Of a stretch of DNA of 64,000 nt, positions 1 to 64,000 are shown one piece after another. The notes under the pieces are model-generated. The model was not told where the DNA came from. It saw only the letters and a program-made list of their open reading frames with translations, and did no database searches. The stretch lies in the NCBI GenBank assembly GCA_047967505.1, contig CM106538.1. One strand, 5' to 3'. The first letter of the stretch is position 1. Each line of letters starts with the position of its first letter. Both the position numbers and the translations under genes were made by a program. The DNA is from Dipteris shenzhenensis (Eukaryota).

Positions 1-3000
1 ATGGCAGTGATGCCAATCTCATGCAGGCACCTACATAATGACACTAAGATCAACAAACTCACATGTGGACACCATTCTCCTATGATCACTGGAATACCCC
101 ACCTAGAATAGTAGGGTAAACATTTGTACAAGTGGAGAATGGCAGGGTGCCGATCTATTATTAGGCCCTAGAAAATGGCATTGAGAAGCCTAAACTCACA
201 TGTGCATGCTTCTCAATGCCATTTTCTAGGGCCTAATAAGAGATTGGCACCACTGGAGAATGGATTTGTGTCAATCTTTGTGGAGAATGCCACCAGTGGA
301 GAATGACAGTGGTGCCAATCTCATACCAAGACCTTAAAAATGGCACAAGGAATCCTAAACTCACATGTGCATTGGCACTCTTGCCATTATACTACTGCAC
401 CCAATAAAATTTGTGGAATGTCAATCTACAAGTTTAGTTTATCTAGACTGCCACCAGTGGAGAATTGAACTGATGCCAATCACATGCAGGCAACTACATA
501 ATGACACTGAGATCCTCAGACTCACATGTGGATTGGAATCGGGCACCATTCTCCTATGATCCTTGGAATACCCCTCCTAGAATATTAGGGTAAAGATTTG
601 TACCAACGGAGAATGGCAGTGGTGCCAATCTCTTATTAGGCCCTAGAAAATGGCACTGTGAAGCCTAAACTCACATGTGCAACCAATAAAATTAGTGGAA
701 TGTCAATCTATAGGTTTTGTCTAGATTACCACTAGTGGAGAAGCCTAAACTCACATGTGCATTCTTCTATGTAGTGATCACTGTCTCCGCTGTGTACAAA
801 TGTTCACCACTCTCCTATGATCACTGGAATACCCCTCCTAGAATAGTAGGGTAAACATTTGTACAAGTGGAGAAAAGTGGTGCCAATCTCATACCATGAC
901 CTGAAAACATGCACAAGGAATCCTAAACTCACATGTGCATTGGCACTTTTGCCATTATCCTACTGCAGCCAATAAAATTAGTGGAATGTCAATCTATAGG
1001 TTCAGTTTGTCTAGATTACCACTAGCGGAGAATGGCAGTGGTGCCAATCTCTTATTACGCCCTAAGAAATGGCATTGAGAAGCCTAAACTCACATGTGCA
1101 TTCTTCTATGTAGTGATCACTCTCTCCGCTGTGTAGAGATCATATGGAATTGTGTCAATCTCTTATAAGGCAGTGGAATGTCAATCTATAGGTTTAGTTT
1201 GTCTAGACTACCACTAGTGGAGAATGGCAGTGATGCCAAACTCATGTTGGCACCTACATAATGACACTAAGATCATCAAACTCACATGTGGAATGGAATC
1301 GGACACCACTCTCCTATGATCACAGGAATACCCCTCCTAGAATAGTACGGTAAACATTTGTCATTGAGAAGCCTAAACTCACATGTGCATTCTTCTATGT
1401 AGTGATCACTGTCTCCGCTGTGCAGAGATCATATGGAATTGTGTCAATCTCTGTGGAGAATACCACCAGTGGAGAATGGTAGTGGTGCCAATCTCATACC
1501 ATGACCTGCAAACATGCACAAGGAATCCTAAACTCACATGTGCATTCTTCTATGTAGAGATCACTGTCTCCGCTGTGTAGAGATCATATGGAATTGTGTC
1601 AATCTCTGAGTTCATCAAACTCACATGTTGATTGGAATCGGACACCACTCTCCTATGATCACTGGAATACCCCTCCTAGAATAGTAGGGTCAACATTTGT
1701 ACAAGTGGAGAATGGCAGTGGTGCCAATCTCTTATTAGGCCCTAAGAAATGGGAAGCCTAAACTCACATGTGCATTCTTCTATGTAGTGATCACTGTCTC
1801 CACTGTGCAGAGATCATATGGAATTGTGTCAATCTCTGTGGAGAATGCCACCAGTGGAGAATGGCAGTGGTGCCAATCTCATACCATGACCTGATAACAT
1901 GCACAAGGAATCCTAAACTCACATGTGCATTGGCACTTTTGCCATTATAGAATGCCACCAGTGGAGAATGGCAATGTTGCACAAGGAATCCTAAACTCAC
2001 ATGTGCATTCTTCTATGTAGTGATCATTGTCTCCGCTGTGTAGAGATCATATGGAATTGTGTCAATCTCTGAGTTCATCAAACTCACATGTGGATTGGAA
2101 TCGGACACCACTTTCCTATGATCACTGGAATACCCCTCCTAGAATAATAGGGTGAACATTTGTACAATTGGAGAATGGCAGTGGTGCCAATCTCTTATTA
2201 GGCCCTAAGAAATGTCATTGAGAAGCCTAAACTCACATGTGCATTCTTCTATGTAGTGATCACTATCTCCGCTGTGCAGAGATCATATGGAATTGTGTCA
2301 ATCTCTGTGGAGAATGCCACCAGTGGAGAATGGCAGTGGTTCCAATCTCATACCATGACCTGATAACATGCACAAGGAATCCTAAACTCACATGTGCATT
2401 CTTCTATGTAGAGATCACTGTCTCCGCTGTGTAGAGATCATATGGAATTGTGTCAATCTCTGAGTTCATCAAACTCACATGTGGATTGGAATCGGACACC
2501 ACTCTCCTATGATCACTGGAATACCCCTCCTAGAATAGTAGGGTGAACATTTGTACAAGTGGAGAATGACAGTGGTGCCAATCTCTTATTAGGCCCTAAG
2601 AAATATCATTGAGAAGCCTAAACTCACATGTGCATTCTTCTATGTAGTGATCATTGTCTCCGCTGTGTAGAGATCATATGGAATTGTGTCAATCTCTTAT
2701 TAGGCCCTAGAATGTCAATCTATAGGTTTAGTTTGTCTAGACTACCACTAATGGAGAATGGCAGTGATGCCAAACTCATGCTGGCACCTACATAATGACA
2801 CTGAGTTCGTCAAACTCACATGTGGATTGGAATCGGACACCACTCTCCTATGATCACTGGAATACCCCTCCTAGAATAGTAGGGTAAACATTTGTACAAG
2901 TGGAGAATGGAAGTGGTGCCATTCTCTTATTAGGCCCTAAGAACTGGCATTGAGAAGCCTAAACTCACATGTGCATTCTTCTATGTAGTAATCACTGTCT

Positions 3001-6000
3001 CCGCTGTGCAGAGATCATATGGAATTGTGTCAATCTCTGTGGAGAATGCCACCAGTGGAGAATGGCAGTGGTGCCAATCTCATACCATGACCTGAAAACA
3101 TGCACAAGGAATGTCTAGATTACCACTAGCGGAGAATGGCAGTGATGCCAATCTCATGATGGCAACTACATAATGACACTGAGATCATCAAACTCACATG
3201 TGGAATGGAATAGGACACAACTCTCCTATGATCACTTGAATAACCCTCCTAGAATAGAAGGGTCAACATTTGTACAAGTGGTGCCAATCTCTTATTAGGC
3301 CCTAAGAAATGTCATTGAGAAGCCTAAACGCACATGTGCAGGGATCATATGGAATTGTGTCAATCTCTGTGGAGAATGCCACCAGTGGAGAATGGCAGTG
3401 GTGCCAATCTCACACCATGACCTGAAAACATGCACAAGGAATCCTAAACTCACATGTGCATTCTTCTATGTAGTGATCACTGTCTCCGTTGTGTAGAGAT
3501 CATATGGAATTGTGTCAATCTCTTATTAGGCCCTGGAATGTCAATCTATAGGTTTAGTTTGTCTAGACTAGCACTAGTGGAGAATGGCAGTGATGCCAAA
3601 CTCATGCTGGCACCTACATAATGACACTGAGATCATCAAACTCACACGTGGAATGGAATCGGACACCACTCTCCTATGATCACAGGAATACCCCTCCTAG
3701 AATAGTAGGGTAAACATTTGTCATTGAGAAGCCTAAACTCACATGTGCATACTTCTATGTAGTGATCACTATCTTCGCTGTGTAGAGATCATATGGAATT
3801 GTGTCAATCTCTGTGGAGAATGCCACCAGTGGAGAATGGTAGTGGTGCCAATCTCATACCATGACCTGCAAACATGCACAAGGAATCCTAATCCCACATG
3901 TGCATTCTTCTATGGAATACCCCTCCTAGAATAGTAGGGTGAACATTTGTACAAGTGGAGAATGGCAGTGGTGCCAATCTCTTATTAGGCCCTAAGAAAT
4001 GGCATTGAGAAGCCTAAACTCACATGTGCATTCTTCTATGTAGTGATCACTGTCTCCGCTTTGTAGAGATCATATGGAATTGTGTCAATCTCTGTGGAGA
4101 ATGCCACCAGTGGAGAATGGCAGTGGTGCCAATCTCATACCATGACCTGAAAACATGCACAAGGAATCCTAAACTCACATGTGCATTGGCACTTTTGCCA
4201 TTATCCTACTGCAGCCAATAAAATTAGTGGAATGTCAATCTATAGGTTCAGTTTGTCTAGATTACCACTAGCCGAGAATGGCAGTGATGCCAATGGCAAC
4301 TACATAAAGACACTGAGATAATCAAACTCACATGTGGAATGGAATAGGACACCACTCTCCTATGATCACTTGAATAACCCTCCTAGAATAGTAGGGTAAA
4401 CATTTGTACAAGTGGTGCCAATCTCTTATTAGGCCCGAAGAAATGGCATTGAGAAGCCTAAACTCACATGTGCAGAGATCATATGGAATTGTGTCGATCT
4501 CTGTGGAGAATGCCACCAGTGGAGAATGGCAGTGGTGCCAATCTCATACCATGACCTGAAAACATGCACAAGGAATCCTAAACTCACATGTGCATTCTTC
4601 TATGTAGTGATCACTGTCTCCGCTGTGTAGAGATCATATGGAATCCTAAACTCACATGTAGAAGGAGGGAAATTGTGTCAATCTCTGAGATCATCAAACT
4701 CACATGTGGATTGGAATCGGACACCACTCTCCTATGATCACTGGAATACCCCTCCTAGAATAGTAGGTGAACATTTGTACAAGTGGAGAATGGTAGTGGT
4801 GCCAATTATTAGGCCCTAAGAAATGGCATTGAGAAGCCTAAACTCACATGTGCATTCTTCTGTGTAGTGATCACTGTCTCCGCTGTGCAGAGATCATATG
4901 GAATTGTGTCAATCTCTGTGGAGAATGCCACCAGTGGAGAATGGCAGTGGTGCCAATCTCATACCATGACCTGATAACATGCACAAGGAATCCTAAACTC
5001 ACATGTGCATTGGCACTTTTGCCATTATAGAATGCCACCAGTGGAGAATGGCAGTGATGCACAAGGAATCCTAAACTCACATGTGCATTCTTCTATGTAG
5101 TGATCACTGTCTCCGCTGTGTAGAGATCATATGGAATTGTGTCAATCTCTGAGTTCATCAAACTCACATGTGGATTGGAATCGGAAACCACTCTCCTATG
5201 ATCACTGGAATACCCCTCCTAGAATAGTAGGGTGAACATTTGTACAAGTGGAGAATGGCAGTGGTGCCAATCTCTTATTAGGCCCTAAGAAATGGCATTG
5301 AGAAGCGTAAACTCACATGTGCATTCTTCTATGTAGTGATCACTGTCTCCGCTATGTAGAGATCATATGGAATTGTGTTAATCTCTGTGGAGAATGCCAT
5401 GAGTGGAGAATGGCAGTGGTGCCAATCTCATACCATGACCTAAAAACATGCACAAGGAATCCTAAACTCACATGTGCATTGGCACTTTTGCCATTATCCT
5501 ACTGGAGCCAATAAAATTAGTGGAATGTCAATCTATAGGTTCAGTTTGTCTAGACTACCACTAGCGGAGAATGGCAGTGATGCCAACATGCTTGCAACTA
5601 CATAATGACACTGAGATCATCAAACTCACATGTGGAATGGAATAGGACACCACTCTCCTATGATCACTGGAATACCCCTCCTAGGATAGTAGGGTAAACA
5701 TTTGTACAAGTGGAGAATGGTAGTGGTGCCAATCTCTTATAAGGCCCTAAGAAACGGCATTGAGAAGCCTAAACTCACATGTGCAGAGATCATATGGAAT
5801 TGTGTCAATCTCTGTGGAGAATGCCACCAGTGGAGAATGGCAGTGGTGCCAATCTCATACCATGACCTTAAAACAGCACAAGGAATCCTAAACTCACATG
5901 TGGAATGGAATAGGACACCACTCTCCTATGATCACTTGAATAACCCTCCTAGAATAGTAGGGTAAACATTTGTACAAGTGGTGCCAATCTCTTATTAGGC

Positions 6001-9000
6001 CCTAAGAAATGGCATTGAGGAGCCTAAACTCACATGTGCAGAGATCATATGGAATTGTGCCAATCTCTGTGGAGAATGCCACCAGTGGAGAATGGCAGTG
6101 GTGCCAATCTCATACCATGACCTGAAAACATGCACAAGGAATCCTAAACTCACATGTGCATTCTTCTATGTAGTGATCACTATCTCCGCTATGTAGAGAT
6201 CATATAAAATTATGTCAATCTCTTATTAGGCCCTAGAATGTCAATCTATAGGTTTAGTTTGTCTAGACTACCACTAGTGGAGAATGGCAGTGATGCCAAA
6301 CTCATGCTGGCACCTACATAATGACACTGAGATCATCAAGCTCACATGTGGAATGGAATTGGACACCACTCTCCTATGATCACAGGAATACCCCTCCTAG
6401 AATAGTAGGGTAAACATTTGTCATTGAGAAGCCTAAACTCACATGTGCATTCTTCGATGTAGTGATCACTGTCTCCACTGTGTAGAGATCATATAGAATT
6501 GTGTCAATCTCTGTGGAGAATGCCACCACTGGAGAATGGTAGTGGTGCCAATCTCATACCATGACCTGCAAACATGCACAACGAATCCTAAACTCACATG
6601 TGCATTCTTCTATGGAATACCCCTCCTAGAATAGTAGGGTGAACATTTGTACAAGTGGAGAATGGCAGCGGTGCCAATCTCTTATTAGGCCCTAAGAAAT
6701 GGCATTGAGAAGCCTAAACTCACATGTGCATTCTTCTATGTAGTGATCACTGTCTCTGCTGTGCAGAGATCATATGGAATTGTGTCAATCTCTATGGAGA
6801 ATGCTACCAGTGGAGAATGGCAGTGGTGCCAATCTCATACCATGACCTGAAAACATGCACAAGGAATCTTAAACTCACATGTGCATTGGCACTTTTGCCA
6901 TTATCCTACTGCAGCCAATAAAATTAGTGGAATGTCAATCTATAGGTTCAGTTTGTCTAGATTACCACTAGCGGAGAATGGCAGTGATGCCAATCTCATG
7001 ATGGCAACTACATAATGACACTGAGATCATCAAACTCACATGTGGAATGGAATAGGACACCACTCTCCTATGATCACTTGAATAACCCTCCTAGAATAGT
7101 AGGGTAAACATTTGTACAAGTGGTGCCAATCTCTTATTAGGTTCGAAGAAATGGCATTGAGAAGCCTAAACTCACATGTGCAGAGATCATATGGAATTGT
7201 GTCGATCTCTGTGGAGAATGCCACCAGTGGAGAATGGCAGTGGTGCCAATCTCATACCATGACCTGAAAACATGCATAAGGAATCCTAAACTCACATGTG
7301 CATTCTTCTATGTAGTGATCACTATCTCCGTTGTGTAGAGATCATATGGAATTGTGTCAATCTCTATGGAGAATGCCACCAGTGGAGAATGGTAGTGGTG
7401 CCAATCTCATACCATGACCTGAAAACATGCACAAGGAATCCTAAACATGTCTCCGCTATGTAGACATCATATGGAATTGTGTCAATCTCTGTGGAGAATG
7501 CCACCAGTGGAGAATGGCAGTGGTGCCAATCTCATACCATGACCTGAAAACATGCACAAGGAATCCTAAACTCACATGTGCATTGGCAATTTTGCCATTA
7601 TCCTACTACCATTGTCTGCTAGTGGTAATGTGCATTCTTCTATGTAGTGATCACTGTCTCCGCTGTGTAGAGATCATATGGAATTGTGCCAATCGCTGTG
7701 GAGAATGCCACCAATGGAGAATGGTAGTGGTGCCAATCTCATACCATGATCTGCAAACATGCACGAGGAATCCTAAACTCACATGTGCATTCTTCAATGT
7801 AGAGATCATTGTCTCCGCTGTGTAGAGATCATATGGAATTGTGTCAATCTCTGAGTTCATCAAACTCACATGTGGATTGGAATCGGACACCACTCTCCTA
7901 TGATCATTGGAATACCCCTCCTAGAATAGTAGGGTGAACATTTGTACAAGTGGAGAATGGCAGTGGTGCCAATCTCTTATTAGGCCCTAAGAAATGGCAT
8001 TGAGAAGCCTAAACTCACATGTGCATTCTTCTTTGTAGTGATCACTGTCTCCATTGTGTAGAGATCATATGGAATTGTGTCAATCTCTTATTAGGCCCTG
8101 GAATGTCAATCTATAGGTTTCGTTTGTCTAGACTACCACTAGTGGAGAATGGCAGTGCTGCCAAAGTCATGCTGGCACCTACATAATGACACTGAGTTCA
8201 TCAAACTCACATGTGGATTGGAATCGGACACCACTCTCCTATGATCACTGGAATACCCCTCCTAGAATAGTAGGGTAAACATTTGTACAAGAGAATGGTA
8301 GTGGTGCCAATCTCTTATTAAGCCCTAAGAAATGGAAATGAGAAGCCTAAACTCACATGTGCATTCTTCTATGTAGTGATCACTATCTCCGCTGTGTAGA
8401 GATCATATGGAATTGTGTCAATCTCTGTGGAGAATGCCACTAGTGGAGAATGGCAGTGGTGCCAATCTCATACCATGACCTGAAAACATGCACAAGGAAT
8501 CATAAACTCACATGTGGATTAGCACTTTTGCCATTATAGAATGCCACCAATGGACAATGCAGTGGTGCACAAGGAATCCTAAGCTCACATGTGCATTCTT
8601 TTATGTAGTGATCACTGTCTCCGCTGTGTAGAGATCATATGGAATTGTGTCAATCTCTGAGATCATCAAACTCACATGTGGATTGTAATCGGACTTGTAA
8701 TCGGACACCACTCTCCTATGATCACTGGAATACCCCTCCTAGAATAGTAGGGTAAACATTTGTACAAGTGGAGAATGGCAGTGGTGCCAATCTCTTATTA
8801 GGCCTTAAGAAATGTCATTGAGAAGCCTAAACTCACATGTGCAGAGACCATATGGAATTGTGTCAATCTCTGTGGAGAATGCCACCAGTGGAGAATGGTA
8901 GTGGTTCCAATCTCACCTAATGACCTGAAAACATGCACAAGGAATCCTAAACTCACATGTGCATTGGCACTTTTGCCATTATTCTATTGCCATTCTCCGC

Positions 9001-11950
9001 TAGTGGTAATATGCATTCTTCTATGTAGTGATCACTCTCTCCACTGTGTAGAGATCATATGGATTTGTGTCAATCTCTGTGGAGAATGCCACCAGTGGAG
9101 AATGGCAGTGGTGCCATTCTCATACCATGACTTGAAAACATGCACAAGGAATCCTAAACTCACATGTGCATTGGCACTTTTGCAATTATCCTACTGCCAT
9201 TCTCCGCCGCTAGTGCTAATGTGCATTCTTCTATGTAGTGATCACTGTCTCCGCTGTGTAGAGATCATATGGATTTGTGTCAATCTCTATGGAGAATGCC
9301 ACCAGTGCAGAATGGCAGTGGTGCCAATTTCATACCATGATCTGAAAACATGTACAAGGAATCCTAAACTCACATGTGCATTGGCACTTTTGCCATTATC
9401 CTATTGCCATTGTCCGCTAGTGGTAATATGCATTCTTCTATGTAGTGATCACAGTCTCTGATGTGTAGATATCATATGGAATTGTGTCAATCTCTGTGGA
9501 GAATGGCAGTTGTGCCAATCTCATACCATGACCTGAAAACATGCACAAGGAATCCTAAACTCACATGTGCATTGGCACTCTTGCCATTATCCTACTGCAG
9601 CCAATAAAATTAGTGGAATGTGAATCTATAGGTTTAATTTGTCTAGATTACCACTAGCGGAGAATGGCAGTGATTGCCAATCTCATGCTTGCCCTAAGAA
9701 ATGGCATTGAGAATCCTAAACTCACATGTGCATTCTTCTATGTAGTGATCATTGTCTTCGCTGTGTAGAGATCATATGGAATTGTGTCAATCTCTTATTA
9801 GGCCAATCTCTTATTAGGAGAATGGCAGTGGTGCCAATCTCATACCATGACCTGAAAACATGCACAAGGAATTGTAAACTCACATGTGCATTGGCACTTT
9901 TGCCATTATCCTACTACCATTCTCCGCTAGTGGTAATGTGCATTCTTCTATGTAGTGATCACTGTCTCCGCTGTGTAGAGATCATATGGATTTGTGTCAA
10001 TCTCTATGGAGAATGCCACCAGTGGAGAATGGCAGTGGTGCCAATCTCATACTAGGACCTGAAAACATGCACAAGGAATCCCAAACTCACATGTGCATTG
10101 GCACTTTTGCCATTATCCTACTGCCATTCTCCGCTAGTGGTAATGTGCATTCTTCTATGTAGTGATAACTGTCTCTGCTGTGTAGAGATCATATGGAATT
10201 GTGTCAATCTCTGTGGAGAATGCCACCAGTGGAGAATGGTAGTGGTGCCAATCTCATACCATGACCTGAAAACATGCACAAGGAATCCTAAACTCAGATG
10301 TGGATTGGCACTTTTGCCATTATAGAATGCCACCAGTGGAGAATGGCAGTGGTGCACAAGGAATCCTAAACTCACATGTGCATTCTTCTATGTAGTGATC
10401 ACTGTCTCCGCTATGTAGAGATCATATGGAATTATGTCAATCTCTGAGATCATCAAACTCACATGTGGATTGGAATCGGACACCACTCTCCTATGATCAC
10501 TAGAATACCCCTTCTAGAATAGTAGGATAAACATTTGTACAAGTGGAGAATGGTAGTGGTGCCAATCTCTTATTAGGCCATAAGAAATGTCATTGAGAAG
10601 CCTAAACTCACATGGCCAATAAAATTAATGGAATGTCAATCTATAGGTTCAGTTTGTCTAGATTACCACTATTGGAGAATGGCAGTGATGCCAATCTCAT
10701 GCTGTCTAGACTACCACTAGTGTTAGGCCTAAGAAATTGCATTGAGAAGCCTAAACTCACATGTGCATTCTTCTATGTAGTGATCACTATCTCCGCTGTG
10801 CAGAGATCATATGGATTTGTGTCAATCTTTGTCGAGAATGCCACCGGTGGAGAATGGTAGTGGTGCCAATCTCATACCATGACCTGAAAACATGCACATC
10901 CTAAACCCACATGTGCATTGGCACTTTTGCCATTATCCTACTGCAGCCAATAAAATTAGTGGAATGTCAATCTATCGATTTAGTTTGTCTAGATTACCAC
11001 TAGTAGAGAATGGCAGTGATGCCAAACTCATGCTGGCCCTAAGAAATGGCATTGAGAATCCTAAACTCATGTGTGCATTCTTGTAGAGACTACCACTAGT
11101 GGGGAATGGCAGTGATGTCAATCTCATGCTGGCAACTATATAATGACATTGAGATCATCAAACTCACATTTGGACACCACTCTCCTATGATCACTGGAAT
11201 ACCCCTCTTAGAATAGTAGGGTAAACATTTGTACAAGTGGAGAATGGCAGGGGTGCCAATCTCTTATTAGGCCCTAAATAAATGGCATTGAGAAGCCTAA
11301 ACTCACATGTGCATTCTTCTATGTAGTGATCACTGTCGCCGCTGTGTAGATATCATATGGAATTGTGTCAATCTCTGTGGAGAATGGCAGTGGTGCCAAT
11401 CTCATAGCATGACCTGAAAACATGCACAAGGAATTCTAAACTCACATGTGCATTGCCACTTTTGCCATTATCCTACTGCAGCCAATAAAATTAGTGGAAT
11501 GTCTAGACTACCACTAGTGGAGAATGGTAGTGATGCCAATCTCATGCTAGAACCTACGTAATCACACTGAGATCATCAAACTCACATGTGGATTGGTAGG
11601 ACACCACTCTACTAGAATACCCCTCCTAGAATAGTAGGATAAACATTTGTACAAGTGGAGAATGGCAGTGGTGCCAGTCTCTTATTAGGCCCTAGAAAAT
11701 GGCATTGAGAAGCCTAAACTCACATGTGCATTCTTATTAGCATCAGTGCCCTTCTCTAGAAGGTCAGGTGAGAAAACTCTCATGTGATAACCTTCACATA
11801 AGGAGAATGGCACTGGTGCCATTCTCTGATTCTCTGCAATCCATGTAATGAATCGAACTTCTGCCATTCTCCTTAACATCATGGAGGATGGCACCAGTGG
11901 CATTATCCTGAAACTCTCACGGAGGATGGCACTTGTGCCATTGTGAACAA
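1..11950. repeat. Complex satellite-like array; ancestral ~465-bp trimer of ~155/161/149-bp monomers, heavily shuffled, open at window start
   Basis: Recurrent boxes GGAGAATGGCAGTGGTGCCAATCTC and AAACTCACATGTG throughout; near-complete trimers at ~5250-5711 and ~6657-7120; copies decay toward 11,700-12,030. Confidence 0.97.
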
Positions 11951-12239
11951 ACTCACAATCCATGTGTTCAATGGCATTTGTGACACTCTTCTAACATCAT
12001 ATTATGTTGGAGAATGGCACGAATACCATTCTTTATTATAACCATCTTAACTTTGATATTGTGTATATTTGCTTACTGTGTTGGTGTAGTTTTTCATAAT
12101 GCATATATAAGTTGCTTCGCCTTGGTTATTTTGTTAATAGAAGTTGCATTGTGGTTGTAATATTTCCTACTACAGTTATGATTTTCTATTATACATTTCA
12201 TTGTGTCCTTGGTTCTTTTGTTAACAGAACATTGCAAGA

Positions 12240-15200
12240 ATGGCTAGCAAGGGAAAGAGAAAGGTTCGAGAGGTGTCAGTTTATGATGGAGTTAGTTCTG
12301 GAAGGGGATGGTTTTTGGATATATACAATAACGAACTCCAAAAACTCCATAAAGTGCATTGTTTTGTGAACATCCAAGGAAAAACTTTTGAAGATGTTGG
12401 ACAAGTTAAAGAGATGGGGGATACCGAGAAAGACAACGTTCCTTGTCTCAAAATTCATACATTGGGAGGCAATGTGTATCAATTGGATCCTGCTTGTTTT
12501 GATCATGCGAGGATGAATGCTACTGGGGAGGACACGATGATATCTAGGGGTTGGATTAATGAGCCAGAAAATTATACCAACCGACAGATATTAGAAAGCT
12601 TTGATTTGGTAACAAAAGGGATAAAGCAAGATATAAAAAAGAGTAGAAACGTTTCGAAAAGAACCAAGAAAAGTGATGTTGAGGGATCAAGCTCTCAAGT
12701 GTCTCAGAACACATTGAAAGAGAAGGCTAGAGAGACCGGTGAGGAGGAAACAATAGGTGAGAAGGAAATAAGGTCAGATGGAAAAACAAGCATTGGGGAT
12801 AAACTGGAGGCTAAAGATAAAGAGACAACTTTAGGAGGAAAACAGGGAGGTATGGGAATAGTCACTGATGGAACTGGAAGTGGAGGTGATGCAACGGGGA
12901 GTGGTGAGACACATATAATAGGACATGGTGAGAAATCATATGAAGCAACTATCATCCTGTATGAGAAAATCCAGCCAGATGTTGACTTTAAGGCACTACA
13001 AAAGAAATTGGAAAGGAAGGACACAAGTATGACAGGCTTGATGGAGTACGTAGAGTACTTCCCATTTGGTTTGGAGTTTGAGGTGTTGATCCCAGTGATG
13101 AATTGCTTTAGAGCACCAAGCCAATATGTGTACAGGACATCGACCCTCAGCTATGTCAGTGACTTGGTCAAGAGTTTTGCAATGAATGCACGACCTCCTG
13201 CAACATGTGCATATCTTATGCCTTACCACATAGGCACAAATACTCCGATGTGCAAGGAAGAGATAAAGGTGGAAAAGTTAAAGGAGTATAATTATTGGAT
13301 TCTCGCAGGGCAGCATTCGATTTATGCTACAAGGATGTTTATAACTAAAGCACATGGTGAAGCCTTCAATCAATGAAAAGGTTTCTATACACGGAGGAAG
13401 GCGAGAATTGTTGTCAATGCACCAGTTGAAGCAAGTTGTAAGATATCATCAATGGCCAACATGGAGGCACAGACCGTTTTGAAAAATCAACCATATATCG
13501 ATATCTTACAACACCTAAGGGCGCAGTGGATTGCATTCGGCGGATGACCAAAGAAACCAGCCCAAGGCCTTGTCAAAGGGCATAAAGATCGACAAATTTG
13601 GGATGTGAGTAATAAACTTTGCTTTGTATGCATTTTTTATTTCAAGAATGTTTATGGCTTTGTAAAAGAAATGATAGTAGTGTCAATTCCCTGATGTGAG
13701 AATGGCACTAGTGCCATTCTTCTAGTTACCAAGTCATGCTTTTGACATGGTAATGGGAGAATCGCACTAGTGTCATTATTATCTCTATTACATGATTTGG
13801 ATTAGAAGAATGTCTAAGATGATTTTGATTTTTTTATATAGAATTTTGTAGGAGTTGCAAGCGTATCGATGGGCGCAAACTTTGCTACCAAGGACACACA
13901 CATGGCCACATATGATGATGACATCTATGAACAATGGATTAGGATTTTGACATTGGTGAAGCAGGGTGATCTTGAGGGTCGAAATCCCACAATAACATAT
14001 ATGAGGTGTCTGCTAGGATTGGAAGATGAAGATGTACGTGCACTTCAAGCAGAGATTGAGTCTAAAGAAATAGTCTTGGTCAAGTCAAGCAAAGACAAGG
14101 ACTCCATTGAAATGTCTCAATGGGCAATGGAGATTAAGCATGATAGAGCCCTGAAAGAAGCACTCATCAAGGAGTTCAACTCACGTCACCCTTCGCCCCA
14201 ACATCAAACATGGGATGCCCTTGCAACTTACTTCAAAATTGATTCAATTGTTTATCAGAGCTTCAAGGGTTCATGTGAGTCATGGGTCAAAGAGAAGCTA
14301 CAAGTTGGCAAGTCCACACCTGATTTCCCAAAAGCTGCATCAATCTATGTTGATTGGGTGATTAGTTCAATAGAGGGTAACAAGTCTACATCGCAGTCTT
14401 GTTTTCCTTAGACAATTATTCAAGTGAACATGGAGATGGAGGGGGAGAGCTTTCTAACACGTCACTCTAAGGGACAACTTTCAATCAGCTTGTGTGTGCT
14501 TGACACCTCAGAGGGATCTACCAAAGGCATGTGTTGGGATAAGGATGCCTTCAAGAAGTTGCTTTGTGGCTTGATGGAGACCGTTGCCACTCCATCACAG
14601 TATGTATTGCTATCATTTATGACAATGATAGAGATGGTAAATCTCAAGGAAGCAATGATAGAGGCTCGATTTTGGCATAGAAGGTTTGTGGGTGTTATTT
14701 ATGAATCGGATAGTGCACAAAAGGGTTTGTCTGAGACCTTCTGTTTTTTGTCATTTGTGAGCTCACATGATGGGTTTGATGGGATTTGAGCACATGTTAG
14801 AAAACACAAGGCCATACACAATAATTGAGGACAATATTCTTTATTCTGATGAGGATGATGAGTATGAAAAAGAGGCCGTTGTGAAGCATGGCATCATCAA
14901 GGAGTGCATCAGGTGCTATTGTAGTAGGGAACATGAAGTTTTTGTTGACGTCTTTACTAATGGATGTGTGGCATTACAAGCATTGTCAAGCAAAAGAAAA
15001 GTGATCTCACTAGTGAAGACATCCCAACAGGCGACAGAGGTCGAGGCTATGTGTGTGGCACATGCATCAAATAATCCCCATATTAAGATTTGGTCTAGCA
15101 TTGAGAGGCCTCTTGAGACGCATAGAGCTGATTCACCTATCGATGAAGGAATTAAAGAGGGTGAGCATCACATTAAAGACTTGCGACCTTTAACTGAAGC

Positions 15201-15255
15201 AGATCTTGAAGCTATCCCAAAGATTACATTGGAAGATTTGGAGCAAGGTCTTTAG
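12240..15255 (+). pseudogene. Spliced gene with ParB/Srx-like domain (exon 12240-13604) and degenerate beta-class amino-methyltransferase-like domain (exon 13842-~15247); disrupted
   Basis: Frame continues through TGA 13374-76 and TGA 13545-47 to donor GTGAGT at 13605; acceptor AG 13840-41 rejoins in phase 0; in-frame TAG 14409-11; +1 frameshift near 14780. Motifs YWILAGQHSIYA, SLCVLDTSEG..WD, EHEVFVDVFTNG..ALQALSSKRKVI. Confidence 0.7.
13605..13841 (+). other. GT-AG intron carrying copies of the array palindrome
   Basis: GAT|GTGAGT donor, T-rich tract and TAG|AAT acceptor restore the frame (WD|NFVG); perfect 22-bp palindrome AGAATGGCACTAGTGCCATTCT at 13699-13720. Confidence 0.8.
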
Positions 15256-15384
15256 CTACTCATTTATGCCTTGTGTATTCAGTTTCAAAATAATATGACT
15301 TTTATGGATTTTCTCGATTGCACATACTCTCATTATATTAAAGAGATTAAACATTAGGTATGATAAAATTGTGTGACATAATGA

Positions 15385-15910
15385 CATGGGGAATGGTACT
15401 AGTGTCATTGTCCCTATGTCGGGTTATACGTAAGAGGTACTATTAACATTTTATGTGACTTCATATGGAGAATGGCACTAGTGCCATTCTCTCTTTGTGG
15501 TTATGTAGAAATGGTAATACTGTTATGTTCCTTTCTTGAATCTATGTTAGTTGAAAGCATTACAGAGATTAAAAATTGTATAGTATTAACTATGCTACCA
15601 AAGTTTTGATTTGGGTGCTTTCTACAAATCTATTGGACCAAAGTAATACAGTATCTATGCTTTCAGATCATGCATTGTACATTTCTTTTGGGACATGGGG
15701 GGAGGCACTAGTAGTATTCTCTCCTCCTAATGAGGGTATAGAGAAAGGCACTAGTGGCATTCTCCATAACCTTATATGTAAAATGGCACTAGCACCACCC
15801 CAAGAGAAGAATGGCACTATTGCCATTCTCTCTATGAGTTCAGAGAGAAAGGTTGCACTATTTGCATTCTCAATTGACTTTAGAGAGATTGGCACCAGTG
15901 CCATTCCCCA
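15385..15910. repeat. Cluster of about eight degenerate copies of palindrome GAGAATGGCACTAGTGCCATTCTC
   Basis: Perfect 24-bp copy at 15468-15491; variants near 15389, 15700, 15742, 15781, 15806, 15853, 15885. Confidence 0.85.
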
Positions 15911-16075
15911 AAAAGACAATGGAATCAGTGAACGGCGATGGATAATGTCCGTACTTTATTTTTATTTATTAGTTTCATAAGCTTTTGTGCTTCGACATTG
16001 TTGAATACACTCTAAAGAATCAAAATATTTCTATATTCCTCAACTTCCATAGGGACCAATGATGCATGGAAGGAT

Positions 16076-17338
16076 ATGGAGACATCAAATGTAGAGGACA
16101 ACATACCACCCAAAATGGGGACTATCAATTACACGATGGATACAAGAGGTATAGAAGAAAACATAACCCCAAAAATGGAGAAAATTGCAAGGAATATCAC
16201 GAATCCTATACTTTTAGAAGAGAACATGGATGAACGTACTGTCTCAACATTGGGGACAAGACTAGATAATCTTATTGTTGTTGCAAACATGTATGAAATC
16301 ATAGCACCTGACAATTTGGATGAGTCAGAAGCCAGCAACTTCAAGGAGAATTTGGATCTATATCCACATACAATTTCTTTGGATATGCCACGATTAACAA
16401 TCATATTAGACTTGAATGGCCTGTTATTAAGTCGCTGCCTATTCAAGTCTCTAATACATCTGTCTATTATGCACGGCAAAAATAGTTATATGGTTGTTCG
16501 TCCTGGGTGCATAGAATTTCTTAAAATCTTGCTACAAAGATTTAATGTAGGTATTTGGTCAACTACGATGGAGTATAACGTACTTGATATCGTAGGAAAG
16601 CTACAAAATTATGCAAATGAGAGCCTCCCTTTCTTTGTTATATGGTCTCAGCAAGGATGCTACACTTACAGTAAGACGAGGATAAATAGGCCTGACAAGG
16701 TTGGTGTTGAGGCAATGTTCAAACCCTTAGCAAAAATCTCAAAGGAATTTGGATGTGATGCTAGAAGGACAATCCTTGTTGATGACTCCCCATACAAGGC
16801 TTGCATTAGCCCTCCATCAAATTGCATATTTCCTTCAACATTTGATGTACAAGACAAGGATGATAATATTCTACTGAGAGAGTTGATGCCGTACTTACTA
16901 CAACTCGATGAGACTAAAGATGTGCACAGCATGATTGAGACAAATCGGTATGGACAATTACCTGTGATGGAGGGGCATAAGGATTTCAACCTTGTCCACC
17001 AAGTAATTGATGAATGGAGGGAGGCAAATCATGCATGGTCAAGAATGGAATATAAAACAAGAAATCTTCCTCTTGTAGATCAACTAAGAGAGAGGGATAT
17101 AGGTGGTAATATAGAACCAAAGGGTGTACACCCTAAGACAACCCATGGTGGTGATGGCCAGGTGCTTAAACTCAATGCATCCCAAATAAGGCTTTTAAGG
17201 AATGCTCCGCAACTCTCTAGCATGAATGCTATGCAAGTTTCTCAATTGGCTATAGACCTAGGGTACAAAGGTCGCTATATCAAGAAATACATTGCTAAGG
17301 GCTACATAAACCGACTACAGAATGCGTATTTTTCATGA
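16076..17338 (+). CDS. FCP1/SCP-like (NIF) HAD-superfamily phosphatase domain protein; probably an internal exon starting at 16053
   Basis: Intact 420-aa ORF with TIILDLNGLL (motif I variant), VRPGCIEFL, FNVGIWS, MFKPL, TILVDDSPYK; acceptor TTCCATAG ends at 16052. Confidence 0.85.
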   Translation: METSNVEDNIPPKMGTINYTMDTRGIEENITPKMEKIARNITNPILLEENMDERTVSTLGTRLDNLIVVANMYEIIAPDNLDESEASNFKENLDLYPHTISLDMPRLTIILDLNGLLLSRCLFKSLIHLSIMHGKNSYMVVRPGCIEFLKILLQRFNVGIWSTTMEYNVLDIVGKLQNYANESLPFFVIWSQQGCYTYSKTRINRPDKVGVEAMFKPLAKISKEFGCDARRTILVDDSPYKACISPPSNCIFPSTFDVQDKDDNILLRELMPYLLQLDETKDVHSMIETNRYGQLPVMEGHKDFNLVHQVIDEWREANHAWSRMEYKTRNLPLVDQLRERDIGGNIEPKGVHPKTTHGGDGQVLKLNASQIRLLRNAPQLSSMNAMQVSQLAIDLGYKGRYIKKYIAKGYINRLQNAYFS

Positions 17339-17398
17339 AGGTACATATGTCAAAGTGTTTTTTGATTTTATCTCAAGTCTATATAACTGTTGTTGCAG

Positions 17399-17962
17399 CT
17401 AATTGAATTTGTCTTTTGTGATGTAGATAGATATACGTTCAAATCAAGCTTGAGTAGGTACATACCAGAACGAGATCCATTTGGACCACCAAAGTTACCT
17501 GTCCCTATCAACGAAGTGTTCTGGATAAAAAATGTGGCTTTCGAGGTGCATGAGTCAACCATTACAGGTGCTGGCTTGGGCTTGTTTGTGCATGGCTCCA
17601 TAAAGAGAGGGACTACTATTCTCCATTATGGAGGTGACAAGTACTCCTACAGAGACTGGAAGGAATTATGTAGAGTTCATCCAAGGCTAAAGAAGTACTC
17701 TATCCAAGAGGACCCCACTGTCCCTATGAAGAATACGGTGCATATTGTTGGTGATGTTCAATATGGCAATGTGGTAGGATTTATTAACAGCAATAGAAAT
17801 ACCAATGTAAAGCCAAATGTTTGTTATGTATTTTCCCCTGATGTTCCACCTTGGTATGACCCCATGATGAACATAGATATTGCAGAATATGGTCACATTT
17901 GTATTGAATCCATAGATGATATACATGCAGGAGAGGAGCTATTTGCAGACTATGAGTTTTGA
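17399..17962 (+). CDS. Minimal SET-domain lysine methyltransferase-like exon
   Basis: ESTITGAGLGLF, ILHYGG, GFINS..PNV, DIHAGEELFADY; no Cys-rich pre/post-SET; ORF-track start is TTG, but a TTGCAG acceptor ends at 17398. Confidence 0.85.
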   Translation, partial: LIEFVFCDVDRYTFKSSLSRYIPERDPFGPPKLPVPINEVFWIKNVAFEVHESTITGAGLGLFVHGSIKRGTTILHYGGDKYSYRDWKELCRVHPRLKKYSIQEDPTVPMKNTVHIVGDVQYGNVVGFINSNRNTNVKPNVCYVFSPDVPPWYDPMMNIDIAEYGHICIESIDDIHAGEELFADYEF

Positions 17963-18469
17963 ATAACAATATTGTATTTCTTTATACAATCATTACTTAT
18001 GGGAATTACTACTTTCTTGCCAACTATGTAAATTGGTGCGTAATTGTTGTGTGTGAATAATATGCAAACATGTTCATAACTACATTCATAATGTATTTTG
18101 AAGGAGTGTCTCTCATGCCATTCTTTCGGGTGCCATTCTCTTTGGGGCTAGAAATTGAGAGTTTCTTTGGAATCATGATTTATTTCAGGGATTTCAATGG
18201 TGCATCAACAAGTTGTTATGTTTTCATCCTAAAGTGTACTTTTTTACTTTGCAATGAGTAATCAACATCACATGTAAAGTTATCATTTTACAATAATGCT
18301 AGTCAGTCTAAATATTGAAAGTGCACAATAAATGATTGTCATTGCCACCTAAATTACATCAAATGCTTGTCATTGCCCATTGATTTTCCATCAACTACAT
18401 ATCTTGCATTCATTCTCCTCAACTACATATCTTGATTTTCCATCAACTACATATCTTACTAAGTTAAAG

Positions 18470-19242
18470 AGCCTGTGCGTTTTCATTGCAATACTCATGG
18501 TTTGTGGTCATTTGAATATTTGAAGCCTCCATTTGTGTGCAAGTTAAAGGACTGCTACAGGTGTTGCTGTGAATACCATGTGCAGATGTCCTTTCTGAAA
18601 GATGCATTGAACTTGATGCGCAATTAGTATAGCCTTTTGATCATCATCCTCAATAATGGCACCAACTCATTGAAGTTGTTTCAAGAGCACCTGCATACAG
18701 TTCAGAAAGGTTCCCAGATCTTCATTGTCATTCATATGGAGGTTGTAAAGTTGCTGCTTGAGATTTGCTTTGGAATGACACATTTTTGTTTCGAATAGTG
18801 CCTCTAGAATTGCCCAATTTGCTACTGCTGACTTTGTAATCTCAAGATGGTGGAAGTACTCTCCTAGGGCTCATCCCATCATGCCAATTGCTTTATCATT
18901 ATTTTTCTTCCACGATCGTTTCTCTACTTCACCGGTGGTCGGCTCCTTCTCTATTCTAGACACAATCTCCCACAAGCCCTTTTGCATAAACCATAATTTT
19001 GCTGACAGCTGCCCTCAAAGTTTCAGCCAGTAAATCTGACGACGGACGTCTCTGCCTGAGAACACACAGTAGCTAGAACTTCTAAGGGAACTTTTGACCA
19101 AGGATGTATTTTGCTCCTTGGCCTCTTGGTCTTCCACACCAACACATGCCCACCGTTGATATCAAGACTGCCTAAGCTAAATCTTCTAATCTTGCTCATG
19201 AATTCTTCTTCTCTGAATCTTCACAACCACGCTCTGATACCA
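18470..19242 (-). mobile_element. Ty1/copia gag remnant with tRNA-Met PBS
   Basis: PBS TGGTATCAGAGC on minus strand at 19231-19242; minus translation includes MQKGLWEIVS..WKKKNDKAIGMM (copia gag-like). Confidence 0.7.
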
Positions 19243-20249
19243 AATGACTCTTTGAATTCCAACATTTGTTTGCAGAGTCTTTTGGTCTATTGAGTTTGTT
19301 GGCTTACAAGACCAAAAGACTCTACTAACGACTGTACCTTTGATGTGTAGCTGCAACAATAGGAACCTATCTAATGGACCTCGATTTCATGGCTCTATGG
19401 CTCGTGATAATGACAAAAGGGCATATAAAATCATCATGTAGGGCTTTGTAGTCATGAATGATCACTCCCATGCAAACACCGCCTCCATGCAATGTCTAGA
19501 ATTTTCTCTTAAACTGCCAAGTGTCCACAACTCTCCATAATCTCCAATCATGCTTGACCTATTGCATGGTCCAATGACCAAGTGTCTGTGGCACTTATCA
19601 GCCAATCACAAGCCTATCACCAAACCTTAGTCATGACACCACTCCTACGAGGATCACCTCCCCAACAATGTATTGAGTGCCAAAGTTCCAAGAGCCCTAT
19701 GATATGCTACAAACAAAATGATTCAACGGAAAGACATCTACCAAGAATTAACGCATGTTTCAAAAGCTAAAAATGATTAAAAATATAGCCATTCAAAGGT
19801 AGCAACAACTTACTATGTCAACAAAAATTTAGTGCAATTTCCTTATTTAAATCCAATTGCTTTGCCCTATACATCTGTAATACCCATGGATAAAGAAATT
19901 CTTTTTTGTCTTTCCAAATGCAATAAATTTTCCTCTCCAATGCTTTGAAATGCCCTCTAACTATTGTTGGCTTCTCAATGTGGTGCTTCTTGTGAGGGTT
20001 GCATTGTCGCCCATGGGAATAGACCTAACTTCATTGGGATGCAATTGTCAACCTCATTAGAACGTAATTGAGTCAACCTCATTACGAACATGGTGTATAG
20101 TAATTGAATCAAAGCAATACTTCATCCTTCTCATTTTTCACATTTCCAAAACATGGTTTCTATCACCTAGTTTGAATTAAGACATAAAGAGCAAAATAAA
20201 ACACACCCCAAAGGACAAAACTAAGAAATCTCTCCTTGCAACTTTATTT

Positions 20250-20252
<3 letters not shown>

Positions 20253-20306
<54 letters not shown>
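20253..20306. repeat. (TC)n microsatellite
   Basis: Direct reading. Confidence 0.98.
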
Positions 20307-20310
<4 letters not shown>

Positions 20311-20764
20311 ACCTATTTTCACCTTCCTTGTCATTGATTCCGTCTATCCCTCAAGCCTTTCTTATCTCTACTCTTATACTTCTGCCAATGTCTTGCTTCC
20401 ATTTATCCCTCCTCAACCTCCTACCACCATCCCCACCTATGAAAATGGCCCTATCCACTTTGGGGTGGTCCAAACTTACCTTACGCATTCTAACCATGTT
20501 CCATTCTGTCAAGTGGCAAAGGGATTGGTTGTCAAAACATTATATTCTACCAAGATGAGGGAAACATTATATGTACTAAAGCACACACATGCAACTACAA
20601 GATGACTCTACAAACAATTGAGTGTGACAACATTGCCCTAGAATCTAAAAGCATAGACATTTGATGCGACTTTGGTATGGGTAATGGACATGGCTGGCTT
20701 TTGGTACTGCATGAAATAACACTGTGAACACATGGTGATTCTCCTTGGGAATGCCATCAAGAAT

Positions 20765-22140
20765 TCATACCAATTGTGTAGCCTAGAAACATAACGTTGG
20801 GTGTTTGCGTGATGATGGAAGTCACATAGGAGGTTAACACTCAAACTGTACACTAAAACTAGCAAACTAATCTAAAGCAACAAATCTACCCTACAATGTA
20901 AAGCAACATACAACCTAACCTAACCTAAAGAAGACAACAAACGACAACAAAAGAAAATATACAACTCAACTCTCTCTCTCAACATCAACTCTTCTACTCC
21001 ACACCCTCCACTTGAGGTTTATGGGCCTCTAGACACCTCACGGTACTAAGCTTTCGTGCAAGCACTACTCACTCATCGTTGCTTGTTGTGAATGGTAACT
21101 ACTTCTCAAGGATGGCTAGGTACCTTTGCCACACTCAAGCAATCCTAGAAAAGAAGCAAGGTATGCCACCCCAAGAGCATCTATCTCTAGACTACAAAAG
21201 GGGCTATCTCAACCAAGTAATGTAAGCATAAGAACTCTCAACAAGCCTCTCACACTCATGAAAGAATCTCACACTCACAAGCCTTCAAGCTCAAGAGAGT
21301 CACTTGTAACCCTATCTCATGAGTTCAACATATGGGTTTTTATTAATTCCGTTACTTATAGATTTATATATACATAAGGAAATAAATTAAGATCCAAAGG
21401 TTAATATACAAAAGGGAGTTTTATATTTAAAAAGGCCGAGAAGCTCCCAATATGCAACATGCATGTTTGGGTAGAGTAGTTTATGTCAAGGGAAATTTTA
21501 GAATGCTATTGATGGAATTTTCCTTTTGTGATAAGTATGTAGTCTTCTTGCATTTTCTTGAATTCTAGACAATTCTATAAAGTTGTTCTGTCTTTATTAC
21601 TCTCATTGTCCTTCACATTAGGACGCTATGCTTTCTTGCATAAATAGATCTCTAATCTTGATGATTTGACTTTGTCTTTTAGTCTTGTCATTCTCTTTTT
21701 TGGTCTTGGATTGCATTAAATTAGTGGTGAATGATTATTTTTTAAGTTGATCACTCTTATCCTTGGTGCTTTTAGTTCTACTCTGTCTATTTAGCACTAC
21801 CTTTGGGAGTGTAAATAGGCCCCAAATAGGCCAAGATCATTTGGACTAGGATTGCAGATCTACTTCAGAAGATCTTCCTCCTCACTTTTCATCATTACTT
21901 GGGATTATGTGGTCTAGCTCTCCCTTACTTGGCCTCAAATCTTTTATGGGAGTCAAGAATCCTTCTGAAATACCTTCGTGTAGCTCCAAGATGTGTAGTT
22001 TTGAAAGCTTGAGTGTGTCCCTTTTTCTTTGTACACGCCTTTAGATGCTTTAATGGACACTTAATGGGAGATTATAGCCTCGGGGGGGTCACCTTGGAAA
22101 ATGTAAGTCTACCATGAGAGTTCGAAATGTGGGGTAGTAT
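20765..22140 (-). mobile_element. Possible long LTR with degenerate PBS
   Basis: TCATACCA (minus TGGTATGA) next to TG at ~20775; non-coding LTR-like composition; far boundary uncertain. Confidence 0.3.
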
Positions 22141-22389
22141 TATTCTTCAAAATTACATAAATATATTTACAATAGGGATAATTTTATGTACCATTTTTAA
22201 AACATATAGGTAGGCTGAATTATTCCCAAAATCCTAAAAGTCAAAGTTTTGAACTTTTTGCCTTCAAAACACCTACTTAAGCCAACCTTTTGGAATAATC
22301 TTTAAATCGAGAAGGGGTGACCTAGTAAACCTTAATTTCTATATTGCCATCAAAGACATTGAACTCGTGCTGTTGATAACGTGCAATGC

Positions 22390-23050
22390 TAGTAGTGCTA
22401 AGGATCCTTCCTTCTCCATCCGTCTTTGAAGAAAAAATCAATTATCAGCAGGCCAACACATGTCTACATATGGTTAGTCTCTTGCTCCTTTTATATTCCT
22501 CCAGTCAACTCCTTTATGAAAGAAGCAATCATGCAGGTTGCACTATGATGTTCTTGCATCCTCTTGTTCTCCCAATGATGGGAGGTGTCTCAAGATACGG
22601 CCAATCACTGGCATCATATATTGCCAATGTTGTCGATGCAGCTAAGTCCCTCCTCCATGTTGCTACTAAAGGGGAAGACAAAGATATTTTTTTGAAGGTT
22701 GGATTTACCTCCCTAAGCTAACGCTTTAAGAGCAATTCATACAGCCTTTGTTCAAACACTTTGAGTCCTAGTATTGGCCATGTCCACCGATGTAAGATAA
22801 TTGAACGATCACATAGGCATGTCATAGAGAGCATCTAAGGTGTTGAATGTTTGCAGGGACGGATTGCATTTGGCTTCCCAGCCAAACTTATGGTAGCTAG
22901 TGAAATGCAAGGAGTTGGCACGTAATGCCCTCATTTATCAAAGTCTTCCTACATCGATGTTGGCTCCACAGGAATCGCACTGCACAAATTTTTGAAGACA
23001 CTATAATATTTGGCGCTTTAACGGCCTCTAGGTGCTCTAAAACTTACCAG
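22390..23050 (-). mobile_element. Possible highly degraded LINE ORF2 3' remnant
   Basis: Minus-strand fragments loosely resemble post-RT LINE sequence; many stops and frameshifts. Confidence 0.25.
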
Positions 23051-23260
23051 ATAAAGTGTTTAATAATTTCCTACTTGGCAAAATGCCATATTGGTTGTTG
23101 GATCCTCAAAAAGGTGAAGGGAATGGATAGTAGTTGCAAACACTAAGGTTTGTTTTTTGGGGAGGGTTGTCCTTGCTAGTGAGTTGTGGAGCGGAGGGTT
23201 TGAGATGACGAGGCTCTTGTAGTTTTGGTTGTAGAAGGATTTCTTTTGTCTTCTTCTCAT

Positions 23261-23673
23261 GCACATGAAATCTTTAACACACCATTAGGCACCAGTGTTG
23301 AATCAATCCTCCACATCCATAGCATTATTTTATAAGAAAAGGGAGGAACCATATTTTGTACTTAAAATGCCATGCTATGGTATCGTGTGTGTGTCTAAAA
23401 GTATTGGTTTGAGGATGGTATAGGTTCAACTAGATAGCCTTGTGGGATAAGGAACCATGATGGCTTGCTGGTCATATTTTGGGAGCATAAAATGTCATAG
23501 ATAGACATTCATTTGAGGTAAACTCAAGCATATAGAAACAACTATCATAGTTTGGTTGGATTTCTGTAGCTAGCCTTGTGGGATGAGGAACCATGATGAC
23601 TTGCTAGTCATATTTTGGCAGCATAAAATGTCATAGGTAGATGTTCATTTGAGGTTAGCTCAAGCATATAGAA
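23261..23673 (+). repeat. Dispersed ~410-bp repeat with internal ~118-bp tandem units; inverted copy at ~58647-59060
   Basis: GCACATGAAATCTTT..CACCATTAGGCACCAGTGTTGAATCAAT matches the reverse complement of the sequence ending at 59060. Confidence 0.9.
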
Positions 23674-23679
23674 ATAAAT

Positions 23680-24856
23680 GCACACCACGAATGAGCGCAC
23701 ATGGCTCAAACTACAACCAGAGTGATCTGCATAAGGTATGCTCAAGAAATCATGGTCCCACGGTAATGACCGCTACTGAAAATAGAACCTGAGATGCCTC
23801 AAAACATGGGCGCCATTGCATAATCGGACTCAACAAGAAAATCTGCAAATATCTCTCTTCTGTTGGAACTCCAAAATCCCAATCGATGAGTGAGAAATGG
23901 GAGTCAACACTTATCCACTGCCATGTGGCATAAATCTAAGGTTTCAAAACCTTAGAATGAAAAATGCATAACAGAGAGACGAAATCCAATAACAGAGATC
24001 TATAACTCTGAAAATAATCCACCAAATCATGCAAGAACTGACAGGTAGGGGTTTTTAGGCGTCTGGAACGCAATGGGACAGACAGTTTTGGAAACCATGG
24101 TCCCAATCACTGGGTGCAACACACAGACTCAAAAACGTTTTTGGAAACTGAACTATTTGTAAACTCCATCGGAGTGCGAATGATGAGCAACATAGAAGTT
24201 TTAGGACCTCCTGAGTCCACCGGAACTGACAGATCTGCAAATGGTTGCTCCAAACTTGAGTTCCAACACCCGGAAAGAAAAACGTAGGAACTGACACAGT
24301 GAGTCAGAAATCCAATGAAATAATCCCAGATTCAAGAATGAAGGTGTTTCCAAGCTCCTGAAGTGAAGAGGATACCAAAAGCAAGCAATAGTTGCCTCTA
24401 CAAGTCAATACGGAGTCTTTGTCGTCGAACGGAACAGGGAAAAGCTTTAAAAACGACTTTTTCTTTAAAGACACTTAACAGGCTCTCAAAACCACTTCGT
24501 AAAACCAAAGTGACTTTTCCAAAAGTTCCTTCAAGGTCTTTGTGCACTCGGATGCAAGTAAAATCACCCACAAAGCTTCCCACAGAGCTTCTCCTTCCTC
24601 CCACAGAGCTGCTGAGCTTCCAGGCATTCATGCACGCTCAGCTAGATCACCCGGGCTCTGATACCAGTTGAGAGTGCTCTCAACGGAAGCAAGAACGGAG
24701 GAAGGAGAGAGAGAAATAGAGAGCCACACAAGTTTTGGTGGGTGCTGAACACCCTAATCTTCTTTTTCATTCATTTATATATGTGTTTGAGTATTGTACA
24801 TAACCGGGGTAAAGGCACAATGACCTTTACCCCCCACAAGCTTGTCACCCTCAACA
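23680..24856 (-). mobile_element. 5' part of an LTR retrotransposon: LTR 24669-24856, PBS 24655-24666, leader and degraded gag-like region
   Basis: TG..CA-bounded ~188-bp LTR, perfect tRNA-Met PBS on minus strand; abuts a copia integrase at its RGGEY motif. Confidence 0.7.
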
Positions 24857-27546
24857 CAAATAGGGGGGGAGAGAATATGTCAACAGAGTTTGATGCAATT
24901 TTTATCTTCACGGGGCATTGTTCACTCATGCACTACTCCTTACACTCCTCAGCATAATCCTGTTCCTGAAAGGAAGAATAGGTCCACTATGGAGATGGCC
25001 AGATGCATGCTTAAGGCCAAGTCCTTGCCCAATAAATTTTAGCTTGATGCAGTAATGTGTGCCAACTATGTGCTGAATAGATCACCTACAAGGGCATTGA
25101 AGACTGTTACACCTTATGAAGCATGGAAAGGCAGGAAGCCTTCACTTTCACACATGAGAGTTTTTGGGTCTCTTGCATATGTTCATGTACCATCTCAGTT
25201 GAGACATAAGCTTGATGACAAAGCAATCAAATGCATATTGATTGGTTACAGCTAGGAGAGCAGAGGACATAGGTTATACCAACCAAATACTGGGAAGATT
25301 CTTGTCAGTAGAGATATAATCTTTTCTGAACATTCGGCTTCTCCTCTTGTGGACTGCAAAGCTAAGCCATAAGTTGACATGTTTGATGCCTTTGACTCTT
25401 GGTTACCTCTACCTTCCTCAGAGGGGGACTTTGACCAGCAACATGAGCCTCCTGCAGGCCCTCCAACAAGCAATGATCAGCCAATACCCCATGCTGATTT
25501 GCAGGTTTCTCTTCCAGCACAAAATGATCCCACTATTCATGATGTAGTGATTGAAGAAAGAGCTGTCAATAGACAGCAAAGGCAAGTTCTCAGATGGCTT
25601 CTTGATACATTGAGAGATAGCAAACAAGATCAGCCCTTTGCTACCTGGACAAGATTAGGGAATAGAGAGATGCATGGTCACTTTCTTGAGTTTGCACAGC
25701 TGGCAATAAAGAGCCTTTGTGCCATAAAGATGCTTTTGACAGCAAAGAGTGGATGGACACAATGAGAGCTGAGATACAATCCATTGCCAAAAGTGACACA
25801 TGGGAATTAGTAGATCTCCCTCCCGACAAGCATGCCATTGGTACTCAGTGGGTCTACAAATTAAAAAGGAAATCTGATGGCAGTATAGATCGAGACACAA
25901 AGCCCGTCTTTTTGCAAAAGGGTATGCCCAACAACAAGGCATTGACTTTGAGGAGACATTTTCTCCCACATCTAGGATTACTACTATTAGATGTGTCATT
26001 GCCATTGTACCCCATCATCATTGGCAAGTGCACCAGCTTGACATCAAGACTGCTTTTCTTCATGGGGATCTGCAAGAAGAAGTTTATGTGACACAACCTC
26101 CTGGCTTTGAGGTTGTTAATTCTGAAAACAAGGTACGCCGGATTAGAAAAGCCCTTTATGGTTTGAAGCAGGCACCCAAAGCATGGTATGCCAAAATTCA
26201 TGCACACTTACTATCCCTTGGTTTTAGGAATAGTCCCACAGAGCCTCTTTATGTCTGTGGGAGTGGATCTGATTTTTTAGTGCTGATTTTATCTGTGGAT
26301 GATATGCTAATCATGGGCCCAGATACTCAGCATATTGCAGCTCTCAATGCTGATTTGCAACAGGCTTTTGAAATGTCAGACATGGGACAACTACACTATT
26401 ATTTGGACATTCAGTTTGCTCACATTGAGGGGGGTATCATGATGTCACAGTCCAAGTATATTGGACAGCTCCTTGATCGTTTTTAGTTTGAGGATTGCAA
26501 GCCAATATCTACATTAGTGGACCCTGGCTTCTCAGCTGAGCAGGTTCATGCACATGCCCAGTTCACAACATTGGCAAGCAGTGAAGAGAGTCTTCAGATA
26601 TCTCCGAGGCACTCTGGATTTAGCCCTCTTCTATGGTGATCAGAGTTCACTTACCATGCATGCTTACACGGATAGTGACTGGGCAAGTTGTTCCGACACC
26701 AGAGTGTCACCTCTTGGCTCAGCAAGAAGCAACCAACAGTTGCCACATCTAGCTGTGAGGTTGAGTACAAGGCAGCCTTCACTGCTACAATAGAGTGTGT
26801 CTAGCTTCGACAGCTACTTATAGATCTTGGTATTGGCCAGACATCCTCCACTATGGTCTACACTGACAGCCAGAGTGCTTTGGCCATTGTGTGTAACCCA
26901 GTGTTTCATGCGCATACCAAGCACATTGAAGTTCACTATCGTTATGTTTGAGAGCAATTGTCAGTAGGAGACATAGAGTTGTCCTACCTTCCCATAGAGG
27001 ACAACATAGCAGAAATGTTTACAAAGGCACTTCCTTGACCCAAGTTCAAAGTCTTCCGACAGGCTTTACACTTGGTTCCCTTTGTTACATGATCTGACAT
27101 ACCTTGTACATTCATAGGTGGCTATATCCTTTTGGATGAACATGTGCCACCATGACCATAAAATACTAGGTATTCTGAGACGTTTCCAGAATACTTCAGC
27201 CCATCCCATGGAGGGGGGTTTGTAGGCCATCTTCTCCAAGTTCTAGTGATGCCCTATGGGCCCTGGTATGTGCCTTGTAGGCATAGTTATAGGCACTCTA
27301 GTGTTTTAGTGCCTTTTATGCCACATAGGACACTTAGTCCTATGTGACACCTAGGACACTTAGTCCTAGGGTCTACCTTCAAGTACTATGTACTTTTCTT
27401 TTCATCTTATTTAGTTGACGTGACTGCTGATATCCATGACTCTTGAATCTTGTGCTTGCTCTCTCGTTTATCGATCCTTCAGCCTTTGCCTGCCTTAAAA
27501 AGGCCAGATATCATGTTGGTGTAAGTCACTATATCCAACTATTACA
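24857..27546 (+). mobile_element. Degraded Ty1/copia 3' half: integrase C-terminus, RT, RNase H, PPT and probable 3' LTR (27221-27546)
   Basis: TPYTPQHNPVPERKNR, HQLDIKTAFLHGDLQEEVY, KALYGLKQAPKAW, SVDD, AYTDSDWA, TKHIEVHY; PPT GGAGGGGGG 27210-27218 then TGTAGG. Confidence 0.92.
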
Positions 27547-29084
27547 TATCAATCATTTTCTCCAGTAGTTGCAAAGATTCATCTATCTTGCCCTCTTTAC
27601 GAAACCAATTGATGATGGTAGTAAAAGTCACAGTGTTTGGGCTGCACCCCTTATCCATCATTTGACTGAAAGTGGATGGCAGTTCCTAGGGTATAGACAC
27701 ATATACATGTGCTGGGTTTTCACGATAATGTGTTTTCGTCGGCAAAGAAAACTTTATTTTGAGAAGGCACCCATCATTTATGCTGGGGGCTTCTTTTATA
27801 GGAGATAACATTGATTGCATCACTCCAATTGCTAAAACCTTGGCCGAAAAGGGGTCTTGTGCCTTGGGTCACAAGCTCAGTGCAGTGTGGTGCAGGTGTT
27901 TGGAGCTTGCAAGCCACAATGAGTTCTTGGAGGCAATAGCTATTGAAGATGATAGAGAGGTCCCTTATGTACTTGGGCACAATGAAGGGACACTCTAAAG
28001 ACATCTCTTTGCATCCCACAATCTCATTGTGGGCCATAGAGGATCGCTTTGGAACATTCATACAGAGAGCGCGTCCATTCAAAGAAACGATGGGCCAAGG
28101 GAAATCAAACTTGGGGTCAAAAGCAAAATAGCCCTTGCCCAAGGATGCTCTACAAGGGTCTCAAAGTTTCCAAACCCAATTGTCGTTGCATGATGCAGCC
28201 ATACTAGATGATAGGGCTCCAAAGGGTGGTTGTCATAAGAAATTTCTGTTAAAATACGGAGAATGAATTGCTCAAACACCGTATGCACACAGGAAAAAGA
28301 AAGGTGCAAGATGCTAGAAACAGATATGAAAATACAACAAATAGGAGACACCGGAGAAGAGAGAATGCTCATTGAATATCTTCTTCAAACTGAGGGCAAA
28401 AGTGCTGCACATGGGCAAGGTACAGCTGTATGCAGCAGGGCTGCAAAATCAGCACACAAGGGCTACACAAGGGCTGGAAAGCAGGCGCGCAATCTCCTCC
28501 TGCCTTCTACATTGCTCGCCACGTCAGTGAAACGGCAAGGGGCTCCTGTCCTGGAGCGCAAGCTGAATGTGACTGGGGGGGAGGGAGGCGCCCTTAAATA
28601 GGGCTGGGCACAATAGGCTAACCAGCCTACTGGCCGACCCAATGTGGGGTTGTGGTTGTTCTATACCATCTATCAATAAGGCAGTGCAAAGATCTTCTAT
28701 TCTATTCTTTCCACTTATTCATCCAGTCGATTTTTGGTCATTGACTTTGCATAGCAGACTAGGTAACCTACGTGACCATCTAGTTTTGCCAAGATGTTGC
28801 ACATGGCATAGCCTGATGTATTAGCATGTATATGTCATCTACCATTGCGATCTACATAGGATGGGTGTTGCTACTTGTAGGCACTTTAGTGCTTGGAATA
28901 ATGGTAGCAACACAACTATAATCCATGTAACAACAGCCTTAAAGGAGACATAACGGGAAGAGATAGAAATCCCTTTCAATATGGGGACCCATGTAATTGT
29001 AGGATTGTATGAACATCAACCTCACGTAATATTAACAATATCCTACATAGTTTGAGATTGACTACCCTTGCTGCCAATGCATAA

Positions 29085-29224
29085 TATTTTGTAGGTGGAT
29101 TCGCGGCTTGTCCATTCCCTTGGGGGTAGTAAGGTGTGCTCTTTCTGTGGATCACCATAAAGCCAGACAAGAGTTCTTGGATGATCTCATTGACAAAATA
29201 TGTGCCTCTATCCGGCACAATCAT
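29085..29224 (-). mobile_element. Ty3/gypsy integrase core fragment
   Basis: IVPDRGTYFVN..HRKSTPYYPQGNGQA. Confidence 0.8.
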
Positions 29225-29287
29225 AGTAAACTTAGTGCAACACTCTTGGCATGGTATATAGCATCAAAAGTTTAGGCATTACTTACT

Positions 29288-29504
29288 TGACAACCATTTA
29301 TATGTGGGGGTTAAAGGCCACTGTACCTTAACCTCGGTTATGTACAATACTCAAACACATATATATATGGATGATATAGAAGATTAGGGTGTTCTCCACC
29401 CACTAAAACTCGTGTGACTCTCTCTTCTAGCTTTCCCTCTCTCTCTCTCTCACCTTTATTCCATTTCGCTTTTGTTGTTGATATTTCTCAACTGGTATCA
29501 AAGC
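29288..29504 (+). mobile_element. LTR plus PBS related to 24655-24856, opposite orientation, no internal region
   Basis: Shared GGTTATGTACAATACTC.AACACATAT and GATTAGGGTGTT; ends TCA 29490; PBS TGGTATCAAAGC 29493-29504. Confidence 0.75.
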
Positions 29505-29693
29505 GCGGGTGTTCTAACAAGAGAAATGAGCTCATTTGATGTGTTCCAATCATTTAGATACCAAACATGACTAAATTTGGATATTTCTTGCAAAAGTTGT
29601 GATTTAAAAAAAATCCCAAACTAGCATCCAGAGGAGTGTGCTTTAAAAAATTTTGTTGATTTCTTTTTTTAGTATCCCCCTCCTCTCTCTCTT

Positions 29694-29711
29694 ACACACA
29701 CACACACACAT

Positions 29712-29758
<47 letters not shown>

Positions 29759-29771
29759 GGGGGGGAGGGGG
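29694..29771. repeat. Compound (CA)n, (GA)n and poly-G tract
   Basis: Direct reading. Confidence 0.95.
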
Positions 29772-31083
29772 ACTAAAACGTGAGATTTTGTGGTAGTCAT
29801 GTACCATGTGTTCTATGCAAGTTCTATCCAGGGTGGCAATTCGATACCATGTATTCTATGCAAGTCCGATGTTAGCAAGGAGAATGTATGTACACATACA
29901 GGCTTGTTTCCTTACTGGTATGTGAGTTCCATTGTGTCAACAATGCAAAAAACCTTGACTATATCACCTATATTTGAGAGAAGTCGCAAACAAATTTCTT
30001 AAACTTGGAAATAAATATATGCCACTGCACATGCATGATTATGTGGCATTCATGAAGAGAACACAATATCACATGCATGATTATGTCCTAACCAATGTCA
30101 TGAAGTTCACAGGTTCAATGATGTATCCATTGTGCAAATAAACCTATCCATTTATGTTAGCAGCAATGGAGGCGGATTAGAGAAATGCCTCGTGTGGAAG
30201 AGAAGTTCAAAGGTGCATTAATGTATCCACAACAAATGTCAAAGAAGAAACAAGCAGCTTGTTGTAACTATTTTCATGTTTTTTGATTATCTATGCGTGA
30301 TTTAGGGGGATGGGGGGCACCCAATCTATCCATTGAACAAGCGTTGTGTAACTAAATTCTATCTTTTACAAAGTCAGTCAAGGCTTGGTCATGTGTTCAT
30401 TGTAATCTATTCTATCTCAATCTATGTCATTGAAGGAAAAGCTTGAAGGAAAAGGGCCATTGGAGATCTACTTTGGGATGTTATGCACCAATGATATCAT
30501 GAAATGAATCAAACATGCACTTCAAGCTCTTCAACAATTTGTGCTCAACCTACTTGGAGGGAAAGATGTATGACTCAAATGAAACATTGCATGAAACGTG
30601 TGATCAATGAGCACCACAAACACTGTCTATGTTGGATGACACTTCTTCCTTGTGAAGTGAAATTGAAGTTGGGGAGAAATAGCAAGAAGAAGGGAGATTT
30701 TAAGAGAATGAGTTCTAAAACCGATGGTATGAGAATCTTGAGTACATGTAATCTTGAGCTAGATTGTAGCCAAAGAAGGAAGGAGAGTGAGAAGAATGAA
30801 GAATTCAAGGAGAATGATTAGTTCTAAATGATGGTATGGGAATTTAGAGGCCATGCTAACTTGAGCTTGACACAAACAGTAATGATTGTAGATGTCTTTT
30901 CAAAATACCTCATATTCTGCCAAGAGTCTCTTTCAAAATCTGCCGCATGAGCTTGAAAGCACCCGAACACTATCAAGCATACCGCTTTTTAGAACAAGAT
31001 GAATTTCATTCATGTGGCCTGCGAAGAGAGAGAGAGCAAGATGAATTTTATTCATGTGGCCTGCCAAGAGAGAGAGAAAAAGA

Positions 31084-31115
<32 letters not shown>

Positions 31116-32769
31116 GGAGAAAAAGGTGAATCTTGCCCAATGTGAGAGACAGAGAGAAATGGAAGAGGAGAGAGAGGGAATGTTCAATGAATGCACATCC
31201 AAATTTTAATAAACATGGAAGAGGAGAGAGAGGGAATGAATGCTCTTCCAAAAAAGCACACCCAAATTTGAAAGAGATGCTCTAAAGTCAACACACCAAC
31301 CAATCAAAGAATTTGAAAAAAAAACACATCTGAAAAATTGTAGAAATTATTTTTGGTTTTGAAAGTTGAACCTTCACTAAGACTACCTAACGGCAGGGCA
31401 AAAAGTGTACCACCTAATCTTGCTTCTACGCTAAGAGGGTTCATCAACCCAAGCCTTGAACCTAAGATCTGCTTGCTAGCAAGACATGCTTGCTACTCTT
31501 ATGCCATTATTTGTCAGTGTCACCCGTCCAACTTAATCTTTCCAAGGATTGACTACTTAATGTTTAAACAAAATAAGCATTTAATAGTCTAAAAGTCATT
31601 TTCCATCTTACAATGTAAAGCCCATACATAACCAAAGGTTTTCGCCCTTGCTAAACCTTGCAAAGTTCAAATGATTTCACATTGCAACATATATTGGATC
31701 AATGTTTTTCTCTAGTTAATCAATTGAAGCGTCGTTCGGCTCTTCATTGTGAGGTTGAAGCTCATCCTATCGATCAGCCGTGGCCAGGTCTCGCACATCT
31801 TCAGCACGTAGATTGAGGTCTCCCAAATCAGTATCTTAGAAATGAATCCTAATGCATTGTCGTAATGCTATGCTTTATGCATCAAAATGTGTGAGTACAT
31901 GTTATGGAAACCCCATTAGCTCCATGTGGTAGATTAAAATTTTTTGGATTATAAAATCCAATGCTCAAAGTCTTGTCTATAAAGAACATTTTTGTCGAAA
32001 ATAGCGACGTAAATATCAACTTTGGTACATTTTCCAAAACATTTTTCGACAAAAATATCAACGGAGCAAAGCGTGGTCAATCATTAAACAAGATGGGTTC
32101 ACTTTTTGAAATGTTTTGTCCTCATGTATGGATTATGGTGTTTTAATGATCACATGTGTAACCTTTGTAGATGTCTTCAAGCTCATCAAAGTCCGAAGAA
32201 GAGATTAGTAGAGAAAATCTTTATCAATGAGTCTTGTGTGATTGAGTGCATTGCAAAGGACAAATAAGGAGATTACGCAACATATCAATAACACACATAA
32301 AGAGATATGGTTGCTTTCAACCCTTACTAGAGATACAACTAAACGATGAGGTAGAAGTCATGTTTTAGCTTCTTTATGAGTGAATTCATTAAATGTATTT
32401 CATTTACTAGCTTTTTGTTCTTGTATGTGACTTATATGTGAGACGATTAACTAAATTCTTTTCATGCCAGGAGATGAAATTGTTTCAGAAAGTTTGAGAG
32501 TACACGCATTGCATAATCGTCCTCATGAGTCAATGTTGACCCAAGGATATCAAAACACTCTAAGAGAAGATGGAGAGCTAGAAGAGCAATATAGTAGAAG
32601 TAGTGAAGGGAAAGATCCTTTGAATGAGGAAAAAATAATGTAGGACGTGATAAACACTTATTTTGATGCTCGTTCACCCCAAAATGAAAGAGATGAAGAT
32701 GTGGAAGTGAATAGGGAGGATAACATGAGTCCTGAAGAGGAGAGATTGTGATGTGAAGCAAGCATCATG

Positions 32770-34180
32770 CTTTATAAAGGGGCAAGCCATTCTCATCTTG
32801 CGGCCATTCTTCTGATCTTGAATATACAAGCAACTGATGGATGGTCAAACACTAGTGTTTCATCCCTCCTTTGGTAAGAGTTTTGATGTAGTCTAAACTA
32901 TACTTTAAATTTTTGCTTCAAATGTCCCAGGTCACTCCAAACACTACTTCCAAAAGGAAATACAATGCCCGACTTAGGAAAGGATGCAAAGACGATGCTG
33001 GCATCGTTAGGAATGGATTACAAGAATTTATGCATGTCCCAATGATTGCATCCTTCATAGAGGAACATACAACCACTCTACAAGCTGTCCACAACATGGT
33101 GCATCTTGACATCGACAAGACACACAAGGACAAGATTCTCGAAAAGGTGATGCGACACATGCTAATCCTAACATGCATCACACACTTGTTTCATTGTGGA
33201 TCGTTAGCTGGACTTATGGATTGGCATTCTCACAACTACTCAATGGAAGGAATATTGAGGATGCCTGTGGATGGAAAGGCTTGGAGATACATAGAGAAGA
33301 GGTGGCCAGAGTTTGGGCTTAATACTCGTCACTTGCATCATGGGCTAGCTATGGATGGTGTTAACCCCTTTGGACATCAGCCCACATTGTGGCCCACATG
33401 GCTAGTTGTAGTCACAATATACAATATTCCTCCTTCGATGACCATAAAGAAAGGGCATTTGATGTTGGCACTCATTGTGGCGGGAAAGCACAAGGTGAAA
33501 ACATGGATGTGTATCTAGTCCCTTTGGTGGACGAGTTGCAAATTTTATGGAATGGCATGCAAGTTCATGACATTTCAAAGCCTTTGGGTCAACATCATTT
33601 TCAAGTGAAAGGCTGATGTGGACCATGCATGATTATCCTGGGTTGCATGATTGCTCATGTACCAATTTTCTATTCCTCTTAATTCTCTTCTGCCTAATAA
33701 AATGCAAGATGTAACTTTTGTCGATGCTCTTTGCCTTGGTGATCTTTCACTTTTGCAGGTGGCAGTCAAAAGATCTAAACATGGTTGTATATGAGAAGTA
33801 CATGCGGTTTCTTCTTATGGACCATCTGTATCGTGTGGATCCATCTTTTGGGGAGCCACAATTAGTTCCTATTCCTTCAGTCATGAGATCCGAAGATTGG
33901 GAGTGACAATGGCATGATCCAGAAGTCCAAACACCTCCACCTAGCATGCAAAGTGTCTCCATATTTTATACTCTTCCTTACAAGAGATAACTCAAATTCA
34001 CATATCTGTTGAACCCAATGGATGTAGTAAAAAATGTGTCTAAAGTTTATGGAAGCATATGATTGGGGATAGAAACACCCCAAAGGCACGAGCTGAGTTG
34101 AAAGTGATGAAAACCAAAAGACCCTATAATTGACACAAAATGATTCAGGTAACATTACTTCCACTTCAACTTGATCCATT
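32770..34180 (+). mobile_element. CACTA/EnSpm transposase (Tnp2/Transposase_21-like) pseudogene
   Basis: LYKGASHSHLAAILLILN, YACPNDCIL, DGKAWRYIE..WPEF, GLAMDGVNPF, IYNIPP, MDVYLVPLVDELQILW; frameshifts, stops and GT-AG intron remnants. Confidence 0.88.
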
Positions 34181-34779
34181 TTTTATCTCTTGTTTGAATT
34201 TGACTAACACAACATTGTTTCTATAGTATGTACTTCTAAGTCCTTTGTGGGGAAGTAGTATCAAAGATGCATCAAAGGCCATCAACAAGCTCTGTGTATT
34301 CATAAGGTATGTCATATGGTATAGAAATGCATGCCTAATGTTTGTCCTCATTGCAAAAGCAAGTTCTATTGCTTACCGACATGTAAATACAGGTGGATAT
34401 CGTCAAAAGAGATCAAGAAATAATCCATTCTATGAACGATACTTCTCATAGTCAAAGCCATATGTTTGATTGAAAAGGAATTTCCAACGAGTATCATTGC
34501 ATTTGCTTGTGCACTTGGCTGCAGGCACTTTGCATAGGAGATGATGATTTTCTTGGAATGGTTTATGAAGGTGTTGAAAGGGTATTGTAAGACAAAAAGC
34601 TAGACCAGGGGGAAGCATGGCTGGCTAGTGCAAGGGTCAATGTTTGCATTACGAAGTTTCTTGTACAAATCATGCTAGACATGCCTGGACTTTAGGATGA
34701 TAGCTATGACCCATGTGTTATAGGAGAGATCAGACAAGGGAAGGGAAATCATAAGAAAATGAGCATCACCTTGCAATAA

Positions 34780-35438
34780 AAGTGAACACCTTTTGTCTTT
34801 ACAATTATGGAGAAATGGCTCAAACAATATGAAGAAGAAAGAGGTACCCTAAGATAGACTTTCTCATTTACTTCAAACTCCAACCTTCTATGATGGGGGT
34901 TTGCATAAATTCTTGCTTTATCCTTAGCCCTTCTAATGCTATATTTAGCTAACTTAAGCATTTGATTCATATCCTTAAGAAAGTATTTGGCCGCTTGAAC
35001 CTTCTGTTTTTCAAGCCCCATTGCAACTAGGCCTCTAGGTTGAAATCCATACATCATCATGAATGGACTAAAACCTATAGTTGAGTGTTTGGTGCTATTA
35101 TATGCAAATTCTAAGATGGGAAAATATTGTTCCCAATTAGTTTGCCATTTACTTACATATGCTCAAAGCATATCCTCAATCACCTGATTGACCCTTTCAA
35201 TTTGACCATCACTCTGTGGATGATCCACAGTGATCATATTCAAAGAAGTTTCCAACCTCATAAACATAGCCCACCAAAAATGGCTATTAAATTTGCTATC
35301 CCAGTCACTAACAATACCAACTGGTAGCCCACAATATATATAAAAATGCTCCATGAATAGCCTAGCTAATTTGGGAGTTTTAACCTCTTCATTGGTTGGA
35401 ATAAAGTGAGCCATCTTTGTTAATTGATCCATAACTAC
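34780..35438 (-). mobile_element. Ty3/gypsy integrase 3' part (host of nested copia)
   Basis: VVMDQLTKMAHFIPT, IVSDWDSKF, HPQSDGQIERVNQVIEDML, FEVNEKVYL. Confidence 0.88.
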
Positions 35439-38400
35439 TAAAGGGGAACAAAGGATGCACAAGCTACAACAAGAGAAAGAAAGAAAGAAAGAAAGTTTAT
35501 TAAAGTCTTCGGAAGCCTGATGGGTTTATGAGACTGTGAAAAACTTGATACAATGAGCTGTGAATGAGCACACCATGTGGGTGGGTGCTTCATCACCTTA
35601 CCCCAACAACCTCCCACTTAAGGGCTAATGCGGCTTTAAGGGAGAACAACCAATGGACATGCTACCCCATGCCCATCAACAATCTGCAATGTGCAAAGTG
35701 TTCGAAGGATAAGCTCTTCATAAGAGGGTCTGCAGGGTTGTCATCTATGTGAACCTTAAGAAGATAAATGTGCTTGTCCTCAAGCAGTTCCTTGATGAAG
35801 TGATACTTCACCTCAATGTGCTTTGTCTTCGAATGAAAAAAAGATTCTGTGCCAACTTGATGGCACTCTGACTATTACTATGCAAAACTGGAACCTCTCC
35901 TGTAATGCCCAAATCTCCAACTAGATGAGTAAGCCATATAGCTTCCTTGCAGGCCTCAATGGTTACAACATACTCTGCTTCAGTGGTAGACAATGATATC
36001 CATTCCTGCAAATGAGAAATACATGAAACGGCACCTCCAATGAATCTAAAAACATATCCTATCGTAGACTTCCTAGAGTCTATATTCCTTGGAAAATCTA
36101 CATCTGCGTAACCAAGAACAGATGTATCCTTTATCCCAAAGAAAATGCACATGTATATTCCTTTGACCATTCAAGTATATCAAGATACACTTCACTTCCT
36201 CCCAATGCTTCTTGCTAGGGTTTGCCATAAACTTGCTAACCACTCCCATTACAAAATCAATGTCTGGATCTGTAGTTACCATATCATATGTATCAAACTA
36301 CCAACCGCAGATGCATAAGGTATCTTTTCCATTTCATCCTCTACAAATCTATATTGGGGCTCTTCTTGGATGAGTTTCACATCTAGAGGGAAAGGGGTAT
36401 TTATGGGATTCTCCCTCTCCATATTGAAACGCTCAAGTACCTTGACAATGTACTTCTTCTAACATAGATAGAGAATTTTCTTGCATCTTTCCCTAACAAT
36501 CCTCATGCCAAGAATATGGCTTTCCTTCATATCGAAGGTTTCATGCAACCATTTCTTTGAAGCATCCACTTCCAAGGTAGACTTGCTAGTAATAAGCATA
36601 TCATCCACTAAAGAATCAAAATCAAAAGGCTCCCATCCAATGTCTTCTTAGTGTAGAGGCAATGATCCGTCTAGCTCCGTGTATATTCTTGTGATTGCAT
36701 AAATGCATTAAACATATGATACCACTCCCTCGGAGCCTTATTCAGTCCATAAAGACTCTTTTGAATCTTACATACCATATGGTCCTTGCCTTGCACAACA
36801 AACCCCTCTGGCTGCTACATATAGATGTCCTCATGAAGATCCCCATGCAAGAAGGTTGTCTTGACATCCATCTGGACAAGCTCCATGTCCTCTTTGGCAA
36901 CTTATCCAAGCATTTTACGAAGGGTAGTCATTTTAATCAATAGCAAAAAGATGTCATACCCTTCTCCTGATTAAAGCCCTTGGCTACCAATCTTGCCGTG
37001 CAATGCATCTACTAGAGACATCTTCAACTTATACGCCCACTTGCATGTCAATGCATGCTTACATTCGGGCAATAGAACCAACTCCCAAGTTGCATTTTTC
37101 ATCAAAGAATCCATTTCTGAATTCATAGACTTTTCCCATTTATGCATGTCATCCCTAGACATAGCATCTGCATAGCACGAAGGCTCACCACAATCTGTCA
37201 ACTTGACATAATCAAGAGATGGAGTAAATCTCTCAGGAGCGGCGTGAGACTCTCATAGACCATCCCAAAACTTGCTCAATAGGAGCATCTGGGTGTCCCA
37301 ATTGATTATCCTGCATAATCAAAGATTGCACACCTTGATGTGGCTCTCCCACCTCACAATCTATATGTTGTTCTTGAACTACATTCTGTGGAACATGTCG
37401 TGCACACGGCACATATGGTGGTTGTTCATCCTCGTAAAACACCACTTTGTGTATCTCAATATTCTTCACTGGTTGTTTGTGCATCTTGTCCTCATTATAT
37501 ACAACACCATGGCTATGTTCTATCTTCCTTGATTTTGGATCCCATAGCTAGTATCCCATTTCTCGTGAATCACCATACCCAAGAAATATGCAATTCCTTG
37601 ATTTTGGATCAAGCTTGCTATGTTCCTCATTAGGTATATGCACATAGGCCTCACATCCAAACACACGTAGATGCTCATAATAAGGTGGCTTTCTCGACCA
37701 TGCTTCTTTAGGGACCTTTCCGTCCAATGGCTTACTAGGCAATCTATTGATCAAAAGAACAACTGTCTTAATAGCTTTAGCCTAAAATCCATGTGGAAGA
37801 CCTGCATTAGAAAGCATGCTATGACTCCTTTCTTATATGGTTCAATTCATCTTCTCAGTAATTCCATGTTGAGAAATATTTTTCGGAGTACTTAACTCCC
37901 TCTTGATACCACACATCACACAAAACCTGTAAAATGCATGAGAAGAGTATTCTCCACCATTATCAGTACTCATGCACTTAAGCTTCTTGCATTATTTCCA
38001 TGTAGCATCATCAATAAAGGTAACAAAATACAATGCTCCTCCCAATGGCATGGTAGGCATAGGTCCACACACATCACTGTGAACACCAATGGTTCAATTT
38101 TCCTCTTTTCACCAGATCTTTTATGTGATGACCGAGTCTCCTTGCCATACATGCAATGCTCACACATGGTAAAATATGAGAAGTTAAATGTAGGGACATA
38201 CTGCAAACTAGAAAGGATGTTTATTCCAAGAACACCTCAAAGCATATTGGGCATGTCCTACAAATGTTGTGCACTAAGCACTTTGAATGGATTAGGAATA
38301 CGCTTGGAATGAGCTGATTTTGACTTACTATCCCAAAAAAGTTCAATGATGTCCTACATAAAATAGAGACCTATAAACATTATAGAATGCTGATTGTAAC

Positions 38401-39027
38401 TATTTGCACATGTAGAGGTTGATGTGATCTTCCATTCGAGCACCAGAAAAACCAAATTTGATATCGTAATGCGAAAGTTATGCCCAAAGCACTGAAGGGC
38501 TATCAAGCTGTCATTTCTAGCACGACTTCCACAAGATGTTCTCTACCCACATAGAATGAATAGAATGGGCTCTAAAATGAATTCTGGATCTTTCTCCTTG
38601 TGAATGTGGCTTCATAATTTGCTCGGATTGCTACTTCAATTTCGTGAATTGTCGAGGAATTTGTCCAAGCTTCCTCCCTTGCTGCACCTTCACTTCTTGA
38701 ACAGGCTGCTCCGAACAGCATCTTATGGCCTTTGCTACAAGTCGCTTTGAGTCAACTCCTTCTTCATTTGCCTCAGATCTACATCACATAGCCTAAAGTA
38801 CGTTAGCTCCACACTCTTTTAGTCCTTAATCAACCATAAGCTCTAATACCAATTGAAGGGGGGAACAAAGGATGCACGAGCTAGAGCAAGAGAGAGAATG
38901 AGCACACAATGTTTGTGGGTGCTTCATCACCCTTATCTTTCCTTATCCTCTATTATATATGAATGGTACATAATATGTGTATAACTATACACGGGGTACA
39001 TGCCAGGCAATTGGCCTTTACCCAACA
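35439..39027 (-). mobile_element. Internally deleted Ty1/copia element with both LTRs (38854-39027; 35439-35608), PBS 38840-38851, PPT ~35609-35622
   Basis: LTRs share GGGGAACAAAGGATGCAC and GGGTGCTTCATCACC; GAG-pre-integrase CEHC, HLRVFGCEAY, RT, SLSTTEAEY RNase H; TSD ACTAC/ATTAC; gag not recognisable. Confidence 0.88.
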
Positions 39028-39630
39028 ATTACCCACACAGAGTTGTGCCCCCTCTATGTCCTAGGTAATCCAACAATAAAATCCATGGAGATGCTTTCCC
39101 ATTTGCCAGATGGAATCTCCAATGGGTGTAAGAGACCTCCTACCTTAAGGCGTTTACTTATTGACCTAGCATTTTTCATTTTTGGCACTTTAATACATAG
39201 TCTTGGATGTCCTTGCCTATTCCAGGCCAAAATATTTGCCTTTTGAGAAGTGCATACATCTTCTAAATTCTCGGGTGTCCAGCAATCAGACTGTCATGAC
39301 ACTTGAAAAGAATTTGGCCCCTAAGGTCATTATTGTTCGGGATGCATATTGTACCTTTATAGAGTAGGTAGCCATCCTCAATTGTATGCTTTTTCCATTT
39401 GATTCCTTCATCACCAACTTGTCTTGTGTTACCATTTCCATGTGACTCCTCAGTGAAATCTCCTCCAATTGTAGGATCCCTATCTTAATTGCTTTCCATA
39501 TTTCAGAAAAGTGAGGATCAAACTCACATTTTCCTTTTAAGGACTCTAGGAAATCATTTTAAAATTGAGTGAAAGTCAATTCATTAACAATTGGCATTCG
39601 ACTTAGGGAGTCTGATACACATTGAACTTC
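39028..39630 (-). mobile_element. Ty3/gypsy integrase 5' part
   Basis: Minus reading EIPSGKWESISMDFIVGLPRT..HNSVWV continues into 35438 across the insertion. Confidence 0.85.
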
Positions 39631-41217
39631 CCCTTCTGAGGGGGCTTCCCTTTTTTGAGCCTAAAACCTCAAGCTTCGAGCTTGCATTGCCAAGATAGCT
39701 TCAAAAAACAGCCACCCAAACTACTCTTTCTTGGAAAAAGGGTGATGTTCTTTGAAGGAAGTACTCAACCATGTGCAATGTGAGTCTTGAAGTCTTGGAG
39801 TCTTACCCTAGTGCAAGAGTCACCCTTTACTATTGTAATTGTACTCTGCAGTAGTGGTTATGATGGCTACTTGCCCTTGGCGCATCCCCTGTGACTGTCA
39901 TGGCGAGCCGTGCACGCAGGTTTGCTTCCCAAAGATGGGATAGCAAGGCTTATAATACCTCTGGTGATAACTTTGGTCACTAGCTATCTCATAAGATATC
40001 CTGCTACGGGTTGTAAGCGTATGATTGCTTTGGGACATTGCTACAAGATAGTGCTGGAGCGATGCGCGATGCTGCCTACGTACTCTATGATCTCTTTGGA
40101 CTTCCTTTCTATTATATGATTGCACGAGCCATGTTTGATCTCCCTTCCCTTGTAGACTCCGTGTACGTAGTGGAGCTTCCATGCCGCGATTTTCCTTTCA
40201 TCTGCATCGGCTTTTTTGACGTTCATTCGTAGGAAGATACGTAGCTTGTAGGGCAGCGTATAGTTACTCTTAGATACTATCTATTAGTCTTTGTTGTTTA
40301 TGATATGTTTAATGGTAATGTTTATGGTAGTTGTAGTCATATTAGCTAGGTCTTCTAAAGCTATAACTAGCGTACGGTTTGAGGGTACTTAGTCTTTTAG
40401 GATAGATGATTTAAAGCTCTAACTAGTGTATGGTTTGGTTGCCATAAGAGTGAATCTATAGTTTTGGCTTCCTTACATGTTAGCTTGTCTCTTATAGTAA
40501 GTGCATAGGCTTTAATCATCGCCTTCTTTCTTTCATGGTAGTTGATTCCCTACGCCCCCCAAAAAAATTCTTTTCCTTCAGGATTGTGCAATTTTAATGC
40601 ACTTATTAGGGCTTTTGGAGATATCTTTGTTACATAGTTAGTTAGCTAGAAATTTATTCACTTATTGATGTGTTGTGTGTGTATATTTGATGTGGAAGTA
40701 TTTACATGTGAACGGGGCAACATCTCGAGTGGACGCTTCTATGGTGATGTGCGTTGTCAAAATCTTGTGTGCATGCTCCCATCCCTCCTCATCATTAGGG
40801 AACGAATCGCCCAGGTGGAGGACGTGCGGTTAGCCAGCAACGCCCCTCTCCCTCTCTGCCTCTCTGCAACGTGGCATCCCCTTGCACCGACCATCCATCC
40901 CTTTTCTTGTCGTCATCCCATACCGCTGCTAGACATATCCTTCTTGGTACCGCCCTACACAAACGTGCTCTCTTCAGCCTTAAATCCTTTCACGCCTCAC
41001 AACCTGGTCTCGCGGTTGGATTTACTCATACTGCCTGTTTATCGGCTCATTGAACAATTTGTACGACCTTTTCCCTGGGCAATTCTTTTGGTGATTACCT
41101 ATTCAGTTGGAAGTAGGCATGCATGCTTTAGGTCTTGTACATCTCCCACTTTTGAAGCCACGCAATTCTTTGTATTGCAGTAACTCCACGTCGGCTCAAC
41201 CACTAACTAAGAACGGT

Positions 41218-41286
41218 ACTTCCTCGCGGACAACAAGACATACCCCAACTGTACTTCCTCGCGGACAACAAGACATACCCCAACTG
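41218..41286. repeat. Two tandem ~35-bp copies
   Basis: TACTTCCTCGCGGACAACAAGACATACCCCAACTG twice. Confidence 0.9.
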
Positions 41287-42464
41287 GCTCGAACAATGAA
41301 GGACGAGAAATGTTGCGGGAAAAACCCTTGCCTGTCGTCGGAAGAGCTTGTCTGTGCTCTCCGACTAACCACCCGGGTTCATTCTGCTGTTGTCTTCATA
41401 GGTTCTCGGAGGAGGAATGGGTTCAGCCTGCGACACATCGTGCGGTTGAAATATCAAATTCTAGGAATGGTAAGAGCCTTCTGAGATGGAATTCAATTCA
41501 TAATAGTGGTACCAAAAGATCTGCGCCGATGCGTGCCCCCCCAAATTTCAATGTGTTGCGTAGGATTCTAAAACCAAGCCTTAAAAACTTGGCGCAACTG
41601 CATCGACAAGGGACTCACCTGCAAGGTTTCCAATGTAATAGCAAGCTTGATTGCAATTAGCTTCTAGCATTTCGAACCCACTCGAAAATTTTGAAGAAAA
41701 ATTGTGGGAGGGGTGTTAAAATTGATGTTGTTCCCTTGTGACGAAAATTAAGGCAAAGCAAGTATTTATTAGCCTTCCACTTGTCTTCCTTGCCTTAGAC
41801 AAGGTACCATATGCATGTTGTGAGAACAAGAGGCAATTAGATGCATTATTTCATTAGACTATCTTTAAGTAGTCATATCTTCCTTGTTTTGAATCCAAAT
41901 TAAGGGTATAATTTGTTGGATCTTATCAAGGAACATTTGAAGAATGTTGTATCATTATTTTTTATGACTTTTAAGATTTGGAAAATTTATCCCATATTTA
42001 TTGATAATTATTTACATCCAAGAATTATTTTGGCATCATGTAGAATTGCTATTTACATCTTAAGGTCTATTATTGGGGCCGTAAAGCTATGAATGGATTA
42101 TTCTAGAGCCTACTGGCCTCTCAATCAACAAACAAGAATAATTGCATCACAAGAGATTCTTTATTGCTTATGGTAAGAGGAGACCATCAATAGGACATGA
42201 TTTCTAGAGATCATGATATTTGCAAAGAGAGGCATATACAACTAAAAGATCAAGACTTTGAAGGATAATAATCTAAAAGTAAAACTATGATAGATAAGAG
42301 TTTAGTTATTTTCAAAGAAAATACAAACCATTAGAGAAAATGAATTCAGAGAGTACTATTGTGATATTTGCGAGAGTTAAAACAAAACAATATGTGAATG
42401 GAAAGTGATATGCAATTTACCATTCACAAGTCTAGTATTCAATCGTATGTCGAGCCCATTGCAA

Positions 42465-42848
42465 AGTGCTCATTACAATTAGAGATGATGGGCTTAATTA
42501 CATGGCATGCTTGGTGAAGAAACATGATTAGATGATCACGTTGTATTCTCTATTGATAATCTATGTTCGAACTGTATTGCTACATTTTAACTAATTTGTA
42601 AAATTTTGGCTTATAAATTGCATTGCATTAATGGCCTTGTTATAATACATATTGCCCCTTCACAGAGTGCTTATTACAATTAGAGATGATGGGCTTAAAT
42701 ACATGGCATGCTTGGTGAAGAAACATGATTAGATGATCATGTTGTATTCTTCGGATTGTAGTGTTACAATTTGACTAGTTTGTACATTTTTTGTTTTATA
42801 ATTGCATGGCATTAAGGGCGTTGTTATAATACATATTGCCCCTTCACC
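42465..42848. repeat. Diverged ~200-bp tandem duplication
   Basis: AGTGCT.ATTACAATTAGAGATGATGGGC at ~42465 and ~42666; both copies end ATTGCCCCTTCAC. Confidence 0.9.
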
Positions 42849-43307
42849 TTGACAAAGAAAAATTGATAATTAACACTAGTTTTGTATTATAATGATTCTA
42901 TAATTGTTGATAGAAATGATTAAATCAACATAGCTTTGTAGATACTAGGTAAAACATGTGGATGAATAAAGTCACATCAAAAGACTACTACCTTCATCCT
43001 CCATCATGTGTATGTGTGTTTATCTTATTTTTCCATCTAGTAATTACTTGATTGTCTTGTGTCCACACACGTGCGCGCACACACGCATGCATGCATGCAT
43101 ACATATTTTAATTCTAGTTTCCCACCTCACACTATACATATATGTATTTGTGGTACGTTGGGCTACTATGATCCAAGTGAAATAAAACTTGGTGGAACTT
43201 TAGAGCATGGTTGGATCAAGCATCCTAGCAATTTTGGTCCTATTTGGAAACCCCTGGATTTCCATATCAACCAATTCAGTCAACAATTCACATCAAATGG
43301 CTAGGTC

Positions 43308-43768
43308 TATTCATCCATAGGGTTTGGACTAATGTGAGACTAATCGGAAAATATGTCTAGTGAAGCAACTAGTAATAGAGAATTGGAATTCAATTGGAAA
43401 ATATGACAGAATTTTGAAATTAGGCTTGGGATTGGTGGAGCCACCAAAGGGAAAGAATGTCATTGACTACAAAGGAGTGTACAAGCCTGTTATTTTCAGC
43501 ACTCAATGCCTTGTTATGGGCCATGCACTTTCCAAACCCTATTCATCCATAGGGTTTGGACTAATGTGAGACTAATGGGAAAATATGTCTAGTGAAGCAA
43601 CTAGTAATAGAGAATTGGAATTCAATTGGAAAATATGACAGAATTTTGAAAATTAGGCTTGGGATTGGTGGAGCCACCAAAGGGAAAGAATGTCATTGAC
43701 TACAAAGGAGTGTACAAGCCTGTTATTTTCAGCACTCAATGCCTTGTTATGGGCCATGCACTTTCCAA
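43308..43768. repeat. Near-identical ~231-bp tandem duplication
   Basis: TATTCATCCATAGGGTTTGGAC at ~43308 and ~43540; both copies end CACTTTCCAA. Confidence 0.95.
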
Positions 43769-44478
43769 TCCATTCAACCTTGCATAATGCATGGAACTCT
43801 AGGCTCCACAGTTTGTGCTCCACCAACACTCATGTAGAGCATGTAGCATCACAACAAAGTAGGTTGGTGCCAGCTTACTTCATCATTTTTTCCACCGGAA
43901 CCTCCATTTATTCAACATTATGCCTTTATATCCTCAGTTTTTCCATCTCCTCATTAGAGCAATCGATAAGGTGAGCACCAAAAAGCGAGTGAGCCAAAAA
44001 AGTGCAAGTGAAATCATCAAAACAATTGCACAAAACTAGCTACAGTGTGTATGTGGTACACAAGTTTACACTATCTATGTAGGCCATTTGATTAAGTTGT
44101 TTGTTTTACTTGGCCCCACTTGACTTACATACCCCACATATCCCTTCGCCCTCATTCACTGCAAGGCGAATCGTCATTGGTTGAATGGAAAAGGAAATCT
44201 ATCAAGAATCTACCCCCCACACCTAGAGCAAAGCGAAGGGCCACCACCAGTAAGTAGAACCACGATTCAATTTTAACATACCTAAAGTATAGCTTGTAAA
44301 GCTTTCTTTTATGTGCACTCTTTTGCATCCTTCAATAATGTAAACTTGTCCAATCTAAAGCCATGATACTTAGGATACTATAATAGGTTTTTTTGGGATC
44401 ATGCAATAGGTTTGTTGGTTTCAAAAGAGAGTAAGAGAAGAGTTGCACAATGAATCAAAATGACCTTCCTCTATTACT

Positions 44479-45397
44479 TAGACAGATGGGGGAGAGACTA
44501 CACGGGCACCCAAACTACATGAGATATCTTTGGGAAGACCTCACTCCAAATGTGGCAAGCTACCCATCAATGTTTGGGAAGACTCGCTCCGAATTAACAA
44601 CCTACCCGTCAATCTATGAGATTTCCCTAAAGATGTCTTTGTGGCAAATTACCCATTTTGTGGCAAGTTACCCATCAATCTTTATCAAGAAACCCAATTA
44701 AACGAACTCACAATGGAGAATATGGAATCTCTTGCCGTGGGGGGATATAAATCGTGATTGGAAATGCAAATTATGTATTGCCATAGCCCTGTAATCAAGT
44801 AATTTGATGGTGAGTGATAGGCTTGCCAAATGTATTAATTACTCATTTCAAAGTAGTTAACTTGCGTGTTGAATACCCTATGGGGCTAAATTAGATGATA
44901 CTAGACAAAAGATGTTGCTTCTATTTCTAGGGAGAGACTACACGGGCACCCAAACTACATGAGATATCTTTGGGAAGACCTCACTCCGAATGTGGCAACC
45001 TACCCATCAATGTTTGGGAAGACTCGCTCCGAATCTAGCAATCTACCCATCAATCTATGAGATTTCCCTGAACATGTCTTTCTCCATGATTGCAGCATGA
45101 CCGACTCTAATTACCCATTTTGTGGCAAGTTATCCATTAATCTTTATCAAGAAATCCAATTAGACGAACTCACAATGGCGAATATGGAATCTCTTGCCGG
45201 GGGGGGGGGTATAAATCATGATTGAAAACGCAAATTGTGTATTGCCATAGCCCTGTAATCAAGTAATTTGATGGTGGCAATATTGCACTAGTGATAGGCT
45301 TGCCAAGTGTATTAATTACTCATTTCAAAGTAGTTAACTTGCGTGTTGAATACTCTATGGGGCTAAATTAGATGATACTAGACAAAAGATGTTGCTT
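44479..45397. repeat. ~440-470-bp tandem duplication
   Basis: GGGAGAGACTACACGGGCACCC..GACAAAAGATGTTGCTT twice, with indels. Confidence 0.92.
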
Positions 45398-48149
45398 AAG
45401 AGGTATCTAGTGCTTTATGAGCTTGTAAAGGCTTAAACAAATTCGGAATAACCTACATGATTATTCCATTTCCATATAAGTTGTTCATTTCGTAATTCTA
45501 CGTACGAGATCTTAAAGGAATTCAATATCATCATGATCTCGCTTTATGTATGTGTATCTTTGGTTGTTATGCATGTCATTGTGGAAAAACATATACAATT
45601 TCTCATTTAGTACATTCAGTATGAAGTTCAAAATTAAAGTTAATGAATAAATACCTACAAGGATATAAATGACCATAGTAAAATTTAGGCTATTACTAAA
45701 CGAAGTATATCAATAGTAAAGTCTAGGACACTAGCAAAAAAACTGAGGATACTTGCATTAAGTAAGCAAGAAGTTATATGGTGCAAGTACATTAGAATGA
45801 AGCAATAGCAAGGATGGATTGTATAGTGTTGTAGTTATTCTTATGATCCTACAATGGAATGATCATAACTTTTACAAACTCATGTAGGTTGTTTTTTAGT
45901 GGGCTAATGTTCATCTTGTACCTACCACTGTCAATATAAAACGTGTCATCTTCTTGTCCATTTGGAGAATTTGTAAGGTTTTTCTAGTGCTACTTCAAAT
46001 TATAGACTAGGGCCTCAAAAGTCATTTTAGATTGCACGTGATCGCATCATTGTAAAAATAAATGTTTGAAACTTTCGCTAGGATTTGAAACTTTTATGCT
46101 AAAAAATTTAAGGTTTCGCTAGGATTGACATTTTTTCCTTCAAAATTTATAAGAAAAAATATGAAAAGGTACTAGATTCAACCAATATATTAAAATTAAA
46201 AAAAACGAGCTTGAAAACTTTCGTTAAGATTTTATATTAATATATGAGCATGGCTTCGATAAAAACATCCCTAGTTTGGTCTAAGCCATGATCTCTTTAT
46301 TTAACTATTGTTGGGGGTTCAGATATGGATTTAAATCACCTATCACATTACACATATACATAAATGAAATTTGTGCTTTTGTATGCTACATTATCATATA
46401 ATATCATCACCTTTTTTGGTCAAGTTAGGGTTTTGTCTAAGCTATTTAACAAATGTTGGAGGTTTAGCTATGGAATACAAATTTTCAACTTTCCCCACTT
46501 GTACAACCTTCAATGTTGATGATTTGTGCATGTAGAAAACCAAAAAACCAAAATTCCATGTCATTAACTCAGTAAGAAGGAAATGATTTAACAATTTAGT
46601 AAGAAACTTATACTCCTATAGAAAACTACAATCTCATGTTTCTAACCCAAAATAAGGAATGCAATAAGGAACAATCCCCTTGGCATCGACATAGATATTG
46701 TTTGAGATAGGAAGCCTAATGAAATCTGAAATAATTAGTTTAGCTCTTTGGACATTTTGTGTACATTCCAAAACTTGAGATTTAGCAAGCACGAGGATCC
46801 TACATGTATGACCTCTTCCTTACCATGTTAAGAACCCTCAAGGAATTCATGTAGTTTTTTGGAAAATACCCAAACAATCATCCATCACATTAGTCATAGC
46901 TAAATATGCCACCCCTCAAAGCTTGTAGTATTTTGTCAAGCATGTCCAGAGGAAAGAAAGAATCCTTAAACAATCAACCTCTTTAATTATGTAGCATACA
47001 AGAGAGATTAATTCACTCCACACATCCACGAAAGGGGAACCTAAGCAAATGCTGATCTATGCATAAAGCTTAAAGCTAAGTATAAAAGATGAAGAAGAAT
47101 TGACCAAAGTGATATGTAGTTACAATTCATATGTACGAAATAATAACAAACAAGATTTGGATGCAAAAATCTTAAATTAATATTATGTTGACATTCCTTT
47201 TCTAGAGAATATGGCACATTTGGTGCAAGTCATGGAAGAGGTTCCAAAGTTGGAAACATAAATTTGGTCACACATTTCACATGAGATTATACACACTCTT
47301 AGTGATATCACTCTTGGAACTACCCAATGAGCTTCGCTCTATGATTTCTCAAGAATTGATTTCAAGCTTTACCTCTTGCATGATGCATTGGGTTCAATTT
47401 TACCTCTTGCATAATTATATCCTAGGATTTAAGATAGGCTAATCTTGAACGCATCTCAATACCCATTGGAAAATTGAGATAGAAGTATGAGATCCAAATG
47501 GAATCCGCCTAGATGTTGCAAAGATGTATTCAATTGATGGAGCAATATGCACTTGGTTATAGCCAATAATCACATGTAGAAACTACCTTCTCTATGCTCA
47601 TCCCTTTGTTGTGCTTTTCTAAGATGTGATGTATCTACACTTCTGAGAATAAAATTAAGCAATAGAGACATATGCGTGGATGGGTAGAGAGTAAGAGTAA
47701 GAAAAGTATATACACATGCACTTGGGACATGGCGGCGTAGTTGACAGAGGGGGGATAAGCCTTCAACGTCAATGAGGTCTCCCCAAGTTATAGGATACAT
47801 AGGCAGAGTATTCGTTGGATAGAGTTGCATGAGGTAACCCCTCTAGCTCGATAGCGTGCTCAACTTTCTCCTGAGGATGGTGTGTGGGAGACAATGGCCA
47901 GCATCATGGCATGGAACATATGGGTTTGCGCGGTGCAACCTAGTGATGGGAGAGCAATGTGTTCCACCAGCGACCACTTTGGTTGCTATCATATATACTT
48001 TGCGCGCCACTAGGGAGCACAGGGGATCAGATACCAGAGTGACCCTTGAAAGGCAGTGTTTCTACAAGGCATGGCTTGCAAGCATTTTGTACATTTTCAT
48101 GCTGCGAGGGATTCGCTGATTATACAGTCCCATTCTCAACCACCCCCCC

Positions 48150-50450
48150 TTGTTGGAAAGGTCACGTTCCCATCTGTGAGCCCCTAGATGAGGAGAGCGT
48201 GGGGGAGGGAGACCTAGGGCAAGATACGCCCAAATAAGAGACAGGGGGGGCCTGCCACATGGGCAACACCTCACACGAGAAGAAGGTTGCAACAGTTAGT
48301 GCAGATGGCGAGGCATCCAAGGGATGGAACATCAGGCCTGCAAGAGGGTAGATCTGGAGCAGTAGGTAAGAGAAGTATCCAAGGCCAGAGGCGCTTGGAA
48401 TGATCAGGTCTATGGGCAGGTTAAAGGCCTGCAAGAGGGCCTGACAGCAGCACCAGTGTGCCAAGTACTGTAACAAGGGAGGGGCTGCAAAAGGGAAGCA
48501 CCTTGCCCTTATATAGGGCCCTGCATGATGGTCGGATGGACAACAAAGTTGGCTAGCACACAACCCAAAAGGGCAGTCCACAGCCACATATGTGGGGAGT
48601 TGTGGGGGCAATTTTAGGCAGAGACTGAGTCGACCATTTTAGGCAGGCCAGTCAGATATTTTGGGGCCCCTAGAGGCCTATAAAAGGACCCCCCTTGGGG
48701 AGCATTCATTCATCACTTGTAGCAACAGTTAAGGAGCAGACAGGAGCAACAGGACACAGAGGAGGAGGCTGGCATAGGGTTGCAGACTGAGCTCAAGGTT
48801 CTACCCACCTAGGTTGGCTTCTGGACAGCAAGATGAAAAGGATTTGGACGGAGAGCCTACATACGCTTGAGGTGGAGCACACGGACTCAGGGTTCTAGAG
48901 GAAACTAGCAGATAGAGAAGGACCTTTCAGTAAGATCAAAGGACCACACCTTGGTGGGACTCTCGATCTACCTTTTGTATCATGTCCATAGCTTTGGACA
49001 GAAATATGTTGATTTGGTGGATTCTATATCTGGCTTTGTCTACTGTCTATTTCCTGATCTGCACATATGTGAAGCACATTAAGTAAATGAGTTTGTGATT
49101 CCACTCACCACACTGTGTGAGCTCCTGGGCTATATCAGAGCCCAAGTAGAAGATGCAAGTGTGGGAGCTTGAAGGCAAGGACTTGCTGAAGGACGACCCT
49201 TTTTCAGAGACTCTAGGGAATCGACTTCCACGACTGAAGGACTGTGCCCTAGGGTGACTCAGGTTTCAGTCAGCTATGTACAGAGTTCTTATCTACAGAT
49301 TGTTGAGTTTGCTTTTCAATTTTGCTGTGTGGTTTAGCAGGAGATGCATATTTCAGAAGCAGAGGCCTCTTCAGCCCCTTCTCTCCCTTCCTCCTCCACT
49401 TGAGTTCTTTCTTTCACCATCCCTAACTTTGGAGAGTCAGGGAAACTGGATGGGACTAACTATCCCATCTGGAAGCTGAAGATCTGGAGTCGTTTAATGG
49501 CTCGAAGACTGTGGAAACTGCCATCGGGAGGGAAGGCAAAGCCAGAGGATATTATGGACAACAAGGGGAGGATACTTATACCAGTAGATGGAGAGGAGCT
49601 CGAAGCATGGGAAAATAGAGATGTCCACCCCTTGGCACTGATCATAGGGACTATGGCGGAGTCTATTCTTCCTCACATCCAGATGACCGACACATCAGTA
49701 GAAGCGTGGATCATTCTGAAGGATCTGTATGAGACAAATAACACATCCCGGAACTTGACTCTTCAACACATCCCAGATCTTGACCATGAAGTTTGAAAAG
49801 CTTCGTTACGACTGTGATAACAGGATAGAGGGCAAAACCTCTGACTTTTGAGGAGTTGGGTCCATTACTACTCTAGGAAGAAGCTAGGGAGAAGCTCTAC
49901 AACAACGACAACAATGACAAGGCATTGCTGGCAAAGGATAAAGCTGGGAAAGGAAAGGGCAAGCCTAACGGTGGCAAGTCCCAAGAAGGATGATTCTGAG
50001 ATGAAGAGGACACTTCCAAGAAGAGGAAGCACAAGCAAAAGTGTTTCTATTGTGATGAGCCACACCATTTTGTGAAGGATTGCAGAAAGAAGAAGACGGA
50101 TCAGAAGAACAAGGAGTCGTCCAACTCAGAGTTAGATGGTGATACAAAAGCCAAAGCTAGTGTAGAACTGTTCTTGGTGACATCCCCATGTGTTGATGAG
50201 GTTAGATATGCCGACCTAGAAGCCACAGGTAAGATGAACATTGAGATGTGGGCCGACGAGGAGTTAGAGACCTTCATGGAGGCGAAGGACATCATGGAGT
50301 GCTTGGAATCTTCCAAGTCCATGGTTGTTGATACTGACACGAGGGCGGATTCCATGGAGTGCCCTAAGGTTTCAGGTACAGGTGGTTGCTGTAATTCAAA
50401 AGGGGGCAGTACACGATTACACAGGCTATTGGTATGTGCCTCGATGAGGT
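48150..50450 (+). mobile_element. LTR-like region, degenerate PBS and copia-type gag pseudogene
   Basis: TATAAAA 48679-85; TATATCAGAGC 49131-41; LDGTNYPIWKLK, EAWIILKDLYE, zinc knuckle CFYCDEPHHFVKDC. Confidence 0.7.
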
Positions 50451-50639
50451 GCATGGTTTGCTTTTAGAGCAAGCACACTCGCAGTACGACGTTCTAGTAT
50501 GATGTTATCAATTTATGCCTTTTTTAGCATGTTGTGGAGAGAATCTACTCTTCATATGTCTCAGGTGGGTGCTTCTTCAAATCTCGGACACAGGTTGCTG
50601 GAAGGTGATTATGGACAAGGTGTACTGAAGGCAGAAGAG

Positions 50640-52083
50640 TACTTGTTTGAGAGCTCATAGAGAGTTCATGGTCCAGATTATCTCGTGGCATCCAGAACAG
50701 AAAAGGCCAAACTTATGCAAGATATGCCATAAGGGATGGTATGCTGAAAAGAAATGGCAAGGTAGTAGTACCTAATCAGAATGATCTCAGGCAGAGAGTC
50801 ATTCGACAATGCCATGATAGCCCATGTGCGGGACATCCAGGAGTCGAGAAGACATATGATCTCGTGAAGCGAGATTTCTTTTGACCAAAGATGAAAAAGC
50901 ATATTCATGAATATGTGACACGAAGTAAGGTAGAGCGGGTGAAGCCACCCAGACTTTTACAGCCCTTGGAGATACCACTAGGTAAGTGGGAGAGCATTTC
51001 CATGGACTTTATTGTAAGGCTGCCTACGACACAAGGTGGATATGATTCTATCCTTGTGGTGGTTGATGGTCTTACCAAGATGACTCACTTCATTCCAACT
51101 AGAGAGTCTATTAGTGCCCCGCAGGTGGCGGATTTGTTTATTAGACATATTTCGTTTGCATGGATTACCCAAATCCATAGTGTCAGACAGAGATGTCAAA
51201 TATACCGGTCATTTTTGGACTGCGGTATTTGAGACACTAAGGACTGAGTTGGGAATGAGTAGTGGGGATCATCAGGAAACGGATGGTCAGACAGAAAGAA
51301 TCAACCAAATTTTAGAGGATATGCTTAGAGCATATTTGTCATTGAGGCAACATACATGGGACAAGTGATTGCCATTGTTAGAGTTTGCCTACAATGATAG
51401 AAAACATTCCTCTACAGGGTTCAGTCCGTTTGAGCTGAACTATGGTTATAGACCAGCGAATCCAACTATAGTTGGAATACCTCATAAAGTGCCTAGTGCC
51501 GCGAACTTTGTGGTTCAGATGCGGGAGATGCTAGCACTTGCGAGAGCTAACATCCCGCCAAGCTATGGATAGAGCTAAGGCGTATGCGGATGAAAACCGA
51601 TCCGCTAGAGAATTTAAGGAAGGAGAAAAAGTTTTTCTCAAAGTTCCTTCGCACTCTAAGTCTTTGACTGCAGGAGAGTGTGCTAAGTTATCACCTCGAT
51701 ACTGTGGGCCATGGTTAATTCTAAAAATAATAGGCAAGGTAGCCTATAAATTAGAATTGCCAAAGGGTTGTAAGGTGCACCCAGTGTTTCATGTTTCTCG
51801 TTTAAAGAAATTTTTGCATACAGGTGACTCACTAATCGAGGGTGTTGTTTTGTTTCAGGAAATAGAGGATAATGCAAGACGCAAACCAACAGGAATCCTG
51901 GACCGAGGAACAATGCAAGTACGCAATCGGAAGATACCCACGGTGTTGGTTGCATCGCATGGTCTACCTCTATCAGAAGCTACCTGGGAATCCGTATACC
52001 AGTTACGGAGAGTGTTCCCAGACTTTATCATCGAGGACGCTGATGCTGAAGAGGGAAGGAATGTTACGCTCAAGTCGAGGTAA
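50640..52083 (+). mobile_element. Ty3/gypsy (chromovirus-like) integrase with chromodomain, PPT and 3' LTR start at 52062
   Basis: GHPGVEKTY, KWESISMDFIV, ETDGQTERINQILEDMLR, HPVFHVSRLK, SEATWE; GAGGGAAGGAA then TGTTAC. Confidence 0.92.
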
Positions 52084-52172
52084 CATGACCTCGGAAGGGT
52101 CAATCGACATTTTCCTTTCCGAGGATGTTACGCTCAAGTCGAGCTAACATGACCTCGAAAGGGTCAGTCGAC
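52062..52172. repeat. Two ~64-bp-spaced copies at the LTR start
   Basis: TGTTACGCTCAAGTCGAG.TAACATGACCTCG twice. Confidence 0.9.
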
Positions 52173-53070
52173 TTTTTTTATAAAAGGATCAATGTTTGTA
52201 TTATATTTGTTTGGACTTCATGTAAATGATCAAAAAGAAATAAAGGTCAAGGTCCTTGGTGTGGGTGACATGGCACTAGACTAGGTGGATCTAAGGCTAA
52301 GGGACCTAAATGCATGAAATGTGCCTAGGGGCAAATGTTCAAAGATATCCCAAGAGAGGGGTAAATAATGCATTAAGGAAGGACCCTAAATTGAAGACAT
52401 GTGGCATACTAGATCCATCTAGGGAGTTTGGGGCTCGTTGGAATTAAGCAAGCAGAAAGCTTTCGCGAAATGATTATTCTGGATTGAGCAGAGAATCTTG
52501 CTACCAACGACGAAGGCTAGGAGGATAGACTAAGTGCCTTTGCCCGTGATTCAACGTAAAGCTCGGAAGAAATCAGATTGGGATGTTTCACTATGCAAGC
52601 CTATAACAGTAGACACCCAACATTTGGGGAGAATGTAGTCAGGCCAATGCTTGTAATGCAGTCCAGCCATGCTATACCACTCCCTTGCATGTAGCCAAAC
52701 CATGCTTTAGAGCCATGGGTTATGCCTTTGGATGCAGGACAAACCTATGGTCGTTCTCAAGTGATTCCAACTGCAAATACTAAAGGATATTGTGGGGAGA
52801 AGTGTTCTAATGAAAATAGCAGCTTAAATGGCTATGAACAGCAACAACCAAAAGCTGTCATTTCGGGAGCACCCAAGGGTGAACGTCCTAGCTTTGCAAT
52901 GCCAAGCTTGATGGCACAAGGGCTAAATTCATGGATGCTTCATAGGTGATACTTCAAAGCACGACCCAAGATGAGGTAGAGAAGCAAATGAGCCACCCTT
53001 GGCAAAACCTTCCATGACTATCAAGTTAGTCAAACTGTAAGTTCAAGTCATCCAATGCATTTTTCATCTT

Positions 53071-53314
53071 CTAGAACACACTAGAGCTCACAATATTGTC
53101 AACTTCTATCACTTTCTTCCTGACCATGCCTCTAGAACACACTAGAGCTCACAATATTGCCAACTTTGGTCACTTTGTTCCTTACCATGCCTCTACAACA
53201 CACTAGAGCTCACAATATTGCAAGCTTGTGTCACTTTCTTCCTGGCGATGCCTGTAGAACACACTAGAGCTCACAGCATTGCCACCTTGTGTCACTGTGC
53301 TCCAGACCATGCCT
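53071..53314. repeat. Minisatellite, four 61-bp units
   Basis: TA.AACACACTAGAGCTCACA units at 53071, 53132, 53193, 53254. Confidence 0.93.
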
Positions 53315-55253
53315 GTTGGGAAAACAATAGCTGTAGGAGAGGAAAGAGCACTTGTATCCTATATGAGAAGGAAAAGAAAGAGGGAAAAAGTGCCTGTAGG
53401 AGGGCAAAGAGTTGCTGTAGCAGAAGAAAAAGCACCTGTAGGAGGGAAAAGGGCACCTGTACCAAAAGGAGAAGTGCCTACAAAAGGGAAAGAGAACGTG
53501 TAGGATATGGCGGCTAAGCAAGAGGCCATAGAGCAAGAGAGGGCAGATCAAGAGAGGAAAGAAAGAGAGGGTAGATCAAGAGAGGAAAGAGAAGGCGGAG
53601 GTAGAGCATGAGGGGATAGAGCAAGAGGAGGCACAGAAACAGTGAGAAGAGCAGGAGACTGAAATACCAGTGAAGTAGGACTACAATTTCCTTGGTTTAG
53701 GACCAAAATAGTGCTAAAATGGCTCCAACAACCCATCGTTGTGGTTGCATGGAGATACATCTAGAAAAATATAATTAAGTCTTTACACCTTTAGAAACCA
53801 TGAAACCCTAAATGCATGTGCTACTATGGACCTGAGAAGTGAATCAACCAAGCTTTAGTTTACTAGCTCGATTGTGATCTTTAAGATAATGCACTTGTGT
53901 TATAGCTCTATATCTTGTTTAGAATATAAAGTTGTCTAACTTAATAATTTCTCCATATTTCATTACCTTGTGATCACGCATGCATTTTGTGGCCGTGCTT
54001 TTTATAATGCCTAGTGGCACAAACATAACATTTGTATGAGGTCCTAAGGATGTGACTTCTAGAGTAGGTTTCTTATTGATTTTATGACACATACTTGGAC
54101 ATGAAAATCCTTAGATTTCCTTTAATCCCTTTTTTTATAAGGCAAGCAATCAAGTCTTTGGGAGCACTTTGCAAAAATAAATCTATATGCAAACAACTTT
54201 AGCCATGTAGGATTTCTACATACTCTCTTCATGCATGGATTTCCACCATTTATATCCAGTGGATGTGGCTTGATGTGGTATGCTCACTCATAGAAAGTTT
54301 GCATGCATCATTAGGATCACACACATGCTACTTATCTATCCTTCCAAAAATCACAAACGTTGTTAACATATTTTGACCCTAAACTAAGTCATAACATATT
54401 TCCCTTGTGACAGGTTAATAACAACTATTATATTCATTTTTTTTGCATGACATTTCCCTAGCCCCTCCAAAGATGCTCAATTTGTGACATAATGGATCCC
54501 CCCCCCCCCCCCCCCTCCTCCTTACATGTTCATATAGTGAGTGGGGAGATAGGGTGCTCTCTATTAACTTACACTCTATATCTTACTTCTTAAAAGCAAG
54601 ATATGGAGCATAAGCTAATAGAAGGGGTTTTTAAAACTACTATATGTATGTGGTCGTTTGAATCCTGTATACATTCCTAAATGAGCATGTAAACACTTAG
54701 GAGAATGAGAATGATTTGCAAAGGTCATAGATCTTAGATCCTCATTGAAAGGTGTAGAGTTGAAACCCATTAAGATTTATAACAAACATAGGAACAAGAA
54801 TATCAAAATTATATATTGCTTTAACATGTAACCACAAATGCTAGTTAAACTTTCAATTCTAACATGTTACACTTTTGAAGTGAAGTTATTGCACAAAGTA
54901 ACCCTTTATATGCTAAATTATTCTCACAACAACAATACATGGCATGGCTCACTCGTGCTACTCAAGATTGTAAGTGACCATGAAGGACATGAGCTTTAAA
55001 TGGAAACGTAAACTTTCAATTTAAATATTAATCTTCATGTACAATTAAGGACTTATTCAAATAATGCCTTACTACTTAGGTAAATTGTAGATTTTGCTTC
55101 ATAGAACAAGTGAGTATAAGTACTTGTGATGAGCACTGTCTTCAAATTGGTTCTGTCAAAGGAAAACAATTGTCAAGATGAATGAATGATCAATTTGTAA
55201 CGCTTATGATGGAAGCCCATGTATACAAAAGTTTGAATGATTTGCAAACTCTA

Positions 55254-55265
55254 TGTGTGTGTGTG

Positions 55266-55308
<43 letters not shown>
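55254..55308. repeat. (GT)n(GA)n microsatellite
   Basis: Direct reading. Confidence 0.95.
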
Positions 55309-55312
<4 letters not shown>

Positions 55313-55904
55313 CCAAATGGCCAAATTCGCACCATGCCGGGTTTGGGCATTTTTGGACACCCCATGATGTCCTGACCAACTTTGCCATTTGCGCCGTGGT
55401 CAAATTCCTCCTACATTTGCCAAAAATGGACATCGAAATGGCCGAAGTTGTCAAACTCCTTCATCTACCCCTTCAAAATCTATATTTCTTCATAGAAAAT
55501 CATAAAGTGCATCAACCCTTTACAAGGTGATACAGTAGTTACATTAGGGGAGAATTGGGGTCTCAAAAGGGCCTCATAAGGAATGGATTAGGGAATGCTT
55601 AGGTTGCTATTTTCCATAGAGAGATCAGCCCAAGCAAACGACGTCTCCTCCCTTATCCCCTTGATCCCTTCTTTGCAGTGGTACATACATCAGCAAAAAC
55701 CTTATCCTGCATTGGTTTTGAGATTTGCACGAGGTCCTCATGAGAGTTATCTTGCACCATAGTTCTGAAGACATCCTAGCACATCATGTTCGCTTTCAAT
55801 TTAGCTCTCCTTGGAGTTCCTCCACGAAAGGGAGACCTATGTAGAATTCCACAACCCTACCCTTTTTCGAGACAAATTTCCATGGATTAAGAAACCTAGC
55901 TATC

Positions 55905-56560
55905 TCAGACGCTGGGGTTCTTTCTCCTCTCGACCATCCTGATTTGAGACCACCACCATTGGATTTTCATTGTCCCAAGAGTTACTGCGAGCGTTTGTTG
56001 TCTCCTTAGACCCACTTTCTCCCCTAGCATCCAATGTCTCGTTCTCATGCCCTCACCACTCTCTTGGGTACGAAGGATTGGATCACAAACCTCCCCATCC
56101 ACCAGGCCTCTTGCAAGCTTGGTGTTGTCAGCCTTCTTAGGAAAGTCTCGAGCAAAATGTCCAGTTCCTTTGCAAATATAACACGCATCAGGGTATGGAC
56201 CAAACCGCACCTCTTGATGAAGCTCACCACCATCTGGGAAGGCAATCCGCACGAAGTCAGGAAGGCCTTGTTTCTTATCTCACATAATTCAATCTTTTCA
56301 AATCCCGTTATCTCTTCTTGGCGAGGTAGGAACCCACAAAAATCTACCCAGTGATGACGACACAATCCGCTCCACAGATGAGCCCAACTAGGAGGGAAGC
56401 CCCAAAAACTCAACCACACCGCACAATCATGGAAGAGAAATTCATCCACACTATATGGCGGGCTCAAGGGCACCACCAGCACCATCAACTCTTCAAACAG
56501 CAAAAAACTCCCCACCAACCGATCACAGACCGCTTCTCAGACACAACGAACACAAAAAAA
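55905..56560 (-). mobile_element. L1-like LINE ORF1 remnant (DUF4283/zinc-knuckle type)
   Basis: AVWLSFWGFP followed after a frameshift by CYICKGTGHFARD. Confidence 0.65.
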
Positions 56561-56836
56561 CCCTTTCCCAATGAAGCGAGCTGAAAATTGAGAGGCAAGG
56601 ATATCACATTCGAAGAGCAAGAGCTGGCTAAGCTCCCCCAGCACCGAGACTTTTCCCATAAAGAAAAGGTATGTGTTGTCTGGCAGAGACACGTGTCGTG
56701 GGGATGTTGGAATTGTGCCGATGGGGCTCCTCACCCTCGAGCTACTACTTATGGGAGCATTGCATAGTGAAGCCTTCACTCGTGTCACTAGAGGGAGGGA
56801 AGCAGTGAGATCGATGTGCAAGATGAAATTTCGTGC

Positions 56837-57815
56837 GCAGAGAGAATTGAAGTGCATCTGAAGTGTTTTGGGGATTGTGCGTGGGGATAATGTGTAGGTG
56901 GCGAGTTGTGTAGAGACCTCCCTGACTCTTGTTGCTCCCTGTTTTCCAGTGGTCATGTCCTCTAATGAAATCTGCTTCCCTGCCTGGAGGATCTCCTGCT
57001 GAAGTTCCTGTAACTTCTTGATGTGGTCCTGCATCGATGAAGACTTCTTGGGATCCAACAACCGCATCTGGACCTCCAAGGAGACCCTCTTCGGTTCAAT
57101 TATACATGGACACTAAATGCACCCATATACTTTTGACCGCTGACATGTGCTTTACGTGATTAATCACCTTAGGAGTATAGTTAAGAAATATGAATTATCT
57201 TACCCTTGCATTGGCATGGTCCCACAGCTAGGACAGAGTCTCTGCCTCCTTCTGAGCCAGGGTGCCAAGGTCCTTTGCAAGGGGATCTGGTCGGGCAACA
57301 CCAATCAAGATGAAATCTGTTAAATCATATGACTGTAACACAAACTCCATCATCACCCACTAGACGTCGTAATTGAGCCCACACAACTATCGATCAACTG
57401 GGAAGATGGGCAACACTAGAATTTTTGTCTTATTCTCTACCATCTTGGACAAAGTTGCCATGTCGGAGTGAAGAGGTGACCTGAAAGAGAAGGTGGATGG
57501 GATAGAATGGGACTGAGGGTTGAAGAAAGGAGAGGGCTGAAGAAGAGGATGAACGGGCTGGCAGCCCAATGTACCTTCACACCTCGCTTTCCGTCCCTTG
57601 GGAACACCTCTTCTCTGATTTGAAAACACCCTTCAAAGTCACCCTTCGCTAGTCACCTGAACATTCTACTCCTCGAACATGTTTCTCCTCAAAGACACCT
57701 CTGAACAACACCCTATTCCTCCTCTCAATGTGTTGGCTCAACACTCCCTTCGCTCCTCGCGTCTCAAGCCAACCATGGCTTTGATATCATGTGAGAAATG
57801 CAATGGAAATGAATG

Positions 57816-57858
<43 letters not shown>

Positions 57859-58369
57859 ACCTCATACACACACCAAACTGAGAAGGAGAGAAAGGAGAGA
57901 AAGGCAAAGGAGAACTGCAAGTGATCTTTGGAGAAAACCCCCTAGCCCCCCCCAATCGGTCAGCCTGTTAGGGCACTGACCAACTGCACATAAGGGGCTG
58001 ACCCCACTGCTGTATGTGGGCTGACCCACCTCTTGGGCTGCCCACAGCCTTATAAGAGGGGCTGGTAACAGCCCTACTGCTCCCTAAACTAGGGCCGGCC
58101 AAGCTGCCTCTGCCCCCATATAAGGGGCCCGCCTCTACTTGCATGTGAAGGCTGGTGGGCAACATCCCTTTAGGGCCGACCTGCCCCTACTCTACATAGA
58201 GGTTGCTATGCAGCTCTATAAGGGGGCTGCCTCCCCCCACCTAATGGCTGGCCAGGCCTGGTGATAGGGCCGTCCCAACACCCTATACGAGGGGCTGTTG
58301 GGGCCTAGTCTCTTGCCCCAAAGGCACCTGCTAGCATAAGTAGATCTACCCTCATGGGATCGGGCACAC
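56837..58369 (+). repeat. Direct duplication copy 1; contains a minus-strand copia gag fragment, (GA)n and a GC-rich short-repeat block
   Basis: Near identical to 62488-64000; SMQDHIKKLQELQQEILQAGKQISLED. Confidence 0.95.
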
Positions 58370-58619
58370 CCACAACAAAATCCCTCTCTCTGTCTATGCT
58401 AGCCATACTCACTAGGTGGGCACACCCACAAGCAAGGCCCTCTCTTTCTATGGTGACATGAAGAGATGTTGACCTCTAACAATACCATATCTATTACAAA
58501 GAGTACTTAGAGATGGATTTGACTATGGGATGCGGGCTACCTTGAGGAGTCTAGCCCAAGGAATGTAATCATGGAATGAAGAGACAAGGAAGAGACACAT
58601 CATGCCACATATTTTTTAG

Positions 58620-59060
58620 AGAAATCCAACCAAACTATGATAGTTGTTTCTATATGCTTGAGCTAACCTCAAATGAACATCTACCTATGACATTTTATGC
58701 TACCAAAATATGACTAGCAAGCCATCATGGTTCCTCATCCCACAAGGCTATCTACAGAAATCCGACCAAACTATGATAGTTGTTTCTATATGCTTGAGCT
58801 AACCTCAAATGAACGTCTATCTACGACATTTTATGCTCCCAAAATATGACCAGCAAGCCATCATGGTTCCTCATCCCACAAGGCTATCTAGTTGAGCCTA
58901 TACTATCCTCAAACCAATACTTTTAGACACAAACACGATACCATAGCATGGCATTTCAGGTACAAAATATGGTTCCTCCCTTTTCTTATAAAATAATGCT
59001 ATGGATGTGGAGCATTGATTCAACACTGGTGCCTAATGGTGTGTGTAAAGATTTCATGTG
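58620..59060 (-). repeat. Inverted copy of the 23261-23673 repeat with ~118-bp tandem units
   Basis: Reverse-complement match read by eye. Confidence 0.9.
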
Positions 59061-60224
59061 CACACCTTTCTTGCTTGCCAAATTCTTGTATAATTATCTC
59101 CAATAACATAGTCAACCTTAAGCACATACTGTTCTGAGCTTATTATGTTGATACAAACTCTCTTCCAAGTGTGTTATATCAACAAGAATAGAACAATATC
59201 ATGTAAGGTGAAAAAATTTAACTCTATATTCAATTGCAAATGCTAGAGTTGCATTAGTATATGACTATTCTTGCAATTTTAATGAGATGCCTCATAAGTA
59301 AATTGTTATAGATAGACATTATAATATCACATCCATTGCACACATGAATATCATCAAACCCTTACTGAAGTGGGCATGCAACAAACATCTTTTGTCATGC
59401 ATGACAACAATGCACATACATGTGACATTAGCAAGGCACTTGATTTTACATGCTCAAAGACACCATCAAATGCATGCTGCCCATACTATGCCCTCATTCC
59501 AGCTTACTAGTAGGGGGTTGGCTAGATATAGCCACCTTTAGGATAGGGCAGCCTGCCCTTGATAAAGGGCAGGCTCAAGCTTCCCTCCTCTAACATCAAT
59601 TGAAGCCAACTATCGGCACACATGATGCCAACAGAGGAGGGTTTTCAGGCAAAAAGAGCTGCTCAAATGTACTGCACATTGAGGATGCTATCTTCAGCAA
59701 TTGTTCCACCATATCTAGGTTGGATATTGCCTAACTTTCAAGCCATTTTGTGCTATTGTTTAGTGACTATTTCTTGGTCTAATAATTTAATGATTTCAAT
59801 CATTCCTGGCAAAGGCTATGCCACTGTCCAAAGCTAAATGTCTCCAAAGATGTGCAAGTGTCACCATTATCTAAAGCTAAATGTCTCCAAAGATCAAATG
59901 CTCACTAGCATATCTCCTAGCTGATCACCTTGAAAGATCCTGATATAATTCTGCTTAAAGTCCCAAACACCCATCATCCATATAAAACTGCAAATGGAAA
60001 CAACCATATGCCTAAACAGATGATTCACTTATTTACAATCATAGCATGTCTGTTCTGAGTATCCCAAAGAAGCTTACATGTAAAAGATACCACATCTTTA
60101 TAGAACGATCATATCGTAGATTTGTTACTTACATCCTTCCTGCAACTTCGAAAAAAAACTAATCACATGTCATATAAATGCCAACAAATGCACTTCCAAA
60201 CACAACAGACAAATTGAGTAAAAC

Positions 60225-61064
60225 TCACACCCAAGACAACCACTTGGCAGTGGATGCTTGGGACGCAGCACTTCTATCCCCAGCAGCAGCCTCTTTCTTG
60301 GATATGTAACGTGCCAAGAAAGGAATCACGCATGCTCCAAGCAATAGGAAGGCCCCCAACTCGGGCACCTTTCGGTGAAACAGTTTCTCGTACGCAGCTT
60401 TCACTTTCTTGAGGCGATCGGCTTCATGAGGATACCCATCCCGCCAAATGCCCGCCCCAGTGGTCACATCGAATGCGCAGCTGGTACAGTGAGTGCCACT
60501 CTTGAAGCGATCCAAGGTCTGCTGACGAAGTGTTGACTGCAAGGCCTGCCTCTGGAAGCCCCCCAACAAAGTGTTGCATGATGTCCTTGTACATATTTAA
60601 GAGTGGCTTGGCAAGAGCCTTGGCAGTGACCTCCATGTACTTTTGAGCTTTCTGTGTGTCATAGTATTCGCTGAAATGGGTCACAAAATCAAACAAAGCA
60701 GCAGCGAAGGTAATCATCCCGATTTTGCCGCACACCTTGGACAGATCTCCCGTGGTCTTGGTGATCATCGTGTCGACTTGTTTACGTTGAAAATCCTTCA
60801 CAATTTGGCCAAATTGGACAAGAACTGGCTGCGCTAAGGACTTTACTTTGTGGGAATAATCTTTTGCGATGTCGCTCTCGAGGGCTTTGAGGCATTCATA
60901 CACCAAGATGAGAGAGGACGTGCCCAAACTGTCCAGTTCTTCTAGCACCGCAAGCTTCTCTGACTGCTCCTTCAGATTCTATGCAACCTCCTCCACGCAA
61001 CCTCCTCTATCTTCTCTGTCTGCCTCTAAGATCTCTCGGCGAAAAGCACGTCTCCCTCCTTCAT
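60225..61064 (-). pseudogene. Broken inverted paralog of the 61315-62172 gene
   Basis: Near-identical peptides (LEELDSLGTSS..; DGYPHEADRLKK..KWLSWV); 8-bp indel near 60455; in-frame TAG at ~60980. Confidence 0.85.
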
Positions 61065-61314
61065 AGCTTTTTCGGTGACAAGCATTCTGTCCTCATATCT
61101 CACCAATGGCTGTCGTGGCATCACCATTGTCACCACAAAAGGGATTCCTGTTCGATGGCCCACCGTTGCCCATGAGCGCAGCCCAGCTTTTCCAAACGGC
61201 GCGCACGGAAGGAACCAAGATTTTGAAAGGACAAGTGTGCGACCCGGAAGACACCCCTTCACCACACTCGATGTATGTTTCTCAACGAAAAAGCATGGAG
61301 AAGAGTTGGAAAGC

Positions 61315-62172
61315 ATGGGTCAATCTGGCGACATGGACGGTATTTTGAAGGTGCTCGATGATGGAAGGCCACTCTCACGCACGGACAAAGTGATCAAAGT
61401 GATCGCACAGAATCTGAAGGAGCAGTCAAAGAAGCTTGCGGTGCTAGAAGAACTGGACAGTTTGGGCACGTCCTCTCTCATCCTGGTGTACGAATGCCTC
61501 AAAGCCCTCGAGAGCGACATCGCAAAAGATTATTCCCACAAAGTAAAGTCCTTAGCGCAGCCAGTTCTTGTCCAATTTGGCCAAATTGTGAAGGATTTTC
61601 AACGTAAACAAGTCGACACGATGATCACCAAGACCACGGGAGATCTGTCCAAGGTGTGCGGCAAAATCGGGATGATTACCTTCGCTGCTGCTTTGTTTGA
61701 TTTTGTGACCCATTTCAGCGAATACTATGACACACAGAAAGCTCAAAAGTACACGGAGGTCACTCCCAAGGCTCTTGCCAAGCCACTCTTAAATATGTAC
61801 AAGGACATCATGCAACACTTTGTTGGGGGGCTTCCAGAGGCAGGCCTTGCAGTCAACGCTTCGTCAACAGACCTTGGATCGCTTCAAGAGTGGCACTCAC
61901 TGTACCAGCTGCGCATTCGATGTGACCACCAGGGCGGCCATTGTGCGGCATGGCAGGATGGGTATCCTCATGAAGCCGATCGCCTCAAGAAAGTGAAAGC
62001 TGCATACGAGAAACTGTTTCACCGGAAGGTGCCCGAGTTGGGGGCCTTCCCATTGCTTGGAGCATGCGTGATTCCTTTCTTGGCACGTTACATATCCAAG
62101 AAAGAGGCTGCTGCTGGGGATAGTAGTGCTGCGTCCCAAGCATCCACTGCCAAGTGGTTGTCTTGGGTGTGA
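61315..62172 (+). CDS. Intronless protein of unknown function, apparently helical (~285 aa from ATG 61315; ORF open from 61075)
   Basis: Long stop-free ORF with retained CpG unlike flanking TE DNA; AT-rich 3' UTR-like tail; no family recognised; start uncertain. Confidence 0.7.
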   Translation: MGQSGDMDGILKVLDDGRPLSRTDKVIKVIAQNLKEQSKKLAVLEELDSLGTSSLILVYECLKALESDIAKDYSHKVKSLAQPVLVQFGQIVKDFQRKQVDTMITKTTGDLSKVCGKIGMITFAAALFDFVTHFSEYYDTQKAQKYTEVTPKALAKPLLNMYKDIMQHFVGGLPEAGLAVNASSTDLGSLQEWHSLYQLRIRCDHQGGHCAAWQDGYPHEADRLKKVKAAYEKLFHRKVPELGAFPLLGACVIPFLARYISKKEAAAGDSSAASQASTAKWLSWV

Positions 62173-62487
62173 GTTTTACTCAATTTGTCTGTTGTGTTTG
62201 GAAGTGCATTTGTCGGCATTTATATGACATGTGATTAGTTTTTTTTCGAAGTTGCAGGAAGGATGTAAGTAACAAATCTACGATATGATCGTTCTATAAA
62301 GATGTGGTATCTTTTACATGTAAGCTTCTTTGGGATACTCAGAACAGACATGCTATGATTGTAAATAAGTGAATCATCTGTTTAGGCATATGGTTGTTTC
62401 CATTTGCAGTTTTATATGGATGATGGGTGTTTGGGACTTTAAGCAGAATTATATCAGGATCTTTCAAGGTGATCAGCTAGGAGATAT

Positions 62488-64000
62488 GCAGAGAGAATTG
62501 AAGTGCATCTGAAGTGTTTTGGGGATTGTGCGTGGGGATAATGTGTAGGTGGCGAGTTGTGTAGAGACCTCCCTAACTCTTGTTGCTCCCTGTTTTCCAG
62601 CGGTCATGTCCTCTAATGAAATCTGCTTCCCTGCCTGGAGGATCTCCTGCTGAAGTTCCTGTAACTTCTTGATGTGGTCCTGCATCGATGAAGACTTCTT
62701 GGGATCCAACAACCGCATCTGGACCTCCAGTGAGACCCTCTTCGGTTCAATTATACATGGACACTAAATGCACCCATATACTTTTGCCCGCTGACATGTG
62801 CTTTACGTGATTAATCACCTTAGGAGTATAGTTAAGAAATATGAATTATCTTACCCTTGCATTGGCATGGTCCCACAGCTAGGATAGAGTCTCTGCCTCC
62901 TTCTGAGCCAGGGTGCCAAGGTCCTTTGCAAGGGGATCTGGTCGGGCAACACCAATCAAGATGAAATCTGTTAAATCAAATGACTGTAACACAAACTCCA
63001 TCATCACCCACTAGACGCTGTAATTGAGCCCATCCAACTATCAATCAACTGGGAAGATGGGCAACACTAGAATTTTTGTCTTATTCTCTACCATCTTGGA
63101 CAGAGTTGCCATGTCGGAGTGAAGAGGTGACCTGAAAGAGAAGGTGGATGGGATAGAATGGGACTGAGGGTTGAAGAAAGGAGAGGGCTGAAGAAGAGGA
63201 TGAAGGGGCTGGCAGCCCAATGTACCTTCACACCTCGCTTTCCGTCCCTTGGGAACACCTCTTCTCTGATTTGAAAACACCCTTCAAAGTCACCCTTCGC
63301 TAGTCACCTGAACATTCTACTCCTCGAACATGTTTCTCCTCAAAGACACCTCTGAACAACACCCTATTCTTCCTCTCAATGTGTTGGCTCAACACTCCCT
63401 TCGCTCCTCGCGTCTCAAGCCAACCATGGCTTTGATATCATGTGAGAAATGCAATGGAAATGAATGGAAGAGAGAGAGAGAGAGAGAGAGAGCACCTCAT
63501 ACACACACCAAACTGAGAAGGAGAGAAAGGAGAGAAAGGCAAAGGAGAACTGCAAGCGATCTTTGGAGAAAACCCCCTAGCCCCCCCCAATAGGTCAGCC
63601 TGTTAGGGCAATGACCAACTGCACATAAGGGGCTGACCCCACTGCTGTATGTGGGCTGACCCACCTCTCGGGCTGCCCACAGCCCTATAAGAGGGGCTGG
63701 TAACAGCCCTACTGCTCCCTAAACTAGGGCCGGCCAAGCTGCCTCTGCCCCCATATAAGGGGCCCGCCTCTACTTGCATGTGAAGGCTGGGCAACAGCCC
63801 TTTAGGGCCGACCTGCCCCTACTCTACATAGAGGTTGCTATGCAGCTCTATAAGGGGGCTGCCTCCCCCACCTAATGGCTGGCCAGGCCTGGTGATAGGG
63901 CCGTCCCAACACCCTATACGAGGGGCTGTTGGGGCCTAGTCTCTTGCCCCAAAGGCACCTGCTAGCACAAGTAGATCTACCCTCATGGGATCGGGCACAC
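62488..64000 (+). repeat. Direct duplication copy 2 of 56837-58369, open at window end
   Basis: Near identity; shorter (GA)n tract. Confidence 0.95.

Follow-up and report, generated by a model that had tools for sequence, protein, structure and literature searches.

The closest described systems, by domains and layout, are the passenger genes of the Plavaka (EnSpm/CACTA) transposons of red algae. As far as the accessible part of the preprint describes them, PAG2 combines PF01555 with a SET domain, and PAG3 is ParB-like, has inverted-repeat arrays alongside and shows 7BNR as the best HHpred match of its ParB-like N-terminal domain (bioRxiv 10.1101/2025.02.11.637652). Together with the VANDAL anti-silencing factors and the SET genes in Harbinger and Helitron elements, these PAGs belong to the rare transposon passengers that act on chromatin (same preprint, accessible part). 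Other points of comparison are the bacterial and phage fusions of ParB_N with N6_N4_Mtase (PF02195+PF01555), the plant NIF/FCP1-homology proteins of Hibiscus, Elaeis and Theobroma, and the small stand-alone SET proteins of giant viruses and haptophytes.

In the stretch of 64,000 nucleotides of Dipteris shenzhenensis that was analysed (GCA_047967505.1 CM106538.1; herein the window), five long ORFs lie on the + strand, at 12225-13376, 13842-14411, 14761-15255, 16016-17338 and 17387-17962. They are real and collinear, and the original prediction took them as pieces of one ~1,500-aa chain with four domains, an architecture that it did not recognise. No description of this four-part architecture in land plants was found in the literature searched, but PF01555+SET and ParB-like Plavaka passenger genes precede it in red algae, judging from the accessible part of the preprint. 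We read the locus as one decayed member of a gene family that is dispersed in many copies in spore-bearing land plants, and we see the chances that this reading is right, passenger-gene mechanism included, as evenly balanced. The features on which it rests are the following:

1..11850, no strand: array of diverged 125-240-nt units, each with the inverted-repeat core GGAGAATGGCAGTGGTGCCA; extends beyond the window start (>11.8 kb)
12240..13604, + strand: exon 1, 455 codons, with a conserved N-terminal region (~12240-12630), a low-complexity linker and the ParB-like domain
13077..13481, + strand: core of predicted ParB N-terminal/sulfiredoxin-type fold, motif YWILAGQHS at 13293-13319
13605..13841, + strand: intron 1, 237 nt, phase 0, GTGAGT...TATATAG
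13842..15247, + strand: exon 2, ~469 codons, a helical part followed by the MTase-like part
14412..15100, + strand: candidate N6/N4-DNA-methylase-like region by homologue fold match, catalytic motifs absent
15248..16052, + strand: putative intron 2, 805 nt, phase 1, GTCTTT...CCATAG
16053..17338, + strand: exon 3 or NIF ORF, with NIF at 16394-16924, LDLNGLL at 16403-16426, a conserved C-terminal tail and TGA at 17336-17338
17387..17962, + strand: SET ORF, SET domain at 17573-17953, no ATG ahead of the domain
32892..33613, + strand: CACTA/EnSpm-type transposase in fragments, matched by Pfam Transposase_21 at E 2.3e-20 and 2.7e-7

The gene start at 12240 is the position to which residue 1 of the relatives P0015, P0017 and P0019 aligns. 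The AF2 model of 12957-13604 (pLDDT 87) adopts a ParB N-terminal fold, and in the VIA fold search its residues 41-175 matched 7bnk_B, the ParB of M. xanthus, with Z 10.5 and an rmsd of 2.5 A over 95 aligned residues; 21 chains reached Z>=8, rows 1-12 all being ParB, Noc, PadC or KorB, and the top Foldseek rows were exclusively ParB/Srx (best E 1.4e-3). Model and fold search uphold the predicted ParB-like domain, and membership of exon 1 in the ParB/Srx-superfamily fold is confirmed at the level of the modelled structure. Pfam ParB_N/ParBc returned no family for P0012 even at E<=10, and the PDB profile search gave no significant match for the ParB-like part. Canonical ParB proteins possess an arginine-rich GxxRxxA (CTP-binding) box. 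In the family alignment A1, G118, Q119 and H120 are invariant or nearly so within the consensus YWIISGQHSIxAAK, the window having AGQHS, and this G-Q-H motif may be the equivalent of the canonical box.

For exon 2, along which both P0019 and the Adiantum protein P0028 align, the lead comes from the fold of a homologue. In the Atlas model of P0019 (whole-protein pLDDT 0.50), residues 349-625 matched all ten listed PF01555 clusters with TM 0.51-0.60 over 179-238 residues; a separately built model of the P0019 middle part was unusable (pLDDT 35). Pfam N6_N4_Mtase had no match at E<=10 in window pieces, P0013, P0019 or P0028, and the PDB profile search with the MTase-like part yielded only a sulfotransferase at E 0.009. 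DNA methyltransferases carry the catalytic motif (D/N/S)PP(Y/F/W) and the AdoMet-binding motif FxGxG. Neither occurs in the three forward frames of 13842-15252 nor in P0019 and P0028; CVLDTSEG (14493-14516) and FVDVFTNGC (14941-14967) lie inside the region at what we take to be the places expected for motifs IV and I. Of the predicted MTase-like domain, the fold match is retained as a lead that points to a methylase-like, catalytically dead part, whereas a sequence match and the catalytic motifs are missing. The order of the two folds is that of the bacterial and phage fusions, and two of the ten structural rows for the P0019 middle part were clusters with ParB_N in 69-83% of members. In contrast to these fusions, the fern gene has neither a Pfam match to either family nor the catalytic motifs, and it is split by spliceosomal introns, has a long extension at its N-terminus and carries NIF and SET in addition.

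Intron 1 is bounded by GGGAT/GTGAGT (13604/13605) and TATATAG/AAT (13841/13842), joins both sides in phase and contains two copies of the palindromic motif (~13697-13720 and 13755-13775). It is the sole junction with independent support: in all three mapped relatives that consist of exon 1 only, the likeness ends 2-16 codons past 13604/13605 (P0015 at 13610, P0017 at 13607, P0027 at 13652), and in P0028 it resumes exactly at 13842, so that homologue breakpoints bear out the predicted phase-0 intron. The putative second junction reads GAG CAA G/GTCTTT at 15247/15248 and CCATAG/GG ACC AAT at 16052/16053, both in phase 1. Its intron is filled with copies of the palindromic motif, including an inverted pair at 15449-15501 and 15797-15849, and is collinear in the DNA contig X2 record 13. 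As one GT and one AG in matching phase are expected in about one in three cases by chance, their weight as evidence is low; letters and phase of the join from 15247 to 16053 are as described, and P0019 joins both parts, but this support is one gene model only. None of the public-run contigs shows the two sides of a proposed junction joined, and no listed run is on record as RNA.

The NIF domain of the following exon was recovered by Pfam as predicted (E 6.2e-19; 68.7 bits, gathering score 21.8; positions 1-159 of the 160 in the profile). The catalytic motif of NIF/FCP1-like phosphatases is DxDx(T/V). DxDx[TV] is absent from the window NIF, which has LDLNGLL instead, and from 11/11 plant NIF relatives, and LD[LIV]NG[LIV]L is common to all of them; judged by this motif, the NIF part is of the host (plant) type. 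The plant NIF/FCP1-homology proteins thus share with it the Pfam NIF match, LDxNGxL and the DxNG first HAD motif, but their identity of 28-43% covers the domain only, and ParB-like, MTase-like or SET parts occur in none of the 11.

How far these parts form one chain can be judged from P0019, an annotated Adiantum nelumboides protein of 990 aa that contains the ParB-like, MTase-like and NIF parts in that order. As the start at 12240, intron 1 and this order recur there, a three-part chain in one protein is plausible. Residues 717-987 align to 16505-17329 and end there: P0019 stops at the equivalent of 17338 and has no SET (…KSQYCIR-stop against …NAYFS-stop in the window), and the 21-23 residues ahead of the two NIF stops are conserved. 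The original prediction had named intact copies consistently stopping at this point as speaking against its SET join, and P0019 does stop there. P0019 is an automatic gene model that lacks exon 2 in its first half as well as the beginning of NIF (NIF profile positions 42-160 only), so that its own source may have been a decayed copy from which it was pieced together. Probably the gene encoded one ~1,350-aa protein made of ParB-like, MTase-like and NIF parts and ending at 17338. In its intact form, exon 1 would provide the conserved N-terminal region and the ParB-N-fold domain with the G-Q-H motif, exon 2 the helical part and an N6/N4-DNA-methylase-like fold whose catalytic motifs have been lost, and the next exon, in ferns, a plant-type NIF/FCP1-like domain with DxNG replacing DxDx. 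The SET exon, 50-90 bases past 17338, would then serve as an alternative last exon or else belong to the cassette as a small SET gene of its own.

The SET domain itself stands (Pfam E 2.3e-9; 38 bits, gathering score 22.4; positions 1-104 of the 105 in the profile), and GAGLGLFV, FINS…KPN and ELFADYEF are kept in 3/3 SET family members. Without a start codon ahead of it in the ORF, the domain must either depend on an exon upstream or have lost an ATG. Both relatives that were found, P0108 (73% identical) and P0109 (55%), are short ORFs of 171 and 194 aa, and no relatives were found in viral contigs. The small SET proteins that stand alone in giant viruses and haptophytes resemble it in size and language-model features (0.95-0.97), with no alignment, and differ from the fern ORF, which lacks a start codon and lies behind a NIF exon.

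We regard it as rather unlikely that the locus comprises two or three separate neighbour genes, i.e. a ParB/MTase-like gene, a NIF-like gene and a stand-alone SET gene of ~170-195 aa whose ATG was lost here. Such an arrangement would explain the stops at 15253 and 17336 and the ATG at 16076 just inside the NIF ORF, which could be a start of its own, and it agrees with the Met start of P0108 at the window's Leu (…SSLSRYIPE), with the own Met start of P0109, with the small size of the nearest Atlas SET clusters (143-202 aa, by feature likeness only, score 0.95-0.97), and with the absence of NIF from P0028 (750 aa) and from the liverwort and lycophyte relatives scanned. However, in P0019 the middle part and NIF are joined, the frame of the NIF ORF stays open over the 126 codons before its domain with a good acceptor 12 codons in, and for P0108 and P0109 the start sites come from an ORF caller and are no proof of a start.

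The four-domain chain as originally predicted, with splices from 13604 to 13842, 15247 to 16053 and 17340 to 17399 giving ~1,540 aa, appears improbable to us; its first three parts are plausible in view of P0019, but the SET join is not borne out. The parts all follow one another in the expected order on a single strand, the SET ORF lacks a start codon ahead of its domain, and the letters at the third junction are as described, but the donor AAG/GTACAT (17340/17341) lies two bases past the in-frame TGA at 17336-17338 and a frame change is therefore needed, as the original prediction conceded. The extra base for this is absent from X2 record 15, the one contig that spans 17183-17556, with 0 gaps, and the proposed intron has only 58 nt, which is very short for plants. 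Contigs of X3 and X4 that carry the SET exon at ~98% identity break at 17426, not at 17398. This break coincides with the alternative acceptor TGTAG/AT (17426/17427), which together with the donor AAAG/GTCGCT (17270/17271) forms a phase-1 pair without requiring an additional base, but the X3/X4 letters upstream of 17426 have no match in the window with <=3 mismatches. Moreover, P0019 ends where the window NIF ORF ends, after the conserved tail, and this SET was found in none of 264 candidate proteins of 336-2000 aa at E<=0.001, although MTase and SET in one protein are known from PAG2 (bioRxiv 10.1101/2025.02.11.637652, accessible part).

To return to the decayed member of a many-copy family, the window copy is a pseudogene, with TGA at 13374-13376 and 13545-13547 in exon 1 and with TAG at 14409-14411 and one extra base at ~14781-14784 in exon 2. 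Near-identical copies in public runs (X1-X3) are open at all four lesions: X1 and X2 have C for T at 13374 and 13545, i.e. CGA, X1, X2 and X3 have G at 14410 (TGG), and X1 and X3 have one base fewer at 14781. Of the 40 differences listed (137 in total), 39 are coding and comprise 16 synonymous and 23 non-synonymous changes, a ratio indicating at most mild constraint; most have T or A in the window and C or G in the other copy. Contigs at 99+, 95-99, 90-95 and <90% identity number 2, 12, 8 and 2 in X1 and 5, 16, 7 and 6 in X2, Adiantum nelumboides has five family proteins at different locations, 75 representative clusters of relatives were found at E<=1e-3, and 2/14 relatives scanned are chimeric, containing Ty3-integrase or hAT pieces. 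For annotation this means that the window copy should be entered as a pseudogene, and that calling four genes here would be wrong. An ordinary, non-mobile host gene family, of which the window happens to hold a pseudogene in repeat-rich DNA, would fit the intron position and start conserved across ferns, the presence of the family in ferns, a lycophyte and liverworts, and the lack of element ends in the window, but is very improbable given the many diverged copies per run and species, the chimeras with transposon proteins, the transition-driven decay and the motif array that adjoins the gene and sits in its introns.

The upstream array and the downstream CACTA fragments instead suggest a transposon passenger gene, analogous to PAG2/PAG3 as the accessible part of the preprint describes them. 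The array consists of repeat families D1-D12 with TRF periods of 125-236 and families of 16-25 copies; at <=1 mismatch, GGAGAATGGCA has 94 matches, of which 89 lie in 1-12000, with no match past 16000. Transposase_21 was detected in 2/82 ORFs scanned (29-48 kb), 15 kb downstream on the same strand. No terminal repeats or target duplications bounding gene and transposase turned up in the window, the two are separated by a Copia reverse transcriptase, and the palindromic motif is absent beyond 19 kb, so that membership in an element is putative. In the available description of Plavaka, the likeness extends to a candidate methylase-like part with SET, a ParB-like domain of the same PDB entry family (7BNR), and tandem inverted-repeat arrays that adjoin a ParB-like gene, with mostly degenerate copies and a CACTA-type transposase nearby; it is a likeness of domains and layout by description, not by sequence alignment. 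Of these features, the fern locus has the predicted ParB-like fold, SET and the array, and the MTase as a fold lead. By the same partial description, the fern locus differs in having ParB-like and MTase-like parts in one exon chain without a 2OG-oxygenase, an added plant-type NIF phosphatase-like domain, a land-plant host, and an MTase part that is invisible to Pfam and has no catalytic motifs.

Mechanistically, the protein would be the passenger (accessory) gene product of a large DNA transposon, whose ParB-like and N-terminal parts would bind the palindromic repeats of the >11.8-kb array and of the introns. The targets of the NIF-like and SET modules could then be RNA polymerase II or chromatin at the element, whose transcription or silencing state could be set in this way. 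Taken to its full extent, this would mean that spore-bearing land plants harbor a transposon-borne “self-marking” protein that sets the chromatin state of its own element, the ParB-like module reading the element's own kilobase-scale palindrome array and recruiting a dead methylase fold, a CTD-phosphatase-like module and a SET lysine methyltransferase, either as a single chain or by the use of alternative last exons; we consider this extended idea unlikely. If it were true, it would be a eukaryotic counterpart of ParB/parS and, as far as the PAG2/PAG3 cassette of red algae is described in the accessible text, a land-plant counterpart of that cassette with a new phosphatase module added. A set of ParB-fold, methylase-like, phosphatase-like and SET parts beside a palindrome array in ferns would bring the passenger-gene idea to land plants, with their huge, repeat-driven genomes, and the ParB-like domain and the 20-bp palindrome would constitute a candidate protein-site pair that is open to direct test.

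The five long ORFs of this eukaryotic window lie on the + strand between 12225 and 17962, and the original prediction had spliced them (13604>13842, 15247>16053, 17340>17399) into one protein with ParB-like, MTase-like, NIF and SET domains. Pfam recognizes two of these domains: in the 16016-17338 ORF, residues 127-303 match the NIF/FCP1-like phosphatase family (E 6.2e-19), and in the 17387-17962 ORF, residues 63-189 match SET (E 2.3e-9). For the three ORFs upstream of the NIF ORF, Pfam returned no family up to E≤10. For the ParB-like part, the evidence is structural: an AlphaFold2 model of 12957-13604, computed from a 32-row alignment of the exon 1 family (A1), has a mean pLDDT of 87, and its best Foldseek rows are exclusively ParB/Srx proteins (PadC, Noc, ParB, KorB, sulfiredoxin and SbnI; best E 1.4e-3). 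VIA-align superposes the model on Myxococcus ParB with Z 10.5 and an rmsd of 2.5 Å over 95 residues, and reaches a Z of at least 8 for 21 chains, which supports a ParB-like domain. The family signature in A1 is YWI(I/L)(S/A)GQHS, with an invariant H120 and nearly invariant G118 and Q119, and this appears to differ from the arginine box of canonical ParB. In PDB sequence searches, A1 gave one match at E 0.24 and nothing useful, and P0019, a 990-aa relative from Adiantum, gave 0 hits.

The MTase-like part is a fold lead from the Atlas model of P0019, in which residues 349-625 resemble PF01555 clusters in all ten cases among the matches listed (TM 0.51-0.60), two of the ten being bacterial or phage ParB_N+N6_N4_Mtase fusions. 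No sequence method (Pfam to E≤10, PDB searches) detected a methylase in exon 2 (13842-15247) or its homologues, and an AlphaFold2 model of the middle region of P0019, based on 4 rows, was unusable (pLDDT 35). The catalytic (D/N/S)PP(Y/F/W) and FxGxG motifs occur in none of the three frames of exon 2, nor in P0019 or P0028, a second Adiantum relative; if the methylase fold is right, this part would be catalytically dead. A sulfotransferase match in a PDB sequence search with alignment A3 (E 0.009) was taken as chance, and DUF3105 on exon 2 (E 0.027), which did not pass the cut-off, was disregarded.

In the NIF part, the motif at 16403-16426 reads LDLNGLL in place of DxDx(T/V), and Asn occupies the expected position of the second catalytic Asp. 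As all 11 plant NIF relatives that were found have the same variant, the module looks host-derived, and judging from these sequences the phosphatase chemistry may be altered or lost in a whole plant subfamily. The longer relatives of the NIF ORF, 11 proteins, are each NIF-only or combine NIF with unrelated domains, and a metagenome scan with this ORF returned no relative.

The SET ORF retains the motifs GAGLGLFV, FINS…KPN and ELFADYEF, as do all 3 of 3 members, and has no Met upstream of the domain. No protein of 336-2000 aa carrying a SET domain of this family was found; searching yielded two relatives, ORFs 171 and 194 aa long, whose Met starts were assigned by the ORF caller. The closest Atlas clusters, by features only, comprise small SET proteins from giant viruses and haptophytes; neither a metagenome scan with the SET alignment nor a scan of viral contigs with the SET ORF revealed a relative. 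An origin from an endogenous giant virus, which these feature matches raised, was set aside in view of the conserved intron 1, the plant-type NIF part and the lack of a relative in the viral-contig scan.

Are these parts joined in one chain? Every splice signal of the original prediction is present, with the donor GGGAT|GTGAGT (13604|13605) and acceptor TATATAG|AAT (13841|13842) at intron 1, CAAG|GTCTTT (15247|15248) and CCATAG|GG (16052|16053) at junction 2, and AAG|GTACAT (17340|17341) and TTGCAG|CTA (17398|17399) at junction 3. Contigs of four public sequencing runs (X1-X4), none recorded as RNA, contain none that joins 13604>13842, 15247>16053 or 17340>17399; the joints reported for run contigs lie within a repeated motif or are short-sided, and the X3 and X4 contigs have zero cover of the NIF exon, to which no weight is given here. 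Homologues are informative at the first junction, as the relatives P0015, P0017 and P0019 share the start ATG at 12240, the likeness of the P0015 and P0017 ORFs to the window ends at W-D|V(S), which is the GT(GAGT) of intron 1, and the likeness of P0028 resumes exactly at 13842. Intron 1 is thus well supported by sequence comparison.

The one piece of evidence across junction 2 is P0019, an automatic gene model with pieces missing, which starts with the N-terminal region and the ParB-like domain, continues with the second half of exon 2 and with NIF limited to profile positions 42-160, and closes with the C-terminal tail. It argues for continuity from the middle part into NIF, whereas the splice sites named for this junction have no direct support. 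The NIF ORF has 126 open codons ahead of its domain, with a strong acceptor 12 codons in and an ATG at 16076. A three-part chain of ParB-like, dead MTase-like and NIF-like domains is plausible, and we regard it as slightly favored.

Extension into SET fares worse, and junction 3 as drawn is not supported. The donor of junction 3 sits behind an in-frame TGA and requires one extra base, which is missing in record 15 of X2, a single contig that spans 17183-17556 without a gap. Moreover, the end of P0019, which follows a conserved tail, lies no more than one or two codons from that of the window NIF ORF (RYIKKYIAKGYINRLQNAYFS* vs PVIKAHEAKNYIKQLKSQYCIR*). Three X4 contigs and one X3 contig, about 98% identical in the SET exon, break at 17426/17427, where a possible acceptor (TGTAG|AT) is located, and enter upstream of it two different sequences that are absent from the window; the SET exon therefore also occurs in other contexts, either spliced or rearranged. 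Joining 17270|17271 to 17426|17427 would be in phase with no base added, but this alternative has a poor donor (GTCGCT). The observations behind the original prediction are confirmed in part and its interpretation is supported in part; a four-domain chain by its junctions appears unlikely, with rather long odds against it.

A search of 1.84 billion representatives with the exon 1 read-through (P0012, X at stops) gave 75 proteins at E≤1e-3, 33 at ≤1e-10 and 10 at ≤1e-30, with a conserved core at residues 244-455 and a second conserved block at residues 1-140. The family includes five proteins on five contigs in the fern Adiantum nelumboides, a member in the lycophyte Diphasiastrum complanatum, and members in the liverworts Calypogeia fissa and Riccia sorocarpa; the majority are unnamed. 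A Pfam scan of 14 relatives found no family in 11, NIF in P0019, a Ty3-integrase SH3 piece in one and a hAT dimerisation piece in another. Contigs at 99+, 95-99, 90-95 and <90% identity number 2, 12, 8 and 2 in X1, and 5, 16, 7 and 6 in X2, and such identity levels within single runs point to many copies. Inside the window there is no second copy, as 7 of 7 segments matched themselves alone.

The window copy is interrupted in exon 1 by TGA at 13374-13376 and 13545-13547, and in exon 2 by TAG at 14409-14411 and a frame change near 14781. When contigs of the four runs were aligned to 11500-18800, near-identical copies had C at 13374 and 13545 (CGA), G at 14410 (TGG) and one base fewer at 14781; at the points where the window copy is closed, other copies thus stay open. 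Among 40 listed of 137 differences from another copy, 39 are coding (16 synonymous, 23 non-synonymous), and most have T or A in the window against C or G in the other copy. This is transition-driven decay, as expected for a silenced repeat, and constraint is at most mild.

Upstream of the locus, an array of diverged 125-240-nt units extends from base 1 to about 11850 (>11.8 kb) and continues past the window start. Each unit contains the inverted-repeat core GGAGAATGGCAGTGGTGCCA and is built around TGGCA-N4-TGCCA; the perfect 20-bp palindrome GAATGGCACTAGTGCCATTC and variants also occur within intron 1 and putative intron 2, and once near 18100. In X1, array contigs have about 4-5x the depth of gene contigs (88.9 vs about 13-20). 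No terminal repeats bounding the locus were found in the window, which contains the following further elements:

25690-26483 (25.7-26.5 kb), Copia reverse transcriptase (RVT_2), downstream of the locus
32892-33613, + strand, CACTA-type Transposase_21 fragments, downstream of the locus
37551-37781, - strand, retroviral-type SH3
51535-52080, Ty3 integrase SH3
56837-57136 / 62488-62787 and 57834-58133 / 63469-63768, LTR-like direct repeats, 98% alike, about 5.6 kb apart
59908-62489, long nearly perfect inverted repeats (539-549 nt, 97-99%), between the LTR-like repeats
23277-23677 and 58644-59044, 401-nt inverted pair, 96% complementary, 35 kb apart

Directly downstream of the SET ORF, at 18000-22000, GC skew shifts to distinctly negative values (-0.14 to -0.18), possibly a sign of a minus-strand gene; Pfam found no family in ORFs of at least 75 aa there.

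The closest parallel is found in giant Plavaka (EnSpm/CACTA) transposons of the red alga Bostrychia, which are mostly degenerate according to a 2025 preprint (bioRxiv 10.1101/2025.02.11.637652). As described there, the accessory gene PAG2 combines a PF01555 methylase with SET, and PAG3, which is adjoined by tandem inverted-repeat arrays, combines an N-terminal ParB-like domain (best HHpred match 7BNR) with a 2OG-oxygenase. The fern locus shares with them the ParB-like fold, a methylase-type fold (in the fern a model lead), SET, the array and a nearby CACTA transposase. It differs in that the ParB-like and MTase-like parts are joined, the oxygenase of PAG3 is absent, a NIF module of plant type is present in addition, the methylase part would be catalytically dead (motifs absent, fold from the model), and the host is a land plant. 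The accessible part of Iyer et al. (2016) lists adenine methylases linked to ParB for chlorophytes, chytrids and haptophytes, and none for land plants; our search of the available literature turned up no account of a land-plant protein with this architecture. Most likely, the locus is a decayed transposon passenger gene, the encoded protein of which would target its own palindrome array.

Follow-up and report, generated by a model that had tools for sequence, protein, structure and literature searches.

A predicted beta-class methyltransferase-fold domain lacking the canonical catalytic motif in a many-copy family of ParB-like fern genes

DNA amino-methyltransferases of the beta class belong to bacteria and phages, and the few known eukaryotic cases (rotifer N4CMT, Marchantia DN4MT1) are noted as horizontally acquired epigenetic tools. 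In the window, by which we mean the whole 64,000-nucleotide stretch of fern DNA analyzed here, two open reading frames raise the question of whether a domain of this class is encoded in a plant genome and, if so, what has become of its active site. An earlier note, made from the sequence alone, had quoted two peptides as traces of a degenerate enzyme, and both are present where it placed them: LSISLCVLDTSEGSTKGMCWDKD in the frame-0 ORF 14412-14789 (125 aa) and IKECIRCYCSREHEVFVDVFTNGCVALQALSSKRKVISLV in the +1 ORF 14761-15255 (164 aa). We conclude, with a probability of roughly 80% and on the strength of a homologue's predicted structure, that within a large multi-domain protein the segment 14412-15108 encodes a domain with the circularly permuted Rossmann fold of beta-class amino-methyltransferases, and that this domain is most likely a pseudo-enzyme of phage or bacterial ancestry.

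The two peptides lie in different frames, and the frameshift that had been assumed between them is borne out by comparison with other copies. Stepping over one extra G (a four-letter step, GGGA) joins the two ORFs into an open 280-aa domain, and precisely this base, at 14781, is missing from contigs of runs X1 and X3; the frameshift is therefore real. Reading the 44-nt GT..AG interval 14757-14800 as an intron was rejected, because it gives the wrong frame, is too short, and the other copies simply lack one base.

Both ORFs belong to a gene that spans 12240-17338 on the plus strand (Table 1) and is collinear with 1300-aa proteins of the fern Adiantum nelumboides, covering residues 1-1297 of the 1300-aa protein P0126. 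Exon 1 is collinear with P0126 residues 1-397 and the 3'-terminal segment with residues 858-1297, and alignment of the window to P0126 gave no family match between 15102 and 16019. The donor of the first putative intron finds a counterpart among many predicted relatives, which continue past the same 'W-D/E' into 'VS...', consistent with read-through of the donor; an acceptor at 13851 was dropped for the one at 13841, which preserves the frame. Among the contigs of near-identical copies none joins across either putative intron. The acidic tail, which has counterparts in acidic linkers at the same position in family members, ends with a possible donor GT at 15248 (a candidate picked by eye) and a stop at 15253-15255. 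No further paralogues of the gene occur within the 64-kb window. The encoded order is probably a beta-rich N-terminus, a ParB/Srx fold, a helical domain, the methyltransferase-like domain, an acidic linker, and a NIF phosphatase-like domain.

Table 1. Features of the gene in the window, with positions counted from the first letter of the window.
Feature	Position	Strand	Basis or remark
Exon 1: beta-rich (PH-like?) N-terminal part, low-complexity linker, ParB/Srx-fold domain (contains YWILAGQHSIYA)	12240-13604	+	ORFs
Putative intron 1	13605-13841	+	GT..AG, 237 nt, frame kept; read from sequence
Helical middle domain	13842-14411	+	ORF 13842-14411; aligns with P0005 residues 1-180
Predicted beta-class methyltransferase-fold domain	14412-15108	+	Alignment of read-through P0276 with P0005
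'LCVLD-TSE' strand-helix-strand ending in Asp	DTSE at 14502-14513	+	Stands where motif IV would be
Frameshift	14781-14783	+	One extra G in a GGG run; frame 0 to +1
Helix KHGIIKECIRCYC, then strand 'VFVDVFTNG', then 'KVISLV'	DVFTNG at 14947-14964	+	Motif I-like
Acidic tail of exon, 3' of the methyltransferase-like domain	15109-15255	+	ORF 14761-15255
Non-coding gap, probable intron 2	15256-16015	+	Five palindrome copies
NIF (FCP1/SCP-like) phosphatase-fold domain and conserved C-terminal tail	16016-17338	+	Open 440-aa frame; ends the family protein

The family to which this gene belongs was found only by exhaustive search. When ORF 14761-15255 was compared by a word-indexed search with proteins of near length, 27 candidates came back, none of which scored; the exhaustive search of 1.84 billion representatives with the read-through of 12240-14786 recovered 121 proteins at E≤1e-3 and 18 at E≤1e-30. 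With 121 relatives, the sequence is therefore derived from coding DNA and is not a chance reading. The family is diverse and present in many copies, and its sole named members are proteins of A. nelumboides, which account for 21 of the 25 profile matches; NIF is carried by 12 of the same 25, and one 90% cluster holds 29 members. The subfamilies are mutually only 15-25% identical, yet P178, W179, D210, G368, and L375 are kept in all 13 subfamily representatives, and D363 in 11 of them. Literature searches, supplements aside, returned no account of a ParB-methyltransferase-like-NIF family in ferns or other plants, and a ParB survey preprint (10.1101/2025.10.10.680097) nowhere contains 'plant', 'fern', or 'fung'.

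The fold was predicted on the homologue P0005 and not on the window's own sequence, to which it is connected by alignment of residues 2-232 of the window read-through P0276 with P0005 residues 181-416 (31% identity, E 9e-37, over 237 residues). The AlphaFold2 model of P0005, folded from an alignment of 22 rows only, has a pLDDT of 81 and a pTM of 0.71, with 223 residues at pLDDT ≥90; residues 1-180 are helical, and approximately residues 175-412 match whole beta-class domains. Foldseek against the PDB gave 42 matches at E≤1e-3, headed by CcrM, M1.HpyAVI, TTHA0409, rotifer N4CMT, PvuII, and RsrI. In a second look with VIA-align, each of the top 20 entries was either a beta-class DNA methyltransferase or a Type III Mod subunit, at Z 12.0-14.6 over 176-218 aligned residues and at 8-14% identity. 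An exhaustive structure search of 48,161 PDB representatives placed beta-class enzymes at ranks 1-11 (Z 12.1-14.3) and MT-A70-type enzymes at ranks 12-20 (Z 7.6-9.8), with the remainder at Z≤6.6. The model also has beta-class topology, in that the motif IV-VIII half precedes the motif X, I-III half within one Rossmann-like sheet. The proposal of a shared fold thus agrees with the best matches of the P0005 model, which are beta-class DNA N6A/N4C methyltransferases; two outcomes had been named as counting against it, the absence of a Rossmann methyltransferase fold and a top match in some unrelated family, and neither appeared when looked for on this homologue.

Sequence comparison gives a fainter signal in the same direction. 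Profile-profile comparison (hhalign) of the family with YhdJ orthologues gave P 4.2e-4 on the motif X/I region, at a probability of only 34%, and P 0.0046 with E. coli YhdJ alone; the 'motif I' read in the earlier note falls on that region. The YhdJ profile is shallow, because the word-indexed search with YhdJ yielded only close orthologues (at least 68% identity). Among the look-alikes in the ESM Atlas, those that carry a name are all PF01555 clusters (0.88), which we take as a lead only. The profile search that had been suggested as a check came out the other way, since PF01555 has no match at E≤10 to the domain of the window even after frameshift correction, and none in the 22 family members searched at the same threshold (0/22). 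Pfam searches of the raw ORFs, the read-through, and relatives recovered no methyltransferase or ParB family, PHROGs gave nothing meaningful for 22 family members, and PDB sequence searches with the ORF and the family profile returned only chance-level matches (proteasome alpha-7, E 0.09) and no methyltransferase.

What has become of the active site is best seen across the family. In active amino-methyltransferases the Pro-Pro-aromatic part of motif IV positions the target amino group, and a conserved acidic residue stands at the end of the strand that follows motif I. None of 25 members has [DNS]PP[YFW], whereas every one of them retains the leading Asp; these members span at least six subfamilies and include intact ORFs from assembled contigs. 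Across the whole family the catalytic tetrapeptide (D/N/S)PP(Y/F/W) is replaced by D-x-[T/A]-x, and the window reads DTSE. The placement of 'LD-x-T-x' on 'ADPPY' by hhalign is of lower confidence than that of motif X/I, and the register of motif IV rests on this low-confidence extension together with strand boundaries in the model (end of strand 204-210). The complete absence of the motif and the invariance of the Asp argue that motif loss is family-wide and old, not decay of the window copy. The replacement of DPPY by DTSE reported for this locus stands, and the suggested search for paralogs that keep DPPY or SPPY found none among the 25. The glycine loop, described as lost, is instead reduced: [DE]-h-[FY]-x-x-G is present in 24 of 24 members (DVFTNG in the window, a region that hhalign aligns with DPFAGSF of YhdJ), with one glycine kept. 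Of 23 members, just 6 have Glu where the strand after motif I ends; in the window this residue is Lys.

The family-wide replacement of the tetrapeptide, together with the change from FxGxG to [FY]-x-x-G, suggests that the domain is most likely a pseudo-enzyme. Such a domain may be kept for a non-catalytic job, either nucleic acid binding or holding the protein together, and would then resemble METTL14 beside METTL3. The segment in which a target-recognition domain is expected is short, has a pLDDT of about 49-61 (residues 311-330), and is acidic in the window, so that DNA binding by the methyltransferase-like domain itself is not favored. Judged from these motifs, we infer that catalysis has probably been lost, as the earlier note supposed, and that a binding or scaffold role may have been retained; the DNA-binding or decoy function suggested in that note is likewise conjectural. 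The invariant Asp and the retained D-x-F-x-x-G may point to a cofactor pocket that still exists, so that inactivity is probable rather than proven.

The window copy of the gene is a pseudogene: it carries three nonsense mutations and an insertion of a single base, all of them absent from near-identical copies in other runs. Two TGA codons, at 13374-13376 and 13545-13547, interrupt exon 1, and other copies have C at 13374 and at 13545, giving CGA at both. An in-frame TAG at 14409-14411 ends the helical domain ORF and replaces a conserved Trp; runs X1, X2, and X3 have G at 14410, restoring TGG, and the family column is W. The window has T or A where X1 has C or G at 38 sites, and the reverse at 17 (binomial p 0.006).

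These lesions speak for a reading in which motif loss reflects decay of this pseudogene, or of one subfamily, with intact paralogues keeping DPPY or SPPY. The copy is plainly decayed, given its three stops, its frameshift, and its surplus of C-to-T type changes, and the motif was checked in no more than 25 members. However, all 25, from at least six subfamilies, lack it, and none of the best-supported differences listed between the copies falls in DTSE or DVFTNG, although 69 more differences exist; we regard decay as highly improbable. That the resemblance is due to chance or is an artefact of modelling, with the domain adopting another alpha/beta fold, seems scarcely credible. Identity to solved methyltransferases is just 8-14%, the folding alignment had 22 rows, and Pfam finds no match, but the model is confident over its 223 residues at pLDDT ≥90, a clean gap separates methyltransferases (Z≥7.6) from everything else (Z≤6.6) among 48,161 chains, and the independent hhalign and Atlas signals indicate the same family.

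Two further readings accept the fold. The domain could still be an active methyltransferase or another SAM-dependent enzyme with a non-canonical active site, built from the invariant Asp, the Thr at the second position after it, and, about 10 residues farther along, a conserved Trp. The retention of the motif IV Asp (25/25) and of [DE]-h-[FY]-x-x-G (24/24), and of D210 and G368 in 13/13 and D363 in 11/13 representatives, is the pattern that selection on a pocket would leave. We nevertheless consider activity unlikely, given that the Pro-Pro-aromatic part occurs in 0/25 members, no methyltransferase profile matches, and Glu after the motif I strand is found in only 6/23, with Lys in the window. 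It is very unlikely that the domain derives instead from eukaryotic MT-A70 proteins (METTL3/METTL14, MTA1/MTA9) as an inactive partner of an MT-A70 enzyme, even though MT-A70 structures come next in the structural ranking (Z 7.6-10.3), the permuted topology is common to both, and inactive partners such as METTL14 are known (PMC10915109). PF01555-type enzymes score 2-5 Z units higher and hold every rank from 1 to 11, the named Atlas matches are PF01555, and it is among phage N6_N4 enzymes that fusion to a ParB fold is typically seen, though ParB-MT-A70 fusions are known from archaea as well (10.1101/2025.10.10.680097). A beta-class pseudo-enzyme thus remains our preferred reading.

Other domains of the gene lie on either side of this predicted pseudo-enzyme. 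The ParB context raised in the earlier note is found upstream in the same gene, the fold having been tested on the homologue P0007, which is 32% identical to the window ORF. The P0007 model matches Myxococcus xanthus ParB with Z 10.4 (rmsd 2.3, 95 residues aligned, model residues 207-348), Caulobacter ParB with 9.9, Noc with 9.8, KorB with 8.7, and Srx with 6-6.7; PadC also matches, and the Foldseek E-values for this fold are weak (best 0.04). The best BFVD matches include a phage 'ParB/Sulfiredoxin' protein, covering 456 columns of a 468-residue model, and one relative has a weak match to DndB (E 0.04). Pfam found no PF02195 match in the window ORFs or relatives. The consensus nucleotide-binding motif of ParB is an arginine-rich GERR-type motif; this is absent, and the near-invariant G-Q-H-S..A of the ParB-like domain has GQHS in the place of the arginine motif. 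In ORF 16016-17338, NIF (PF03031) is matched by Pfam at E 6.2e-19 (68.7 bits against a cut-off of 21.8), as it is in 8 of 12 long relatives, and SCP1 matches at E 1.3e-4 with only the C-terminal part aligned. The canonical FCP1/SCP-type catalytic motif is DxDx(T/V); a candidate counterpart in the NIF-like domain of the window reads ILDLNGLLL, and relatives read LDLNG or LSLCG.

The gene adjoins an 11.7-kb satellite built from a 24-nt palindrome, GAGAATGGCACTAGTGCCATTCTC, which also occurs in the 5' flank of the gene and in both putative introns, twice in the first and, at 15391-15908, in the second. A bolder reading, which we consider distinctly unlikely, is that the family is a eukaryotic descendant of a phage-type ParB-methyltransferase fusion, that its ParB-like, methyltransferase-like, and NIF-like modules have all lost their canonical catalytic motifs, and that it serves as a site-specific DNA-binding system for this palindrome. 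If true, a plant genome would contain a parS-like arrangement, in which the phosphatase-like arm could work on chromatin or the transcription machinery at the repeats.

For the window itself the outcome is ordinary, one decayed copy among repeats. The wider finding, which we hold to be likely, is that a beta-class fold joined to a ParB-like domain forms a diverse, many-copy fern family to which sequence profiles are blind. If confirmed, it would add a methyltransferase pseudo-enzyme of long standing from plants, a first domain annotation for dozens of 'hypothetical' fern proteins, and a test case for the role of ParB-methyltransferase fusions once catalysis is gone.

Fusions of ParB with N6_N4 methyltransferases are frequent in phages (10.1101/2025.10.10.680097); the earlier note had already mentioned their occurrence there. 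The fern family shares with the phage and bacterial fusions (PF02195 plus PF01555) the order of a ParB/Srx fold, a helical region, and a beta-class fold, which makes them its most likely ancestry, and a phage or bacterial origin of the family is accordingly inferred. It differs from them in being eukaryotic, with putative introns, in lacking DPPY and any sequence-level match to PF02195 or PF01555, and in having acquired both a beta-rich N-terminus and a domain resembling NIF phosphatases. With the solved beta-class enzymes TTHA0409, CcrM, M.RsrI, M.MboIIA, M1.HpyAVI, M.PvuII, and M.BceJIV it has the same permuted Rossmann topology in common over about 180-208 residues (Z 12-14.6), but at 8-14% identity, with a reduced glycine loop and a very short target-recognition region.

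Eukaryotic beta-class enzymes of bacterial origin do exist, as had been pointed out, in the N4CMT of bdelloid rotifers and DN4MT1 of Marchantia (PMC8885841, PMC10406627, 10.1101/2021.02.12.428880). The rotifer enzyme likewise places a PF01555-type fold in a eukaryote, and its structures match the P0005 model at Z 12.4-13.1; however, both are active 4mC enzymes recognized by PF01555, whereas the fern family has neither the catalytic motif nor a profile match and has another architecture (ParB-like, NIF). METTL14, which carries EPPL as a degenerate motif IV and has a non-catalytic role such as substrate binding (PMC10915109), offers with MTA9 a further parallel, a methyltransferase fold with degenerate motif IV and a non-catalytic role (fold matches at Z 8-10). 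These two belong to the MT-A70 clade, keep Pro-Pro, and are obligate partners of an active paralogue, whereas the fern family has no known active partner. The nearest named look-alikes of the ParB-like part of P0126 (residues 225-420) are clusters of DUF3723 (PF12520), at 0.95 by language-model features (a lead only), and no member scanned has a DUF3723 match in Pfam. DUF3723 is a conserved cargo gene of fungal Starship transposons and is said to resemble DNA-binding segregation genes (PMC9156397); like the fern family, it comprises many-copy eukaryotic genes in repeat-rich DNA.

Both peptides quoted in the earlier note are present in the window, in two ORFs of different frame (Table). A single reading frame from the ATG at 12240 passes through the methyltransferase-like region, interrupted several times, and tblastn places residues 1-1297 of P0126, a full-length family protein of 1300 aa, collinear with the window; a single long gene thus spans 12240-17338, with the methyltransferase-like region in its middle.

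Table. Features of the window and of the P0005 model
Feature	Position	Strand or frame	Detail
Irregular satellite	1-11.7 kb		
Palindrome sites	609-11681 (satellite), 11522-12033, 13698-13780, 15391-15908, 18104		
tblastn match to P0126	12240-13502	frame 0	
In-frame stop TGA	13374	+	reading frame from 12240
In-frame stop TGA	13545	+	reading frame from 12240
Putative intron 1	13605-13841	+	GT..AG interval, frame kept; from sequence
tblastn match to P0126	13845-14777	frame 0	
In-frame stop TAG	14409	+	reading frame from 12240
ORF with LSISLCVLDTSEG...WD	14412-14789	+, frame 0	125 aa
DTSE at motif IV position	14502-14513	+	
ORF with IKECIRCYCSREHEVFVDVFTNGCVALQALSSKRKVISLV	14761-15255	+, frame +1	164 aa
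Shift into +1 frame	near 14781	+	from reading frames
tblastn match to P0126	14848-15102	frame +1	
DVFTNG at motif I position	14947-14964	+	
Non-coding gap	15256-16015	+	after methyltransferase-like ORF
NIF (FCP1/SCP-like) phosphatase domain ORF	16016-17338	+	open, 440 aa; Pfam E 6.2e-19
tblastn match to P0126	16019-17329	frame +2	
ILDLNGLLL of NIF domain	16391-16420 region		within NIF ORF
SET-domain ORF	17387-17962	+	191 aa; Pfam E 2.3e-9
ORFs resembling retrotransposon gag, reverse transcriptase, and integrase remnants and a transposase-like piece	18667-18870, 25373-26486, 32892-33518, 51535-52083	-, +, +, +	by reading
P0005 strand; helix	residues 179-183; 186-197		
P0005 strand	residues 204-210		invariant Asp at its end
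P0005 helix, strand, helix, then hairpin	strands 269-279 and 289-299		
P0005 short segment	after hairpin		low confidence
P0005 helix; strand; helix; strand; helix	residues 335-354; 360-364;; 381-385; 		VIDVF at 360-364

The window copy is a dead pseudogene. Contigs of three public runs (X1, X2, and X3) carry copies mostly 95-99% alike to it, in which C replaces T at 13374 (X1) and 13545 (X1 and X2) to give CGA instead of TGA, G replaces A at 14410 (all three) to give TGG instead of TAG, where the family column is a conserved Trp, and one base fewer is present at 14781 (X1 and X3). Each of the four lesions is thus specific to the window copy. At 38 sites the window carries T or A against C or G in X1, and at 17 the direction is reversed (binomial p 0.006), a skew consistent with a silenced repeat decaying from C to T. 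When the extra G is passed over (a four-letter step, GGGA), the frame opens into P0276, a domain of 280 aa.

At the sequence level, evidence for a methyltransferase is negative or weak. Pfam gave zero matches in the raw ORFs (E<=1), in an 850-aa read-through (E<=10), and in the frameshift-corrected domain P0276 (E<=10), where the earlier note had looked to PF01555. That family was found in none of 22 members at E<=10, nor at stricter cut-offs in sets of 22 and of 12 long relatives; methyltransferases were absent among PDB sequence matches to the ORF and the family profile, and a PHROGs search of family members returned nothing. Two lesser signals do favour a methyltransferase. The sole named ESM Atlas look-alikes of ORF 14761-15255 are PF01555 clusters at 0.88, below the 0.9 level and thus a lead only. 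Directed profile comparison with the PF01555 enzyme YhdJ of E. coli (from NC_000913.3) aligned the family's 'kKk..I...I..fC.Ed..VvDvFS.G.v..eAL..kRkvI.L' to the YhdJ motif X/I/II stretch, with P 0.0046 for YhdJ alone and 4.2e-4 (probability 34%) for 108 YhdJ orthologues. A permissive setting extends the alignment, at low confidence, to place the family's 'LD-x-T-x' on the 'ADPPY' of YhdJ.

The fold test is clear, with the model of P0005, a family homologue of this part, predicting a beta-class methyltransferase fold as the earlier note had proposed. The AlphaFold2 model (468 aa, 22-row alignment; mean pLDDT 81.0, pTM 0.71) has the beta-class order of elements, the motif IV half ahead of the motif I half. 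Foldseek against the PDB gave 42 matches at E<=1e-3, with CcrM first (1.5e-6) and M1.HpyAVI, TTHA0409, rotifer N4CMT, M.PvuII, M.RsrI, M.MboIIA, and M.BceJIV among the other leading ones. The top 20 VIA-align entries are all beta-class DNA methyltransferases or Type III Mod subunits, with Z of 12.0-14.6 over 176-218 residues (model residues about 175-412) and rmsd of 3.2-4.4 except for 7dsu at 8.7; MT-A70 proteins come next at Z 9-10. A Foldseek-independent search of 48,161 representative chains ranked beta-class enzymes 1-11 (Z 12.1-14.3) and MT-A70-type proteins 12-20 (Z 7.6-9.8), with all other chains at Z 6.6 or below. Residues 2-232 of P0276 are 31% identical to P0005 residues 181-416 (7 gaps, E 9e-37), and the window domain is predicted on this basis to share the fold.

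The domain lacks motif IV: (D/N/S)PP(Y/F/W) occurs in 0 of 25 family members, so that none of these 25 keeps the DPPY or SPPY sought by the earlier note, and Asp is kept in all 25, followed by x-[T/A/other]-x. At the motif I position [DE]-h-[FY]-x-x-G is present in 24/24 members, and one loop glycine thus survives; DTSE does stand in place of DPPY, but the glycine loop is not wholly lost as had been claimed. Subfamily representatives are 15-25% identical in this domain and all 13 keep P178, W179, D210, G368, and L375, with D363 in 11. Absence of the motif from 25 members, together with residues kept across divergent subfamilies, indicates that loss of the catalytic tetrapeptide is old and family-wide rather than a result of decay of the window copy, and that the domain has remained under constraint. 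Amino-methyltransferases need the Pro-Pro-aromatic part to place the target amino group. Passages of PMC10915109 give METTL14, with EPPL, as the textbook inactive case, and by this requirement and precedent we infer that the domain is a pseudo-enzyme. Retention of the Asp and of D-x-F-x-x-G leaves room for a surviving ligand pocket. The pseudo-enzyme would no longer methylate and would act as a binding or assembly module. Because its target-recognition region is very short, of low confidence (pLDDT about 49-61, P0005 311-330), and acidic in the window, we lean towards assembly or dimerisation, or towards binding achieved co-operatively with the ParB-like and helical parts; recognition of specific DNA sequences by the domain on its own would be less favoured. 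Active FCP1/SCP phosphatases have the motif DxDxT, in place of which the window has ILDLNGLLL and relatives have LDLNG or LSLCG; judged by these residues, catalysis may be absent from the phosphatase-like domain as well.

The gene belongs to a divergent fern family, present in many copies, whose products combine folds like those of ParB, beta-class methyltransferases, and NIF. Exhaustive phmmer with read-through 12240-14786 returned 121 proteins at E<=1e-3, of which 70 reach <=1e-10 and 18 reach <=1e-30. Ten matches were looked up: five representatives, together with one additional member of a cluster, are annotated 'hypothetical protein [Adiantum nelumboides]', a fern, and the remaining five come from Logan or ENA contigs. 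Profile search gained full-length relatives of 1100-1440 aa; 21 of its 25 proteins come from A. nelumboides, 12 contain NIF, and one 90%-identity cluster holds 29 members. Three predicted relatives (P0013, P0063, and P0101) are chimeras with RT_RNaseH_2, SH3_Tf2-1, and Dimer_Tnp_hAT (retroelement or hAT) pieces, which suggests that family copies often adjoin transposons and that gene prediction wrongly fuses the two. The literature searched contained no description of a plant family of this kind.

The window is repeat-rich eukaryotic DNA, and the retrotransposon-like and transposase-like ORFs further on therefore place the gene in a repeat-rich neighbourhood. A 24-nt palindrome, GAGAATGGCACTAGTGCCATTCTC, has 34 copies at <=3 mismatches in the window (0 expected), 28 of them in the upstream satellite as its building units and the remainder in the gene's 5' flank, intron 1, and the 15.3-15.9 kb gap, with none past 15.9 kb at this cut-off. 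Looser copies are dense in the 500 bp ahead of the ATG and occur in both putative introns. Lying beside a ParB-like gene, the palindrome is a candidate binding site worth testing; it may be simply a MITE or satellite unit. The SET ORF begins 50 nt past the family gene's end, in the NIF ORF frame with stops between, and SET is absent from the long relatives, which end at the NIF tail; it may be a gene in its own right or a fragment that has been captured. Inverted repeats of 401 nt (23277-23677 and 58644-59044; 96% complementary, 35 kb apart, with extra short arms adjoining) may mark the two ends of a large element, or may be one repeat present twice. Direct repeats at 56837-58369 and 62488-64000 are 98-99% alike and about 5.6 kb apart, and a nested pair of inverted repeats of about 540 nt (97-99%) encloses duplicated ORFs in the region 59908-60984 / 61405-62489.

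P0007, a homologue modelled for the N-terminal exon (397 aa, 21 rows, pLDDT 74.7, pTM 0.47), matches the ParB N-terminal nucleotide-binding domain at residues about 205-348 of the model, best with M. xanthus ParB (Z 10.4, rmsd 2.3, 95 residues aligned), followed by Caulobacter ParB (9.9), Noc and B. subtilis ParB (both 9.8), PadC and KorB (8.7), and sulfiredoxin (6-6.7). Foldseek E-values for these ParB matches are weak (best 0.04, probability 0.99). G-Q-H-S..A is nearly invariant in this part; one relative has a weak DndB match (E 0.04), and Atlas clusters DUF3723 (0.95) and ParB_N (0.90) are leads only. Residues 13-137 (about 12280-12650 in the window) are beta-rich with a weak PH-like resemblance (Z about 5.5).

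Rotifer N4CMT and Marchantia DN4MT1, the beta-class enzymes known from eukaryotes, are active and, unlike the fern family, Pfam-recognised. When the P0005 model is compared with predicted structures of viral proteins, phage proteins of about 500 aa are among the best matches, one of them a 'ParB/Sulfiredoxin' protein aligned over 456 columns, and N4/N6 methylases of phages and pandoraviruses come next. ParB-fold fusions to N6_N4 methyltransferases, which the earlier note had invoked in phages, are frequent there according to portions of a ParB survey preprint (10.1101/2025.10.10.680097), in which 'plant', 'fern', and 'fung' have zero occurrences. With the ParB-like match and the phage structure matches, the fern protein thus has the architecture of the ParB-methyltransferase fusion of phages, with the NIF domain added.
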